Source: Paramoeba atlantica (lineage: Eukaryota > Protista > Discosea). From it: a stretch of DNA of 64,000 nt. The position numbers were made by a program, and so were the translations under genes. Below the pieces are notes generated by a model. That model worked only from the letters and a program-made list of their open reading frames with translations, was not told the origin of the DNA and did no database searches. This document shows, in pieces, positions 1 through 64,000 of the stretch. The stretch spans positions 186,001 to 250,000 of the forward strand of contig CDRNVI010000156.1 in NCBI GenBank assembly GCA_977017575.1, written 5' to 3'. The stretch's first letter is position 1. Every line of letters starts with the position of its first letter.

Positions 1-140
1 TTCAGGAATTCAATGACACTCTGTTAGTCGCTTATTTAGCCGCTCTGACAAAAGGAGCAGCTTATGTTGATGACCTTGCTTCGAAGTTTAACAAAGCAAA
101 TGAGTCAAAAAGAAAGAGACCTCGAGGGATGTTTGTCTGA
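1..140 (+). CDS. COPS6: 3' end of COP9 signalosome subunit 6-like gene (partial)
   Basis: Frame reads QEFNDTLLVAYLAALTKGAAYVDDLASKFNKANESKRKRPRGMFV*, matching the CSN6 C-terminus pattern NDxxLxAYLxxxTK...KFN...RxRGxF. Confidence 0.7.
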   Translation, partial: QEFNDTLLVAYLAALTKGAAYVDDLASKFNKANESKRKRPRGMFV

Positions 141-349
141 ATGAAAACAATAAATTATTTCAAATTCGAAAATAATGCATTTGGAGGTGGATTACATAAA
201 ATTGAGATATTTCAAATCCCTCAAAAGTTGAAGTTGTTTTTTTTTTGAAACTGACCATTTTTCTCACAAACACACAGTCTTGAGTCCATCTCGGACTGTG
301 TGTCCCAGACTGCCAATTCTATTTTTTCACATAATTTTCTTCTGGTGAT

Positions 350-1913
350 TTACATTTCTTCATAAGAAATATCAAGGTCTGAGTCGTCCAGAGAGATAGA
401 ACTACCACAATCCTCTGCCATTCGATCAAAAGCTGTGTCTCGATAATGTGTCAGAATCATCCTTGATCGAGATTTTTTGGGCAGTCTAAATTTGATTAAA
501 TATGAGGAAACTTGTTCGTTTTGATTCAAAAATCACAACAAACCTCCATTGAAAGAAAACCATGAGACCAATCGGTAACATTTCGCAGAAGGTATAAAAA
601 ATTACATAGTAATGCCACCTCACGTAATCAACAAAAGTCGAAGTCGCAGTCAACCCACTCTCGCCACGACCAAAGTCAATCTTCAAAAAAAAAAATAAGT
701 AAAAAATCTTCAAAGATATTATTTTTTGAAGTCACAAACTTGAATTAAGAGAAGGATCGCTCTTGCCAACATCATAAACGTTACAATTGTTGCCATCAAA
801 CTTAACTAATGAAAAATGGGTGAACAAAAATAATAATAAAATTCACAAACGAAAAATCAGACTTTCTTTGATTTTTCATGAAGAGGTTTGTCGAGAACTA
901 ACAGAATTGGACTTTGGGTATCTGCCGAAGGGATTGATCTTGTCATCTTGTGGAGAAAGAAACCAACCAAAAAAAATGCAATCCCCTCGAAGACCTGGAG
1001 AAAAGGGAAAATGAATTTTCCTTTAAATTGATTTTTGAAAAAAAAAAAAACCAACCATTATCAATCCTAAGATGAGGAAGAAAGAGGAGTGATATTGAGG
1101 GTACTGAAATCAAAAAATCATCAGACAAAAGAGAAGGGGATGTGAAGACAGAGAATGAATCTTACGCTTGAAGTTTGATAGATAAAGAAGGCGCATAAAA
1201 ACAAATTGAGGTTAATTAAGACTAATGACCCAATCTGCAAAAAGGTGAGAAAAAACGAGTCGACTCGAAAAAAAAATGATTACAAAGAGACAACAATCTT
1301 CAAGATAAAAAGTCACTTCAGAAGCAAATTTAGAATTATCATTTCCGGTCTTCATGTGACTAGAAGAAAAAGTGAGTTGGGAGGCCTCTGTTGAGAGGGG
1401 AGAAGAGAACAGAAAACAAAACTAGTAAAAGGAAGCCCAGAAAACAAGAATAATTCCATATACTTGTGCAAACAAAATTGAACAAGTTTGTGAGATTGCT
1501 TGATTTGCATATCGAACGACTGACAAGGTAATCAGGTGTCACAATTTGAACTGAAAAAAAAAAATTCAGAAATGAAGAGGAGAACCTCGAGTGACATTAT
1601 CTGTATCCCAAAAGACGATGTAGAGCGTGACTTGAAGTAAACGAAGAAGACAGATAATCAAGGCAAACTACCGAAAAAGTAAGTGAGCCTCTCACTTTAC
1701 TTTGACTCAAAAAAAAAGGAAGAAAATCCAACAAACCAGAAAAAAAGATCTTTGGTAAGTGTTCTTTTTTCTTCTTGTCATGGCTTCATAAAATTGATAA
1801 GAGCACACAATCGAAAGAAAAAAATACATAACATCGATATAAATGAAGGAGTATGTCCAAGCAGGACCCCAGTAACAACAAGAGGGATCCCCTTTTGACT
1901 CGGGGTCCGTCAT
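350..1913 (-). CDS. Multi-exon 7TM membrane protein, TOM1/THH1/GPR137-like (paralogue 1)
   Basis: N-term MTDPESKGDPSCCYWG; hydrophobic exons; late exon YYVIFYTFCEMLPIGLMVFFQWR; last exon RLPKKSR...YEEM* with stop at 350-352. Homologous to the two + strand copies. Confidence 0.6.
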
Positions 1914-2135
1914 TGTACTTTGCCTTCTTCTTTTTTGCCGAAAGCCTTCTTCTCACTTTGCCAAACCGCAGAAACAAAAAAACAAAAAAAAATTGTCGAT
2001 GACATCATCATTTTTGTTGAGGAGCACAATTTGATTTGAAAAACATGAATCGAAAACAATCAAGTTCGTCTCTGGCATGCCAGCTCAGCAAGTTTTTTTT
2101 TTCGTTTTTTGTGTTTTTGGTGATGCGCCAGAAAG

Positions 2136-3684
2136 ATGGTTGATTCGGTTGATTCAGTCGATTCTGGTTCTGATTCTGTTGATTCTGATTCAGTTGGTCA
2201 TGATTGGCCCAGCTGTTGTTACTGGCGTGGGATTTGGGAAGTCGTCTGTATTATCTTGCTTTTCACTTATTTATTCTTCTTTGTGTTTAATTTCTATTGT
2301 TTATGGAGGCTGGCGCAGCGAGCTGGGGAAGGACGATTTCGATGTAAAAAGTTTTTCCATCGAGTTTGAAGATTTTTTTTTGTTTTTATCTCTAACATTT
2401 AATGCTTGTTTTTTTTTCTTAAAATTTCTCCAAAATAGTCTTCGATCTCTCTGACCAGTGTCCGAATGCTTCAAATGATTTTTTTGATTCTTGGAGACTC
2501 AGTGTGGCCTCATCAAACATGTTTCAGAATTTCCTTCTTTTACCTTTCTCTTTTTTAAAATTAATTTCTCTTTTTCGAAAAGACTTGTATTACATTGCCC
2601 AATTAATCACCTACATGGGTGCAAATCTTTTTGTGCTGGTCTATGGTGCCATGGTGGCTTATTGGGCTACTTTTTATCTGTTTTGTTGCTCTCTTTTTGT
2701 GACTTCTATCTTGGAAAGAAACTAAAATTCTTGGAACAGCCAAACAAAATATGGAGATTATTTTTCAACAACAAAATATAATGAACGTCTTCAAATCGCC
2801 ATTCTTGGAACAGAGGTTCTTTTTTATTTTCTCTCCCTCCCTTTGATTGTGCTGTTCAAACTCTCAATAATTGTGTAGATATTCTTTTTGTCAATCATTC
2901 TCCTCGAATCTGCTCTTCTCTGTTATATGAAATTGGTTCAAAACAAAGCCCTTCTTGTGGTAATCCCTTTCCTCTTCTTCACTTCCATTATTTTGGTTGG
3001 TTCTTTTCTCTATGATTAATTGCTCCCTTCGTCTTCTTAATTTAAAATGACCTCTTTTTCTCAGCTCCTGGAAGGAATCGCATTTGCTGTTGTCGGAATT
3101 CTCCTTTATTTAACTCTCCAAGATCCGGGAAACCCGATCAACTTCAACCATGCTTTCAGCAACAAATCCTTTCAAGTTTCTCATTTTCTTTTTTTGCTTT
3201 TTGCTTTTTGCTTTTTTTTGAACTTGTTTTATTTTCTCAAATTTTTTTGCAAAAAAGATTGTCGTAATTGCACTTATCCTCTTTCTTGTGATGTTTCTTC
3301 GAGCTATTTTTCTGATTGGGGAGTCAATTGCAGCCATGAACTCAAATCTGGGAGAGATTTATTCAGAGAGGCCATATGATGTAAATGATTCAGATCATAT
3401 GTTTATGGGAGAGGACCTGACCTGGTGGTTTTACTTGTTGTACTATCTTCTGGGTGAATGCTTTCCTTTGGGTCTCATGACTTTTTTCCAATCAAGGTCT
3501 GTCGTCAGGGTGAGATTGATTTGACACAATCGTTTTGAGATCTCATATTTTTGCTCACAGGCTCCCGAAATCCAAGAAATCCACTTATGAGCTCGGAGGT
3601 CCTTTTCGATCAACTATCAATTTTGAAGAAGAAGAAACATTGCAACTTCGTCCAGCTCCAGAAAGTGAATCTGATTATGACTGA
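2136..3684 (+). CDS. 7TM membrane protein, TOM1/THH1/GPR137-like (paralogue 2)
   Basis: DWPSCCYW...CKKFFH, GANLFVLVYGAMVAYWATFY, WWFYLLYYLLGECFPLGLMTFFQSR; last exon RLPKSKK...SDYD*. Confidence 0.65.
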
Positions 3685-4022
3685 AACACAGAAAAGCATT
3701 GTTTGAGACAAAAAGATTGTCTCTTAAACTTCGTGTTTCTTTTTAATCTTTCCAATGGTCTTCAATATTTCTTCTCAAAAGTGCAGGTTGGTTGCGCCCT
3801 TTGGGAAATTGAAGACACCGCTCGCCGGGATAAGATTCAAAGAAATATCAAACGACACCAACATGAATGGTTTTTTTGAAAGGGCAATGACTTTTTTTAG
3901 CTTCCAAAAAAAGAATCAGAAAAATGAAAATAAAATCAAAAACACCCCCCTTTTCATTCCGCGTTTTGCGTTTTCGTTTTTGCTTTTCTTTTTGGTTCGC
4001 AAATGAGCCGTGAAGCTTGCTC

Positions 4023-5585
4023 ATGACTCTGGATTCTGATTCAAATGGCTGGCCTGATTGTTGTTATTGGAACAGATTCTGGGAAATCACTTGCTCAATC
4101 TTGTTGACAGTCTATCTTCTCTTTTTGGGATTTAATATGTATTGTTTGTGGCGGTTGAGAGGGACTGAAGGGAAGTTTCACTGTAAGAAGTTTTTTCATC
4201 AAGTTTGTTTTTTGTGTTTCACTTTGACCCAACTTTTGCTTTCTCAACTTTTCTGTTTGGCAGTCATCTGGTATATTGACAAGTGTTCGTGCCATTCAAC
4301 TTCTCTTTTTGATTTTGGGAAACGCTGTGTGGCCACACACACCCGGTTCTTTCTATTTGAAGAGAGAGATTTATCCTTCTCCTCACTTGTCTAACTTTCT
4401 TTTTTTTTTGTGAACAGGGGTGTATTACTTCTCTCAATTACTTACTTTTATCGGTGGAAATCTCTTTGCTTTAGTTTACAGTGCAGTGATCGCTTTTTGG
4501 GTGACATTTTATGTGTATCTTCTCCTCTCTTTCTTGCGTTTGAGAACGAAACAAATCTGAATTGATTTTTTTCAGGCAAACAAAATTTGGAGATTATTTT
4601 TCAACAACAAAGTACAACCATCGGCTTCAAACATACATTACTGCAACAGAGGTTCTTTGATCTTTATTTGTTTTGAAATGAATTTTTGAGGAATCTTATC
4701 GAAGACCACAACAGATTTTCTTTTTGGTGATTGTCATTTTAGAAAGTTTCTTCATGGTGTACACCAAAGCGATTGTCAAACATTCATTTATGTTTGTAGT
4801 GGTCACTTTCTTATTCTTCAATGCTCTCCTCTTGGTTTGTTTTATCCTAAAATCTAGCTGTTCTTGCTGCATTTTTACTCACCCATCCATTTTGATCATT
4901 TGAAGTTACTGGAAGGGATCGCTTTCTTTATTATTGGTTTTCTCCTCTATTATTCTCTAAGAGATCCCACCAATCCTCTGCATTTTCAAATGACACTTAG
5001 CAGCAGAGCCCTTCAAGTTCTCATCTCTTTTTTTTTTTGCTCACTGATCAAAAATCTCACTTTTCACACTCCCCCAAAAAGATTGTTGTTTTCGCTCTTT
5101 TCCTTTTTGTTGTGATGTTTACAAGAGCGATTCTCAATACCATTGAAGTCTTTAGTATCACCCAAGGATTTCAAGGAGGTTTTTATTATCCTTCAAAAAC
5201 CTCTTTCTAATTTTCAAAATCTGTTTTTACTCACCCAAAAACAATTAATTTTGTGCTAGATTTTCATCAACCATATGATAAAAGACCATCTTCTCCGGAA
5301 GACTCTGATCAGATGTTTATGGGAGAAGATTTTTCGTGGTGGTTTTACCTTCTTTATTATTTTTGGGGAGAATGTTTTCCATTGGGTCTGATGACCCTCT
5401 TTCAATCAAGGTTCGATCAATTTTTTTTCCCATCAGCTTCTGATGATTGATGATGGTTCTCCCAAACCAGACTCCCAAAATCCAAAAACTCGGTCATCCA
5501 TTGGAGTTCTCAAATTGAACCAACTGATGAAACAATCCAACTTCGCCCAACAGCAGACGGGAATGACTCTTATGACGAAGATTAA
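4023..5585 (+). CDS. 7TM membrane protein, TOM1/THH1/GPR137-like (paralogue 3)
   Basis: GWPDCCYW...CKKFFH, WWFYLLYYFWGECFPLGLMTLFQSR; last exon RLPKSKN...YDED*; similar exon layout to paralogue 2. Confidence 0.65.
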
Positions 5586-5713
5586 ATTTATTCGTTTTGA
5601 GAAGAACTTTTTTCAAACAGAATTTTGAACTCACGAAAGGTGAGGGGCAAAAGGATTCTGGTTTGTTTAAAAAATTAAATTGATTGAAATCGAATCTGCC
5701 TTCCAAAAAGTTT

Positions 5714-7908
5714 TCAGACTACTTGCCCAATTTCGTCTCCGTCAGGATCAAAAAGTCCTTTCAGTGTGGTCAGAGAGGAAAATGCAGAAGAAGGTCTTTT
5801 GGAGAAAGATGATGCAGTTTCTGGCTGGGATTGATGTTGCAAGAGAATTTGAACAGGAAATACAGATGAATATTCTCCACAATCAAAATTACATTCAAAT
5901 GAAAGAGAAAGATGCGAATGAGCTGACCAATCTGTTGCTGAAAAGTAAACGCGAATAAGAGCATTATCTGCATCAACTATTTGGGTTCGAGTTGATGGTG
6001 ATCCTTCTAAAGTTCCGTCATCTGATGATGCAGAACTTTTTATCGCCGAATTTCGTTGCAACTGATACTTGATCCAGGGTACTTTAAGAATCTGGAGAGA
6101 AATAAGAAGAAAGATTTTTAGTCAACTATTTTTTGAGAAAAAAATTAAGAAGAAAAAAGGGTGAAAAAAACCTGAGTTTTCACGAGGTCTGGAACTTGAA
6201 GATGTTGTTCAATTTGGAGGGATTTAAGAGAGACAGTGACTGATGCCTCTCTCAGATTTGTCACTCTCAATTGCAATTCCATTGCCTCATCTTGAAAAAC
6301 ATTTGAATAAAAATTGGAAAAAGATTGAAAAAGAAAGCAAACCCGTCCCAGCACTCGTTCTTTCCCATTTGGCAACAGAGAATACCGGAATAAAATAACA
6401 GGCCTTTCAACAAAAGAAATGAACAAAAAATAATGAAAACACTTTCTTCTTGAAAAATTTTGGCACTTACACAATGTTGCCTCTGAAATTCGAGGGAATT
6501 TAAAGTTGGTTTCACAATAACTTTGTCACATGTTCCACACCTTTTTGATCTTCTTGATCGCAGTGTCTGATAAAATGAACAAAAATGAGAAAAAAAAAAG
6601 GAAAAAAAGTCAAATTTCTCTCAAACAAAACCTTTCGGTGAAGTGGAATTTCGCTTAACTTCATAACCCCATTTTCAATGGCTATTTCTTCTCTACAAAG
6701 AGAAAGAATTTGTTGTCTATCATCGTGAACCCCAGGTGGAAGAGGATCCTCTAAAAAGAAATGAACTCAATTCTTTTCTGGGAAAAAAGACAACAAAAAA
6801 ATATTAAAAAAAAGGTTGATTCAAACCTTCAGAAGGGAAAGAGTTGATTCCCTCAAGATGCTTCCCTCTCGTCACAGATTTCGATTTGAAGAGACTCTCA
6901 TCTTGGAGTATTTTTTTCGAATTTTCGAGATGAGCAAGAGCTGGAGGTAATTCTTCTGGATCTAAAGATGTGTGTGGCCAAGAAAGTTCAATTTTTTTAA
7001 GAAATAAATAGAAATTCTTTGAAAAGTGAGAAGAACCTTCTTTTGCGATCAGGCGACTTGAAAAAGAAGATGACAAACTCGTTTGTAAAGTTGCCCCACT
7101 CCCAGAAGCAAGGGGATGAACAAATGATGGAACAAGAGGTTTAGAACTACTCTTTGAAGTACTAGAAAATGGAGGATCTAAGAGATCTGATTGTTCGTGC
7201 ATCTCTTCTATAATCCCAGAAATGACATTTTGTGCTTTATCCATTTCTTTCTCTCGAAGAACATTTCTCAAAGCAACATCCTCAGGACTCAATGCATATC
7301 CACAAGGTTCTTGCTTTGTTTCTTCTTCTTTTGGTTTTGTTGTTGTCTCTATTGAAAGAAGAGGCTGATCGTCTAAAAGAGAAACCCCCTCTTCAAGAGA
7401 ACTCTTTCCTTTCAGAAAAGGAGGAAGAGGGTCAACCATCACTTGAACATCTCTGAGAGCTGACAAAGAGTTCCATCGACAGAGAGGACATTTGAGATAG
7501 ACTCGGTCATCTCCAAGAGATTGAGAATAGGTCAGTTGGGATTGGCATCTGGGGCACTCAAAACATTTTGAACAACTTTTGTTTGTTTTGTTTGTTTTTA
7601 GAGGAGGAGGAGAGAAAGAAGAGAGAAAGCAAACCACAAACCGATTTTTTTGTTTCGTTGCTGTCGAACTTGTAATATTTTCAAGACAACCAGGACAAAA
7701 ATAAGAGTCAACTTCTTCTCGAATACAAAAGCTTTAAAAAAAAAAGCATCAACAAAGAAGAGAAAGAAAAGTTTGAGGGAGAAGAGAAAAGAAAAAACCG
7801 GCATTTCAGACTCGAACAAGAAACACAGAAATAAAGGTTCCATTGTGGTTGAAGATGCCCACACTCACACCCAACCAGAATCTCTGCTCTTCCCGTTCTC
7901 CTCCTCAT
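5714..7908 (-). CDS. DCTN4: Dynactin subunit 4 (p62)
   Basis: Spliced N-terminus LYFCVSCSSLKCRFCIREEVDSYFCPGCLENI...KNRCSKCFECPRC...YLKCPLCRW matches the p62 Cys-rich region; C-terminal beta-rich exons at 5714-6500. Confidence 0.85.
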
Positions 7909-7978
7909 CTTTCTTTTTTCACTCTCTCTTCCTCTCTTCAACCCCTCTCTCTCACAAAAGGAAACGAAAACCGCCAAA

Positions 7979-8670
7979 TTTGGTTCGGAAAAAAAAAGAC
8001 TTTCTCTTTCTTTCTTTCTTCTTCTTTGCTTCTGGAAAATTGATAAAAGGGGGGAAGAGGACCCCAAACAACCTCCATCAAAGAGATGGAACATGAGAAG
8101 ATAATTGTAAGAGGAGGAGGAAAGTCACTATCAGCCAAATATACAGAGCCACACCTGAAAACAGTTGATGGTATTTATATCAAAGAAGATTCTCTTCAAG
8201 GGAACAGACATTGGTTTTCTCGTATTCACCCTGATGGGAGAAAATGGGAAGGGAGAATCTTCTTTGAAAGTGGTTCTTTTCTTTTATGTATTTCATTTTC
8301 TCTCTCGTGATTCCTGTTGGATTGATCGGAATCTAGGTTGGAAGATCAATTTCAAGGATCACTTTGGTGGCTGGACTTTCAGCCAAAAAGAAGATTCTCC
8401 ACAAAACAAATACCCTCCTCTTGGCAAATGGAAAGAATCTCGCTCAATAGGAGGTGATCACCCAGAGGATATTGATTACTCTGATATCTATCTTGACACA
8501 GAGGTTTGCATTTTGGTTTGTTTGCTTTGAGAGTGGTGTTTTTGGTTGTTTTGATGACTTCATTTGCAGGATTGTTTCGTGAAACCAGCAAAAAGAGAGA
8601 AATGAGGAAAAAGAATAAAAAGAAATTAAAATTTTGGTTCTGTGGATTGAATCTATTTGTCATCCTCAAC
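7979..8670 (+). repeat. Direct duplication, left copy (~690 bp)
   Basis: Aligns with 15659-16349 from TTTGGTTCGGAAAAAAAAAGAC to GTCATC(C/A)TCAAC; roughly 90-95% identical by eye. Confidence 0.95.
8086..8605 (+). CDS. Small hypothetical protein, 3 exons, copy A
   Basis: MEHEKIIVRGGG...VDGIY...WKINF...YPPLGKW...DTE|DCFVKPAKREK*; frame conserved with copy B, with many synonymous differences. Confidence 0.7.
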
Positions 8671-10094
8671 CACCCCTCTCAAAAGGAAACAATAGGAAAA
8701 GAAAACCGCAGAAGAATGTTGGTCGGAAGAGTGCCTGGACAAGACATGACATTCTCCATGGTGAAGTTGCTCTTGATATTGCATATGCCTTGGCCAATCG
8801 CCAGACTTTTGCCCCTTCTGGACTGCAGGAGCGAGTTGATCTCAGCAATGTTATTAAAAACCATGCATTTGATCTCTTTAAACGACATTCTCCTCTTTCA
8901 CCCCCTTCACTACTACCACCACCACTCTTATCATTTTCACATTCTTTCGAGAAAGTAAAAGATCTCTTTAAAAATTTGTTAGCTGCTATTCCAACAAATT
9001 GGGAGGTTTTTTTTTTTTTTTTAATTCTCTCAAAAAAAAAACTTAAAAAAAAAACTTTCAATAGAAACAGCTTCAAGAGAATTTTCATCACTTTTTATCA
9101 GTAAATCTCCGTGAACAAAAAAATGATTTGGAACAAAAAACCACCCTTTTTGATCGAGTTCCAGAGGGCGAAAGTATCAAACTTCCTTTGTACCCACGAA
9201 CACGAGCAATGCGCCTTTTCTATTCTGGGTTTATCTCAAAGGTCCAATTTTGGTCTTGCAAAACAGAAGTTGGTTACTTTCAGATTGTTTTTTCAGTTCA
9301 CCCAACTGTTCGCTCAACCCCCTGTCATTATGCAATGGTGATTCTCAGAAAAGATCAAATTGAACAAGGTGAATGTACGGTGTGAGATTTTTCATTTTTT
9401 TTTTTTTTAAAAAAAATATTGAATTAAATATTGATTCATTTTGATTTTTGTTTTTTAGTGCGAAATTGGACAAAGCAAAAATTGCTCTCATGGTGAAGCT
9501 GGGATTTTAGCTCTGCAAGCTGTTAAAGATGGTGTTTTGCCAATGGTGTGGGAGAAGAGTCAATCAGCGAGTGTTGTTGATAAGAGCACAGAAGTGATTC
9601 CATTTCTTATGTTGTTGCAGAAGAATCAAAAAATGGCACAAAAATTCTTTTGTCCTTTCTGCCCAAGAACATTTCAGGATCGTAAATCCGGTTTGTTGCC
9701 TCATCTCAAGGAGAATCATCATCAAAATGGAGAAGAAGACGAAGCTGAATTTTCGGAGTTGCGATTATCGAGCAGCAAACTTCTTGCATATGGGCTGGCA
9801 TTCCATCCTCTTCATGTTTCACCTGTTCTTTTCATCTCTGAAGATGCTGCTTTGAACAAAGTGGTTAAAAAAAAAAAAAAAGTGAACAAAAAAGAAAAAG
9901 AGAAGAGGAGAGGGGAGGAAAAAGAGGAAGAAGAAAAGGGAGGTAGTGAAGAAAATCTACCAGAAGAGACAAAGAAGAGAAAAAAGGGTCCACTGCAGTG
10001 TCCGCATTGTTCGGTTGGTTTTTCTTATCAGAAATGTTTTTTAAAGCATTGTGATAAATGTGGAAAACAATCAAGCAAAAAATTTGCAAAATAA
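8634..10094 (+). CDS. SWIM zinc finger + C2H2-type zinc finger protein (5' end uncertain)
   Basis: Exons joined in frame (donor 9006 WE|LQENF, donor ~9380 ECT|CEIG) give GECTCEIGQSKNCSH (CxC...CxH SWIM), then CPFCPRTF...LPHLKENH and CPHC...KHCDKC. Confidence 0.7.
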
Positions 10095-10163
10095 TAAAAA
10101 AAAATATTTATGAAAAAGGAGACAGAGTTAAGTTAGCCAAGACTTAAATAAGATCTGTTTTTA

Positions 10164-11276
10164 TTAATTTTCATTTTGAACAAAACACTTTCCCTCTTTT
10201 TCCTCCTCTTTTTCCTCCTCTTTTTCCTCCTCTTTTTCCTCTTTTTTTTTTTTTCCATTCTTCTTCTTCTTCCTCCTCCTTTTTTTTTTTGGTGGTTCAT
10301 TTGTTGTAGTTGTGGTTGGAGGTTTTGGGATGGTTCTTTCTTGGAAGAGCTCGCGTTCTAACTCAACTCGAGTAAAATAATGGAGGAGCAGAAAAGATCG
10401 GTGAATTAAAAAGATTCCAACCAAACGTTCACTCTTTGAATCGTTCCATACATCATAGGATCGAGTTCCATGCCATAGGACATCTGTATCCAAAAAGATT
10501 CCATCCCCAGGAAGCCACGGAACAGATTTGTCTGTATCTCCAATCTCCAAAGAACCCTCTCCGTACTTATCACTTTTAATTAAAAACAAGAAAGATATGT
10601 AATCATTCTCATCTTGATGGAGGATGGACGCCCCTTGAGGACACATAAAGAGGTGAAAAAGACCAAACTCTTGGGGATACGGTCGAATTTTCAAAACTTT
10701 CACAACGTCTGGCCGGTATCGAGTCAACTTGGCAGAAGCAGTCTCCCCAAGTTCTACTAGCAGTTCACGAAGTTCTGAGCTCATTCCATTCCTGCCTCCT
10801 TCACCAGCTTTAAAGACTTGATCAATTCCAGCACGATAGTGGGCTTGTTGGTTCCAAAGACCACACCGATAATAGGTTTTTTCTCTGTCTTCTGCCCTTC
10901 TGTCATTCGTCAGCTTTTCCCATCGTTTCTCTGCCATCAACACAGAGGCCAATCTTTCCATTTTTTCCTCTGTAAATATTCCCTTCAGTTTGTGGGCTCG
11001 GTAACAATACTTCCCCTGGGGAGTTTCCACTGGAAACTCCAAATAAGCGTTCGCATTCAAGACTGGATAGCATGACGTTGCTGGCACAGGGGGCACTCGG
11101 TGTCTCGTTCTTTTTGTCGGATTCTCGATACTAAAGGAGATCTTCCTCATTTTTTTTGAGTTTTTTCTCTTTCTCTTTTTTTTTTCGTTTGGAACAGAAA
11201 CTTTCTCCTCTTCTTCCTCTTTCCCTCCCCTCTCCCGAAAACTTTCCTTTCCCTCTTCTTTCGCTCCTTCCAACAT
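10164..11276 (-). CDS. TET/JBP-like 2OG-Fe(II) dioxygenase (cassette 1), intronless
   Basis: HQD (10611-10619)...GEGSLEI...PWLPGDGIFLDTDVLWHG (His ~10470)...ERLVGIFLIH matches the HxD...PGD..F...L.H...R...F.H pattern of fungal/algal TET/JBP proteins. Confidence 0.75.
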   Translation of the reverse strand: MLEGAKEEGKESFRERGGKEEEEEKVSVPNEKKKRKRKNSKKMRKISFSIENPTKRTRHRVPPVPATSCYPVLNANAYLEFPVETPQGKYCYRAHKLKGIFTEEKMERLASVLMAEKRWEKLTNDRRAEDREKTYYRCGLWNQQAHYRAGIDQVFKAGEGGRNGMSSELRELLVELGETASAKLTRYRPDVVKVLKIRPYPQEFGLFHLFMCPQGASILHQDENDYISFLFLIKSDKYGEGSLEIGDTDKSVPWLPGDGIFLDTDVLWHGTRSYDVWNDSKSERLVGIFLIHRSFLLLHYFTRVELERELFQERTIPKPPTTTTTNEPPKKKRRRKKKKNGKKKKEEKEEEKEEEKEEEKEGKCFVQNEN

Positions 11277-11465
11277 TTTTCTTTTCTTTTTCTTTTTTCT
11301 CCTTCTTTCTCTCAAAGGCGACCTGCAACTGCAAATATCAAGCCCAAGAAAATGAATTTGAAAAAAGAAAAGAAAAAGAAAAGGTGGCAGAAACAAAAAG
11401 AAAAGAAGAAAGAAAAAAAAAAGTTGCAAAAAAAAAAACTTTCTTTTTTGTGACTCAAAAATTAG

Positions 11466-12147
11466 CCAAATCAGGTTGTTTCCCTATCGCATGAGGAAAA
11501 AAAAATGCCAAATCAAGTTATTTCCCTATCGCATGAAAAAAAAAAAAGGAAGTTTCTTTTTTGACTTTGAAAGCTCCACAAAAGATCAAAGAAAGTTTTC
11601 AAGTTTTGGGCATTCATGTTGCTTCCAAACCTATCACAAAATGAAACAAATTCACTGTTGTTGAAAGATTGAAATTGAGAGACTTTCTTTTTTACCCAAC
11701 CAAATCAGGTTATTTCCCTATCGCATGAAAAAAAAAAAGGAAATGTCCTTTTTTGACTTTGAAAGCTCCACAAAAGATCAAAGAAAGTTTTCAAGTTTTG
11801 GGCATTCATGTTGCTTCCAAACCTATTACAAAATGAAACAAATTCGCTGTTGTTGAAAGATGGAAATTGAGAGACTTTCTTTTTTACCCAACAAAAACCC
11901 ACCAAATCAGGTTATTTCCCTATCGCATGAAAAAAAAAAAAGGAAGTTTCTTTTTTGACTTTGAAAGCTCCACAAAAGATCAAAGAAAGTTTTCAAGTTT
12001 TGGGCATTCATGTTGCTTCCAAACCTATTACAAAATGAAACAAATTCGCTGTTGTTGAAAGATTGAAATTGAGAGACTTTCTTTTTCACCCAACAAAAAC
12101 CCACCAAATCAGGTTATTTCCCTATCGCATGAAAAAAAAAAGGAAAT
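11466..12147. repeat. Tandem array of ~200-bp units (3 full + 2 partial)
   Basis: Units start with CCAAATCA(G/A)GTT(A/G)TTTCCCTATCGCATGA at 11466, 11508, 11700, 11902 and 12104; the full units are near-identical. Confidence 0.95.
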
Positions 12148-12205
12148 TTTTGTTCTCTTTTGCACTAAAAACTTTTTATTGCTTCAGAAAAAGTTTGACT
12201 CAAAC

Positions 12206-15200
12206 TTATTTAAGAATGAAAGTCACAGTTCCCCCTTTTTTTTTGATTCCCCCACTGGTAAAGGTCACTTCTGTTGTATCCTCACTCCTCGATTCCATTT
12301 CTTGATCGTCGTCTGGAGTGTTATCATTCGAACTTTTTGGCTTTCTTCTGCTTGAAAAACCTCAAAAAAAAAAGGTTTTGAAAAAAAAAAAAGTGAGAAA
12401 AAAATTAACTCATTTTTTGCTTTCTTCAAATTTGCTTGCAAGTTTCTTATTTTCTGACTTTGTTTGTCCGAAAAATTCTTCCTGTTTTCATGCATGAATT
12501 AAAAATAAAAAATGTTCAAAAAAAACAAATAAAACCAGTCCTCAGTTTGATCACCTTCCTTCTCCACCCTTTCTTGGAGTTTGTCTATTCGTTTCAGAAG
12601 AACCTCATTAATCTTTTTCTCCTCCTTTTTCTCCTCCTTTTTCTCCTCCTTTTTCTCTTCCTTCTTCACCCTTTTCACCCTTTTCACGCGACATTCTGTT
12701 GGCTGTTTTCTTTTCCGCTGGAGAGACTTAACAAGCTCGAAATAACGGTCATGATAAAGAGGAGAAAAGGATATCCGATTCCCGATCTCAGATAACTGAA
12801 ACACCAAAAAGTTTGCCTCGCACCCTGAAAAGAAAGAAAATAAATAATTAAAATCAAAAATTTTATCAACATTAAAAAGATGTTACGTTTGGATGTGAGT
12901 TTTTTTTGCACATAAATCCGCACATGAAGATCTGCAGATGAAATGATACCAGCACAAAAAAAGATATCTGGTTTCTCAGTTTTTTGACAGGTTTTTTTTT
13001 TAAATTCACAACCAGATGCTATTAAAACCTATTGGGATTTTATGGTAGTTTAATTTTAATTCAGGTGCCAAAAAAAAAAAGAAAACCTGCTGAGAAGAAT
13101 TTTCAACAAGAATATGGGATGGTTTGTGCTCAGCATTTCCATAACCATGGGCTTCAAGGTTAGCCTCTTCATCAAGATGGAAAAAGAGAGAATACAATCT
13201 TCCATGGTAAGTCTGTTTCAATTTTAACTGGTTTGTTTCATAATACAATGTCATTTGTTCCAATGTTTCATAATCTTGATCTTCCACCAACCTTCTTTTC
13301 TTTCTTTCATTTTCTTCCTTCAGTTCTCTCTGCCTCAATTTTCTTTTTTTTCTTTTCTCTTTTTCTTCTTTTTCTTCTTTTTTCCCCTTTTTTTCTTTTT
13401 CTTCCTCTTTTTCTTCTTTTTCTTCTTTTTCTTTGTTTTCTGGTTCTTTTTCTTTTTCTTCTTTTTCTTTTTCTTCCTCTTTTTCTTCCTCTTTTTCTTC
13501 TTTCCTCCCCTCTTTTTCTTTTTCCTCTTTTTCTTCTTCTTTTTTCTCTTTTTCTCTTGCCTCATTTTCTTTCTCCTCTTTTTTTTCTTCTTCTTTTTCT
13601 TCTTTTTCTTCGTTTTCTGGTTCTTTTTCTTTTTCTTCTTTTTCTTTTTCTTCCTCTTTTTCTTCTTTCCCCCCCTCTTTTTCTTTTTCCTCTTTTTCTT
13701 CTTCTTTTTTCTCTTTTTCTCTTGCCTCATTTTCTTTCTCCTCTTTTTTTCTTTCTTCTTGCTCTTCTCCTTCTCTTTGTCCTTTCTCCCCCCCTTTTTC
13801 TTCCTCTTTTTCTTCTTTTTCTTCGTTTTCTGGTTTTTTTTCTTTTTCTTGCTCTTTTTCTTGCTCTTTTTCTTCTTTCCCCCCCTCTTTTTCTTTTTCT
13901 TTTTCCTCTTTTTCTTCTTCTCTTTCTCCTTCTTCCCCCCCCCATTTTTCTTCCTTTTCCTCTTTTCCTTCTTTTCCTTCCTCTTCTTCCTCTTCTTTTT
14001 TCCCTTCTTCTCTTTCTTCTTCTTCTTCTTCTTCTTCTTGCTCTTTTTTTTCCTTTCTCTCTTCTTCCTTTTCCTCTTTTCCTTCTTTTCCTTTCTCTTC
14101 ATTCTTCTCTTTTTTTCCTTCTCTTTCTTCCTCAGATGACAATACAACACTTGGAGAAAAAGATTTATCAGAGCCTGATTGAAAAAAGTTTAAAAAGGTG
14201 TTTCCTTGCTGAAAAAAAAAACAAAACCTTGTTGTTGCTTGCTTCTTTCTTCAGAAAGGATGCGCCATATTTCTTGACGCCCAGAGGCCACATCTCTAAG
14301 CAGAAGAAAAAACTGAAAAGACAGAAAATTTAAAATCACCACAAAAAAAAGGAAAATGAAACTGTTTAGTGAATAAAATGTTTGAATCCTGTTCTTCAAC
14401 AAAAAACTTCTTTTTACAAAAACTTTCTGCTGATTTGAGCATGTAAATCCCACAATCAAACAAATTTGGCTGTTTTTTCTTTTAGAAAAAATCCATCCAC
14501 CCTCTCAAAAACACTTCTTTACCTGCTGTGGGGTATCCTTCTCTAAAACAGAACATATGATTGGCCCTTTTCGTTTTTCCTCTTGATAAGAGGCAAGATA
14601 ATCCAAAAACTTAATCCATTCCACAAGATTTGTTACCCAAGATGAATTGGACGACAGCATCATCCCAGCAATAGAATCATAGACCTGGATTGAAAAAGTC
14701 CTGCTTGGTGGTTTTGGAACCTCCACAATCACCAAGGCCCAGTGCTGCTTAAAATGAAGTGGAACAATTATGTAATTGGATTCCAAAGCTGCTTTGGCAA
14801 AACTTTTTCCAATTTTAGCTGTCTTGGGATCGAATTTGTGGGGGTTTGTGTGGGTTTTTAAGAAAAAAAAGGAAGGAGGAGTTTCAATTGAACTTTCACG
14901 GCTCCATTTTGGAATCTAATGGTCTTTCATTTAAGAAAAAATCCTTCATTCAACAAGATTCAAATGAAAAGAATAGACCAGAATATACTTCAAGTAGTCG
15001 AGCATGTAATTAATCATTGATCCGAATAAAGGAGCTTCAGGAAGCAAGCATTTGATATCAGAGACACTGAGATCAGTTGATTTCTCTGCAAGTGGTCGAA
15101 GAAAAACTGCAAGATCTAAAACAAAAAACAAAATAAAAAAATCATCTTTTACAAAAGAACAAAAATAATAACCATTGTTGGATTGGCAGATAGCGCGTAT

Positions 15201-15499
15201 TTGTGTTGAATATGCTGTATCTTCCTTCAAGAGAAAGTTAGTCCAAGACAAACAAAAAAAACAGAGTTTAACTTACATTTGGGGGTTGTAATTTTTCCTG
15301 AGGAGAATCGGGTGATGGTGGAGAGTCATCACTGCTCCTCCATGGGGGCACTATTTTGATAATTTCCAATTCACCCTCACCCTCTTCTGAACTGGAAAAA
15401 AAATTGAGAAAAAGGTAAAAATCAAACAAAAAAAGAAGATTGGAAGAACCTAATTTCTGAGTCAAACTCAGAGGTACTCTCTTCCATCTCGAGATCCAT
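12206..15499 (-). CDS. Ulp1/SENP-type (C48) cysteine peptidase with long Glu/Lys-rich tract, multi-exon
   Basis: YIIVPLHFKQHWALVIV (His), QVYDSI (Asp), spliced PQQ|PNLFDCGIYML (Gln/Cys); then E/K low-complexity region 13340-14130 and a C-terminal region ending TFILK*. Start MDLEMEE at 15499. Confidence 0.75.
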
Positions 15500-15658
15500 G
15501 AGAAAAAGGAAAAAAGAAAGGCAAAAGATAATACAAAAATAAAACCAAAAGGTGAACAAAAAAAAAATGACCCGCCCCTGCGATGCGGTTATATCCAATC
15601 GGATTCTTATAATAAATCTTATAGGATTTATTTAAGATTTTTCTTGCTAAAAATCTTC

Positions 15659-16349
15659 TTTGGTTCGGAAAAAAAAAGACTTTCTCTTTCTTTCTTCTTC
15701 TTTGCTTCTGGAAAATTGATAAAAGGGGGGAAGAGGGTCCCAAACAACCTCCATCAAAGAGATGGAACATGAGAAGATAATTGTAAGAGGGGGAGGAAAG
15801 TCATTATCAGCCAAATATACGGAACCACACCTGAAAACAGTTGATGGTATTTATATCAAAGAAGATTCTCTTCAGGAGAACAGACATTGGTTTTCTCGTA
15901 TTCACCCTGATGGGGAAAGATGGGAAGGCCGAATCTTCTTTGAAAGTGGTTCTTTTCTTTTATGATTTCATTTTCTCTCTCGTGATTCTTGTTGGATTGA
16001 TCGGAATCATAGGAGGTTGGAAGATCAATTTCTATAATCAATTTGATGGCTGGACTTTCAGCCAAAAAGAAGATCATCCACAAAATAAATACCCTCCTCT
16101 TGGCAAATGGGAACAATCTCGCTCAGCGGGAGGTGATCACCCAGCGAAGATTGATTACTCTGATATCTATCTTGACACAGAGGTTTGCATTTTGGTTTGT
16201 TTGCTTTGAGAGTGGTGTTTTTGGTTGTTTTGATGACTTCATTTGCAGGATTGTTTCGTGAAACCGGCGAAAAGAGAGAAATGAGGAAAAAGAATAAAGA
16301 AAGTAAAATTTTGATTCTGTGTGGATTGAATCTATTTGTCATCATCAAC
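15659..16349 (+). repeat. Direct duplication, right copy (~690 bp)
   Basis: Aligns with 7979-8670. Confidence 0.95.
15762..16284 (+). CDS. Small hypothetical protein, 3 exons, copy B
   Basis: Same exon structure and frame as 8086-8605. Confidence 0.7.
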
Positions 16350-16710
16350 ATTATCTACGTCCATGTGTTCCCCATCTGGGTGTCGCTTTTGAATGTTTTC
16401 TTGATCCTTTGCTGCGTTTGCCACTGCTCGGGCAGCGAGTGCTGATTTTTCCGCTTGGGCAGTTGCTTCTTGAGCAGAAACAGATGCTTCTCTGTAAGTG
16501 AATCCACATCAAAAAAGAAATCAAGAAAAGAATTTCGCCTCAAAAAAGATCAAAAGAAAAAGAACAAAAAGAGGACCTCGCGATCTTCGCAGCCTCCTTT
16601 GCTTGTTTTGCCGCTTCTCGAGCAGACTCAGCTGCTTTCTCAGCTTTCATAATTGCCTCTCTTGTCTCGACGGAGGCGCCATCCAAATTAACACAAGGTG
16701 GTAAGCTCAT
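16332..16710 (-). CDS. Small Ala/Glu/Lys-rich helical protein, 2 exons
   Basis: MSLPPCVNLDG...AKEAAKIAR|EASVSAQEA...DNVDDDK*; GT-AG intron keeps the frame. Confidence 0.6.
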
Positions 16711-16914
16711 GGTAGAAGAACAAACAGAAGAGAAGAAGAGAAACACAACAACAAAATCCAAAAACCCAAAAAAGGAACTCTCCCACGTCAGAAAAATTAA
16801 GTTGGTTCGATTACGATTTTTTTCCACTCTTGAAAGCACAATTTGAATAGTTTTTTTTCTGACGCGATTTTTTTTTTCGCCTTTTCTTTCTCTTTCCGTT
16901 TGTTTGGTTTGGCG

Positions 16915-19900
16915 ATGTCAACGGAAGCTGCTGTTTGGGAAGACGTTCTGTCTTGGCTTCTCAGGTTTTTTTTCTTTTTTCATTTTTATCTTCAAAAGTT
17001 TGAAAGAAAGGATTCTCATTCTCTTTCTTTTTCAAAAAAAAAAAAGGGAGAAAGATGGAGGGGGAGAAAAAGTTCCAGAAATTTGTGTGGGGTATCGGCC
17101 ATACCAGACAAGGATCAGAAAAATGGCCTTAGCTGCCAAACAAACTGTTTCTGAAAGAGAAGAAGAAAGAGGAGGAGCTCTTCTCCTTCCTGTCTCTTTA
17201 ATGGGGGTTTGTGTCTGTTTTTTGACCGACACCCCGGAAGGACAATCTCCTCAAGATTTTTTGGCTGCTGTTCAGATCCTCTCTCTTTCTCTTCCTTTTG
17301 TTTCTGAGAGGGTTTTGGATGTGAAAATGGAAGATCTTTGTTCTCTTTTGGAAAAGATTTTGTCTGATAATGTCGCTTCCCAACCAATGTGTTTTGCTCT
17401 TTTGAGGTCATTTCGTCCTCTTTTGTCAAAGCAAGTTTGAGTTCTTTTTCCCCCTCTTTCTTTTTTCTTTTTCCCCCTCTTTCTTTTTCTTTTCATTTTT
17501 AGAACCTCTTTTTTTTTTCAAAAATCATTTTTCAAAAACTCACATATCAAATTTTCATAGCCTCTTGTGAAATGGCAAACTTCATCCTCTCTCTTAAGCT
17601 CTCTGAAACTTCTTCTTGCTCTCACAAATACACTCCCCAAGTCAGCAAACCAAAAAGAGACATGTGAAACAATTGGAGCAATCCTCAGAGAAATTCGCCT
17701 CTCAATTGACCGAAGACAAAAAGAGAGAGAGAAAGTTGTCTCTCTTCCAAAGAGCGTCTGTGTTTGTTTAAAGAATTATTTGCAATTGGCTTTGGAGAAG
17801 TGTTTGAGTTCTCCGGAAGTTGATGAGGTTGAGAAAGTCTTAAACTTGATTCATGAGGTTTTTCTTTTCTCTCTTGACTCTCTCTCAATTCCCCTCTTTC
17901 TCTCTTTTCTTTGTTCTAAAATGATTTGAAAAAGGTTTTGGGATACCTTCCAGCGTCAACAATTTCGTCAATCTCGGAGCAATTGTTAAACATTCTCCTC
18001 AATACTGAGCATAAGTCTCCTTATTCTCGAAACCAGTCTGTTTTGTTGTCTGTTATTTCAATATTTCGAAAGATATTTCAAATGCACCAAGCTTTTGTAT
18101 TCTCTTTCAGAGGTATCTCTTTCTCCTTTTCGTCTTCTCTCACCTCTCTCTGATAATGATAACCCCAAATAGACGAAGAAAAAGAAGAGATTCCAGTTGC
18201 AATTGATCTCCCTTTGGGATTTCTCACTAAATTCGAAGAGGCTTTTCTCAGATTTCCTTTTCAATCCTCTCCTCCTCCTGTTGTCTCTCCTGCAGCCCTT
18301 CTCCTCTCCTCTGCTCATCACTCTCTATTTCTTCTCTCTCCTGAAGCTGCACACTCCACTCTCTCGAAAGTGTTCTCTTCACTCTTTCAACTTTTTGGTT
18401 TGGACCAATTTCGATATTCATGTGATGGTGTTGGAGAAGCATTGATTGAAATTGTTCTTAATACCATTGATGATCGGACTGTTTTTGAGTGTGCAAGTTC
18501 AATTGGCCCTGTCCCTCTTCGCTCTGTTCTTGAAGTATTGATCTTTCTTTATTTTCATTTTATTTTAATTTTGATTTCGTATTTATTTTTCTTCAATTAG
18601 ACAATGGAAATGGGATTCTCTTTTCCTTACAGACCCTCTTTCCCAACAATCTTAAACTTGTACTCCCACCTTTTCTTGGTTTGTGGCAAAGAGTCCAAGT
18701 CTCTTCTTTCTGGAGTTCTCAATCGGCTCTGCGAACAACAAGAATCTCAATTCAAAGAAGAAAAAGGGAATTTTCTCGCTTCTTCTGTAGCTTCAACGCT
18801 CTTATCAACTCCTTATGCAAAGAACTTACACTCTGTCATTGGTGCTGCTGTTCGTGGAATGGGCTTGTCTCTCTTTTTAGAGGTAATTTTGTCTTCTTTT
18901 GGTTGAAAAAGAATTTGTTTTATCTTTGGCAAAGATTTTTTCTGATTTTAAGCAAAAATGTTTAGGTACTTCCTTTGGATCTTCCTTCAACAAATGACCC
19001 AAGACCCTTTGAGCAGTTTCTTGGAAAAAGGACATGGCTTCTCCCAATCATCAAAGAAAATATTATGCCGGGAAGTGGGCTTTCAGTTTTTGTTCAGAAA
19101 ATCCTTCCAATGATTGATGCATTGAAGAAAAAAGAAAAAGATTTGTCTCTTCTGGTGGAAGGAGGGTTGATTGAAATGGCTGAAGAAGATGAAGTTGTGT
19201 TGACTTGGAAGAGGTGTAAGAATGTCGGTGAGAAGTTATGGGGACTTTTTCCTTGTTTTTGTATTTGTCCTATTGATGTTGACGAACAATTTAAAAAGCT
19301 TGCGAAGAGATTGGGAATGGGTTTGAAAGAGGTTTATTCATTTTTTAAAATTTCTGAGAAAGAAGATAAATTATTGATTTCTATTATCTCCTTTTAGGAA
19401 AATGAGATTCGACCCACCATTTGCTTGGGCCTCTCTTCTCTCATTGATCATTTCCATTACGTCACATCTTCACAAGAACCTCGCGAATTCCCTGACCCTT
19501 GGTTCTACGTACCAAACAAACATCACCAACGACAGACCTTCACAAAATTGAGAAGCGGAGGATCGTTAGAGGAGTGGGCTTCTCATTCGAGATATCGGTG
19601 TCTTGTTGTATCAATAGAAGATGCAGAGAAAGGAGAGAAAAGTGTTAAAAGATTCCAACAGAATTTTTTGCCTGTTATCTTTAATGCTATTACTTCTGCT
19701 TCTCCTGAACAGGCAGCTCACCTCCATTCTGTTCTCTCTTCTTTTCTCTCCATTGTCACCAGAAAGGAGGCAGTTCAGTATTATGGAAGTGTGATTGCAA
19801 AGATCAAAGCCTCAGAGAAAGAGAAAGAGGAAGAGATGGAAGAAGGAGAGAAAGGAAAGGAGAAAGGAAGTCACAACAAAGTTCAAGTGGTATTACTCAA

Positions 19901-22070
19901 TTTGGTGATAGATTTTATTCCTCATGTCCATGAGGAAAATGGGTTGATTGGCGAGTTGGTCAAATTGATTCGCCCTTTTACTCTTCAAACATCTGAGTTG
20001 GGGTTACAAAAGAAAGCTTATAAGGTTCTCTATTTGACTTTTTCTTCTCTTTATTCTCTCATTTAATTATATTTTGTTGAAGGTCCTGTTGGCAATTTGT
20101 TCCCACGCCAGTTCCTATGTTCAAGAAAATGCGACCTCTCAACTGCAAGCAATTATCACAGATCAATTGGCAACTTGCTCAGCTGCTTCAAAATCGGTTC
20201 GGTTGCGGTGTCTCGAAGCAATCCTCCTCACCCTCGTCAAAAAAGCCAAAACGGAACCTCCTCGACAACAAAAACAAGGAAAGTTTCAACAACAATCTCA
20301 AATGGCAGTGATCACGCCCACACTAAGACATTTCATCACTGAGACAATATCAGAGCTCTTGATGTGTACAAAAGAACATAGCGCGAAATGTAGAGGGATT
20401 GCTGGTGAAGTCTTGGTCACGTATTGCGTTTGTTTTCCTGTTCCTGTTGGACATGGTTTGTCGATGTTTGGAGGGAAAAGCAAAGAAGAAGGAAAGAAGG
20501 GTAAGGGATTCAGTTTAAAGATCCCCGAAGAGGTTTCTTTCTTCTTTTTCTTTTTGTCAAATTTTCTCCCTTTTAATTGACTTATGTCTCTTTAATTTTA
20601 GAACTTTCTCTATCCCCTTCAAAGTAGTGAATTCAGCGCTTCAGTTGACGCATTCTTTAAGGTTTCTCTTATTTTTCTGATTTTTGGTCTCACTATTTTC
20701 CCCCTTTTGTTCATTCATTTAATTGACTCTTCCCACAGTTGGTGATCGGAGGTTTAGCTGGAAAAACCTACTTTATGATCTCTGCAACGCTTACTTCCCT
20801 CACTCTCCTTCTTCGCCATTTCCGTCGGATCGTCAACACAGAAATTATAACAACTTTAATATCATCCTGTGTGATTTTATTGTCTTTGGAGAGTAAAGAG
20901 ATACAAAAATCTGCGTTGTATTTGATTCGGATTTCGATTGGCAAACTAACAGGAGAGGAACTCGGTGGGTTACTGGGAGGACTTGTGGGCGGATTGTTCG
21001 GTGTTCAAGAGCTGAAGGAGAAAAAAGTTTCTGAGGATGATATTGGTAAAAATCTTTATTCCATTTAATCACTCTTTTATTTTTTTTATGGTTTTTTTCT
21101 TACTTCAAAATGATTAGATGATATTGATGGTGAAGAAGAAGATCACGCCCCCAAGCAAAAGAGGACCACAAAAAAAGAAAAACATCTCAACGCCAATGGA
21201 GTCATTCTTATTCGCTACATTTTAGAGAAATTGATTCGAAAATGTGGGCTTGAAAACGTTATTGCCGTGACACCAGAGACACACCTTCCTCTTGTGAATA
21301 ATGTAAGGAAGAGGATGATGAGAACTGAAAAGAAAATTAAGAAAGCGATTGAAGGGAGAAAAAGAGATGAAACGGGAGGTGAGGGTGAGAAAAGAGATTA
21401 TTTGGATTCGAATTCGTTTTTGATGCCTTCTGGGATCTCTCTTGATCAAGAAATGGAAGATTTGGGAAAAGAGGAGGGAGAGAGAGGAGGAAAGAAGAAG
21501 AAGGAGAGAGAAGGAGAAAGAAAAAAGAAAAGGAAGGGAGGAGAGTTCATGATTAAGGAAGGGGAAGAGTTGGATTTGTTGGATAGCGATATGACTGACT
21601 CGTTTTTGAAGTTGAAGAAGGGACCAGGAGGAGAGAAGAGAATGAGAGAGGAAGAGAAACTTGAGTTTAATGAAGAAGGGAAGTTGATTATTCCAATGGA
21701 AGAGGAAGAAGGTCGCAAAAGAAAGAGTGGTTTGTTTTTCTCTCTTTTTTTTTGATCATTCTCTAATTTCCTGTTTCCTTTGGAGAGACCTTTTTCTCAT
21801 CTTTTTTTCGAAACAGAAAGGAGACAAGAAAAAGTACAAACTCCCCAAACTCACCAACCTCCCTCAAAGAAAAGAAAAGGAGTCCCACAATCAGGATCAG
21901 AATATCGTTCAAAGAAAGCAAAAGGCGATGTGAAAGTGAAAGGGAAAATGGATCCTTATGCTTTTCTTGCTGTTGATGAGAGGATGTTGAATAAGAGGTT
22001 CAGGAAGAAGGAGGCGAAGAAATTTGAATCTTTGATGCAAAATAAGAAAGAGGGAAAGAGAAAGAAATAG
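16915..22070 (+). CDS. RRP12: RRP12-like ribosome biogenesis HEAT-repeat protein (NUC173)
   Basis: LLPIIKENI, LWGLFPCFC, FLPVIFN, LQKKAYKVL, ELLMCTKE, MVIGGLAG...MISAT, LIRKCG and C-terminal KAKGDVKVKGKMDPYAF...LNKR. Confidence 0.9.
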
Positions 22071-22100
22071 AGAATCTCTCTTCTGTTTACTTTTGAGTTA

Positions 22101-23838
22101 TTAGAGTTTTTGGTTGATTGAAAAGTCCCACTCAAAAAGTTTTTCTTCTTCAATGTGTTCGTCAATGATTATATCTTTCCTTCTCTTCATATATTCTTGA
22201 ATCCCTGCTCGGTTAATCGGTCCCCATCTCATAAAAACAAAATGTGGATCCTCCTGATGAATATTAACGACTCCAAAAAGCTTCTTTGGAAAGAATTTTC
22301 AATTTGAAAGAAATGAAAGAAAAGGAATAAAAAAATCTTTAGTACCAGCCCACTATTGCTATTGATTGAGGCATGATTGTCGGGTGCAACTAACCCTTCA
22401 TGATAAAAAATATCTTTTTGACTCAAAATGGAATCGAACAACAAAGCACTCACAAATTTTGTCCCTTTGCCTGAACCAAAATGATCACTCCTTTCATTTT
22501 CCCAAAAGCTCCTCTGATATGAAACAAACAACTTTAAAAAAAAACCTTGAATTTTGGGAAGAAGACACCCCTGTAATCCAAATTGTGTATTCTCCCTAGT
22601 CGAGCTTCTGCAACTGAAATACCACCCAACAATTTCTCCTATTTCCGTTTTTAAAAGAAATACACTCAAATCTAAAAAAATTGAATAAGACCTGTTTGAA
22701 TATCCTCAAGAATTCTACTCGATCTTTTCATTGAAGCGCCCAAAATTCCTAAGACAGGAGCTGGATAAGGGGAAATAAAACCTGCTTTCATTGCGCCTTG
22801 CAATTCATTATACAACTGAGGGATTTTGTGGGTATCACTACATCTGAGAGCTCTCAGACGATATTGGGGTTCTTCTGCTTTGAGAGAAGGAAGATGAGAG
22901 AGAACTGATTCTCCTTTCGACGAACTTGAACCCCAATCTTTCGCTTCTTTGAGTTCAATTTCTTCAATTTCTTCAGTTTCAAAAAGCATGTCTTTTCTTC
23001 CATTCAGATATTGTTGAAGTTTGACACGGTCAATTGGACCCCAACGAAAAAAAATGCGGTTTGGAGTCTCTCGGTGATATTTCATTTCTCCAAACTCCGT
23101 AATCTGGATTGAATTGATTCAATTGAGATATAATCAAGAAAAAGAAAGAATAAGGGTCTAATACTTTTTTGAGACCCCGAATTGCGATGTGATTGTTTGG
23201 AGCAACAAGACCCTCATAGAAAATAACATCTTTTTGTCGAAGGATGCCCTCATAAATCAGAGGACCAATTAATCCCTTTCCTTTTGAAGCACATTTCAAA
23301 ATTATTAAATTGAGAGAAATATTCAATAATATTCATTGAAACAATAATCAAAAATACTTCTTAGAGGACAAGCTCAAAATTAACAAATCATAAAAACACA
23401 TAATCCCATCTCACGGAACAAAATAACAAAAAAAACCTCTTGCTCTGGGAAGAGCACAAGATTGGATTCCACAAAGAGTCTTTTCTTGAGTCGAACTTCG
23501 AAAAGAGAAAAACCACCCATAAAACTCTCCTATTCACGAGTTCACTCTTCACTCTTCTTTTCCTTCCCTTTCTTCTCCATAATAATTTCCTTTCCTTTCT
23601 TCAAGAAAAAAGACCCCATCACCAATTATTCTTCTCTTCAAAAACAAAAACCTGTTTTAATATCTTCAACAACAAAACTAGAACGATTCATTGAAGTGGC
23701 CAAAGCACCCACAATACCACGAGGATACGCAGAAATATACCCAGCTTCAATGGTTTCCTTCAACTCATCATCATACAAAGAAAGGATTCTTTTCGTGTCG
23801 CTACAACGGAGACCTCTCACTCGAAATTGAGCTTCCAT
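22101..23838 (-). CDS. Tandem double-GNAT acetyltransferase, EctA-like (gene Y)
   Basis: Two repeats of FRxRxLRCSD...IVGWxFSxRSST.ENT..G.Q...LP..RGKG...YEGLVAP.NH..I...RWGPI; acetyl-CoA motif A RARGKGL. Confidence 0.7.
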
Positions 23839-24143
23839 ATTTTGGAAAAAAAGAGAGAGATTGAAAGAGAAAAAGAAAGGGGGAGAAAAGAAAGAAAAAA
23901 AGAAAGGAAGAGCGAAACCGAAAAAAAGTGAAACAACAAAACAGAAAAATTCCACGTCAGCAGAAAAAGAACGCAACAATTCCTTTGTCGCTTTGTGACG
24001 CATCTGCTGATTGTTCACTCCTTTTGGATCACTTTTCTCTTTTCATTTTCCAAATTTCTCATTTCTTCTTGAAAAGAAGTGTGTTTCACAATTCAAAAGA
24101 TGAATGGGGAGTTTCCATTTTAACCCCTTAATTTTTTTTATGC

Positions 24144-25935
24144 TTAAAGTTTTGAATTGGTTGCAAAGTCCCATTCAAAAAGTTCTTCTTCCTCAACATG
24201 TTCAGTGTCAATAATTAAATCTTTCCTTTTGTTCAAATACTCTTGCAATTTGCCTCGGTTGATTGGTCCCCATCGATAAAAAATGAAATGCGGTTCCTCA
24301 TGATGCATTTTTAGGTCTCCTCCGAATTGCCTAACTACCTGTATGTAAATTGGAAGAATTAAAATTGAAATATTTAAAATTGAAATTGAAAAGAGAGAAA
24401 GAAGTCAGAATCATAAAAAACCCCGCGAATGCCTCTGATTGAAGGAGAATTATCAGGGGCAACTAACCCTTCATGATAAAGAACATCTTTTTGGCTCAAA
24501 ATGGAATCACTCATCCAAACAGGAAGTATTCTTTTCCCTTCAAACAAATCAGAAATGTCACTCAAAAAAGAATGAAGAAATCAAAAACCTCGCAATTTAG
24601 GAAGAAGACATCCCTGTAATCCAAAAAGTGTATTTTCTCTAGTGGAACTCCTACAACTGAAATACCACCCAACAATTTCTCCTATTTCCGTTTTAAAAAA
24701 AAAATACATCCAAATCTTAAAAAAAATTGAAAAAAGACCTGTTTGAATATCCTCAACAATTCTACTCGATCTTTTCATTGAAGTACTCAAAATCCCTAAT
24801 ATTGGAGTTGGATAAGGAGCCACAAACCCTGCTTCAATTTCACCTTTCAATTCATTGTACAATTGAGGGATTTTGTTGGTATCACTACATCTGAGAGCTC
24901 TCAGACGATATTGAGGCTCTTCTGCCTTGAGAGAAGGACGATGAGAGAGAACTGGTCTTGTTGCCATTGTGGGAAGGTCTTTCAAGTTCCAATCTTTGAG
25001 TTCAATTTCTTCAATTTCTTCAGTTTCAAAAAGCAAGTCTTTTCTTCCATTCAAATATTGTTGAAGTTTGACACGGTCAATTGGACCCCACCGATGAAAA
25101 ATGCGGTTTGGAGTCTCCCTATGATATTTTAATTCCCCTCCTAGGTGTTTGAATGTCTGTATTAAGAGAAAAAATGAAAAAAACTTGTTTTGAAGATTCG
25201 AAAAGAAGAGAGTGAAAACTGATTCAAAGATGCTTCGGATTGCTAGGTGATTTTTTGGATTAATATGACCTTCATAGTAAATCACATCCTTTTGTCGGAG
25301 AAGAACATCACATAACACAGGACGAAAGATTTTTTTTCCTTTTCAGATTAACAATTTAGAAGAAAATCGTGTGAACAGAAAAAATCAAATATTTCGCAAA
25401 AGAAACTCACATCTTTTCCAACCCAAAAAAACAACACAAAGAAAACAAAAGCAAAAACAAAAATCCAAAAACATAAAAAGAAAAACCTTGAGCTTTGGGG
25501 AGAACACAAATTTGAATCCCACAAAGAGTGTTTTCTTTTGTCGAACTTCGAAAAGAAAAATACCACCCAACAATTTCCCCTATTCTCACAAACTTCAAAA
25601 ATTCATCCACCCTCTCACTCTCTCCTGTTCTATTCTTTCGTTTTTTCCTTCTTTCGATCAATGATTCTCGAAGTTCCTTTCTTTCACTTCTTTCTCTCTT
25701 CTTTCTCTCTTCTTTCTTTCTTCTTCAATTTCTTTTTTTCTTCGGATAAACCTGTTTTAATCTCTTCAATAACTGTACTTGATCGGTTCATTGAATTGGC
25801 CAAAGCACCCAAAATTCCGAAAGGGTAGGCAGATATTAATCCAGCTTGAATTGAATCTTTGAAAACATTGTACAAAGATGAGATTCTTTCGATATCACTA
25901 CAACGAAGACTTCTCAGACGAAATTCTGGTTCCAT
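24144..25935 (-). CDS. Tandem double-GNAT acetyltransferase, EctA-like (gene X)
   Basis: Paralogue of gene Y with the same two-domain layout, linker WGPIDRVKLQQYLNGRKD and C-terminal LFEWDF motif. Confidence 0.7.
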
Positions 25936-26144
25936 TAACGAAAAAAGGGAAGAGAAAGAAGAAAACGAAAGAGAGAAAGAGAACAGAAGAGAAAGAGGGA
26001 AACACGAAAAAAAAAAAAGGGACACCGCGAAGAGTTCTGCGGCAACCAAAAAATCATCTCTTTCTTTTTCTCTGCTCTTTACAAAATGGAATTTCTGAAA
26101 TCGTTCTTCAAATCTTCAAATTGTTCTTTATTCTTTTAAAAATA

Positions 26145-29100
26145 TTATTTGCACAGGATCTGGCAATTTTCTCGATTGTTTGTTGTGAAATCAGAGAGTA
26201 ACTTAAAACCTCTCACATTTGGACACTGTGCAATTGTCACATCCAAACATTTTTTCTCGTCACCACTGAGAAGCTGATACCAGCAACACAAATACACTGG
26301 AACTGGTGTTGGTGTTGGTGTTGGCACTGGTGTTGGGGTAGGAGATGGGGTAGGAGTTGGTGATGGTGTTGGAGGAGGGTAACAAACATCAAGACACTGG
26401 TACTCCCCAAGTTCAAACACCTCTCGAAGGTCCCATCCTTTAAGTGGAGGACAATCGAAAGGTAAACTCAAACATTGTTGGTTATTGCTGACTGTCTGTG
26501 AATCATATACACAACAATTTTTCAGTTCGACTGGTGTTGGTGTTGGGGTTGGGGTTGGTGTTGGAGTTGGAGTTGGAATTGGGGTTGGAATTGGGGTTGG
26601 GGTTGGGGTTGGTGTTGGGGTTGGTGTTGGACTTGGAGATGGGGTTGGGGTTGGGGTTGGAGTTGGGGTTGGGATAGGAGGGTAGCACTGCGCGAGACAA
26701 TCCAGATCTGTCAATAGTAATTCATTCAGGAGATCCATATTAGGGATGGCTGGACAGTCATATCCAAAACTCAAGCATTGGTCAATCATTGTAGAAGAGG
26801 AAGAATAATGGCAACAATTACGAAGTGGAGGGATTGTGGGGGTTGGGATTGGGGCGATTGTTGGGGTTGGAACTGGATTTGGAGTTGGAATTGGAGTTGG
26901 TTCTAGATGAACAGTGGGAGATGGAGTTGGAGTGGGTGTTGGTGTTGGGACAAGATGAAAAAGGTGTACTGTAATTTTAAAGTTTTGAACTCTTCCATTG
27001 TCATTTTTTACTTGATCATCAACAATAAACTTCCAAGTTCCTGAAATAGAAGATTTATAAATATATCAATTAGATATTCACTCAAAAAGTTCATCAGAAA
27101 AAAAAACCTGTTGGATTTTCATTCCAAAATTTTGTGGTCGAAAATTTCCAGTTTCGGAATGAGAGGTTTGGAACCTTTTCAATACGATAGGAGATCTCCA
27201 TTCCAGCATTTCTCACCAGTGGGTCAATGCCCCTGTGGATAAAATTGGTCATTTACGAAAAAAAAAACTTTTCAATATTTTTCTTTCGAGAAAAAAAAAC
27301 CTAAAGTCACTTGAAGGGACACTAAATAAGACAACACCACCCCTTCTTGACAACTCAGTCGACGATGTATAATTTCCCTCTAAAAGTAGATGAATTAAAA
27401 AAAAGGTGAAGTGGAGGTTTAAAAAAAGAAAAGAAAACCAATTAAAACAATATCTGGGACAAATTTCCGAGCATGATCAAAGATAATGGTAAGTTCTACT
27501 TCTGGTGTACATATCCCATGATCATTGAGAAGAAGAATATAAGTTGTTCCAGGAACTTTTTCTCTGTTGTGGGGAAGGAAAAAATTAACAAAAGAACTTT
27601 TTTCTCGAAAGTTTAAAAAAAAAACTTTGAATATGTGAAATCGCATCTTTGAAGTTGACAACAATAACCTTCAGAAATGGGAGTCACAAACTTTATCGAT
27701 TTACTTCGCTTCCAAAAACGAGCCTCTTTTTTGGGGGGAAAGAGATTGAGTTGGAAAATTGAAAAAAAATATTTAAAAATGAATTTTAAAACCTGAATTA
27801 ATTGGATCAACTGGGAATGAAAATAATCTCCGTTCTCCAACAAGAACATTCGCTTCAAGCTGCCGAAAAGTTGAGGAAAGTCAGAATTCAAAGTGGGAAG
27901 TCAAAAAGCAAAAAAAAAAAAGACCATATCTGAAATTGACTGCCTCATTCTTGTAAAAACACTTCTCATTCCGGAAGGAGAAAGCAAAGAGATTTCTAAA
28001 TCACCTGGAGAAGAGTGTGCAATATCTGCTTCCACAAGTACCTTTAAATTGAAAAAAAAAAAGCTTTAGTTGATTTTTTTCTTTTGAACAATATCTGGAA
28101 AAGTTTTAAACCCAATCAATGAGAAAATTTGACGAAAAAGAAGCGATAAAACTCAATGTCCCCTGTTCCGGAATTTCACGGCCCGCTGACATATGATAAA
28201 AGAGTGGCTTGAAAAAAAAAATGTTAAACCATGATAAAAATAAAAATTATGTTCAAGATCTTAAGATCGAGGAATAAAAATTATTTAAAAAGAAAAACAA
28301 ACCTCTTGATAATAGATTCCAGGGTAATTTGCTGCTTTATTGACAGCCTGAGTAGCGTCAATATTTCCAAAGCCAATTTGGTCATTATATACCTTTCCAG
28401 CCCCATTTGTTTCGCTGGAGATTCCAGAAGGAAAAATAGAAGTTTCCACAAGGATATGGGCGATATCACGAGGAGAAAGACGATGGCTGCTTGCTTCTAA
28501 CATGAGAGCAACAACTCCAGCTGAAAAAGAAAGAGGGAAAATTGAATGAGAATTTAATTTGAAGATACAAAAGAAGTCACAAATATTAACCAGCATTAGC
28601 TGAAGCATACTGGCCACCAAATTGTTTCATACAAACTGAATTTTGATCATAAGCAACTGGGATATCGTAAAAATCATCTCCTCCTGGGGCAGAAACAATC
28701 TGAGAAGGAGAGAAAAAAATGAAAACAAAAATATAAGAACATGAAAAGATAGAGAGATTGCAAGGAAAGATCGTACAAGGTTTGAGCATGGTTCAGAATA
28801 GGTTGCTGGAAGACCACCAACAGTGTGCGACCCAACATTGATCACAAAGGGGGGATTGCTGTACATATCATAATTACAATTGTCTTTTTCACCACCATCA
28901 CCTATTTATTAAAAAAAAGAAGAAGAGTGAGTGACCCAGAAATATAAAATCAAAAGGAAAAAAGGTACCAGAATATCCAATGATAATTTTATTGTGTGAA
29001 ACAGCTTCCATAACACTCTCCCAACATTCTGTACCTATTCTGCAAGTGAGACCAAAATTAAAAAGAAAACAGAGAGGGAGAAAACTTACACAGGAGATTC

Positions 29101-29920
29101 ACTGTGTGATCATCACTGCCAATGAAGTCCCTAACATAAATATCAGCTGGGACACTACTTTGAAGGAAGGAAAGACCACCAGCTCCCTGGTAGATTTTGA
29201 TAGATTTTAAGATTTTTTTTTAGAAAGGAGAGAAGAACAAAATTTAAAAAAAAAAAGAAGATAACACCTCAGTCCCATAAGCAACCATTGTGTAAAGCGC
29301 ATCATAAGCAACACCACGACTACAAACACCATTGAACGCGTTTCCAATCGCCATTGCAACAACTGATGTTGTTTCATTTGATGGTTCGTCCTCCTCTTCG
29401 GGTTCCAGTGACTAAGAGAATCCTCTCAACACATGGTCTTTCACAAAGAAAAAAAAAAGAAAAAAAAAAAGAAATGATTCATTTTACACAAGTGAATCAA
29501 CCTGTGGACTTAATCTCCCTTGAAGGTCAAGATGAGTGTCAAAAGGGGCAGTAGAACCAAACCCAAGAGTTACTCCTTTTGTTGAAACAAAAAAAGAAGG
29601 AAAACAACTTCCGTCAGAGAAAGAAGCCTTTGTGCTGAAAAAAAAAAAAGAAATTTCAACCTAATCCTGTGTAACCCATCTCCCACGCTTTCTTCACATT
29701 GAGATGCCCTATTATTCGTTTCAGAAGAAGAAACACAAAAATTGAAAAGAGACTTTCTTCGGAGACCAGTTTTGCTCTCTCTTGTGGAGTGCAAGTGCCA
29801 CGAATCGTCATAAAGGGGATCGACACTCGCCCTCTTTCTCCAACCTCCATTCTCCTCTTCAAAACAGACGGCACATTGAAACAAGAAAAGAGCAGAAAAC
29901 AAAAGAGCAATGAATTTCAT
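26145..29920 (-). CDS. Secreted kexin/furin-like S8 protein, catalytically dead, with P-domain, Pro-Thr linkers and three Cys-rich repeats
   Basis: Signal peptide MKFIALLFSALFLFQCAVC; RKRASVDPLYDDSWHL, LNVKKAWEMGYTG, NGVCSRGVAY, AAGVVALMLEA, GFGNIDA, P-domain HSSPGDLEISLLSPSG; (PT)n and CCxY...C...C...C repeats. Confidence 0.8.
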
Positions 29921-30115
29921 CCCCGAAACGTAATTGAGGAGAACAGTCGTCTCCTTTTTTTCTTTCGGACGCTTGGTACGTTTTGTGTGCCAACCCCAAA
30001 ACCAAAGCGTCGAGAAGAAAAAAAAAATAAAAAACGGCAGTGTCAAAAAAAGATCTCTAAAAATTTTAGCGCCCTTTTCCTTTTTCTTTTTCACGCGTTT
30101 TCTTCATTTTTCGCG

Positions 30116-30885
30116 ATGGCTCAAATGTTGCGTGTTGGTCTTCCCTCTTTGGGAATCGTTGCGTTTGCTCTCAGTCGAGTGGGACCTCCCACTTCTCTTT
30201 TCGCGATTCATGTCACTGGGATGGCTCTTTATGTTACTCTCGTCTCGATGGCTGTGGCAGTCCTGGTCTTCAATTTTATTTTCTTCACTTTTTCTCTGAA
30301 TCTCGCGGCTGACCCTTTTTTTTTCTTTTCTTTTCTCTCAGTCTTCCAGAGCTGGTGGAAAACAATCAAAAAATATTCACTCTCTCTTGATGGTGTTTGC
30401 CATTTTATCTGCTCTTGCTGGTTTTGGGGCAATTTATACAAACAAAGACCGTAATGATTATCTCCACTTCCTGACTTATCACAGCTATTTTGGAATTGCT
30501 GGAATTCTTGCTGGATTATCTGCTGCGATGGGTTTGTCCACTCTCTTCTTTTGTATCTTGAAAAAAAAAAATTTCCTTTCTTTTAAAAGAGAATTTTGTC
30601 ACAACTTTTTCCTCAACACTGACATACTTTCCGAGATTAGGCGGAGTTGGAGCTTACTTTAATTTGAAAGTCGGAGGAATATCTTTCAAAACAGTCCATC
30701 CTCTTGTTGGACCAATTGGAGGGATTGCGATCATTGGTGCTCTCGGTTCTTCTCTCTCAACTGGTTTCTTGTCTGATTATTGGGAGTTGAGAATTCCGAT
30801 TGCTTTGGTTCTTTGTCTCTATTGGCATTTTACGTATGGCCCATCTGTGTCGAGGATACTCTCCAAAGCTTCAAAACGCTCGTAA
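30116..30885 (+). CDS. Cytochrome b561 domain-containing membrane protein
   Basis: Haem-ligand-type His motifs IHVTGM, IHSLLM, GAIYTNKDRNDYLHFLTYHSYFG, VHPLVG within hydrophobic helices. Confidence 0.75.
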
Positions 30886-30953
30886 TTTTTTTGGTATTAT
30901 TCCCTTTTTTATTTCTTGGGGGATAGAGAGAGAGAAATAATTGGATGGAAAAA

Positions 30954-33218
30954 TTACTCTTTTGCTGGTTCAAGAGGTTTTCTTGCCAATGTGAAATACA
31001 TGGGGGTGAAAGTCTGGGAGTGAATAGAAAATTGGTCAGCGAAACACCCAAAAAATAAAAATAACAATTACAATATAAAAGAAAAAAAAAAGAAAAATAA
31101 CATCAGTCTTTCCACCCGCAACAAGACCGTCAGCAGCTTGATTGAGAACAGCACTCACGGTATTAGTTCCTGAAATCTCGTTTTTAATATCGATTTTTCG
31201 AGAAAATAAAGAGGAAATTAAAGAAAAGGACACAGACCTTGAGGAGCAAGACCGAGTAATTCAAGGGTCCCAACAAATGTCTGAAGAAAGTTAAATGAGC
31301 GAACAAGAGGAGAGCGAGTGTCAAAAAAAAAAAAAAAAACCTTCAAAAACACTCGACCAACAGGTGTATGCTGGAAGTTATGACTCAATTCGTACTTAGG
31401 GGTCAAAGGATCATACCACGTAACATGGCAATCATTCTCTTTGTGAACCTAGAATCGAAAATAAATACTTTTCCAAGTGTTGAAAAAGATAAAAAGAAAA
31501 TCAAAAAAAGCAAACCAAATCTTCCGATTCCAAAACTTCCCATCCAGCCTCCTTAAGTGCCTCCACAATTTCATGAGTTGAAGCAATATCTGGAAGTCCA
31601 TCTCCAATCTCGATCATCCACTTCAATTTATTATGTTCTTCATTGTTTGGATCGTATTTGTCTGTCATGCACCACTTCATTGGGAAAAAATTGTCGGGGT
31701 CAGTCGAATTTTGTGAAGGGAGAAGGAAAAATAAAGAAAAGAAAATAACCTCGTAGCTTCCAAAGTAACCTCCTGGCTTTGTTACTCGAAGGAGTTCCTT
31801 AAAACATGCAACCTGTAAAATTAAGAATAACGTGAGAAAAGAAAACACTTTTTTTAGCTACCAAATATCCTCCTCTACCCCAATACAAACCTTATCAGGA
31901 GCATGAGCAGTGGCTTCAATTTCATAAACACCATCAAAGTAGTTATCTGAGAATTCACAAAATTGAGAACAGAATGAAAATGAGAGGGAAAAAGAAACGA
32001 AGATGAAGCGAGAGAGAAGAGTTTTTCAAAAGAAAAAGACAAAACCTTCATAAGGAATTTGCATGAAATTTCCTTTCACGAATTCAACTCGACCAACCAA
32101 ATCTTCACGGGCAGTATGTAATTTTGCTCGCATAATCTAAAAAAGAAACCATCAATCATCTTTTTAAGGAGTTTTACTAACGTTTTTATTTTTTGGAGGA
32201 CCCAATTCCCTGACGAAGAGAGTCAAAAAATATAATAATATAAAAAACCTGATAAGCATTATTGTTCAATCCAGTCACATGAGCTTCGGAAAATCGAGCA
32301 ATCTCTCTTGCAGGTCCACCAACACCACATCCCACATCGAGAATCTTTTGTCCTTTTTCTGTTTTGAAGAAAAATCTATTTGAGTTTTTTGGTTGAAATA
32401 TTAAAAATGAGAGGAAATTGGACCCATTTTCATCTTCATTGCGAGGTAGTGTTCGTGGCGGGCAATACTCTCATGGAATCCCTTGAAGGAAAAAAAAGTT
32501 CAAATAAAAAAAAATTGAAAACCACACCACAATCCCTCTCTCTGAGAGTGTGGTCTGAAAATATTGCTCAAAAAAAATGAAAACCTCAAATTTGTGACGT
32601 GGAGCAAAGTGAAACGAAGTTCCCCAGCCATACTCGTAAAAGTCTGTCACAAGATCGTAATAAAAATTGGCGAGATCTTGGTGTTCTTGCTGAAAGGAGA
32701 GAAAGGGAATTTTGAGAGAGAGGAATGAAAAAATGTTTGGAAGAATTTTCTCATCTCTTTCGAAAAAGAAATCTAAAAAAGAGAAAATTGAAAGAAAAAG
32801 AAAGAAAGGAAGAAAAGACCTTCCTCATGTCCAACTTCTCGTCCCCAGAATGCATCCTAGAAAAGGGGCGGGTGAAAAAAGGGAAAAGAGAATGAAAAAA
32901 AAAACAAGAATTCAAACTCAATGTATTCATGAACAACTTTTTCAACATAAGCAGGATCAACTCCAGCAACAATTACAACCTAAAAAACAATCATTTGAAT
33001 CCAACTTCAAAATTGAAGGTGCAAAAAAATGATGATTGGAAAAAGCAAAAAACCTCATTGTTGATATGTTTGGTCACGAAATAACCGATCACAAGAGCGA
33101 TCACAAGAACTAAACAACACTAAAAACCCAAAATTCAATCAAAATCACCTCTAAAAATAAAAAGGAAAGTTGACTCCAATAAAGAGAGAAAAGAAAAAAC
33201 CTTGTTGGCCGAGGGCAT
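30954..33218 (-). CDS. SMT1: Sterol 24-C-methyltransferase (SMT1/ERG6 family); start approximate
   Basis: [91 protein letters not shown]. Confidence 0.92.
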
Positions 33219-33281
33219 GACGAACCGAACCGACAAACACACAAGAAAAACGCGCAAAAAAAAGAAAAAGAAAAGAAAAAA

Positions 33282-33319
33282 CGTTGTGTAAAATCGAGGC
33301 CAACAGGGCGCCACAGTAA
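33282..33319 (+). repeat. Left terminal inverted repeat
   Basis: CGTTGTGTAAAATCGAGGCCAACAGGGCGCCACAGTAA; first 15 nt identical to the reverse complement of 37781-37795, next 23 nt 14/23 identical. Confidence 0.85.
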
Positions 33320-33568
33320 AATCTCGCAGATTCTCTGAAGCTCAAAAATCTCAGAAAATTCTTTTATTTTTTTTTGTTAGTGTTTTCCTCTTGTCTCTTG
33401 TTGTTTGTCTCTTTTTTGATCTTCATCTCGCCAAGACTTTTTGACTTTTCTGAGTGAAAAAAAATCATCTCACAGAATTGTTGCTCTTGTATGTTGGGAC
33501 AATTTTATCTGTTTATTTTTTTCTCACAGTACAAACTGTTTTTTTTGTGGAAGGTTTGTTAACCTCAA

Positions 33569-36027
33569 ATGGTATCACCATCAAAGAACGTAAGATTAAA
33601 GCGAGAAAGACTGGAAAAAGCGCGAGCAAAGAGATGGCTGAAACCAGCAACAATACCAAAGAAAAAGGAAAAAGAACAGAGATCTTCTATTCCAGTGAGA
33701 CAAGAGGGTCTTCCGAGTAATTATCAGGATTTTGACGAACGGAATAGAAGATATCAGCTTCAAAGAAAAGCTCGAAAGAAACAAGAACCAGTTCGAAAAC
33801 CAAACGTTGGGCCTCCTCGAAAGACCTGGAAGGTTTTAAGTAAGTCCAGAAAGCAGGCTCTCATTCGTGAAATGCGGAGGGGATATGAGGGGAATATCAA
33901 ACTCTTGTCGAAAGAATTTGTGAGTGAGGTGGCAAGAATTCCAGTTCAAAGATTGAGATTTCAGTACCAGATGGTCTTGGAATCAGGAGAAATTCTGGGA
34001 GGAGAATTTGAGATGACGAAAGAAAAAAAAGATTATGTGTTTGAGAAAATTCGAAAAAAGAAAAGAGAAATAGAAGAAACTGAAGAAGAAGAAAGAGTAA
34101 AAGAACAGAAAAAAGAGAAAAGGAGACAAAAAGGTTTTCAAGTTTTGGCAGAGGTGGCGAAAAGTTCAGTAAGCAAACGAGTCCTTCAAGATATTTTATG
34201 GGCCAGTGATGGAGACCTGAAGAATTGTTTCCTCCAACAGTTGCAAAAAGAAATCGATGAGGAGATGCAAGAAAAGCTTCCAAGCCACTCTTTTGAGAAA
34301 GGAGTTGATGGTCAATGGGTTGATCCAAAACAATTAGTTGATCTGATTTTTCCCTCAATGGTTGGAAAAGTTCACTGTCCTTCCTGGATGGTGGTGGTGT
34401 TGTCGGGTGATGGGCGAAAGAGTGGGAAGAACCATGGTGTCATTTTAACTCTCAAGATTTGTGTTGGAAATGCGAGGGGGAATTATGTTTCTTCTGTTTA
34501 CCCCATTGCAATTTCCAGAGGTACTGAAAAGTATCAAAATTTAAAAATGATGTTTCAATCTCTCCGAGAACCTTTGCAGGTCTTTTTCTTTTTCTTTTTT
34601 TTTCTTTTCTTTTTCTTTTCTTTTTCATTTTTTTTCTTTTTCTTTTCTTTTAAAAATGGTGTTTCAATCTCTCCAAGAACCTTTGCAGGTTTTCTTTTTT
34701 TTTTCTTTTTTTTTTTCTTTTAAAAATGATGTTTCAATCTCTCCGGGAACCTTTACAGGTTTTTTCTTTTTCCTTTTCTTTTTTTTCGAAAATAATTCTT
34801 TTTAAAAAAATACAGTGTTGTTGTGTTGGTTGGGTTAATTTATGGAACATTTATTCACAGACTTTGAAAAAAACAGAATTTTCTCTTGGTCGCAAAAAGG
34901 TAGTGCCTCGATTTTTGTTTTGTTCGGATGGAAAATTTCTGAACTGTGTGTTGGGAATGACTGGAGCTACTGGGACTTTCTCTTGTCCTTTTTGTTTCGT
35001 TCCAAACACCATGTGGGTGGATGTTTATGCCAAGAGACTTTCTGCCGATGATCATCTGAGAAAATCTCTCCTCACCCTTTCTCGTTGTACCCCTAATTGC
35101 CCACAACACCCGAGCAAATGCAGAGGTTATACTCACGGTTGTGAAAGAGACAACTTATTGATGGGGTTGGTTGAGTTGGAGGATATATTTTTAGATGAAT
35201 TACACTTATTTTTGCGTTTGTGGGACTTAATTCTCAATATTTTATTGGGTTATGTGGAACCTCTCAATCGAGAAGATGCTTTGGAAAGAGTGGCAAAGAA
35301 ATGTGGGGTTTGTTTCCATATGCTTGATGGACTCGATGATAAGGGGTATCAACTGTGGACTCCTTTAACTGGTGACCGAAGTAAAAAATTGTTGGATTCC
35401 TTAGTGGAGCACAAAGATTGGATGAAGGAGATTTTTTTGGTGGGAGACGAAGCGAAGCATTTACCTTGTCGGAATCGAAGAGCGAAAGAGGAGACGCACG
35501 AGGCGATGTTTGAGGGAATCTATTCTCTTTTTCAGCGACTGAAAAAGATTATTGATTATGTTCGAGATGATCGCAAGACTCTAAAAACCATCGAAGAGTT
35601 CGAAAAAGAAACAGAGATGTTTATCCAAGAGTTGTATGAGGGTTGGGGGAATGCAATTAAGAAGGGGTGGTATCTTCATATGTTGAGAAGCCATCTTCCT
35701 GCACAAATGAAGCGATTAGGAGGAAGCATTTATATGTGTAGTTGCAGTGAACAAGAGCGACTGAATGGGAAGCATACGAAACTTCTCTTGAATTGCATCC
35801 AGAAACATAATTCCTCGGACCAGTTGATGCAAAAACAAGCAAGCGAAATTTATTTCCAGTTACACCCCGACAAACAGAAGAAGCGAAATACTCACCAGAT
35901 TTCGAAGAAAAAAAACCCTTCACCGAGAAAGGGACAGATTTTTGCGACCGAAACGATGGATCAACGGAACAAACAGAACAAAGCCCAAAAAGAAAGAGCC
36001 ACAAGAAAAACAGCCAAGTTATTTTGA
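33569..36027 (+). CDS. Transib/RAG1-like DDE transposase, 2 exons (33569-34579, 34861-36027; ~725 aa)
   Basis: SGDGR (D1), CSDGKFL (D2), SCPFC, DELHLFLR, LTGDRSKKL, WYLHMLRSH (Zn His pair) and SCSEQERLN (E) follow the order of RAG1 D600/D708/C727-C730/H937-H942/E962. The intron joins EPLQ|TLKK in frame. Confidence 0.85.
34541..34760 (+). repeat. Triplicated ~40-bp exon end plus splice donor inside the transposase intron
   Basis: TTAAAAATG(A/G)TGTTTCAATCTCTCC..GAACCTTT(G/A)CAGGT at 34541, 34650 and 34720, separated by T-rich tracts. Confidence 0.9.
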
Positions 36028-36297
36028 TAACTGGTTTTGATTCGATTTTTTCTTCTTCTCCATTCTTCTTTTTCTTTTTTAAATAAAATTGAATCCTTTC
36101 TTTAAAAATAATTTGTTTTTGAAGACAGTCAGAGGTCTGGGAAAAACAGCGCATGAGCTGATTCAAACTTTGAGGGTTTCCTGCAAAATTCCTTTAATTT
36201 TTCCTTTATTGAGTATTTTTGGGTTGATTTTTTTACCTAAACATAGATAAAGTTGGATTCCAAAATTTTGTTTTTTGTTTTTTTTTTGTTTGTTCTC

Positions 36298-37077
36298 ATG
36301 TTTGTTCAATTCACAACCAAACCTCTTTCCTACAATCAACTGTATTATCGAAAAAATAAGCAGAAATTGAAAGAGAGAAAGAATCAAAAGAAAATCGCCC
36401 TTTCTTTGCATGCAAGTCGGCCTCTCGTTTCAGTTCGAAAATTAGTCCTCAACCAAAAATTCGACGAGCTGGAAAAATTGTTGGAAGCTGTTCCTCTGAA
36501 GACGTGTTATCGCAAGTTCATCAAAATGGAATGGAGTTTTCACATTGGGTATACTTCCTTTACTTTTGGAGCAAAATCTTTCACAACCCCTCACCCCATT
36601 CAAACTCCTCCCTACCAAAGTTTGGGGATTTGTACCACCCCCCCCCTCGAAAAACCATCCACTCCTCCATACCAAAAAATTTTATTCTCAAAAGGGACAG
36701 AAATAATGAAGTTGGTGGACCCAGAGTTTGTTTCCAAACAATATGTTGTGCATTTCTCGAAAATGTCTTCTTCTTCTCACGAAGTCCCTCTTCACGTCGA
36801 TGACCACGACATTGCTCCACAGTACATTGTTTATCTTGGAAATTGGACTGGAGCTGAATTACGAGCCTATCAGACCACCAAAGTCGAAAGAACTTCCACA
36901 TATCATTCACTTTCTTCGCCACGTCAATTTCTTTATCTCGACGGACGTTTGGCTCATGAGCTGGTCAAATATAATTTCCAAGGAGTTCGGTATGTAATGA
37001 TTGTTTATCAACTTTGGAGGGAAGATAAACTTACTCCAGATCCTTATTTATTCCCTCCTCAATTGATCGAAATTTAA
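36298..37077 (+). CDS. TET/JBP-like 2OG-Fe(II) dioxygenase (transposon cargo), intronless; ORF open from 36253
   Basis: LHVD (36793-36801)DHDIAPQYIVYLGNWTGAEL...LDGRLAH (36955)...FQGVRY (Arg 36988)VMIVY, i.e. the HxD...H...RYxxxxY double-stranded beta-helix signature. Confidence 0.7.
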   Translation: MFVQFTTKPLSYNQLYYRKNKQKLKERKNQKKIALSLHASRPLVSVRKLVLNQKFDELEKLLEAVPLKTCYRKFIKMEWSFHIGYTSFTFGAKSFTTPHPIQTPPYQSLGICTTPPLEKPSTPPYQKILFSKGTEIMKLVDPEFVSKQYVVHFSKMSSSSHEVPLHVDDHDIAPQYIVYLGNWTGAELRAYQTTKVERTSTYHSLSSPRQFLYLDGRLAHELVKYNFQGVRYVMIVYQLWREDKLTPDPYLFPPQLIEI

Positions 37078-37111
37078 CAAAAAAAAGATAAAAAAGAAGA
37101 TGTATTTTTTT

Positions 37112-37681
37112 TCATTGTAATTTTGTTCCCCAGACACCTTTCGTGAAAAGAAGTTGATATTCAGCTTTTAAAATATACCTGTCCACGAACTTGACAGAAG
37201 AAGAAATGACATCAACACCAAAACTATCGGAAGTTTCGTATTCATAGAGTCGTTCTGCATGTAACGAAATTTTTAATTTCTGTTCTTTTCCCTTTTCTGT
37301 GTTTTGGTCCAATAAAAGAATGCAGATTTGTTTTCCAATTCTCCGACTGCAATCATCTTTTGAGAGAATGTGAGAGCACTCATCGTAATTTGAGTACACC
37401 ACAGCCCATAAAAGGACTTTTTTTTTGAGGGCCCTGATCGTTGCAGGATCAGCAGAAACAAACGGAGAAGCTGGAAGATTTTGTTTCAAAGCAGCAGACC
37501 ACTCTACAACTTTATCCCAACCAAGAATATCCATCTCGAATGACGAACATTTCGCTTGTCTGACTGTTGGGACCATTGTTGCTTTTAATTTTGCGATCAG
37601 TAATTGATGATCTTGTGAGTTTCGAAAGGTTTCCGAACGGTTTCTTTTCTTCTCCCCATTTCCTTTTTCTTCGTCTGCCAT
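37112..37681 (-). CDS. Orphan intronless ORF (~189 aa) inside the transposon
   Basis: Uninterrupted ORF MADEEKGNG...WGTKLQ* with balanced composition, converging on the TET-like gene; no family recognised. Confidence 0.6.
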   Translation of the reverse strand: MADEEKGNGEKKRNRSETFRNSQDHQLLIAKLKATMVPTVRQAKCSSFEMDILGWDKVVEWSAALKQNLPASPFVSADPATIRALKKKVLLWAVVYSNYDECSHILSKDDCSRRIGKQICILLLDQNTEKGKEQKLKISLHAERLYEYETSDSFGVDVISSSVKFVDRYILKAEYQLLFTKGVWGTKLQ

Positions 37682-37757
37682 CAACAATTTGTTTCAAAAC
37701 AACAAGAAAGTTCTTTATTTAGAAATATTCAGTCTCAAACCAAAATTTTCCATAAAC

Positions 37758-37795
37758 TTATTATGGCGGTCTTGTTTCCCCGATTTTACACAACG
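37758..37795 (-). repeat. Right terminal inverted repeat
   Basis: Plus strand TTATTATGGCGGTCTTGTTTCCCCGATTTTACACAACG; its reverse complement matches the left TIR. Confidence 0.85.
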
Positions 37796-37960
37796 AGGAA
37801 CGAGCGGCGTGATGATCGGATGTTGTAAAATCAGAAAAACTTGTAAGACTCTTTTCAGATTTTACGTTTTAAGATGTTTATCAGAATCGTTTCCTCTCTT
37901 TATTTATCCAAATATGGATAATAATTGTTCCCCCTTGTTTTTTTGTTCGTTTTTTTGTTG

Positions 37961-39645
37961 ATGGCAGCAAGTTTTGGTTTGTTGCGTCAGGTTGTTCTTG
38001 TTGGAAGAATCCAAAAGATTCGACTTCTTTCCAAATATCTTTGTTTTTTAGATATTGTTGATCAAGAAACTCAAAAGAATCTCCAAGTTCGAGTAAAAAT
38101 CCCCGAGCTCTATCCTGAAGGTTGGATGAAAGAGAGAAGTTGGCTTTTTTGTTTTCGAAGTCCTTTTGTTTCTCTGACCATTGTTTGCACAGACAGTTAT
38201 CCATCTTTGAAAACACTTTTTTCTATCAATCAGTTAATTAAATGTTGTGGGACAATTGAAAGTACAGGTTTCTTCCTTTTGAGTCAAAGACACAAACTTT
38301 TTTTTCCAAAATGAGATTGTTTCATCACACAGGAAGAACCAATCCTGAAACAATGGAAGAGGGGGTTCGTTTACGATTATCTCCAATCCCAATTTTTGTG
38401 GAAAATTCAGAAGAAACAGATACACTTTCTTTTTCTGAGGAAAATCAGCTGTGCAAAAAATGGCTTCAGATGGTTTGTTCTTTCACTTTTAAATCCAAAT
38501 AAATTCTCTCTCTCATTTCCCATATTCTCTGATAGTTTACATTGGAAGATTACCGAGACCAAAAAGAAAATATCCCAAAATCTTGTATGATGGAGTGTAC
38601 AAGACGCCATTACTTCCAAAATGAAAACGAAGCAACGAATGTTCTCCAGTGGAGGTTAACCTTCTTCTCTTTCTCTCTTATTCTCACTTTTCTCTGAATT
38701 TGCTGTTCATTCTTCCAGACAAAAAAGACTTGAAGATGCGATTAGGTACAGATATTTTTATTCCTAGAAAACCCTTCTTCTCATAGTAACAAGAAATCCT
38801 GATTTTTTCTTCTTCCTCTCTCTCAAAGGGACATCCACCCACAAGACCCCTTCCTCCAAGACCAAAAAAAAACCAAAAGCTGAGTTCGAGAATACTTTGG
38901 CAGATTGGATTACTCTTCATTTTCCAGAGACTCAAATAATCATTGACATCGCAGGAGGGAACGGTCTTCTCAGGTTGGAAAATCTCTTTTTCTCTTCGAT
39001 TTTTTTTTCTTGTGTGTTTCTTAAAAAATGATGTTTCAGCAATTCTTTGAGCCCAAAAATGAATGGTGAAGTCCAGACAATTGTGATTGATCCGAATCCA
39101 CGACCCAAAAGAACGCAAATAATTCAAGTTCACTTTCTTTTATTTGAGAGGAACCGTTTCTCTTTTTTTTTGTTTCAACTCAAAAATCAGCTTTTGACCG
39201 CACATCGTAGGCCCAACAAAAGAGGGATGGAAGAACACCAACAATTTTTATCAAAGATTTCTTTACTCATACTTTCTTTGAGGGACATCAATTTGCCTCT
39301 TTAAAAATCGGTAAAAATTCCTTCTTTTGATTAAGTTTCCCAACCCAAACAACCCAGAGTTGAGTGAGTTGATTCCTCCTCCCTTCTTTTTTTTTAGATT
39401 TTACCAAACAAAAATGCTTAATTGTTGGGTTACACCCTGATGAAGCCACCGAACCACTTATCGACGTTGCTCTCCAATTCGATCTCCCTTTTGTTTGCAT
39501 TCCTTGTTGTATTTTTCCAGTCAAAAAAACAGAAGAGCGGATGACATTCATCGATCGGATTTCCTTTCTTGAATCGAAACAAGACAAGATCGAACGAGAT
39601 TTTCTTCCTGTTCTTGGACGAAACGTTCTTCTTTTCAAGAGATGA
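37961..39645 (+). CDS. Class I SAM-dependent methyltransferase-domain protein, multi-exon
   Basis: Motif I DIAGGNGLL (~38945), TIVIDP, IVGLHPDEATEPLIDVAL...FVCIPCCIFP, LGRNVLLFKR*. Confidence 0.7.
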
Positions 39646-39739
39646 CCAAAGGGGGGAGATCTCTGAAAGGATTCGTCCGGATTCCAACAAAAAAATAAGA
39701 TCGAAACAATTTTTCGAATTCCGACCAGGCAAAAACTGT

Positions 39740-40525
39740 TCAAAAGGGGTTCTTCTTCAAAAGACAAAAAGAGTTTATCGTTTGTTCGACCATCCGTCCT
39801 GTTGTATGTTCAATTGAATGATTTTTGCCTTTTAAACAAGAGGTCTCGAAAAAAATACCTGATGATATGTGGGAGAAATCGTTCATCATTGTCGCTTTTC
39901 GTTCTTCACCTCCTCGCTTGCAATGCAAAGAATACCAGAGGTAACTAAAATTGATCCAAAAGCCCAAGAAAGAGACAAGTTTTCTCCCAATAAAAAACCT
40001 CCTATTCCCTGGAAAACAGTTTGGATTCAACAAAAAAAAACACAAACAAAAAAAGAGTCAACAAAAATCACAACAAAAAAAACAAAAAAACCGTAAAAAG
40101 AAAATTAAATCCAGTAATTGAAACAGTAACTGTGGCAGTTGTAGGTGACTTGTCCATTGTCTTTGCAGTTGTGTTGGTCATTGCTGCATTGCAAAGAAGC
40201 ATCCCCGCTAATGCGATTCCTCTCAAGAGGTAGAGGAGAGCCTTTTTTTGGGGGCGTTGTTGAGAAAAAAACAAAGAAAAATAATTTTAAAAAAGGATAC
40301 CTTTTGGAATTCTTCCCCAAGACCAACAAAAACTTCACCAAAAAGTTGCAAGAGAAAAGACTCTATGACTAAAAAAAAAAATCTCTCAGTATTTGGCAAG
40401 GAAAAGAGGAAGTTTTTCTTGTTAAAAACGAAACCTAACGCATCAAATGCAAGTTTTCCAAGAATTGAAGCGAGTGCAGCAAAAAAACCGGCTTTGGAAG
40501 CCAAAAAGATGATTTCCCTTCTCAT
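39740..40525 (-). CDS. TMEM42: TMEM42-like small DMT-type membrane protein; 3' end approximate
   Basis: AGFFAALASILGKLAF, LLCNAAM...TATVTVSITGFNFLFT, GFLLGENLSLSWAFGSILVTSGILCI. Confidence 0.6.
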
Positions 40526-40815
40526 CACACAACAACACAACACAACAACGACACAAAAAATTCAAAAAAGAAAAGCAAATAAAAAACAAAAAAAACGTCT
40601 TTTTCTGCTTTCCACAAGCTCAAAAAATTAAGATGACGTGGATGATGACACGTCGCTTATTTTAACCAAATTTGGGAAACGTTTTTGGGGCGTTTTTTTT
40701 TTCGGTTTTTTTTGTGGTTTGGTTTCTCTGTTCTTTGTGTTTTTGTTTTGTTTTTTTTTGTTTGGGTGATCGAAGAGTTATTAAAGTGGACACACTTTCT
40801 TGAAGAGTGTGAGAC

Positions 40816-42823
40816 ATGTCCTCTCCTCAGATTAGTGATAAGAAAGAGGAAGCAGGAGGAATTTTGAAAAAATCTTCAAAAGAAGAAAAAGAAGAAAAAG
40901 AAGAAAAAGACAAGAAGCAAGTTGGGTTTGCTCCGGGAAGTGCTCCTGTGATCGAAGTTGATGGAGGGCACTCACCTGTTGTCAAAAAGAACTTTATGGT
41001 CGACATGAAACGACTATCTAAATCACATTATCAAATAAGGGTTTGTTTTTGTTTCTCTTGGTTTCACCCAACAAAAAGACAGAGCGAGAGAGAGATTCTG
41101 TTTTTTATTATAGGGGGAGAAGAATGTGGTGTGAGGAACAAAAAAAGGAGGAGTTATCTTTCAATTAGGAAAGATCTTGACATTTCAAAAGAATTAAAGT
41201 TTTCTTTTTGAACAGCCTTCTTCGTCGAAAGGTCTATCGGAAAAATCGAATATCGAACAAGCGTTTGAGATTATTCGAAAGTTGGAAACAAATTCATCAC
41301 CAAAAGAGCAGCAAGATTTAGCTTTTATTCGATCGATTTTCATCACTCTTTTACGACAAGATCAACAATCTTTTCTCCCTTCTTACCTGATGGATGATAT
41401 GCCATCTGTAGCTCCGAATTCGCCAGGAGTTGCCCCTCCCCCAGCGGTGGTGAAGAGTTGGCTTCGATCAAACTTCTCTCAAGCGCAAGATACTGAAAAT
41501 ACGGTGATTGTTCGACAAGCTGTATCTGCGTTTAAAGGGTTATTGAGTGCTCGAAACGTTCTGGAAGAGACCATATTTGATTATAAGAGTCTCCCTCCTG
41601 AAATGTTGAAAGTTTTAGAAGAAAGAGATTCGTGGGATTTTAATATTTTTTCTTTAAAAAGTGCGGCTGATGGGGATATGAAGCTTGCTGGTGTTGCGTT
41701 GATTCACAAAATCTTTGATGATTGGAATTTTTTCAAGACGTTTCGGGTGAAAAGCTTTCGGTTAAGACGATTTGTTGAAGTGATCATTGATCATTACCGA
41801 GACAATCCATACCACAATTCGACACACATTTTAGATGTTACCCAGACTCTCCATGTGATGTTGAAAGCCGGTTTGAGCGCGTGGTTGACAGATCAACAGC
41901 GATTAGCTTTGATTGTTGCAGGAATTGTTCACGATGTTGAACATGATGGTCTCTCAAATATCTACCACGTGAAAACTTTCTCTACTCGTGCCCTAGCTCA
42001 CAACGATGTTTCTCCTCAAGAGAATCACCATCTAGTTACCGCTTTTACTCTCATGAAGAGAAGAGAATTCTCGATTTTCAGCGAGTTAAACCCAAGTGAC
42101 TTTTCACTCGTTCGAGGAGTTATGATTCGATCTGTCCTCTTTAGCGATATGTCTCAACATTTTAAACTTTTGGAAAATCTTAAAACTTTGACAGACGAGA
42201 AAGGAATCGTTCCTTCCGAAGAGTATGAAGCGAAAGATATTGAATTGATCTGTAGTCTTGCTCTTCACGCAGCGGACATTTCTAATCCTGCGAAACAATT
42301 CCCTCTTGCCAAGGCTTGGACCCAACGTGTTATGACCGAGTTTATGGATCAAGGAGATCTTGAAAGAGAAAGGAAATTCCAAATCTCTCCCATGTGCGAT
42401 CGATTCCAACCAGCTGTTCCTGACTCTCAGTGCGGATTTATCAAGTATGTTGTTCGACCAACTTTTTCATTTTTGAATAAGCTTGTCCCTGGACTTGAAG
42501 CTCCGATTACTCACTTGGATGCGAACTTTGCGATTTGGGATGATCTTCGGTCCAAGTCTAATGATGAACTTGAAGAGATGGATGTCATGCCTCTCAATTA
42601 CAAAGCCACCACCGCTGCGTTAAAAGAAAAACTTGATGTTGCGAAAAAGGCGAAAGAAAACGAGAAGGAGGAAGGGAAATCAGGTGATGACAAACAACCA
42701 AAACAGATCGAACGTACCAAGTCAGATGAAGAAGTTGATGAGAAAAAAAAGAAAAAGAAAGCAAAAGCGAAGAAATTTGCAACACTGGACAAACCACTCA
42801 GTACTCCTGGGGAAGAAAAGTAA
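40816..42823 (+). CDS. Class I cyclic nucleotide phosphodiesterase
   Basis: NPYHNSTH, HDVEHDG, ENHH, SDMSQH, LHAADISNP, EFMDQGD, SQCGFI. Confidence 0.95.
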
Positions 42824-43214
42824 ATCTGTTCTCCTACTACAACAAACTCCCCCCCAACACAACTACAAAACACAGTATATTACCCCCCTCCCTTCTCCTT
42901 CAACCAAAAAGTTGACATGTGTATGTATGCCAATCCTCACTCTTCGCTTCGCTCCGCTCCGCCTTTCTCTTCGCACCCGACAAAAATGGACACCGTAAAT
43001 TCTCTCAACACGATCCAATATTCCTCAACAATTCCAAATATTGTCTCATCAATTTATTACAAAAATATAAATTTTACTGAAATTTGAAAATATCTCTCGG
43101 ATTCTTATCTCTTCGTTGCTTGTTCTATTTTTTTTTCAAAACAAAAACAAAAAGAATTAGAGAAAATTTAAGAAACTTTTCCTCTTTTTTTTATTAATCT
43201 AACGAACGGATTTT

Positions 43215-44584
43215 TTACACACCCCAGACGCGGATCATGTTGTCAGTATAACCAGCATAGAGAGTCTTTCCATCAGCACTCCATGCCAAGGACACACACT
43301 CAGGGTTGGCAGTCATTCCTGGGGAACGGTTCATGAAGAAATCAGGTGTATTTTTGTTCAACTCAGCAACAACACTCTTGGAGTCCAAGTCCTGGAGAAA
43401 AAAAATTAAGTTAAAAAGATTAAAAGAAAAAGAAAAAGATTCGGGTTTGTGGGAAAAAGAGGTAGAGAGATCAAAAAAAAATTGAACGAGGGAAGTTTTC
43501 CTCAAAAACGAATAATTTTTTTTTGGAAACAAAAAAAAAAAATTGAATTGCCAAGAAAAAAAGAAAGAAAGAAAAAAAATACCCAAATTTTGATGGAGGA
43601 ACGAGTACCAGCACACAACCAGTAGCGGTTGGGGGAGAAAACGAGAGCATTGATGATATCTCCAGCTTCGAGAGAACACAAATGCTTTCCTTCGTTCAAA
43701 TCCCACAACATAGCGGTACCATCCTTTCCACCAGAGGCACAGAGGGTGCTGTCAGGAGAAACGGTGACAGTGTTGATGTAACCGGTGTGACCAGGGAGGT
43801 TAGCAATCAACTTGCAGTTTTGGAGGTTCCACACCTAAAAAAAAAAACACAAGAGAGGGGAAAGAGAGAGAGAAAGAGAAAGAGAAAAAGAAAAACTTTC
43901 AGAGAAGTTTAAAAGATTCTTTTTTTGTTCGAACCAAAAAAACAAAAACAAAAACAAAAATTGATTGACGGAATTCACTTCAAAAATAACAACCAACAAA
44001 AAAAAAATATAATTTTGAAATTGACAAACCTTAACCAATTTATCCCATCCAGCAGAGACAATCAAAGGTTTGGCACCATACTCACCAACAGGAGCAACAT
44101 TGGGGGTAAATCTGACACAGCTGACCCACTCACTGTGACAGTTATCCTCAATGGTGTACTTGCAAACTCCAAGAGTGTTCCACAATTTGATGGTCTTGTC
44201 GCGAGATCCAGAGACAATTTGGCGGTTGTCAGCGGAGAAAGCAACACTCAACACATCCTTCTTGTGTCCAACGAATTGGCGGTGGCAAGTTCCTGCGTTG
44301 ATATCCCAAAGACGGAGAGTCCCGTCCCAAGAACCAGACAACACAAATTGACCATCAGAGGAAATCACAACATCAGAAATGTAGTGAGAGTGGCCAGTGA
44401 AAGCTTTGCGAGGTCGTCCAAAGTTGGCAGGATCTTCTCTTGTCAAATCCCAAATAATGATGGACTTGTCACGAGAACCGGTAATGATAACATTCTCTTC
44501 TTCTGGGGGAGTGACAATGGCAGTAACCCAACCAGAGTGACCTTTTAAAACTCCACGAAGAGTGATATTTGGGAGTTGTTCCAT
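43215..44584 (-). CDS. RACK1: RACK1 (Gbeta-like WD40 ribosomal protein), 3 exons
   Basis: [80 protein letters not shown]. Confidence 0.97.
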
Positions 44585-44950
44585 CTTTTGAGAAAAGGAA
44601 AGGAAAAAGGGGGTGGTGAACGAACGCGAAAGGGGGAAAGAGGAGAAAAAGAAAAAGAAAAAAGGGGTGCGAAAGCGTTCTCTTTCAATCTTTTTGGAGT
44701 CCTTTTTTTTTTTTCGTGTTCTTTTTTTGTGACGTTTTTTTTTTTTCTGTTCTTTTTTAGGGTTCCAAACTTTTTAACGGGGGACACCTCGTCATTTTTG
44801 GGGGACACCTTTTCTTTTTTTCGGTTTTCCTTTTTTGTTCTTTGTTTTTTTTCATTGCTTCTTTGTCTTTTGTTTTTTTTGTTTTTGTTTTTGTGAGAAC
44901 CGCCCCCACCCCCTTCCTTGTGGTTGTGTTTTTGACATCAAAGAAGGGAG

Positions 44951-46731
44951 ATGGAGACAGCTGATGAACCTCAGTTATCTTCTTCACCTTCTTCTTCCTC
45001 TCAGAAAGAGGAAAAAAGTGATGAAAAGGAGGGAGAAAGTGATGAAAAGGAGGGAGAAAGTGATGAAAATCCTTCGCATGTTGATGATGAAGAGGCCACC
45101 GACGATGTTGAAGGAGAAAAACAAGTCAAGAGAAATTATCATTTAGATACTTCTCATGGTTTCTTACGAGAAGTTCGTCGAATTCAAGAGAATGTGAATT
45201 TCTTTTTTTCTTCTTTTCCTCATTTTCTTTCTCTCAATCGAAGTTTATTTCTTGATGATTGATTTTCTGTGAAATAGAGGTCTCAATATGAGATCGAACA
45301 AAGCGAGAAAAAAGCTCAAGCTGATAAAGAAAGAAAAGAAAAAGAAGGTTTGTTTTTCTTTTTGTTGAATTACAAGGATAGGATTTAATACTTCAATCTT
45401 TTTTTAAAAAAAACCAACAACACAAAACTTTTTTGTTTTCAACTTTTTCAACTCTATCCTTTTTTGATGGAATTACCACACAGAAAGTGAAAGAGCAGCA
45501 AATAAAAAACAACCTCCAAACCAAAACCAAAACCAAAACCAAAAGCAACCGAGAAAAGATGACGGTGGAGATGTTTGGGATCATGCGATGTTTGAACAAC
45601 TCGAAAAAGTAATTTTTCTTTTTTCAAAAAATTTGAGAAGGAAGAGAAAGATTTCATTTGAGAAGAAAAGAGGGAAAGGAATGTGTTTTCACAATCTCTA
45701 TTGATTTTTTGATCATTGTGTTGTTTTTTGTTGGTTGTTCGCTAGGAATCACAAATGAAAAAAGGAGGACGAAACTACAGGCGGTATGTTGAAACGTTGG
45801 GACCCTCAGCTCCAAAACAAAAAGAAACAGTGGAAGAGAGAAAAGTTCGGATAGAAAAACGTGAACGGACAAAACCTTCGAAAACTTTATATCAACCTCC
45901 TGGGTATGATGATTTCCTTCACTTCATCAAGAGCTCTCCTTCTTCTTCTTCTTCTTCTTCACCCGTTTATTTCTTCTCTTTTCTTTTTTAATTTTCTTTT
46001 TGAAATCTAAAGTCTCCAAATTTAGAGTCAGAAAAAAAACTGTTCCCGAGTCAGAAGAAGAAAAGACACCACCGAGAAAAGTCGATTCCTCTTCTATTCC
46101 AAAACAGAAGGAACAAAAAGGTTCCTTCTTTTCTTTTCTTTTGAAGTGGAAATGAAAGTTTTAACGAGGAAGCCCCTCTTCTTTTTCTTTTAGATGATTC
46201 CTCAAGTCTTGAAATCGATAAAATCCAACAAAGAGAAGCGCTCAGATCAAAACGGGAAGAAGAAATTGGAAAAGAACGTGAAGAAGAACGTTTAAAAGAG
46301 GTTTCTTCTTTCTTTTTCTTTTTCTTTTGTCATTTGCCAATCCAATCACCAAAACTCCCTCTCTTTTTGCCACAAAACAGGTTCAGCGTGCTGCAGAATT
46401 GGAAAAATTTCAAAAAGAGAGAATGGAAGATTTCACAATCATGAAAGGTTTCATTGAAAAAAGGAGAGGGTTGGAAGACAAGAAATCAAATGAAGGAGAG
46501 AGTGGTGGGGATAAAAAGAATCAGCAAAGTGAAAAAAGAGTTCAATTTGTTTTGGATATTGAAACCCAATTTGGTGTCCGTCCACTCCCAGTTGAAGAAG
46601 GAGATAACCCAGAGATCCTGGCACGAGCTTTTTGTAAACAATACAAAATGGAGTCTTACATTTCAAATTTGACACGACATATCGAACAAACACGAAAAAA
46701 GGTCAAAAAAATGAATCCTCTGGGATCATAA
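44951..46731 (+). CDS. Hypothetical charged/coiled-coil protein, multi-exon
   Basis: Acidic N-terminal ORF, several GT-AG-bounded exons, C-terminal FGVRPLPVEEGDNPEILARAFCKQYKM; exon chain not fully resolved. Confidence 0.5.
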
Positions 46732-47004
46732 AACAAAGGGAAGAGAAATGTGAAAGAAAACAAACAAAAAAAAACTCTCTCATTTCAAGAGGAAGGAAAA
46801 ATAAGCCTGTGAAATTGAACGAAAAAAGAAAAAAAACAACAAACAAAAAATCAAAGGCTAAATTTAAAACGCTAAACGCTAAAAAGAAAATCAAAAAGCA
46901 CCCCATTATGGACGCCACTTCTGCTGCAAAACCGCCACTCTTTTTTTCTTTTTTGTTTTTTTTGTTTCTCTTTTTTTTTTATTTTTGGAGAGAGAGGAAA
47001 AAAA

Positions 47005-50000
47005 TGGCCTTGGGGTTGGGTTCTGGTTGGGCCCCCACTCGCATTGCTGGGAAGAGCCCCTTTCCTCGTGAGAATCATGTTGCTGTTGAGTATATGGCTA
47101 AGATTTTTATTTGGGGTGGGTCTCTTGCTGGAAAGGATGTCTCGACGGATTTGAGTGTGCTTAACACAGGTTTTTTTTTGAGTTGTTGTTTTTCCCTTTT
47201 GTTTTTCTCTTTTGTTTTCATGTTTTGTTGTGAAAAACAAACAAAGTTTGGTGTGGATTCATTGCTTTTTTTGGTTGGGTTTGTGTGCCGGGTGTCAAGA
47301 GATGAGTTTGAGAGAAAGAGAGAGGTTTGCGGGTGTTGGCTCCAGTCAATTAAGGAGAAGATCGAAAAGTGAGAAAGATCAAAGATTCAATGAGAAATTT
47401 TCTTTTGATTTTACTCATTTTGTGTGATCCAAAATAGCTGGATTAAAATCATGGAATCAGCCAAAAACTACGGGACGACCTCCGACTGCTCGACACGGAC
47501 ATGCAATGGTTTTGGGCGACAAAAAGATGTATCTTTTTGGGGGAAAAGGTGCCTCCTATTTCAATGACTTTTATGTCTTTAATTGTGCAACTCTTGCTTG
47601 GGCCAAACCTCGTGTCACAGGTAATATTTTGTTTTTTGGTTCTTTTTCTTTTGACCACTTTTTTTTAGCCCTTTTTTTTTTTAATGGTGTACCCATTCAA
47701 AAAAAAACTCTCTCGTTTCGTTGTTTCTTATTTTGTTCTTTTTTTTGAAACAGGGGCACCACCAATGATGCGAAATAACCATAGTTTGGCAATTAAAGCA
47801 AACCAAGTGATCATCTTTGGTGGTTGTTACCTCAAGAAAGCTTTCAATGATGTCGCTGTTTTTGATACATGTATGTTTTATTTTTTGTGGTGGATTTTAC
47901 ACCACCTTTTTTTATTCTCTTTTGTGAATGAAGAAAAAGAAAGCTTGTTGAATGATGTGAAGATTTAATTTTTCTTTTTAGCAAAGAACGCTTTTTCCAC
48001 ACCAAAGGTCTCTGGTACCCCTCCCTCACCTCGTTATGGTCATAATGCTCACGTGATCGGAGATAACATGTATGTGTTTGGTGGGAGTGATGGAAAGAAA
48101 TTTTTCAATGAAATTTATGCGTTGAACATCAAAACATGGGAATGGAGTGAGATTCAACCTTCAAATGCGATTGCCCCACGTGCAGGAGCAACATCAGCTG
48201 TTTATAAGGACCAATTTTTGGTCTTTGGTGGAGAAGGAGGGTCTGGGTACATTAAAAATGAGAATTTAAGCGCATATAATGTTTCAACAAATTCGTGGTC
48301 CACCCTCGGAAACCGAGAAAACCTCCCACACGCTCGAACAGGGGGTATCCTATCTATTTCCGAAAAGAAACATCAGGCATTTTTAGTGGGAGGTTTAGGT
48401 GGACCTGCTGATGATGTTGTGACAATCTTTACCCTTGACTTAAAAGAAATGGCTCTGGTTGACGTCTCAACTAAACCTGGGGACTTTGGTTCCTCCTCTT
48501 CTGCATCCTCTTCTACACCTTCTGTACAGTTACGCAAAAGAGAAGAAGCATCACAGCCAGCAGCTGCGCCTGAATCGACCCCTGCCCCAGCTTCTCCTGC
48601 CCCTGCGAAACAAACTTTTGAGCCTCCTCTTTCACCTCGTGCAGCTCTCGCCTCCACTGAGGATGATCGAAGCTCTGAACTTGCAAGGTTTGTACTTTTT
48701 AATTTATTTTCAGTCTCTCATTTTTCACAAAGAGTTGATTGGAGCTGTTGTCTGTTTTGTTAGTTATTGGTTGTTTGTCAATGGTTGTCTTTTTTTTGAT
48801 TTTTTTTTTGTTTTTCTAAGATTGCAAGCTGCTTTGCAAGCGCAAAAGGCTGCTGCAGCAGAAAGAAGAGAGAAGACAGTCCGTGAGGCCAAAAAGGTTG
48901 AAGCAGAGCTTGACGAAAAAATGAAAAAGGAAATCTCTTCCTTGAAGTCTGAGATTGACTCCATTAAGAGCAAAAATTCTGGGGAAGTTTCATCATTAAA
49001 AGGTAAAATTTAACACATTCTTTTCTTAAAAATCAATAAGTGTTCCACCACCCCACCCCCAACCCCACACTTTTCTCGTAACTCTTTTTTTTTAAATTTT
49101 TCCATAACACACACACACAGATGAAATCGAAAGTTTAAGATCGAAATTGGCTGCTGCAGAGAAAGCGGTAGCTGATACTCCTCCTCCTGCCCCAAAACCA
49201 AAAGAAGACGAGTACGCTTGTCGAAAATGTGGCGAAATCAACCTTCTTGAAGATAAGTTTTGCTGTGGTTGTGGGACGAAATATATTGACGTGAACGAGT
49301 TGACTGCAGAGAACACAAGTTTGAAAGAAAAGTTGAAAAGTGTTGAAGATGGTGCCGCTGTTGCTCCTAATCGAGATGAAGAGGAAAAATTAAAAGTTCA
49401 AGTGAGTGAGTTAGAGGAAGCGCTTAAGTCTGTTCGAGAAGGGTCCAAGAAGGTTGAAGCACAGAATCAAGAACTCAAAGAAAGTGCGAAGCAGCTTGGA
49501 GCGTCACTCAAATCCGCGGAATCGAAAGAGGCAGCTGCTTCTGAGAAACAGAAGACTTTGGCTTCTGAGTGCGAAAATCTCAAAGAAAAGTTAGGGAAAG
49601 CTCAATCTGAGGGAGGTTCTGCTGTCTCAAGCCTTCAAGCTGAGGTTTTTTTATTTTTATTTTTTAAACAATTTGGATTTTTATCTTTTTTTTTTTGAAT
49701 GGATGAAGGGTGTGAAACACAAAATACAAAAATTAAAAGACTCGTTTATTCATATCTTTTTTTTTTTTTTTTTCTTTTTTTTTTTTTAATATCACCAGAT
49801 GTCATCCCTGAAAGAAGAGGTGAAGAAGAAAAACGAAGAAGTTGCTTCTCTCCAATCAGAGTTAGATGAAACAAAAGAAAACCTTGAGAAAACAAACTCG
49901 AAGCTTGCTTCAGTTCGCGATAAACTTGCTTCTGAACAAGAAAAAACAGCCCAGGTTTTCAATCAAGTTTTCAATCTTTTTAGACAAATTTGTGTTTCTG

Positions 50001-51454
50001 ATGTTCCTTTTTCCTTTTAGCTCACAACTGATCGTGATGAATTGAAAGAAAAGACCGGAAACCTGGAGATTGCAAAAGACAAAGCTCTTCGTTCTTGTGA
50101 AGACCTTGAAAAACAACTCCAATTAGCTAAGATGCAATCCTCTGAGGAAGATTCATCCAAAGAAGCACAAGTTCAGCAATTGGCAGATCAAGTACGAGAA
50201 GGACTTGCTGAAAAAGAGAAACTTCAAGTTGATTTGGATTCGTTTAAGTCCAAGATTGTGACTTTGGAAGCTGAATTAGTCAAGTCTGGAGAGGAAGTTA
50301 ACCGTTCTCAAGAAGAGTTAAATGGTATTTTTCTTTTCTTTTTTTCTCTTCTTTCTCCTCCCTTCCTTTTGATTTTTAAATCTAATAAAAAAATCTCTTC
50401 AGGTGTCAAGAGTGAATTAGAGTCAGCAAATAATGAAGTGGAACAATATAAGGCGAAAGCAGACGAGAGCGGCAAAGGTCTTAAAACTGCCAAATCTCGT
50501 TTGGCTGATATCATGAGTGATAACTTGGACTTAAAAGATCAGGTTTTATTTCGAATTTGAAAAAAGAAATGTTACAAAAGGACCAAAGGCTTTTTACTGT
50601 TCGATCAAAACACAATAACAATCGATCAACACCTATCCCACTCACCAAACTATTCAAGAACCAATCAACCGACCATCCAACCAACCATTTTACCAACCAA
50701 CCATTTTACCAACCAAAAAATCAACCAAAAGACTAAAACAACCACATCATACTTTCTTCGAGGAAAACTTATCGTTTTTCAACCTTAGATCAAAGAGATC
50801 CAGAAAGAATTAGAAAATTCGAAACAATCTTCAGGAGATGCTGCTGCGTTGGAAGAGAAACTCGCGAACCTTGAGAAGTTGCACCAAACTGCTGAACAGT
50901 ATGTTCAAGATTCAACAGCAGAAAAACAAGAGCTTGAAACCATTGCTGCTCAACTTCAGGAACAAATCGAAGAGGTATGTTTTTTTTTGATTTTTTTTTT
51001 TCAAGAAAAGAGATTGCTTCTCTTGTTAACATAAAATCTGACACAACACACAAAATAGTTCCAAAAAAAGAACGACGAACTTCAAATCAAAGTGGTCGCT
51101 GCCGAAAAGAAAGCTTCCTCTGGAGGTGGAGGTGGAAAAGGTGGTGGAGGAGGTGCCAGTTCAGCAGAACTTGAAGAAATGAAGGAGAAGTTGAATGAAA
51201 GGAATCAAGAAATCGAAAGGTTAGAACAAGAAGTGGAACAATGGATGGCAGCAAGCGAACAGTTGCAGAAATTGGGAGAAGATGCTGTCAATGAAATCCA
51301 AGAAGAAACAGATCGATTGAGGGAGGAACTTGGTCAATGGCAACAACATTACGATGAGGAAGTGAAGAGAAGGAGGGAAGCTGAAGCTGAGTTGTTGAAT
51401 TCTGAACAGAAATTGAATGATTTGGATAGCATGTTGTCAAGGTTGATGGGTTGA
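47005..51454 (+). CDS. Kelch-repeat protein with long C-terminal coiled coil and a small zinc ribbon
   Basis: Kelch motifs PRENHVAV...IWGG, RHGHAM...YLFGG, RYGHNA...YVFGG, RAGATS...VFGG; CRKCG...CCGCG; heptad-rich C-terminus. Confidence 0.85.
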
Positions 51455-51753
51455 TCACAAAATAAAGGATCGAAAAGTTCGTGTTTCGCGCCAAGAAAAA
51501 AAATCGAAAAAAAAAATAAATTGATCTCGTAAATAGAGACCTATTTTTTAACACTCCAATCTATTTTTTTTCTTCTCTTTTGTGAAAATTCGCCGAAAAA
51601 AATCCAGTCAAAAAGACCTCGCAGTTTTTCGCAACTTTTTTTCTTCTTTTGCTTTTTTTCGTTTTCGCTTTCGCTTTCGCCTTTCGCACGAAACAACACA
51701 AAAACCCACAAACCACAAACCAGAAGACTACTCCGACAAAGTATTCGACAGAG

Positions 51754-52164
51754 ATGGCTGACAATCAAGATTGGAATGTTGTTGTGATCAACAAGAAACA
51801 ACAAAAACCCAAAACCCAAAAAGAAAAAACTGACTACGTTCGGGAACAACAAAGAAGCGGTGGTACTGTTGCTGCTGTCAACAAGGGAGTCACCAACAAG
51901 AAAAAGTCTGGACCAGACAACTACAGCAAGATCGCAAATGCTGAAGAAGCTGGTAGAGTCCAAACCGTTTCGATTGATGTTGCTCGTACAATCCAACAAG
52001 CCAGAAACTCAAAGGGAATGACACAGAAAGAGTTGGCCACCAAAATCAACGAACCCCAACGTACCATCGCTGATTACGAGGCAGGTCGTGCCATTCCATC
52101 CAACCAAGTTCTCGGTAAATTAGAAAGAGTTTTGGGTGTGAAACTTCGAGGAAAAAAGAAGTAA
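51754..52164 (+). CDS. MBF1: Multiprotein bridging factor 1
   Basis: QDWNVVV...; HTH region IQQARNSKGMTQKELATKINE...ADYEAGRAIPSNQVLGKLERVLGVKLRG. Confidence 0.95.
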   Translation: MADNQDWNVVVINKKQQKPKTQKEKTDYVREQQRSGGTVAAVNKGVTNKKKSGPDNYSKIANAEEAGRVQTVSIDVARTIQQARNSKGMTQKELATKINEPQRTIADYEAGRAIPSNQVLGKLERVLGVKLRGKKK

Positions 52165-52344
52165 AAAAACAGAACCCCCAAACAAAATAAAGACAAAATA
52201 ATTTATTGAAACAAAAAGAAATGTTGTTACCCTTGCTTCTCTTTCTTCTCTCTCCTTCTTTCTCTGGCTCTCATTTTTTGAACCACAATTTAATTTATTT
52301 TTTAAATAGATTTTTTTATTTTTAAATATTTTGTTTTTGTTTTT

Positions 52345-53523
52345 TTAAATTGCAACAAGCGGGCGTTTGGCAGGGGCTTCAAGAGAATTCTTTGGAGTTC
52401 CACCACCTCTTTTTCGTTTTCGATTTTGAGAACAAGGTGTTGATGATGGGGTTCCAAATTTCGTCTGAAAAAGACGTTGAGCTCTTTCTTGGACTGTTCC
52501 ACCAATTTTCATGTTTCGTTTTCGAAGTTCTTCTTTTATAACATCCCCACCAAGAGCGTGAAGGTCTTCAACAGTTTCATACTGTGAGAGGTCTATCCCG
52601 ACTGGTGCTGTCTTTTCTTCTTGTGATGCGACTGGGAGTACAGGAGGATCAACAACAGCAACCTTGCGATCCACTTCCCCATCCTTCTTTGTCCGTTTTT
52701 CTTCTGTTTCTTCAGTCTCCTTTTCTGGGGTTTGGGATAACTTCTCTTCTTCTTTTTCATTCTCATCGATGTCTCCATCATCATCGTCATCATCATCATC
52801 ATCATCATCCGAGTCATCAAAATTCAATCCATACTCACCAAAATCAAAACTTTCCTCTTCCTTCTTCTTTTTTTCTTTCTTCTTTTTCTCTCCTTCAATA
52901 GATTCTCCTTCTTCTTTCCCAAATCTCTTTTCTTCTTTTCCACCCTTCTTTTTCGTTGCAATATCCTTGATAGAAGCGGAGATACTATCAACAACAAGAT
53001 CCTTCTCAGATAAGTACTTGTTGACTGTTTCAATCGCAGCCACTTCTTGTTTGGTGACGATGATTTCCTCTTCTTGTTGTTGTCGCTGATTTCTCCTTTC
53101 CTCTTCTCGATTCTGGTTTTCCCACTCTCGAAGATCACGTTCGTTACTCGTGTGGCGTAATCTTCGTCCATCTAAATCTCGACAAGCCCCAAAGTTCGTT
53201 GTTACCACCTGCTTTACTCCTTGGTTTCCTCCTCTAAGAAGAGATCCAAATCCTCCTTTTCCACCAACAACACGAAGACCAATCTCGATATGAGAAATTG
53301 AATCAAGATCAACGGTTTTTTCATTCGAACAAACCGAACCACAGCTGGCGGCAGTATTTCGACGAACCCGAATTAACTGTTCAGAAGGTGGGATTCCCTC
53401 AACATCAAAAAATTTTTCTTGGAGTTGTTGCAATTGAAGAGAAGAAGAAGAAGAAGAAGAACATTCAAAATCGAGAGAGATCGAACGACCATCAGGTCCA
53501 ACAACCAAAACACTTTTCATCAT
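52345..53523 (-). CDS. SDE2: SDE2 homologue, single exon
   Basis: Ubiquitin-like N-terminus ending GGKGGFGSLLR, TTNFGACRDLDGRRLRH, SAP-like GGDVIKEELRKRNMKIGGTVQERAQRLF. Confidence 0.93.
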   Translation of the reverse strand: MMKSVLVVGPDGRSISLDFECSSSSSSSLQLQQLQEKFFDVEGIPPSEQLIRVRRNTAASCGSVCSNEKTVDLDSISHIEIGLRVVGGKGGFGSLLRGGNQGVKQVVTTNFGACRDLDGRRLRHTSNERDLREWENQNREEERRNQRQQQEEEIIVTKQEVAAIETVNKYLSEKDLVVDSISASIKDIATKKKGGKEEKRFGKEEGESIEGEKKKKEKKKKEEESFDFGEYGLNFDDSDDDDDDDDDDDGDIDENEKEEEKLSQTPEKETEETEEKRTKKDGEVDRKVAVVDPPVLPVASQEEKTAPVGIDLSQYETVEDLHALGGDVIKEELRKRNMKIGGTVQERAQRLFQTKFGTPSSTPCSQNRKRKRGGGTPKNSLEAPAKRPLVAI

Positions 53524-53863
53524 ACTTCCTTTTTCTCAACTTTTCACCAAAACGGAAAAAAACAAAACAAAAAAAAAGCCAAGGAAAAGGGTTCTATTTT
53601 TAGAATTCCTGCGCTTTTATTTTCCGCTATTTTTTTATGTGGTTTTTCAAGCGAAATCAAATTATTTTCGAAAGCCAGAAATTTTCTCTTTTATTTTCAG
53701 AATTTGATTTTCTGTTTTGTTCGTTTTTTGTTTTTCATTGAAAGAGAAAAAGAGGGAAGTTTGGTTGAATTGCCTGTTTCTCAGAAAGAGAGGAGGAATT
53801 GAAGGGGAGGGGGAGTTCCGTCCTGATTTTAAAAGATCTTTCTTTTTGAGAACACCAAAAAAA

Positions 53864-56800
53864 ATGGATGTGGAAGATGTGAAAAAAGCGATTCATGAAG
53901 TTTGTCGGCTTCACCCCGCTTGCAAAGGATATTCTTGTAAGTCTGTTTCTTGGGATGATGTGGCTCGCACAGTTTCTGGTTCTGGTACGTGTTTTCTTTC
54001 ATTTCTGTTCTTTCTTTTTTCAATTTTTATTATTTAAAATTCAAATGTTTTGGTTCAATTTCTTCTGAATAGGACTCAGTTGTCTTGGGAGTAATATTAC
54101 AGATTCTCGATTGTGGGAAAAGAATGGCAAATTGTTGTACACAGTTCGTTCAGGTTTTTTTTGCTGTCCTTCTGTTTTATTCATATAATGTCGACTTTTG
54201 AGATCTCTTTTTTATTTTTCAAATCTTCAAGATAATTGGAATGAAAAACTTGGAAAAGTTTCTGCTCATGATATCAAGTTAATTGTTGGAAACACAAACC
54301 CTCAAACGAGTGGTTCTCTTTCAACAATCACTTTATGGGATTTTTTAAAGAATGTTGGGGAGTATGGTTCCTATGCTGGTTTGGATTCAAGCATTTCTTT
54401 GTTGGATGAGTTGCTAGATGATGAAGTGAGCATTCGTTTCCAAACAACATTTTTGCCTTTGGAAGACCCGAAAGAGAGCCCTTCGAACGATCAAGTTGAA
54501 ACGGATAAGAAAAAAGGAACGATGGAATTTTGTGGAGAAGCTTATAATTATAACACTTCCTCCAACGATGACCCACGAAACCTTCTTCTTCTTTGTACCA
54601 CCCAAGGTTTTGCTTTGAATCAAAACAGGACAGGTTTGCAGCGGATTCTGTTTTTTTGTTTATCCTCTTTTGTTTATCCTCTTCAATTTTTTCTGAATGT
54701 ATTTTTCCAGGGTCAGTCCAATTGTTTCACCATCGCTTGAATTCAGAAGGAAAGTTGGAACAATGTTGGCTTGAAGCGGAGAGCACCCGCCATAAGGTTT
54801 CTTTTTTCTGTTTGGACTTCCAAAATGAAAAAGGGGCTCAAGGATTAATGTTGAGATTTTAGGTTGGAGGGGAGCAAGAAGAGAGCCAAGAAGCAGTTCA
54901 AGAAGCAAAAAAGATTGTTGAACAACAAACGGAAGCTGCTGCTCAAGTTGAGAAGAGGGTTCAAGAAGCTCAATCTTCAGGAAATAATGGTTCTTTTTTT
55001 TTTCTTGACTCAAAAGACTCCAAGAAATGACTTTTTTTTCTGATAAAATTTTGAGAATGAAATGTACAAAACGAAGTATTTTAAATTAGTAAAAAAAAGT
55101 ATATCGAATGTCTTCGGTCATACCCAGTTGAAAGCACCCGATCCCATCAGAACTCGGAAGTTAAGCAGCTGTGGGCTCGGTTAGTAGAATGGTGGGTGAC
55201 CACATTCGAATCCCGAGTGCTGAAGACCTTCTCTTTTTTGATCTTTTCTTTTTGTATTTTTGATTTAAAACCTCGAGGAGTAACCATTCTTTTTTTTTTT
55301 AGATGAAGATGAAGTTGCTCAATTGAAAGAGGCTGCGAAGAGGTCCGCAGAGAGACTCCAGAAAGCTCAGGTCTGATCAAATAATTTCCATTTCCTTTTC
55401 TTTGTGCGCTGATTTTTATGGGGACAGGAAGAAGCGAAAGAATCAGAGGAAAAATTTCAAGAAGCTGAAAAAGCTCGAGAAGAAGGTCGAATTTTTTCCT
55501 CATTTTTTCTCATTTTTGACTTTTTTTTGGAGAATTTTCGAGTTTTCTTTTTTTTTTGAGCTGGTTTTGATCTTTTTATTAAAGGAAAGGCAACTTCAGC
55601 TTCAATTGGGACAAATGCAATGGGAACAAGATGCAACGTCCTGATGACAATTCAGGTAAACTTTGTCTTCAATCTTTTAGTCATTGTTCCCCTTTTCTGA
55701 TTGGTTATGGTCAGATCCCGTTGGAGGTTCAACCCAGACCAATTCGACCTTCTTTTTCTTATCTTTGTTCGTTTTTTCCTGAACTTTCTTCCTTCTTTCT
55801 TGAGAGACTCTCATTTTCCTCTTTGGTAGCTAAACCAAAAGAACAACTTGGGAAATATGGGAAAACTGTTGGCATCTCTCTTGGGAATTCTTATTCTTCT
55901 GTTGCGATATGGCAAAATGACAAAGTTGAAGTAATTCCAAATGAGATGGTTTTGTTCTTTCTTTTCTTTTTGTCTCTTTTTTAGGAGTTTTGTGACTCAA
56001 AAGTATCTGAAGGGGAACCGGAGGTTGAGAAGCTCGGTCTGTTTTACTGAAAATGAACGATTAGTTGGGGATTTCGCAGATGCATCTGTTTCTTTTTTTT
56101 TCCTTTCTGTCCTTCTCTTCCTCTTGGAATTGACAATTCATGACTAGAAAACCAATTTTCCTGAAGGATATGTTGGATCTCTCATGAAGTATATTGGCAA
56201 AAAATATTCCGATTTAGATCAAGTTTTTCTATCTTCCCTTTCTTGATTTTCTCTGGGCTCTCCTCAATTACTTTTTGGTAGGAATTAATAGATAATTGCG
56301 TCCCTCTTGAAGTTCAACCAAATGGTTTCTTTAAAATGAAGGTTTTTTTTCTCCATTTCCCCCCAAAACAATCTTCCAAAACACTTTCCTAAAACACAAT
56401 AAAATCCAAAATCTCTTTCGACTTCCTCTAAAAAAAACTTTAGGTAAAATATGCAGGAGAAGAGAAACAATTTTTACCTGAGGAACTTCTTGCAATGATT
56501 ATCTCGGAGCTGAAGGTCACCTTTTCACCTTTTCTTTTGGTTCTCTCACTTTATCTCGATGCTTATCATATTTGTAACTAGGAATCAGCGGAAGAGTATC
56601 TTGGAGATAAGGTCACACACGTTGTCTTGACTGTTCCTGCATATTTTAATGATTCTCAAAGGTAAATTTCTCCTTCTACTACTTTCTGCCCCTCTTTTTT
56701 CAAGAAGAAATGACCATTTTTTTTAAAAAGACAAGCGACAAAAGATGCAGGGATAATAGCAGGTGTTAATGTTATGCGTGTGATAAATGAGCCAACTGCC

Positions 56801-59040
56801 GCTTTGATTTCTGTTGGTATCCTTCTCCTTTTCTCCTTCCCTTTTTCTTTCTTTCTTCCTCCTTTTTTTCCATCTCCTTTTCAATTCTCACGAATAACAC
56901 TTGAACTCTTTTTTTCTCTTGTTATTTATTTGTCTCAAATAAACTTTCCTAAAAATAGGTGCTGACAAAACTTCATATGAAGAGAAAAAGTATATTGTTG
57001 TCGATTTGGGAGGGGAGTCTTTCGATGTGAGTATTTTTTGTGTTGAAGATGGTATTTTCGAAGTTCTGGTATCGCTTTTTTTTCTTTTCTTTTCTTTTTA
57101 ATCTTCTCGTCAAATAGCAAACTCACCTCTGTCTTGTCTGCAGGGGACAGGGGGTGATTCGAAAGAATTGGGTGGAAGAATTTTTGATGAAATTCTCACA
57201 AACCATTTCGTAAACGAAATTAAAAAATCTTTTGGCGTGGTATGAGAAAAGAATAGAAATGGAAAAGAAAGAAAAAGAAAAGAGAGCAGAAGAGAGATTG
57301 AGATTTTCTTTTTCGAGCTGACAATTGTATTAGGATCTTCGGGAGAATAAGAGAGCAGTAAATAGGCTTCAGAGAGCGTGTGAGTCAGTCAAAAAAAGTC
57401 TCTCTTCCTCTCCTTCTGCGTCTCTTGCTCTTGATTGTCTCTTTGAAGTTTTGTTTCTTGTTAATTCTCGAAATTAATAATTTTTTCTAAGATGAATTAT
57501 TTTTAGGGAAAAGATTATGAGACAACTGTGTCAAGGGGGTTATTTGAACATCTTGTTGCTCGTTCATTTGAAAAGTCTTTTTTCTTCCGCTCTTTTCTTC
57601 TAATTTCTTGCTGATTTTTTATCTTAAGGTGCATCAAAATCATTGAGCAAACTCTCGAAACTACTGCAGTCACAAAAGAACAAGTTTGTTTTCAGTTTTT
57701 TGATGCGTTCCTTTTTCAACACAAATTTTGAGAAATTTTGACTCTTTTTTGCAGCTTTCTGGTGTTTATTTGATTGGTGGTTGCGCTTCCATTCCACTCT
57801 TTAAAAAGGTAATTTTTTCTTTGATTTTAGTTTTTAATTTTCTTTCTCAATTGCCAAAAATAAGATGGTCGAAAATTATTTTGGGGAAGATTTGATGCGA
57901 CCTTTAACTGTGAGTCCTGATCTTGCAGTGGTCAGAGGTGCAGCAATTCAGGTTAATTCTTTTCTGCTCTCTCTTTCCTTTCCTCTTGTCTTTTTGAACC
58001 TTTCAAAACAGGCAGCAATTTTATGCGATGGATCCTCTTTTGGAGCTTGTGATCTTTTATTGTTAGATGTATCCCCTCTTTCTCTCGGTATCGGGACTGC
58101 TTGTGGGACAAATCTGTTGCAACCTGATGGGAATCCATGTTTTACAAAGGTATTTTTTCTTTTTGGAAAGAAAGGAGGAACAAAAGAGGGAGTTTTTTGT
58201 TTCATAAAAATTCACTTGTCCTTCTCTTCCCTTTTAATATTTGATTATCTTTCAGGTCATTCCACGAAATACAACAATCCCCACTCACAAATCAGCTGAT
58301 TTTGTGGTCACAACCAATCCAACGGAAGATCTCAGAATTGATATTTTGGAAGGTGAAAGAACGAAAGCCTCAGAAAACAATTTATTAGGATTTGTGGTTC
58401 TTCCCAAAGAAGTTATTTCAGAAAATTCAGTTGTGAACGTGAAAATGGATATCGATGCAAATGGGATCTTGAAAGTGACAGCAGGTGTTGCCGTTAAGAA
58501 TGGAGAGAGAATGGAGAAGTCAGTGATCATTACAAATGATAAAGGGAGACTCTCGCAAGAGGAAATCGAGAAGATGATTCAAGATGCAGAAAAGATGAAA
58601 CAAAATGATTCACTCTTTCAGTTGAAGATGAAAGGTGAGGTTGAGGGTGGCGAAGGGAGAGCTGGGAGAGTAAGTTGTGGGAGTAAAGCAAATGGAGAAT
58701 GGGTTCCGTTGGGAAAGAGTCACCCCAAAAGGGGAAAACAACATTGTACCGTTACTGTCCAATTGTATAATACAATCACAGGTGTGATAATTTCTTTTTT
58801 CTTTTTTTTCAAAAAATTGGTTTACTCAAAATGTTTTTTTTTTTGAAAGGAGGAGCACCAAAATTGGATGATGTTGTTGCTGCAATAAAAGATATGGAGA
58901 TCCTCTATGAGAATTGTGAAGGATGGAAAGGCCGATTGGCAGATTCTGGAGCAGCTTTTATGCAGGAGGATCCATTTGGAGTGCCTGTTGGAGCTGTTGG
59001 AGCAAACCCAGATGCTCCTTTCATTGATGAGGTCGACTGA
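53864..59040 (+). CDS. Fusion protein: uncharacterised domain split by a degenerate Hsp70 (NBD + SBD-beta), multi-exon
   Basis: N-part SWDDVAR...GSNITD...[10 protein letters not shown]...AYNYNT...[12 protein letters not shown]; Hsp70 part [67 protein letters not shown]; C-part [11 protein letters not shown]...[10 protein letters not shown]...FIDEVD*. Confidence 0.7.
55110..55228 (+). rRNA. 5S rRNA: 5S rRNA gene, intronic
   Basis: GTCTTCGGTCATACC...CACCCGATCCCATCAGAACTCGGAAGTTAAGC...GGTTAGTA...GGGTGACC...GTGCTGAAGAC; 5' and 3' ends pair (helix I); T-run follows. Confidence 0.95.
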
Positions 59041-59279
59041 AATTTCTGGTCGAAAAACATTGTTTCGAAAAATTGGTTTGAAACTTTGCGAGGATCCGAA
59101 AAAACCGAATCATTTTGATCTTTACTACATCAAAATAAATTATTTTTTTTGAGAGGGGGGGATTTTTTGTTTTGTAGCAAAGAAAATTCGTGTTCTTTTT
59201 TTCGTTTTTGTGTTTTTGGTGTTCAGCAAAAAAGAGGAGATTTTCTCTTTCCCCTTTCTCTTCTCTTCTTAAGAGATGG

Positions 59280-62200
59280 ATGAGTGGTTCTCAAGAGAGG
59301 AGAATCTTGAGTTACGTGATCTCCTCTCCTCTTTTTCTTCCCTTCCCTTTCAGGTTCTTTTTTCGTTCTCTCTTTTGTGAAAAAATTCTGTGTGAACCGT
59401 TGACGGTTTTTTAGATCGATGGGAAATGGGAGAAGGTGAGAGGATGTGAGAATGTGGGTTGCCAAGTTCACAAAAACGATTCATCTCCCAAAAGCTATTT
59501 GAAACATCATATGGACTTTGGGACTTATCTTTCCGCCAATCTCAGGTCTTCTTTTTTCCTCTTTCATCACCCTTTTGCTGTTTCTATTTTAGAGATCTGA
59601 TAATATCCTTCTTTTTGAAGTTTCTCCGAACTACCAATTAAAAATATTACATTGGATCGAATATTGAGTGACTCTTCGTATCTCTTCTTGCTGGAATGTG
59701 GCCACTTTGAATCTTTTGAAATCTATCTTGTGGTTCGCTTAGAAGCTGTCAATACAGAGACAAAGTCCTCTCCTTCCGTCCCTTATTTTTCATCCCCCTC
59801 TTGTTCTCGCTCAAATTCCTCTCCATCTCTTCAGTCACCTTCTCGAGTCCTCAATCTTTCCTCTTCAACAGATTATTTACTCACATCTTCACCAACCCCA
59901 AAGCCCAACAGTGCGAACAAACTCATCCAATATTCAATCCACAATTGTAATCGAACTAGAGAAGGGCTGAGCCCTGAGGTATGTCAATGCCATAACAGCG
60001 TTGTACAGATTGAAAGAAAGAAAGAAAGTTCCATTCAGTTTCACTTTAAAGTTGATTGGAACGCAAAAAAGATGTCCAAAGCGGTAGAAGAAGAGCAAGA
60101 GATAAAGCTCTTTGGAGGGGATCTATGTAATGTTTCAATCTATTTGGAAGGGCGAATTCTAAACACTGAAAGAAATCTTCCTCCCTCTTCTTTTGTCCAT
60201 CTCTCAGGGTAAGTCAAATTTTTCTCTTTCCGAAAAGAATCGAATTTCCTTTTTTTTTAATGTTTCAGTTTTTTTTTTAAAGAATTGAGGGAAAGATATT
60301 GATGTTCGTTTCTCCTGGGTGTTCTCACTGTCTTCGCGCAAAAGATCTCCTTCTCTCGAAAGGACAGGTTTTTTCAAACTTTTTTTCATAAATTGATTTT
60401 TGCTTTTTTTTTGAAATGTTTTTTGGATAGGAAATTTTTCAGATTGATCTAAATAAATATCCCTGGATGAGAAAACCGATGGTCCAAAAATGTATGGCAC
60501 GAACTGTTCCTCAAATTTTTTTGGGAGAGGTGATTTTTTCTCTTCTTCTTTTTAAGTCCCCACAAACAAAAAGATCATTTCATTGAAATTCCTCTCCAAA
60601 TTTTAGAAACACATTGGTGGTGCGAGTGACTTGTTCGCATTGGAGCGTGAGGGGAAATTGGATGAAATACTGAAACATCTCGATTCGCTTCCTCCACTTC
60701 GTCTTCTTCCTCTTGCAGAACGCGTTTCCAATCAGTTTTTTGGGTTTCAACCAAGTCTTTCCGAATTGGTGAACTCTTTCTTTCAATTTTTGGAAGAAGA
60801 ATCTCTTAGAAAAGAAAAAGCTAACTTCGTCATGATTGAAAAGAACGAAGAAGAAACTACGAACAGAAAGTTCTCTAGCTCCAGGGGAGAGAAAAATGAA
60901 AGAGAAATGAAAGGGGAGTGTTTTAAAACAGTTGCAATGAAGCCAGTTCGCTCACCCGCACCTGTTTCTCCTGAGAGGAGGGTGAATGAGGATTCAAAAA
61001 CTTCGAGGGTGGGTTTTATGTTTCGAAAAATGTTCTCCCAGCGTTCGTTGACGAGATTAAGGAGAGAAGAGAGAACGAAAGAGGAAAGAGAGCTTCCTTG
61101 TTTCTCTCTTTGGGGTAAACATGAAGTTGCTATTTTGAGTTTGGTGGAGGAGATGAAAGGGCGAGGAGAAAGGAGGAAATTGAATTTGAAAATTCATTCT
61201 GCTGGAATGTTTCCGAATTCGTTTCGAGGAAGAGAACTGCTTCAATTTATCAAGAGAGAGTTTTCACTCTCTGATCTTGCTGTTAGTTTGTTTTGCTCAA
61301 TTCTTCTATTCGATAAGTATATTGTTCGAGTGGATGCACAAAATCAAACCTTCTCGGGTTCATCTGTTTATCAGTTTTATGATCACAAGTTCAAAAATGT
61401 GTTGAATATGACTCGACCATCATCTTTGAAAAGAAGTTCTTTAAGGATGGAGAGTTCTCGTTTTTCTTTTAGAAAAAATGATGCTGCTGCGATTGCATCC
61501 GAGATGGGAACTTGTATTATCTCTTTAAGAGATCGTTTTGTTTCTTTGGATGGGAAAGAAGTGGATTATGTTGCATTGGGAAAGCACCCTCTTTATTTTC
61601 GTTATGTTTTGCTCACTATTCGGCTCCAAGAGTTTGATTTGACCCCTCTTTCCATCCTGGAAAGAAAGACTTTTTTTCTGAATTTATATAATGCGCTGGT
61701 GATTCATGCCACAGTTTGTGTGGGGACTCAAAAGACGGCATTGGAGAGATCCACTTTTTTTGGTTCGATGTCGTACAAGATCGGGAAATATCGGTTTGAT
61801 TCATATTTTTCATCATTTCTTTTCTTTTTAGAAATCCCCTTCAAAAAAAAAAGCAAAGATTGAAGACTTTATTTTGATTAGGTATACCCTCAATGATATT
61901 GAACATGGTATTCTACGCTGCAACCGAAACCCACCCGGACTCTTTTCTTCCAAACCATTTGCTAACTCTGACCCGCGCCTAAAATATTCTATCCCTGTAA
62001 GCGAATTTGATCCAAGAATCCACTTCGCTTTGGTGTGTGGTGCAAAGAGTTGTCCACCAATTCGTGTCTTTTCTTCTGAGATTGTCAATGATGCTTTGGA
62101 TTGGGCCACAGAGGCTTTTGTTTCTGAGGAGGTGAGCGTTGATGTTGAAAAAGGGAGGGTGAAAATGAGTATGTTATTTAAATGGTATTTTTCTGATTTT

Positions 62201-62551
62201 GGGAAGAGTGAAGAAGAGGTGCTGAAGTGGATCTTGTTGTATTTATCTCCAGAAAAGGGTTTGAAGACTTCTTTTAAGGTAACGGTTTTTTGGAATGATT
62301 TTTCTCTTTCCTCTCTTTGACGAACTTTATTAATTTTTCTCAAAAAAAATTAGATCACCTATTTTGAATACAATTGGGACCAAAACGGAAGAGGGGAGGA
62401 TGAGAAAGAAGAAAGCCAAGTCATGCCAGGAGAAAACCAAATCAGTCCTAATCAGTCTGCAAATCACCTTAATGAATATGAGTTTTCGGATGATGATGAT
62501 TATTTGAAGAGCAATGTTGATTATTTATGTGACTTGGCGAAGTGGTATTGA
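59280..62551 (+). CDS. DEP-like + DUF547 domain protein, multi-exon; 5' exons less certain
   Basis: FRGRELLQFI (DEP-like), VDY.ALG, FFLNLYNALVIH, YTLNDIEHGILRCN, DPRIHFALVCGAKSCPPIR, LFKWYFSDFG, EYNW. Confidence 0.85.
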
Positions 62552-62867
62552 AAGTTCGAAATTTTCTCAAATGCCGAACAAAGAATCAGAAAGCAACATT
62601 TTGAAACAAAATATTTTTATTGGAGGAACAATTAAATTATCCCAACATCCTCTCAAAATCTTTCTCTTGCCACTCTTCGAGCAGAGACACCAAAAAGAAG
62701 AGGCGGGACACCAAATAAGCGGGACACCAAAAAAAACGGACACCTTTCGAATTTTCTCGGAATCTTCTGGGAACGGAACCCTCTTTTTGTTTCTGGGAAC
62801 GGAACCTTCTTTTCGTTTTTGAAAAATTTCAAATTTTTTTGTGTGGGATTGAGACCTTGCCGGGAGG

Positions 62868-63701
62868 ATGTCTTCCATTCTTTTGGAAAATGCGCTTCAA
62901 GTCATCCAATTGATGAATCAGGGGAAATTTGACACAGCCTTTTCAAGTGCCAAAAGGTACACAGAAGACCGTGATGACGATGGCGATTGCGCTGCTTGTC
63001 TTGCATTCTGTTTTTACTTTGGATACGGAACCAAAATCTCGTTGGATGGGCGTGATGTGTGGATTAAAAAAGCGGTGGAGAAGGGATCAACTTTGGGAAA
63101 AGGCTTTGCCTTGTATGTGGCGGAAAGATGGAATGAAGTGATCTCAACTCTTCAACCCTTTGCAAATGGCGAATGCAGTCTCGCGAATTGGATGCTTTGC
63201 CATTCTTATCTGGGCCTTAAGGAAGAGAGGAAAGGGTTTGAATTTTGCGAAAAGGCAGCAAACCAAGGACTCCTTAGAGGTCTGATGAGTCTCTCATTCT
63301 GTTACCATGAAGGAAAAGGTGTTTCTAAAAACGCTGAGAAAGGATTTCTCTTTGCTAAAGAAGGTGCGGACAAAGGTGATGCGAGCGGGCAAAGAAATGT
63401 GGCATATGATTACATTCTTGGAGAAGGATGTACTCCAAATGAAGAACTTGCGTTTCAATACATCAAGAAAGCAGTTGCCCAAAATGATCGAGTGGCACAA
63501 GCCAACTTAGGAGTCTGTTATTTGTATGGGAGAGGATGTAAAGTGAATTATAATCTTGCTTTTCATTTCATGAAACTGGCTGCAGATCAAGATGATAAGG
63601 AGAGTCGAGCCATGTTAGCTTCCTTCTATCTTGATGGGGTTGGGTGTGAACCAAATCATGAACTTGCACTTCAATATTCTGTGGATTTGTTCTCGTGTTG
63701 A
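62868..63701 (+). CDS. Sel1-like repeat protein, intronless
   Basis: Repeated A...G...A...LGxCY..GxG...N...AF.....AA units. Confidence 0.9.
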   Translation: MSSILLENALQVIQLMNQGKFDTAFSSAKRYTEDRDDDGDCAACLAFCFYFGYGTKISLDGRDVWIKKAVEKGSTLGKGFALYVAERWNEVISTLQPFANGECSLANWMLCHSYLGLKEERKGFEFCEKAANQGLLRGLMSLSFCYHEGKGVSKNAEKGFLFAKEGADKGDASGQRNVAYDYILGEGCTPNEELAFQYIKKAVAQNDRVAQANLGVCYLYGRGCKVNYNLAFHFMKLAADQDDKESRAMLASFYLDGVGCEPNHELALQYSVDLFSC

Positions 63702-63926
63702 CTATTTTCTTTTTCTCTTCTTTTCTTTCTTCCCTCTTTCTCTTGTAAAAAAAGAAAGACACAAATAAAAATGAAAATCATGAGAATCCGATTATTCAAA
63801 CTCACGATTTATTTAAGAAACAAAAAGTTGTTTTTGTGTTTTCTTTTCGGGGAAGACCAGAAAGAAGAGAGTGGAGAGAGAAAGAGAAAGAGAAAAGAGG
63901 AAAAAAAGAGGAAAGAGAAGAGTAGA

Positions 63927-64000
63927 ATGGATGATGAATTGAGAGGAACAACTTTTATTCCGTATGTTCAGTCCACTTTGGAATCGTTTTCTCAAGAAAG
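63927..64000 (+). CDS. Possible 5' start of next gene (partial)
   Basis: ATG-initiated open frame MDDELRGTTFIPYVQSTLESFSQE runs off the window after a purine-rich leader. Confidence 0.35.
   Translation, partial: MDDELRGTTFIPYVQSTLESFSQE

Follow-up and report, generated by a model that had tools for sequence, protein, structure and literature searches.

A 5'-truncated gene block in Paramoeba atlantica, probably derived from a TET/JBP-carrying cut-and-paste DNA transposon, with a transposase-like remnant, a divergent dioxygenase and an Ulp1 peptidase

TET/JBP genes are carried by 11 lineages of fungal DNA transposons, among them three-ORF Harbinger elements, and TET-carrying Harbinger elements of fungi without a Myb/SANT domain have been described (PMC12730594). 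The TET-carrying Harbinger elements of rust fungi are known as PHISTA and were proposed to escape methylation-based silencing (Kojima 2025, PMC12730594). In the KDZ (Kyakuja, Dileera, Zisupton) and Plavaka elements of Basidiomycota, as in the family described below, TET/JBP genes adjoin transposase genes, and the two have expanded together. Among mobile elements, such TET/JBP-carrying DNA transposons are the best candidates for an active removal of the silencing marks of their hosts; until now, their documentation has been confined to three fungal lineages. Plant Mutator-like elements of the KAONASHI / KI-MULE type carry an Ulp1 (C48) peptidase as passenger, and their transposase is equipped with a SWIM finger.

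The locus under study occupies positions 8671-15658 of the window (the whole stretch of 64,000 nucleotides that was analysed). Since its transposase gene is truncated and copies of its genes are found elsewhere, the block is likely a dead, 5'-truncated copy of a family of TET-carrying cut-and-paste DNA transposons; it is neither a transposase-free cassette nor a conserved host locus. The features of the block and its flanks are as follows:

7982-8670, plus strand: flanking copy A, a complete small three-exon gene plus ~100 bp upstream (blastn match from 7979)
8086-8269, 8337-8503 and 8570-8605, plus strand: exons 1, 2 and 3 (the last with stop) of copy A
8671-8708: left junction; similarity to copy A' stops at 8670, similarity to the transposase relatives starts at 8694 (protein) or 8709 (DNA)
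8682-10094, plus strand: 5'-truncated transposase-like gene (exon A 8682/8709-9002, exon B 9064-9379, exon C 9459-10094)
9374-9491, plus strand: SWIM signature C-x-C...C-x-H, by direct reading (C-x-C, intron 9380-9458, C-x7-C-x-H; Cys 9374-9376, Cys 9459-9461, Cys 9483-9485, His 9489-9491)
9651-9722, plus strand: C2H2-type finger 1, C-x2-C-x13-H-x4-H
9999-10061, plus strand: C2H2-type finger 2, C-x2-C-x12-H-x3-C
10167-11276, minus strand: TET/JBP-like 2OG/Fe(II) dioxygenase, intact, 370 codons
10619-10611, 10472-10470 and 10427-10425, minus strand: HxD, distal His and Arg of the dioxygenase
11508-12141: tandem repeat, 202 bp x 3.2 copies, 94% matches, upstream of the dioxygenase start codon
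13006-14142, minus strand: acidic K/E-rich ORF, 378 codons, with a short non-repetitive C-terminal end and no ATG of its own
14299-15499, minus strand: Ulp1/SENP (C48) peptidase gene, several exons, candidate ATG at 15499
14744-14742, 14678-14676, 14472-14470 and 14454-14452, minus strand: catalytic His, Asp, Gln and Cys of the peptidase
15662-16349, plus strand: second flanking copy of this small gene, A' (blastn match from 15659), directly 5' of RRP12
about 16.8-21.7 kb: RRP12 gene with multiple exons, downstream of A'

Features that the present family has in common with PHISTA are the captured dioxygenase of TET/JBP type, a third protein devoid of a Myb/SANT domain, the proposed escape from methylation-based silencing and, tentatively, a DDE transposase that belongs to the PIF/Harbinger-ISL2EU-Spy group. 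Unlike PHISTA, its transposase contains SWIM and C2H2 fingers, an Ulp1 peptidase is present in the block, the dioxygenase originates from a different family that is missed by Pfam, and the closest sequences known stem from a marine-protist transcriptome (MMETSP) and from environmental assemblies instead of fungi; moreover, the window copy is truncated and its ends are not definable. In contrast to KDZ elements, neither full-length relative of the transposase matched the KDZ transposase model, and the cysteine clusters typical of KDZ were not seen. The difference from the KAONASHI / KI-MULE type consists in the missing MULE domain signal, the additional presence of a dioxygenase and the non-plant host.

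According to blastn, the interval between the two direct 0.69-kb copies A and A' is exactly 8671-15658 (93.0% identity of the copies over 698 columns), and it contains the SWIM/C2H2 gene, the dioxygenase ORF, the Ulp1 gene, the acidic K/E-rich ORF and the 202-bp tandem repeat. The three genes described in an earlier note on this DNA and their position between real flanking duplicates were all confirmed; the 378-codon K/E-rich ORF, the 202-bp repeat and the completeness of the small gene in both flanking copies (without a matching Pfam family) had not been mentioned there. The copies differ by a dS of 0.16 in their exons as against only 1.3% in their introns, which leaves the age of the duplication event ambiguous. 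The 0.69-kb flanking duplication is not a product expected from a DDE transposase and is probably the outcome of one repair or insertion event. At its left end the block is interrupted by a break inside the transposase gene; inverted repeats were absent from the block ends, and terminal inverted repeats or a target-site duplication are not definable in the window copy. No further copy of the 202-bp repeat was found in the window or at either of the two related loci (L002 and L010, see below).

The gene that appears in the window as a zinc-finger protein is, by its alignment with these relatives, the 3' two-thirds, i.e. the C-terminal remnant, of a transposase-like gene. Its identity in tblastn amounted to 75-82% with L010 and to 43-51% with L002. 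At the DNA level, L010 was 86.4% identical to window positions 8709-10108 (1422 columns) and 91.5% identical to 10225-10420; the similarity stops abruptly at 8709 and 10420, with only 39% identity remaining to the left of 8709. The L010 ORF 9527-11029 corresponds to exon A of the window plus ~330 further N-terminal residues, and the homology of the full-length relatives to the block begins ~25-40 bp inside the latter, just past the site of the putative third catalytic residue. The window copy therefore lacks the catalytic half of its transposase and is unable to move itself. Exon A lacks an in-frame ATG (and by inspection no in-frame acceptor was found after exon 2 of copy A), while all three remnant exons are still open and have kept their splice sites. 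The window, L010 and L002 agree exactly in the SWIM motif and in the position of the intron that splits it; Pfam was searched exon by exon, and its SWIM model (PF04434) is not applicable to a motif split in this way. The two C2H2-type fingers are separated by a K/E-rich linker and gave Pfam matches below threshold (zf-C2H2_4, E=0.0036 in the window and E=1.2e-4 in the L010 copy); in the alignment, finger 1 is conserved in L002 and finger 2 in L010 only.

The ~330 N-terminal residues retained between L010 and L002 comprise an HTH-like segment and the motifs 'SDP', 'GG.S(D/E)E', 'FDRGG' and 'R..VE', which may represent the D-D-E motifs of a Harbinger/PHIS-like core; the motif order and the short spacing between the second acidic residue and 'R..VE' are consistent with the DDE_Tnp_4 core. 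The single Pfam signal was obtained for the L002 transposase over the D1-D2 segment (DDE_Tnp_4, E=0.049, 13.7 bits versus a cut-off of 24.8); the L010 transposase did not match this model. KDZ, MULE and Transposase_mut were not matched at E<=1 by L010 9746-11029, P0132 or the L002 ORFs, and no ORF in the block or at L002 matched Myb/SANT. The element is hence tentatively placed with Harbinger/PHIS. The view of the earlier note that no transposase is visible in the block is not supported, the SWIM/C2H2 gene being the remnant of one; its alternative proposals of a non-autonomous or as yet unrecognised element give way to a truncated fragment in place of an intact element, and its suggestions of Zisupton/KDZ and MULE received no backing from Pfam, the weak Harbinger/PHIS signal being the only one.

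Its inference of a mobile-element origin, by contrast, was substantiated: the transposase gene and the dioxygenase gene are linked at three loci (the window, the non-homologous L010 and the diverged L002), the transposase family being represented by only three copies in the searchable data. At L010 the genes are convergent as in the window, and the flanks are different (a LINE-like fragment and a G-alpha gene); most of the dioxygenase is missing there, so that the window and L010 copies are truncated at opposite ends, and a frame change is present in L010. At L002, the homologous zinc-finger gene adjoins the closest homologue of the dioxygenase (45% identity), and inverted arrays of ~340 bp surround the genes. 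The zinc-finger/TET pair is therefore neither single-copy nor confined to this locus; the trio including Ulp1 was found nowhere else. Searches of metagenome contigs with the dioxygenase alignment and with the SWIM-exon alignment recovered no relatives, and viral contigs likewise gave none.

The dioxygenase itself, whose two tails are K/E-rich, had no Pfam match at E<=1 including Tet_JBP (PF12851), and its close relatives scored 13-19 bits for Tet_JBP (cut-off 34.9). A word-based protein search with the whole ORF found no relatives because the K/E-rich tails swamped the words; restricted to the core, it returned two. An exhaustive HMMER search with the resulting 3-sequence profile retrieved 120 representative proteins at E<=1e-3, and 12 of 51 family members matched Pfam Tet_JBP at E<=0.1 (best E=5.2e-12). 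The 3-sequence profile against PDB and a 3-sequence AlphaFold model (pLDDT 50) were uninformative; 51 sequences proved informative in both cases. With the 51-sequence profile, the best PDB matches were the NgTet1 entries 5cg8 (E=1.4e-5) and 4lt5 (E=8.7e-5), aligned over HxD...H...R; in the 51-sequence alignment, H176 and D178 show no variation, the conservation of H225 reaches at least 90%, and the three residues match HKD...H of NgTet1. The AlphaFold model from 51 sequences (pLDDT 88, pTM 0.86) predicted a beta-rich core, for which nine of the top ten Foldseek matches were NgTet1, TET2 or CcTet (E ~1e-6, TM ~0.5); the non-TET oxygenase PolD (9blq) held rank 7, CMD1 ranks 20-27, and the AlkB family ranked lower than the TET/JBP matches. 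The best profile and structure matches (NgTet1 4lt5/5cg8, TET2, CcTet, CMD1) share the aligned HxD...H...R residues with the window dioxygenase at only 10-17% identity and TM-scores of ~0.5. Profile and model in agreement thus place the protein with TET/JBP, with a predicted double-stranded beta-helix fold and an HxD...H iron triad, as the earlier note had proposed and despite the missing Pfam match. As to the 'second' cassette of the earlier note, the family profile (hmmsearch) detected no other member among all 1352 six-frame ORFs of the window, and Tet_JBP had no match among 100 other ORFs from 1-40.7 kb. Elsewhere, the family member P0002 directly follows a piggyBac transposase gene (DDE_Tnp_1_7, E=4.7e-32). 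Large ORFs that neighbour other members and look like transposases by eye (L005, 1037 aa, pogo-like; L003/L008, ~800 aa, with a CxxC...H motif) received no backing from Pfam and were discounted.

The peptidase identification in the earlier note was borne out by a Peptidase_C48 match above cut-off over 14508-14915 (32.5-32.9 bits versus 20.7; E=1e-7 and 7.7e-8); the next exon, 14299-14481 (E=0.003), carries Q..DCG, so that the motifs HW, YDS and Q..DCG are all present, and the His segment aligns with SENP2. The acidic ORF possibly forms the 3' portion of the Ulp1 gene. Over its C-terminal 41 residues it shares 32% identity (pairwise E=7e-4) with the end of the L002 acidic gene located after the dioxygenase. 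As Ulp1 was found neither in L002 nor in L010, its link to the element is given by its position between the duplicates only; the peptidase nevertheless probably belongs to the element and travelled with it.

A complete member of the family would encode a transposase in which a SWIM finger and C2H2 fingers come after a Harbinger/PHIS-like DDE core, a divergent TET/JBP-type dioxygenase, and a third, acidic protein; in the window copy, the latter is either continuous with an Ulp1 peptidase of SUMO type or situated behind it. If the element were active, the DNA would be moved by the transposase, modified bases on the element DNA (most likely 5-methylcytosine) would be oxidised by the dioxygenase, and SUMO would be removed from chromatin or silencing factors by the peptidase; together, the two enzymes would allow the element to escape methylation- and SUMO-dependent silencing. 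Both this anti-silencing role and the substrates of the enzymes are what we infer for the family; the reading frames of dioxygenase and peptidase are intact in the window copy.

The unity of the block might be questioned: only 8671 to ~12150 could be transposon debris, the Ulp1/acidic gene being a resident of the host and A/A' old tandem paralogues. We regard such a composite locus as rather unlikely, although the lack of Ulp1 in both relatives agrees with it, the repeat array at the edge of the L002 gene block would allow the 202-bp array of the window to mark the end of the element, and both A and A' look functional (dN/dS 0.39 between them at the above dS of 0.16), as fits an old duplication. 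However, the unique DNA is bounded exactly by the edges of the duplicated unit, for which a single arrival of everything in between is the simplest explanation; the C-terminus of the acidic ORF is weakly similar to the third gene of L002, and the 202-bp repeat is without counterpart in L002 or L010. Mis-assembly can likewise yield repeat-flanked inserts, and a mis-join of the two 0.69-kb copies and the block was considered for this reason; nothing was found in its favor, and it is highly improbable in view of the divergence between the copies (7% of positions plus several indels), distinct unique flanks, and coherent block genes with homologues elsewhere in the same relative order.

Alternatively, the dioxygenase and Ulp1, perhaps together with a zinc-finger remnant driven by the copy A promoter, might have been kept as host genes of chromatin regulation. 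The intact 370-codon dioxygenase ORF with every residue retained that is invariant among its closest relatives, the complete set of catalytic H, D, Q and C in Ulp1, and the open remnant exons with their preserved splice sites would be in line with domestication; but the zinc-finger remnant has neither a start codon in frame nor, by inspection, an acceptor after A exon 2, the dN/dS relative to L010 is 0.4-0.9, and at a divergence of few per cent an intact 1.1-kb ORF is poor evidence of selection. We therefore consider domestication unlikely. With respect to the superfamily, Zisupton/KDZ and Mutator-like elements are known for the combination of SWIM and Ulp1, and Zisupton was reportedly named by Bohne et al. 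2012 for zinc finger plus SUMO protease; the SWIM finger lies downstream of the nuclease core as in MULE transposases, and L002 contains long inverted repeat arrays. TET-carrying Zisupton and Kyakuja elements are also known in fungi (PMC12730594). An assignment to one of these groups in place of PHIS is nonetheless quite improbable, as the L010 and L002 proteins match none of the corresponding models at E<=1, and the motif order and spacing fit DDE_Tnp_4, the sole profile with a signal.

Read as a truncated copy of a TET-carrying transposon, the locus suggests, together with its relatives, that the same strategy is used in other microbial eukaryotes, that it employs a dioxygenase family which standard domain searches miss, and that two or more transposase superfamilies have acquired this family; its possible association with a SUMO peptidase offers a testable second arm of anti-silencing. 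A bolder and, taken as a whole, doubtful extension would see in the Pfam-missed TET/JBP family (~120 clusters at 50% identity) a recurrent passenger of several DNA-transposon superfamilies that are unrelated to each other and reside in microbial eukaryotes other than fungi (piggyBac, PHIS-like with SWIM/C2H2, possibly others), paired here with Ulp1 as a two-enzyme eraser of SUMO-dependent heterochromatin marks and of DNA methylation; with its transposase destroyed and both enzyme genes intact, the window copy would then be en route to domestication, its arrival perhaps being due to an insertion of repair type in which 0.69 kb of the target was duplicated. For annotation, the 'zinc-finger protein' should be recorded as a transposase stump and the block masked as transposon-derived. 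Nothing in the window as such points to a human contig: its GC content is 33-44%, its ORFs are short and closely packed, and the small number of introns that were read by hand measure ~60-80 bp.

The block at 8671-15658 is what remains, truncated and non-autonomous, of a DNA transposon that carried a TET-type gene and a SWIM/C2H2 transposase and was probably PHIS-like (PIF/Harbinger-ISL2EU-Spy). It lies in a window of eukaryotic character, unlike human DNA (GC 33-44%; short, interrupted ORFs; hand-read introns of about 60-80 bp) among ordinary genes for a cyclic-nucleotide phosphodiesterase, SDE2, WD40 and Kelch proteins, Hsp70, RRP12 and 5S rRNA, and corresponds exactly to the DNA between two direct copies that blastn detected when the region was compared with the window (7979-8670 versus 15659-16349; 93.0% identity over 698 columns). 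The earlier note had described duplicated DNA around three genes, and both the duplication and the genes (SWIM/C2H2, dioxygenase, Ulp1) were recovered:

8086-8269, 8337-8503, 8570-8605: exons of the small gene, left copy A, with its own ATG and stop
Left part of the block, + strand: zinc-finger gene (SWIM signature, two C2H2-type fingers)
10167-11276, - strand: dioxygenase ORF, 370 codons
11508-12141, on the upstream side of the dioxygenase start codon: 3.2 tandem copies of a 202-bp unit, 94% matches
13006-14142, - strand: K/E-rich (acidic) ORF
About 14299-15499, - strand: Ulp1 gene, multi-exon

The 202-bp repeat, of which no further copies were found elsewhere in the window or in the related contigs L002 and L010 (see below), is a possible promoter array or subterminal repeat.

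Evidence on the nature of the element came from two contigs of assembly ERZ24900291. In L002 (ENA ctg3480l), a homologue of the zinc-finger gene (43-51% identity across all three exons) lies directly upstream of a dioxygenase gene; an intron interrupts the SWIM motif at the identical position in L002 and the window. The L002 gene extends upstream by an ORF (6788-7438) without counterpart in the window, and a search with this ORF yielded one more relative, L010 (ctg2551l), whose ORF 9527-11029 joins window exon A and approximately 330 additional N-terminal residues in one frame. The N-terminal parts of L010 and L002 share a motif order (HTH-like segment, 'SDP', 'GG.S(D/E)E', 'FDRGG', 'R..VE') that is that of Harbinger-type (DDE_Tnp_4) transposases; in Pfam searches, which for spliced genes (SWIM gene, Ulp1, transposase) were run exon by exon, unjoined, DDE_Tnp_4 matched L002 weakly (E=0.049) and L010 not at all. 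No Pfam model of KDZ, MULE or any other transposase class matched either protein. Homology of the window copy to these full-length relatives begins at 8694-8709, immediately past the position of 'R..VE', so that all three presumed catalytic residues are absent; its exon A has no in-frame ATG. Judged from its sequence, the window gene is thus a transposase stump, and the earlier note's remark that no transposase is visible in the block was not supported.

Whether the block is a mobile remnant or a resident host locus was addressed by comparison with L010. Identity to the window DNA is 86.4% at 8709-10108 and 91.5% at 10225-10420 (the 3' end of the dioxygenase gene, in L010 likewise convergent), yet ends sharply at 8709 and 10420, falling to 39% and 53% beyond. 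L010 is flanked by a LINE-like reverse-transcriptase fragment (9004-9726, - strand, abutting the 5' end of the transposase gene) and a G-alpha gene, whereas the window counterpart is flanked by small gene A and the remaining dioxygenase gene, both unrelated to the former. The losses are opposite: the window copy lacks the transposase 5' half, and L010 keeps only about 200 bp of the dioxygenase gene. Exons are only slightly better kept than introns (89-92% versus 86% identity), with a dN/dS of 0.4-0.9. Taken together, these features are those of decaying transposon copies at separate loci rather than of an orthologous host locus. In L010 the exon B region (11120-11408) occupies two overlapping reading frames, the cause being a frameshift or else an error of assembly. 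Contrary to what had been preset as refutation of a mobile origin (genes single-copy, syntenic and never together elsewhere), the transposase-dioxygenase pair recurs at different loci. The earlier reading was partly right: the block is transposon-derived, but it is a truncated remnant with a transposase stump rather than an intact non-autonomous or as yet unrecognised element.

The L002 copy may be complete: a unit of approximately 300 bp, in inverted orientation, brackets its gene block with five copies per side (innermost arms 5461-5799 and 14602-14940); long composite terminal repeats and clustered miniature elements are both possible interpretations. These units occupy 2168-5800 and 14556-16565 around the transposase, dioxygenase and acidic genes; more copies occur at 18300-19880.

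The dioxygenase gene of the block is intact. Its ORF alone gave no matches to Pfam or PDB sequences; a word search (core only) found two relatives with 42-47% identity, in an MMETSP marine-protist transcriptome (the type encoded by L002) and a JGI metagenome, and an exhaustive HMMER search with a three-sequence profile extended the family to 120 representative proteins (85 at E<=1e-10). Pfam Tet_JBP matched 12 of 51 aligned members (best 5.2e-12), the nearest relatives scoring only 13-19 bits; TauD or WelO5 matched a few over the C-terminal strand. The best PDB matches of the 51-sequence profile were the Naegleria Tet-like dioxygenase entries 5cg8 (E=1.4e-5) and 4lt5 (E=8.7e-5), the alignment spanning HxD, distal His and Arg. 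An AlphaFold model built with the same alignment (pLDDT 88, pTM 0.86) was ranked by Foldseek closest to NgTet1, TET2, CcTet and CMD1, with AlkB enzymes lower. On the basis of profile, PDB matches, model and ranking, the proposed TET/JBP-like assignment was accepted, with the protein predicted to belong to a divergent family overlooked by domain searches; its activity and substrate are putative.

The Ulp1 peptidase proved solid as claimed (Peptidase_C48 score higher than the curated threshold, E=1e-7; the catalytic residues His, Asp, Gln and Cys all readable). Ulp1 and the acidic ORF may be one gene, because they are adjacent on the same strand and the latter lacks an ATG. Neither turned up in L002 or L010. 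Their sole connection to the element is a weak resemblance (E=7e-4) between the last 41 residues encoded by the acidic ORF and the end of the third L002 gene; the intact Ulp1 gene was possibly, but not certainly, part of the element. By analogy, the dioxygenase would oxidise methylated bases of the element and the peptidase would remove SUMO from silencing factors.

Each flanking copy contains one complete small gene, for which no Pfam family was found. Copies A and A' (7982-8670, 15662-16349) differ by 7.6% in exons; for introns and upstream DNA the figure is only 1.3% (Fisher p=6e-4; dS 0.16, dN/dS 0.39). That non-coding DNA is more alike than synonymous sites is unusual; gene conversion or constrained introns are possible causes, and the pattern makes the age of the duplication uncertain. 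The 0.69-kb duplication is no transposase footprint and the left edge breaks inside a gene; the block as it now stands was thus not placed here by transposition. The duplication could be accounted for by one repair-type event, e.g. a staggered break at which a fragment of an element was captured, or an abortive excision mended with nearby sequence.

Another member of the dioxygenase family also adjoins a transposase gene: P0002, with 42% identity, directly follows a gene for a piggyBac transposase (DDE_Tnp_1_7, E=4.7e-32). Others adjoin ORFs of 800-1037 residues without Pfam name. Among these loci are L001 (1144-3897), L005 (142-4341) and L003 (234-6302), with a piggyBac transposase (significant Pfam match) or large unnamed ORFs (1037 and about 800 residues) beside the dioxygenase gene; by eye these large ORFs display transposase-like acidic and Cys/His motifs. 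The picture mirrors that published for fungi, in which TET/JBP genes have been captured by transposons of 11 lineages, three-ORF Harbinger elements among them (PMC12730594); neither piggyBac, SWIM and Ulp1 nor hosts outside the fungi are mentioned in that study. For P0129, a 53-residue protein in the dioxygenase-family cluster of P0014, 243 contigs are listed, including one with a length of 168 Mb.

Elsewhere in the window, a dispersed single 5S rRNA gene lies at 55110-55228 (+ strand; Rfam RF00001, 102.8 bits). The stretch 26292-26957 is a (TGGGGT)n-type coding repeat of 6/12/18 nt within ORF 26148-27065 (- strand), whose product would be a Pro/Thr-rich low-complexity protein. At 22229-25868, several repeat families recur at a spacing of about 2 kb, which points to tandemly duplicated - strand genes (ORFs 22232-23118 and 24584-25342, neither with a Pfam family).

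Follow-up and report, generated by a model that had tools for sequence, protein, structure and literature searches.

The question raised by this locus is whether a RAG1-related transposon of a protist carries, as cargo, an enzyme that modifies DNA. The locus lies in a 64-kb window (the whole stretch of DNA analyzed here) belonging to an AT-rich eukaryotic nuclear genome in which introns are short. The element is a repeated unit of 4,514 bp (33282–37795) bounded by imperfect terminal inverted repeats (TIRs) of 38 nt, located at 33282–33319 (plus strand) and 37758–37795 (minus strand), which are 76% complementary over their 38 nt. The outer 15 nt, CGTTGTGTAAAATCG, show perfect complementarity between both ends. 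The left TIR, identified as an inverted-repeat match, starts with this sequence and not with CAC, and the right TIR ends with CGATTTTACACAACG. In the window, CGTTGTGTAAAATCG was found at just two places, compared to an expectation of 0.14 (≤2 mismatches).

Copies elsewhere define the ends of the unit. A partial copy on another contig (L001) retains the dioxygenase gene, ORF3 and right TIR at another locus, all at 99% identity, and leaves the alignment just past ...CACGACG, directly after the right TIR; this copy is 5′-truncated and adjoins retroelement sequence. A copy in run X2 has a further, different right flank, starting at 37796/37797, and flank contigs enter the element by exactly 30 nt (33282–33311), inside the left TIR. 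These observations mark the TIR ends as genuine boundaries of the repeat, and the 38-bp imperfect TIRs reported in a preliminary description of this DNA are borne out. That description had also proposed a search for further copies; in addition to L001 and the X2 copy, contig comparison revealed many element variants at 90–99% identity. No empty insertion site was seen among the sequences compared. These data support a TIR-bounded, multicopy cut-and-paste element. Its terminal sequences are CGTTGTG...CACAACG, and if the outer CG/CG of the one full copy is read as a 2-bp target site duplication (TSD), the termini become TTGTG...CACAA. A 5-bp target duplication is absent from this single full copy, the flanks of which are AAAAA (left) and AGGAA (right) and match at 3 of 5 positions. 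An RSS-like heptamer (CACAGTG-like) is not present at the element tips, CACAGTA occurring only 28 nt inside the left TIR.

The transposase gene is predicted to consist of two spliced exons on the plus strand. Exon 1 (33569–34579, 337 codons), supported by a family profile match (E = 1.3e-28) and homologue alignment, encodes a basic, low-complexity N-terminal part and the first catalytic Asp (VLSGDG motif). Exon 2 (34861–36027, stop codon included), supported by its in-register alignment to RAG1, encodes the second Asp (CSDGKF), CPFC, DELH, Hx4H (HMLRSH) and the catalytic Glu (CSEQERLNG). Between them lies a predicted GT..AG intron of 281 nt (34580–34860), swollen by a tandem triplication (34540–34791) of the 3′ end of exon 1 together with the splice donor, which could impair splicing. 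The two exons are in frame, and the spliced product of 725 aa is free of stop codons, contains every motif residue and aligns without gaps to full-length homologues of 646–685 aa; an in-frame alternative acceptor at 34816 would instead give 740 aa. The earlier claim of a transposase of ~725 aa with the full DDE and zinc-binding motif set and no disabling stops therefore holds after intron removal.

Our searches found 116 homologues of the transposase. In a 24-sequence alignment, the SGDG, CSDGKF, CPFC, DELH, Hx4H and CSEQERLNG residues are invariant or nearly so. Against the PDB, the family profile matched zebrafish RAG1 (E = 4.4e-9), mouse RAG1 (9e-7) and amphioxus RAG1L (ProtoRAG; 9.5e-7), with the second Asp and the CxxC in register with the D708/C727/C730 region of RAG1, and the Hx4H and Glu in register with its H937/H942/E962 region. 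RAG1 was also the sole transposase Pfam family matched by members (3 of 24, best 8e-6). All of the CACTA-Mirage-Chapaev-Transib (CMCT) clade shares the D, D, CxxC, H, Hx4H, E set (PMC12730594), and the transposase displays both this motif set and significant similarity to a clade member. Judged by sequence, it is a DDE enzyme of the CMCT clade (Transib sensu lato) and a remote RAG1 relative.

The second gene encodes an Fe(II)/2-oxoglutarate (2OG) dioxygenase of an orphan family. Its ORF spans 36253–37077 on the plus strand (274 aa), and a likely ATG at 36298 gives an intronless gene (36298–37077) for a protein of 259 aa. Across 11 family members, residues H181-x-D183, H235 and R246 (numbered on the 274-aa ORF) show little or no variation, and the HVD, His and Arg are intact in the element. 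In the element copy and L001, a Val is found two residues past the 2OG-binding Arg, where the family has Thr/Ser. Two AF2 models of the protein (pLDDT 78) display a double-stranded beta-helix (DSBH) with Z scores of ~10–11 to 2OG oxygenases. As modeled, the protein is a real member of the DSBH 2OG/Fe(II) enzyme superfamily with a complete HxD...H...R set, confirming the description of an intronless dioxygenase with this motif order directly after the transposase.

Which branch of these enzymes it belongs to was addressed by several comparisons. None of the 9–11 dioxygenase members matched Tet_JBP or another 2OG family in Pfam. NgTET1 from Naegleria (PDB 4LT5/5CG8) was the sole PDB sequence found by the family profile at E ≤ 10, a weak match (E = 0.055–0.098, above conventional significance; 14–15% identity) in which the HxDxxDIxP...G, second His and Arg are in register. 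The conserved N-terminal motifs WSFHLGYT and PHPIQ have no recognized counterpart in NgTET1. VIA Z scores for the models were 11.2 for PHD-type prolyl hydroxylases, 10.2–10.3 for NgTET1, 10.3 for AlkB and 9.2 for CcTet; the gaps among PHD, NgTET1 and AlkB are below 1, which is a tie, and the NgTET1 scores are no better than those of PHD2 or AlkB. The longest structural alignments were with NgTET1 and CcTet (176–184 residues; 176–179 for NgTET1). In Foldseek searches with both models, AlkB, ALKBH2 and ALKBH6 ranked first; the top 50 also included PHD and others, and TET structures were absent from it. Among language-model neighbors, viral hypothetical proteins came first; next was a P4H-like cluster (0.91), which scored above one of Tet_JBP type (0.88). 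Thus, with no Pfam Tet_JBP match, an NgTET1 E value of 0.055 and folds that tie or favor PHD/AlkB, the TET/JBP-like label of the preliminary description is not established, and TET/JBP identity is unproven.

Genomic context supports a role of the dioxygenase as transposon cargo. The gene lies between the TIRs in a layout of transposase (plus strand), dioxygenase (plus strand) and small ORF (minus strand), and a matching layout is seen in other elements bearing members of the dioxygenase family. Specifically, a Harbinger element (L007; DDE_Tnp_4, E = 1.8e-16) with TIRs at 217–259 and 3760–3802 contains a dioxygenase relative, and L004, with TIRs at 158–179 and 5037–5058, contains another together with an unclassified 972-aa protein. 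In the ENA assembly containing L001, a further paralogue is located close to a piggyBac fragment. The family therefore resides inside other TIR-bounded transposons with unrelated transposases. As in TET+ transposons, the dioxygenase gene is located within the termini and moves with the element, in agreement with the earlier claim that the element carries a dioxygenase. L005 (72% identical) is the closest relative of the transposase for which flanking sequence exists; its ~300 bp of available downstream sequence contains a different minus-strand ORF but not the element's dioxygenase or ORF3. Linkage between this transposase lineage and the dioxygenase is therefore evident only within the present family.

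The copies also carry a mutational signature. Of 34 variant sites between them, 26 are C>T or G>A changes, and 16 of these 26 transitions fall at CpG, compared to 13.6% expected (binomial p = 1.9e-8). This excess points to a footprint of 5-methylcytosine (5mC), and it is from mutation patterns only that we infer host DNA methylation. The CpG observed/expected ratio of the element is 0.73, versus a window mean of 0.62. The account that we favor, with moderate confidence, is that of an autonomous-looking RAG1-related element whose dioxygenase oxidizes a modified DNA base, likely 5mC, and counters silencing. The transposase would excise and then reinsert the unit marked by the 38-nt TIRs, within which two passengers, the 259-aa dioxygenase and a transcribed orphan ORF (ORF3), would travel. 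The dioxygenase would oxidize a modified base, most probably 5mC, in the manner of TET/JBP enzymes, and by analogy with fungal TET-carrying transposons this may erase or blunt silencing of the element by host CpG methylation.

Two other functions of the dioxygenase have to be weighed against 5mC oxidation. It could be an AlkB-type demethylase of DNA or RNA acting on 1mA, 3mC or N6-methyladenine, in which case the nucleic acids of the element would be protected or re-marked other than by 5mC oxidation. The best solved Foldseek matches of both models (ALKBH2, E. coli AlkB and ALKBH6; E ~2e-5, TM 0.46–0.52), the ALKBH2-family and 2OG-FeII_Oxy_2 clusters returned by an ESM Atlas shape search, and a VIA Z score level with that of NgTET1 are consistent with this. 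The stretch HTDDRDIAP also resembles the ALKBH2 motif HRDDERELAP, which is a lead only. However, the protein does not match Pfam 2OG-FeII_Oxy_2, the family profile retrieves no AlkB sequence from the PDB even at E = 10 yet retrieves NgTET1, the RxNxTxR motif of AlkB is missing (the family shows R-[FY]-[TS]-M-I-V-Y), and transposons are not known to carry AlkB genes, whereas TET/JBP genes are established cargo. We consider an AlkB-type enzyme unlikely. A PHD/P4H-like protein hydroxylase or small-molecule oxidase, with no action on nucleic acids and some other benefit, or none, to the transposon, seems a shade less probable still. The top VIA Z scores do belong to PHD-type prolyl hydroxylases and PiuC (11.2–10.8, rmsd 2.9–3.7 Å), and the P4H-like neighbor cluster carries PF13640 with 181 shared features. 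The preliminary description had held that a grouping with prolyl hydroxylases would speak against it, and the fold scores touch on this point but, with Z differences below 1, amount to a tie. There is no sequence match to any P4H or PHD. The gene family has been captured repeatedly, in one layout, by no fewer than three unrelated types of transposon, which is hard to explain for such an enzyme but fits TET/JBP behavior; the CpG-decay footprint, moreover, offers a DNA-level rationale.

The element itself also admits other readings. Were it a canonical, strict-sense Transib, the direct kind that gave rise to RAG1, the profile matches to RAG1 and RAG1L, the ordered catalytic and zinc residues and the weak Pfam RAG1 matches of three homologues would be expected. 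The individually viewed Pfam matches of single sequences all fall below the gathering score, however, and the motif set is that of the entire CMCT clade. The strict Transib hallmarks are a CAC... RSS-like terminal heptamer and a 5-bp TSD (PMC4411706), neither of which is seen here. No Helicoverpa Transib chain was among the PDB matches at E ≤ 10, although the PDB copy may lack those entries, and the distant relatives of the transposase include multicopy proteins of Nematostella, from which Chapaev elements have been described (PMC4411706). A canonical Transib is thus very improbable; because the element has no CAC start and no 5-bp target duplication, we describe it as RAG1-related. Of the original RAG1/Transib-like label, the significant remote kinship to RAG1/RAG1L stands, whereas the Transib-type motif order is not specific and the strict termini and TSD are absent. 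More plausible, yet still doubtful, is that this copy is a dead relic, with no transposase made, owing to the swollen intron and missing transcription, and the dioxygenase a silent passenger. In one RNA-like run, neither the transposase nor the dioxygenase is covered by contigs; the splice donor is present in triplicate, L001 is truncated beside retroelement sequence, and HxD is replaced by HVN in a paralogue (L006). Against this, both long ORFs are intact with all conserved residues kept, the CpG ratio of the element exceeds the window mean, rare transcripts drop out of contigs, and the 99% identity of copies argues for recent movement.

The preliminary description knew of no such pairing of genes, but a TET/JBP gene with a RAG1-similar transposase has already been published in fungi. 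ESTA elements of rust fungi combine the two (Kojima 2025, PMC12730594), the fungal EnSpm and Plavaka elements described in 2025 likewise carry TET/JBP genes, and so do diverse fungal transposons, CMCT lineages included (PMC12730594). Dioxygenase-carrying, RAG1-similar transposons are therefore known from fungi; here the host is a protist and the dioxygenase family an orphan. Compared to the published description of ESTA, the present element is likewise a TIR-bounded cut-and-paste transposon for whose transposase RAG1 is the sole detectable relative, with a D, D, C(2)C, H, H(3-4)H, E set, a dioxygenase gene beside the transposase and a TSD of possibly 2 bp. It differs in its non-fungal host, in a possible TSD of CG and not TA, in its CGTTGTG (or TTGTG) termini and in a dioxygenase from another, orphan family, not recognizable as Tet_JBP. 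With Transib, RAG1 and ProtoRAG it shares profile similarity (E = 4e-9 to 1e-6), the aligned D, D, E, CxxC and Hx4H residues and an equal His-to-Glu spacing of ~20 residues. In contrast to these, the element is without a CAC terminus, RSS-like heptamer/nonamer or 5-bp TSD, its transposase N terminus is without a Chapa or RING zinc finger, there is no RAG2-like partner, and extra passenger genes are present. The basidiomycete KDZ and other TET/JBP-carrying elements of Iyer et al. (2014; cited in PMC12730594) resemble it in concept, in that a transposon spreads a base-oxidizing dioxygenase plus an extra small protein, and in the capture of related dioxygenases by unrelated transposon superfamilies. 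In contrast to those elements, the present transposase is not KDZ, the dioxygenase has no Pfam Tet_JBP match and the host belongs to another eukaryotic supergroup.

Two features of the locus had been overlooked in the preliminary description, the triplication within the transposase intron and ORF3. The latter (37112–37681, minus strand) encodes an orphan protein of 189 aa, for which no homologues were found, and lies between the two TIRs in a tail-to-tail arrangement with the dioxygenase gene. X5 RNA-derived contigs (37144–37433 and 37405–37673) match ORF3 without mismatches, making it the sole part of the element under RNA-derived contigs.

The element (33282–37795) is bounded by an imperfect inverted repeat of 38 nt that is 76% complementary, and the outer 15 nt of these terminal inverted repeats (TIRs), CGTTGTGTAAAATCG, show perfect complementarity and are absent from the window outside these two ends. 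A partial copy in ENA assembly ERZ24900291 (contig L001), which is 99.2% identical and matches window positions 36353–37803, loses similarity to the window directly past the terminal ...CACGACG of the element. Similarly, a contig from the public sequencing run X2 that contains 36650–37796 runs on into a third, different right flank, and flank contigs enter the element by exactly 30 nt (33282–33311), as expected of k=31 unitigs at a repeat edge. Thus, the TIR ends are real repeat boundaries. The possibility that L001 represents the same locus as the element was rejected, as its right flank differs. Numerous contig pieces at 90–99% identity indicate that the family of the element includes several diverged copies. 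Two joints, 33382>36370 and 34130>36370, were not accepted as deletion derivatives, their anchors being just 21 nt long and located in polypurine sequence. A search for the right terminus in metagenome contigs returned only five chance matches, in contigs of 57–66% GC without similarity to the element, and therefore added no copies for target-site duplication (TSD) analysis.

The transposase gene lies on the plus strand, with exon 1 (33569–34579) joining exon 2 at 34861 across a single predicted GT..AG intron. The resulting 725 residues align without gaps with full-length homologs of 646–685 aa; an in-frame alternative acceptor at 34816 would insert 15 extra residues that are present in no homolog. 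The 38-bp imperfect TIRs and the ~725-aa transposase of the preliminary description are thus both borne out. The intron harbors a tandem triplication (34540–34791), in which three copies of a ~70-nt unit, each composed of the last 36 nt of exon 1, the splice donor and a pyrimidine tract, yield three equivalent GT donors. An HMMER search of the whole library, with the second half of the transposase as query, retrieved 116 relatives, mostly metagenomic, one cluster of which is a multicopy gene family in the sea anemone Nematostella vectensis. In an alignment of 24 sequences, the motifs SGDG, D-K-F, CxxC, DELH, Hx4H and a Glu ~21 residues later are invariant or nearly so.

Neither Pfam nor NCBIfam returned a meaningful hit when all four ORFs were scanned as single sequences, and single-sequence PDB searches gave no match. 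When the 24-sequence profile was compared with all PDB sequences, the significant matches were RAG1-type proteins only, specifically zebrafish RAG1 (E 4.4e-9), mouse RAG1 (E 9e-7) and amphioxus RAG1L (E 9.5e-7). In this profile alignment, the second Asp and the CxxC of the transposase fall on RAG1 YDEK...C..C, and Hx4H...E falls on RAG1 H..H...E. RAG1 (PF12940) was also the sole transposase Pfam family matched by any member of the alignment (3/24, best E 8e-6); the one match inspected individually scored under the Pfam gathering score. Judged from these profiles, the remote kinship of the transposase with RAG1 is real, though not Transib-specific. Typical Transib elements have 5-bp TSDs and RSS-like 7-bp termini (Kapitonov and Koonin, PMC4411706), whereas our element starts CGTTGTG and is flanked by the 5-mers AAAAA (left) and AGGAA (right); the sole candidate duplication is a palindromic CG at both tips, which is indistinguishable from the TIR itself. 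A Chapa or RING zinc finger is absent from the transposase N-terminus, which has just two Cys residues ahead of the catalytic core. No Helicoverpa Transib chain was found among the PDB matches at E ≤ 10, the presence of those entries in the PDB copy being unconfirmed. Because the RAG1 kinship is real and the Transib features (termini, TSD flanks and N-terminal fingers) are unmatched, we file the transposase in the CACTA-Mirage-Chapaev-Transib (CMCT) clade of DDE transposases, or Transib sensu lato, without a finer lineage. The earlier label of RAG1/Transib-like transposase stands in its RAG1 part and is not supported in its Transib part.

The dioxygenase is encoded downstream on the same strand (ORF 36253–37077, +). 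Its most likely start is the ATG at 36298, since MFVQFTTKPLSYNQLYYRKNK aligns with the N-termini of homologs, and this gives a protein of 259 aa. The protein belongs to a small orphan family, with eleven members in 5.8 billion clusters, none of them with a Pfam domain. Two AlphaFold models (pLDDT 78) form a double-stranded beta-helix, and H181, D183, H235 and R246 (numbered by the 274-aa ORF) are conserved in the family. The modeled fold and these conserved residues together indicate that the protein is a bona fide Fe(II)/2-oxoglutarate (2OG) dioxygenase with an intact active site.

Assigning the family to a dioxygenase clade is harder. In favor of the TET/JBP assignment made earlier, the only match of the family profile across all PDB sequences at E ≤ 10 was the Naegleria Tet-like dioxygenase NgTET1, a weak match (E 0.055) in which HxDxxDIxP...G, the second His and the Arg are in register, and the longest structural alignments (176–184 residues) were those with NgTET1 (VIA Z 10.2–10.3) and CcTet (Z 9.2). 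However, PHD-type prolyl hydroxylases (Z 10.8–11.2) and AlkB (Z 10.3) tie with NgTET1, and Foldseek placed ALKBH2, AlkB and ALKBH6 on top for both models, with no TET among the top 50. The second AF2 model, of the domain alone, left the fold ranking unchanged. Among language-model neighbors, viral hypothetical proteins came first, followed by a P4H-like cluster (0.91) and a Tet_JBP cluster (0.88). When the alignment of the dioxygenase domain was used in an iterated word-index search, it found only 10 family members, all lacking a Pfam domain, and gave no bridge to annotated TET/JBP proteins, and a PHROGs scan of the family gave no match. This evidence is of the same order as, and not better than, that for the fungal "PE-type" TET/JBP proteins, which Kojima accepted on HHpred E-values of 1.4–19 and structural similarity (PMC12730594). 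The earlier label of TET/JBP-like enzyme is thus not established. We consider it probable that the enzyme oxidizes nucleic acid bases and, as part of that reading, give a TET/JBP protein proper an even chance. Elsewhere in the window, a second HxD...H...R dioxygenase-like ORF (10164–11429, −; 421 aa) had no Pfam or PDB match and no similarity to the element's dioxygenase family by hhalign, and likewise gave no bridge.

Homologs of the dioxygenase also reside in other mobile elements. Four JGI contigs from four separate metagenome samples (L007–L010) encode a homolog with 47% identity, flanked on one side by a PIF/Harbinger transposase (DDE_Tnp_4, E 1.8e-16) and on the other by a SAP/SWIM protein encoded on the minus strand, forming a complete 3.6-kb Harbinger-type element (L007 217–3802; also in L008–L010) with three genes within 43-nt TIRs and TTA/TAA at the tips. 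In two further contigs the homolog lies 3′ (L004) or 5′ (L002) of an unclassified large protein, with a small minus-strand ORF rich in Cys after it, and the three genes of L004 are enclosed by a 22-nt inverted repeat (158–5058). These adjoining proteins, of 972 aa (L004) and 880 aa (L002 3569–6211), are homologous (40% identical), share conserved DARH, SFDDCSDN and CESFHS motifs, have no Pfam or PDB match, and may be an undescribed transposase type. Contig L006, from the same ENA assembly as L001, contains a 51% identical paralog (6019–6717) located 1.5 kb from a piggyBac DDE fragment (E 4.6e-11). This paralog is likely an inactive version, as HVN replaces HxD, putting Asn in place of the metal-binding Asp. 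The layout of transposase (+), dioxygenase (+) and small ORF (−) is recurrent, and the transposases and small ORFs are mutually unrelated. To our knowledge, no dioxygenase other than TET/JBP behaves in this way in transposons. TET/JBP genes show just such behavior in fungal transposons (PMC12730594). Among transposase relatives with flanking sequence, the nearest (L005, 72% identity) has a different minus-strand ORF downstream, and neither the element's dioxygenase nor ORF3 was found in the available ~300 bp 3′ of that transposase; thus, these data do not support an old transposase–dioxygenase pairing.

Comparison of the element copy with its siblings in the sequencing runs revealed 34 well-supported variant positions, 26 of which, with the element copy as reference, are C>T or G>A. 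Of these transitions, 16 lie within CpG, compared to 13.6% of the element's C+G (binomial p 1.9e-8), and four of the seven substitutions relative to L001 involve CpG. The CpG observed/expected ratio is 0.73 for the element copy and 0.62 for the whole window. This variant pattern is the footprint that would be expected, as an indirect trace, of CpG methylation and deamination on transposon copies, and it supplies a rationale for a 5mC-oxidizing passenger.

Our analyses show more than one copy of a TIR-defined unit, inside which are an intact 2OG dioxygenase and a DDE transposase that is related to RAG1 and retains all of the catalytic and zinc-binding residues. The transposase would cut at the TIRs and then reinsert the unit, and the dioxygenase would oxidize 5mC, or some other modified base, in the DNA of the element or close to it, an oxidation that would counter CpG-methylation silencing. 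The transposon part of this reading is highly probable, and we lean slightly toward the reading as a whole, that of a cut-and-paste transposon with a base-oxidizing dioxygenase countering CpG-methylation silencing. A more far-reaching joint reading, which we regard as rather doubtful, is that the dioxygenase founds an unrecognized base-oxidase family, strictly neither TET/JBP nor AlkB, that is essentially dedicated transposon cargo in marine protists; that it has passed among at least three to four unrelated transposase superfamilies (RAG1-like CMCT, Harbinger, the unclassified 900-aa protein and perhaps piggyBac) in a conserved three-gene layout; and that it serves antisilencing against host CpG methylation independently of the fungal case. 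If true, this would constitute a separate arms race, running in parallel with that of fungi.

DNA transposons carrying TET/JBP genes were described earlier (Iyer et al. 2014; Kojima 2025, PMC12730594) and include CMCT lineages and ESTA (Kojima 2025, PMC12730594), so the pairing of a RAG1-like transposase with a TET/JBP gene, of which the preliminary description knew no report, was already in print. As with ESTA, the transposase of our element is recognizable through RAG1 only. The kind of system is known, and what is new is the protist host from outside the fungi, a transposase lineage that is related to RAG1 but unplaced, and an orphan dioxygenase family common to unrelated transposons; in our literature searches, we came across no such elements described from Amoebozoa or Paramoeba. 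Transposons with a DNA-demethylating dioxygenase of their own have so far been documented in fungi, where the enzymes are thought to help the elements escape methylation silencing. Were this strategy also at work in a distant protist lineage, capture of a dioxygenase would look like a general, convergent counter-defense of DNA transposons. The element also widens the host range and diversity of RAG1/Transib-related (CMCT) transposases, and its compact 259-aa, apparently self-sufficient dioxygenase is a candidate for biochemical specificity work. Given the CpG transitions seen among copies, the idea of a methylation arms race can be tested directly in the host.

A third gene within the TIRs, ORF3 (37112–37681, −; 189 aa), was not mentioned in the preliminary description. 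Searches found no homolog of it, and its language-model neighbors were of low confidence only. The public run X5 is RNA, as its contigs lack the GT..AG introns (61, 74 and 81 nt) of a host gene (32820–33249, −). X5 coverage of the element is confined to ORF3 (37144–37673, no mismatches); the transposase and dioxygenase have no coverage in the contigs of this one RNA run, which does not prove their silence because contigs drop rare transcripts. The host gene is strongly expressed and spliced (RNA contig depth 205), and the 5′ end of its transcript lies ~30 bp from the left TIR of the element. Thus, the transposon sits in or at the promoter of this gene.

Several minor observations concern L001 and the rest of the window. 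At L001 1–3830, the partial copy is cut at window position ~36353, within the dioxygenase N-terminus, which may reflect retroelement insertion or truncation; the abutting ORFs resemble retroelement reverse transcriptase/RNase H by eye. Approximately 1 kb from this truncated copy, a 588-aa ORF (L001 6148–7914, −) weakly matches the profile of the RAG1-like transposase (hhalign probability 56%, E 1e-4), is without the CxxC and Hx4H residues, and may be a degenerate or domesticated relative of the transposase. Elsewhere, the window contains ordinary eukaryotic genes (cyclic-nucleotide phosphodiesterase, SDE2, WD40 and kelch proteins). The segment 12001–16000 has the lowest CpG observed/expected ratio in the window (0.37) and extreme purine/pyrimidine strand asymmetry, and within it are long Glu/Lys-rich low-complexity ORFs on both strands (13006–14333).
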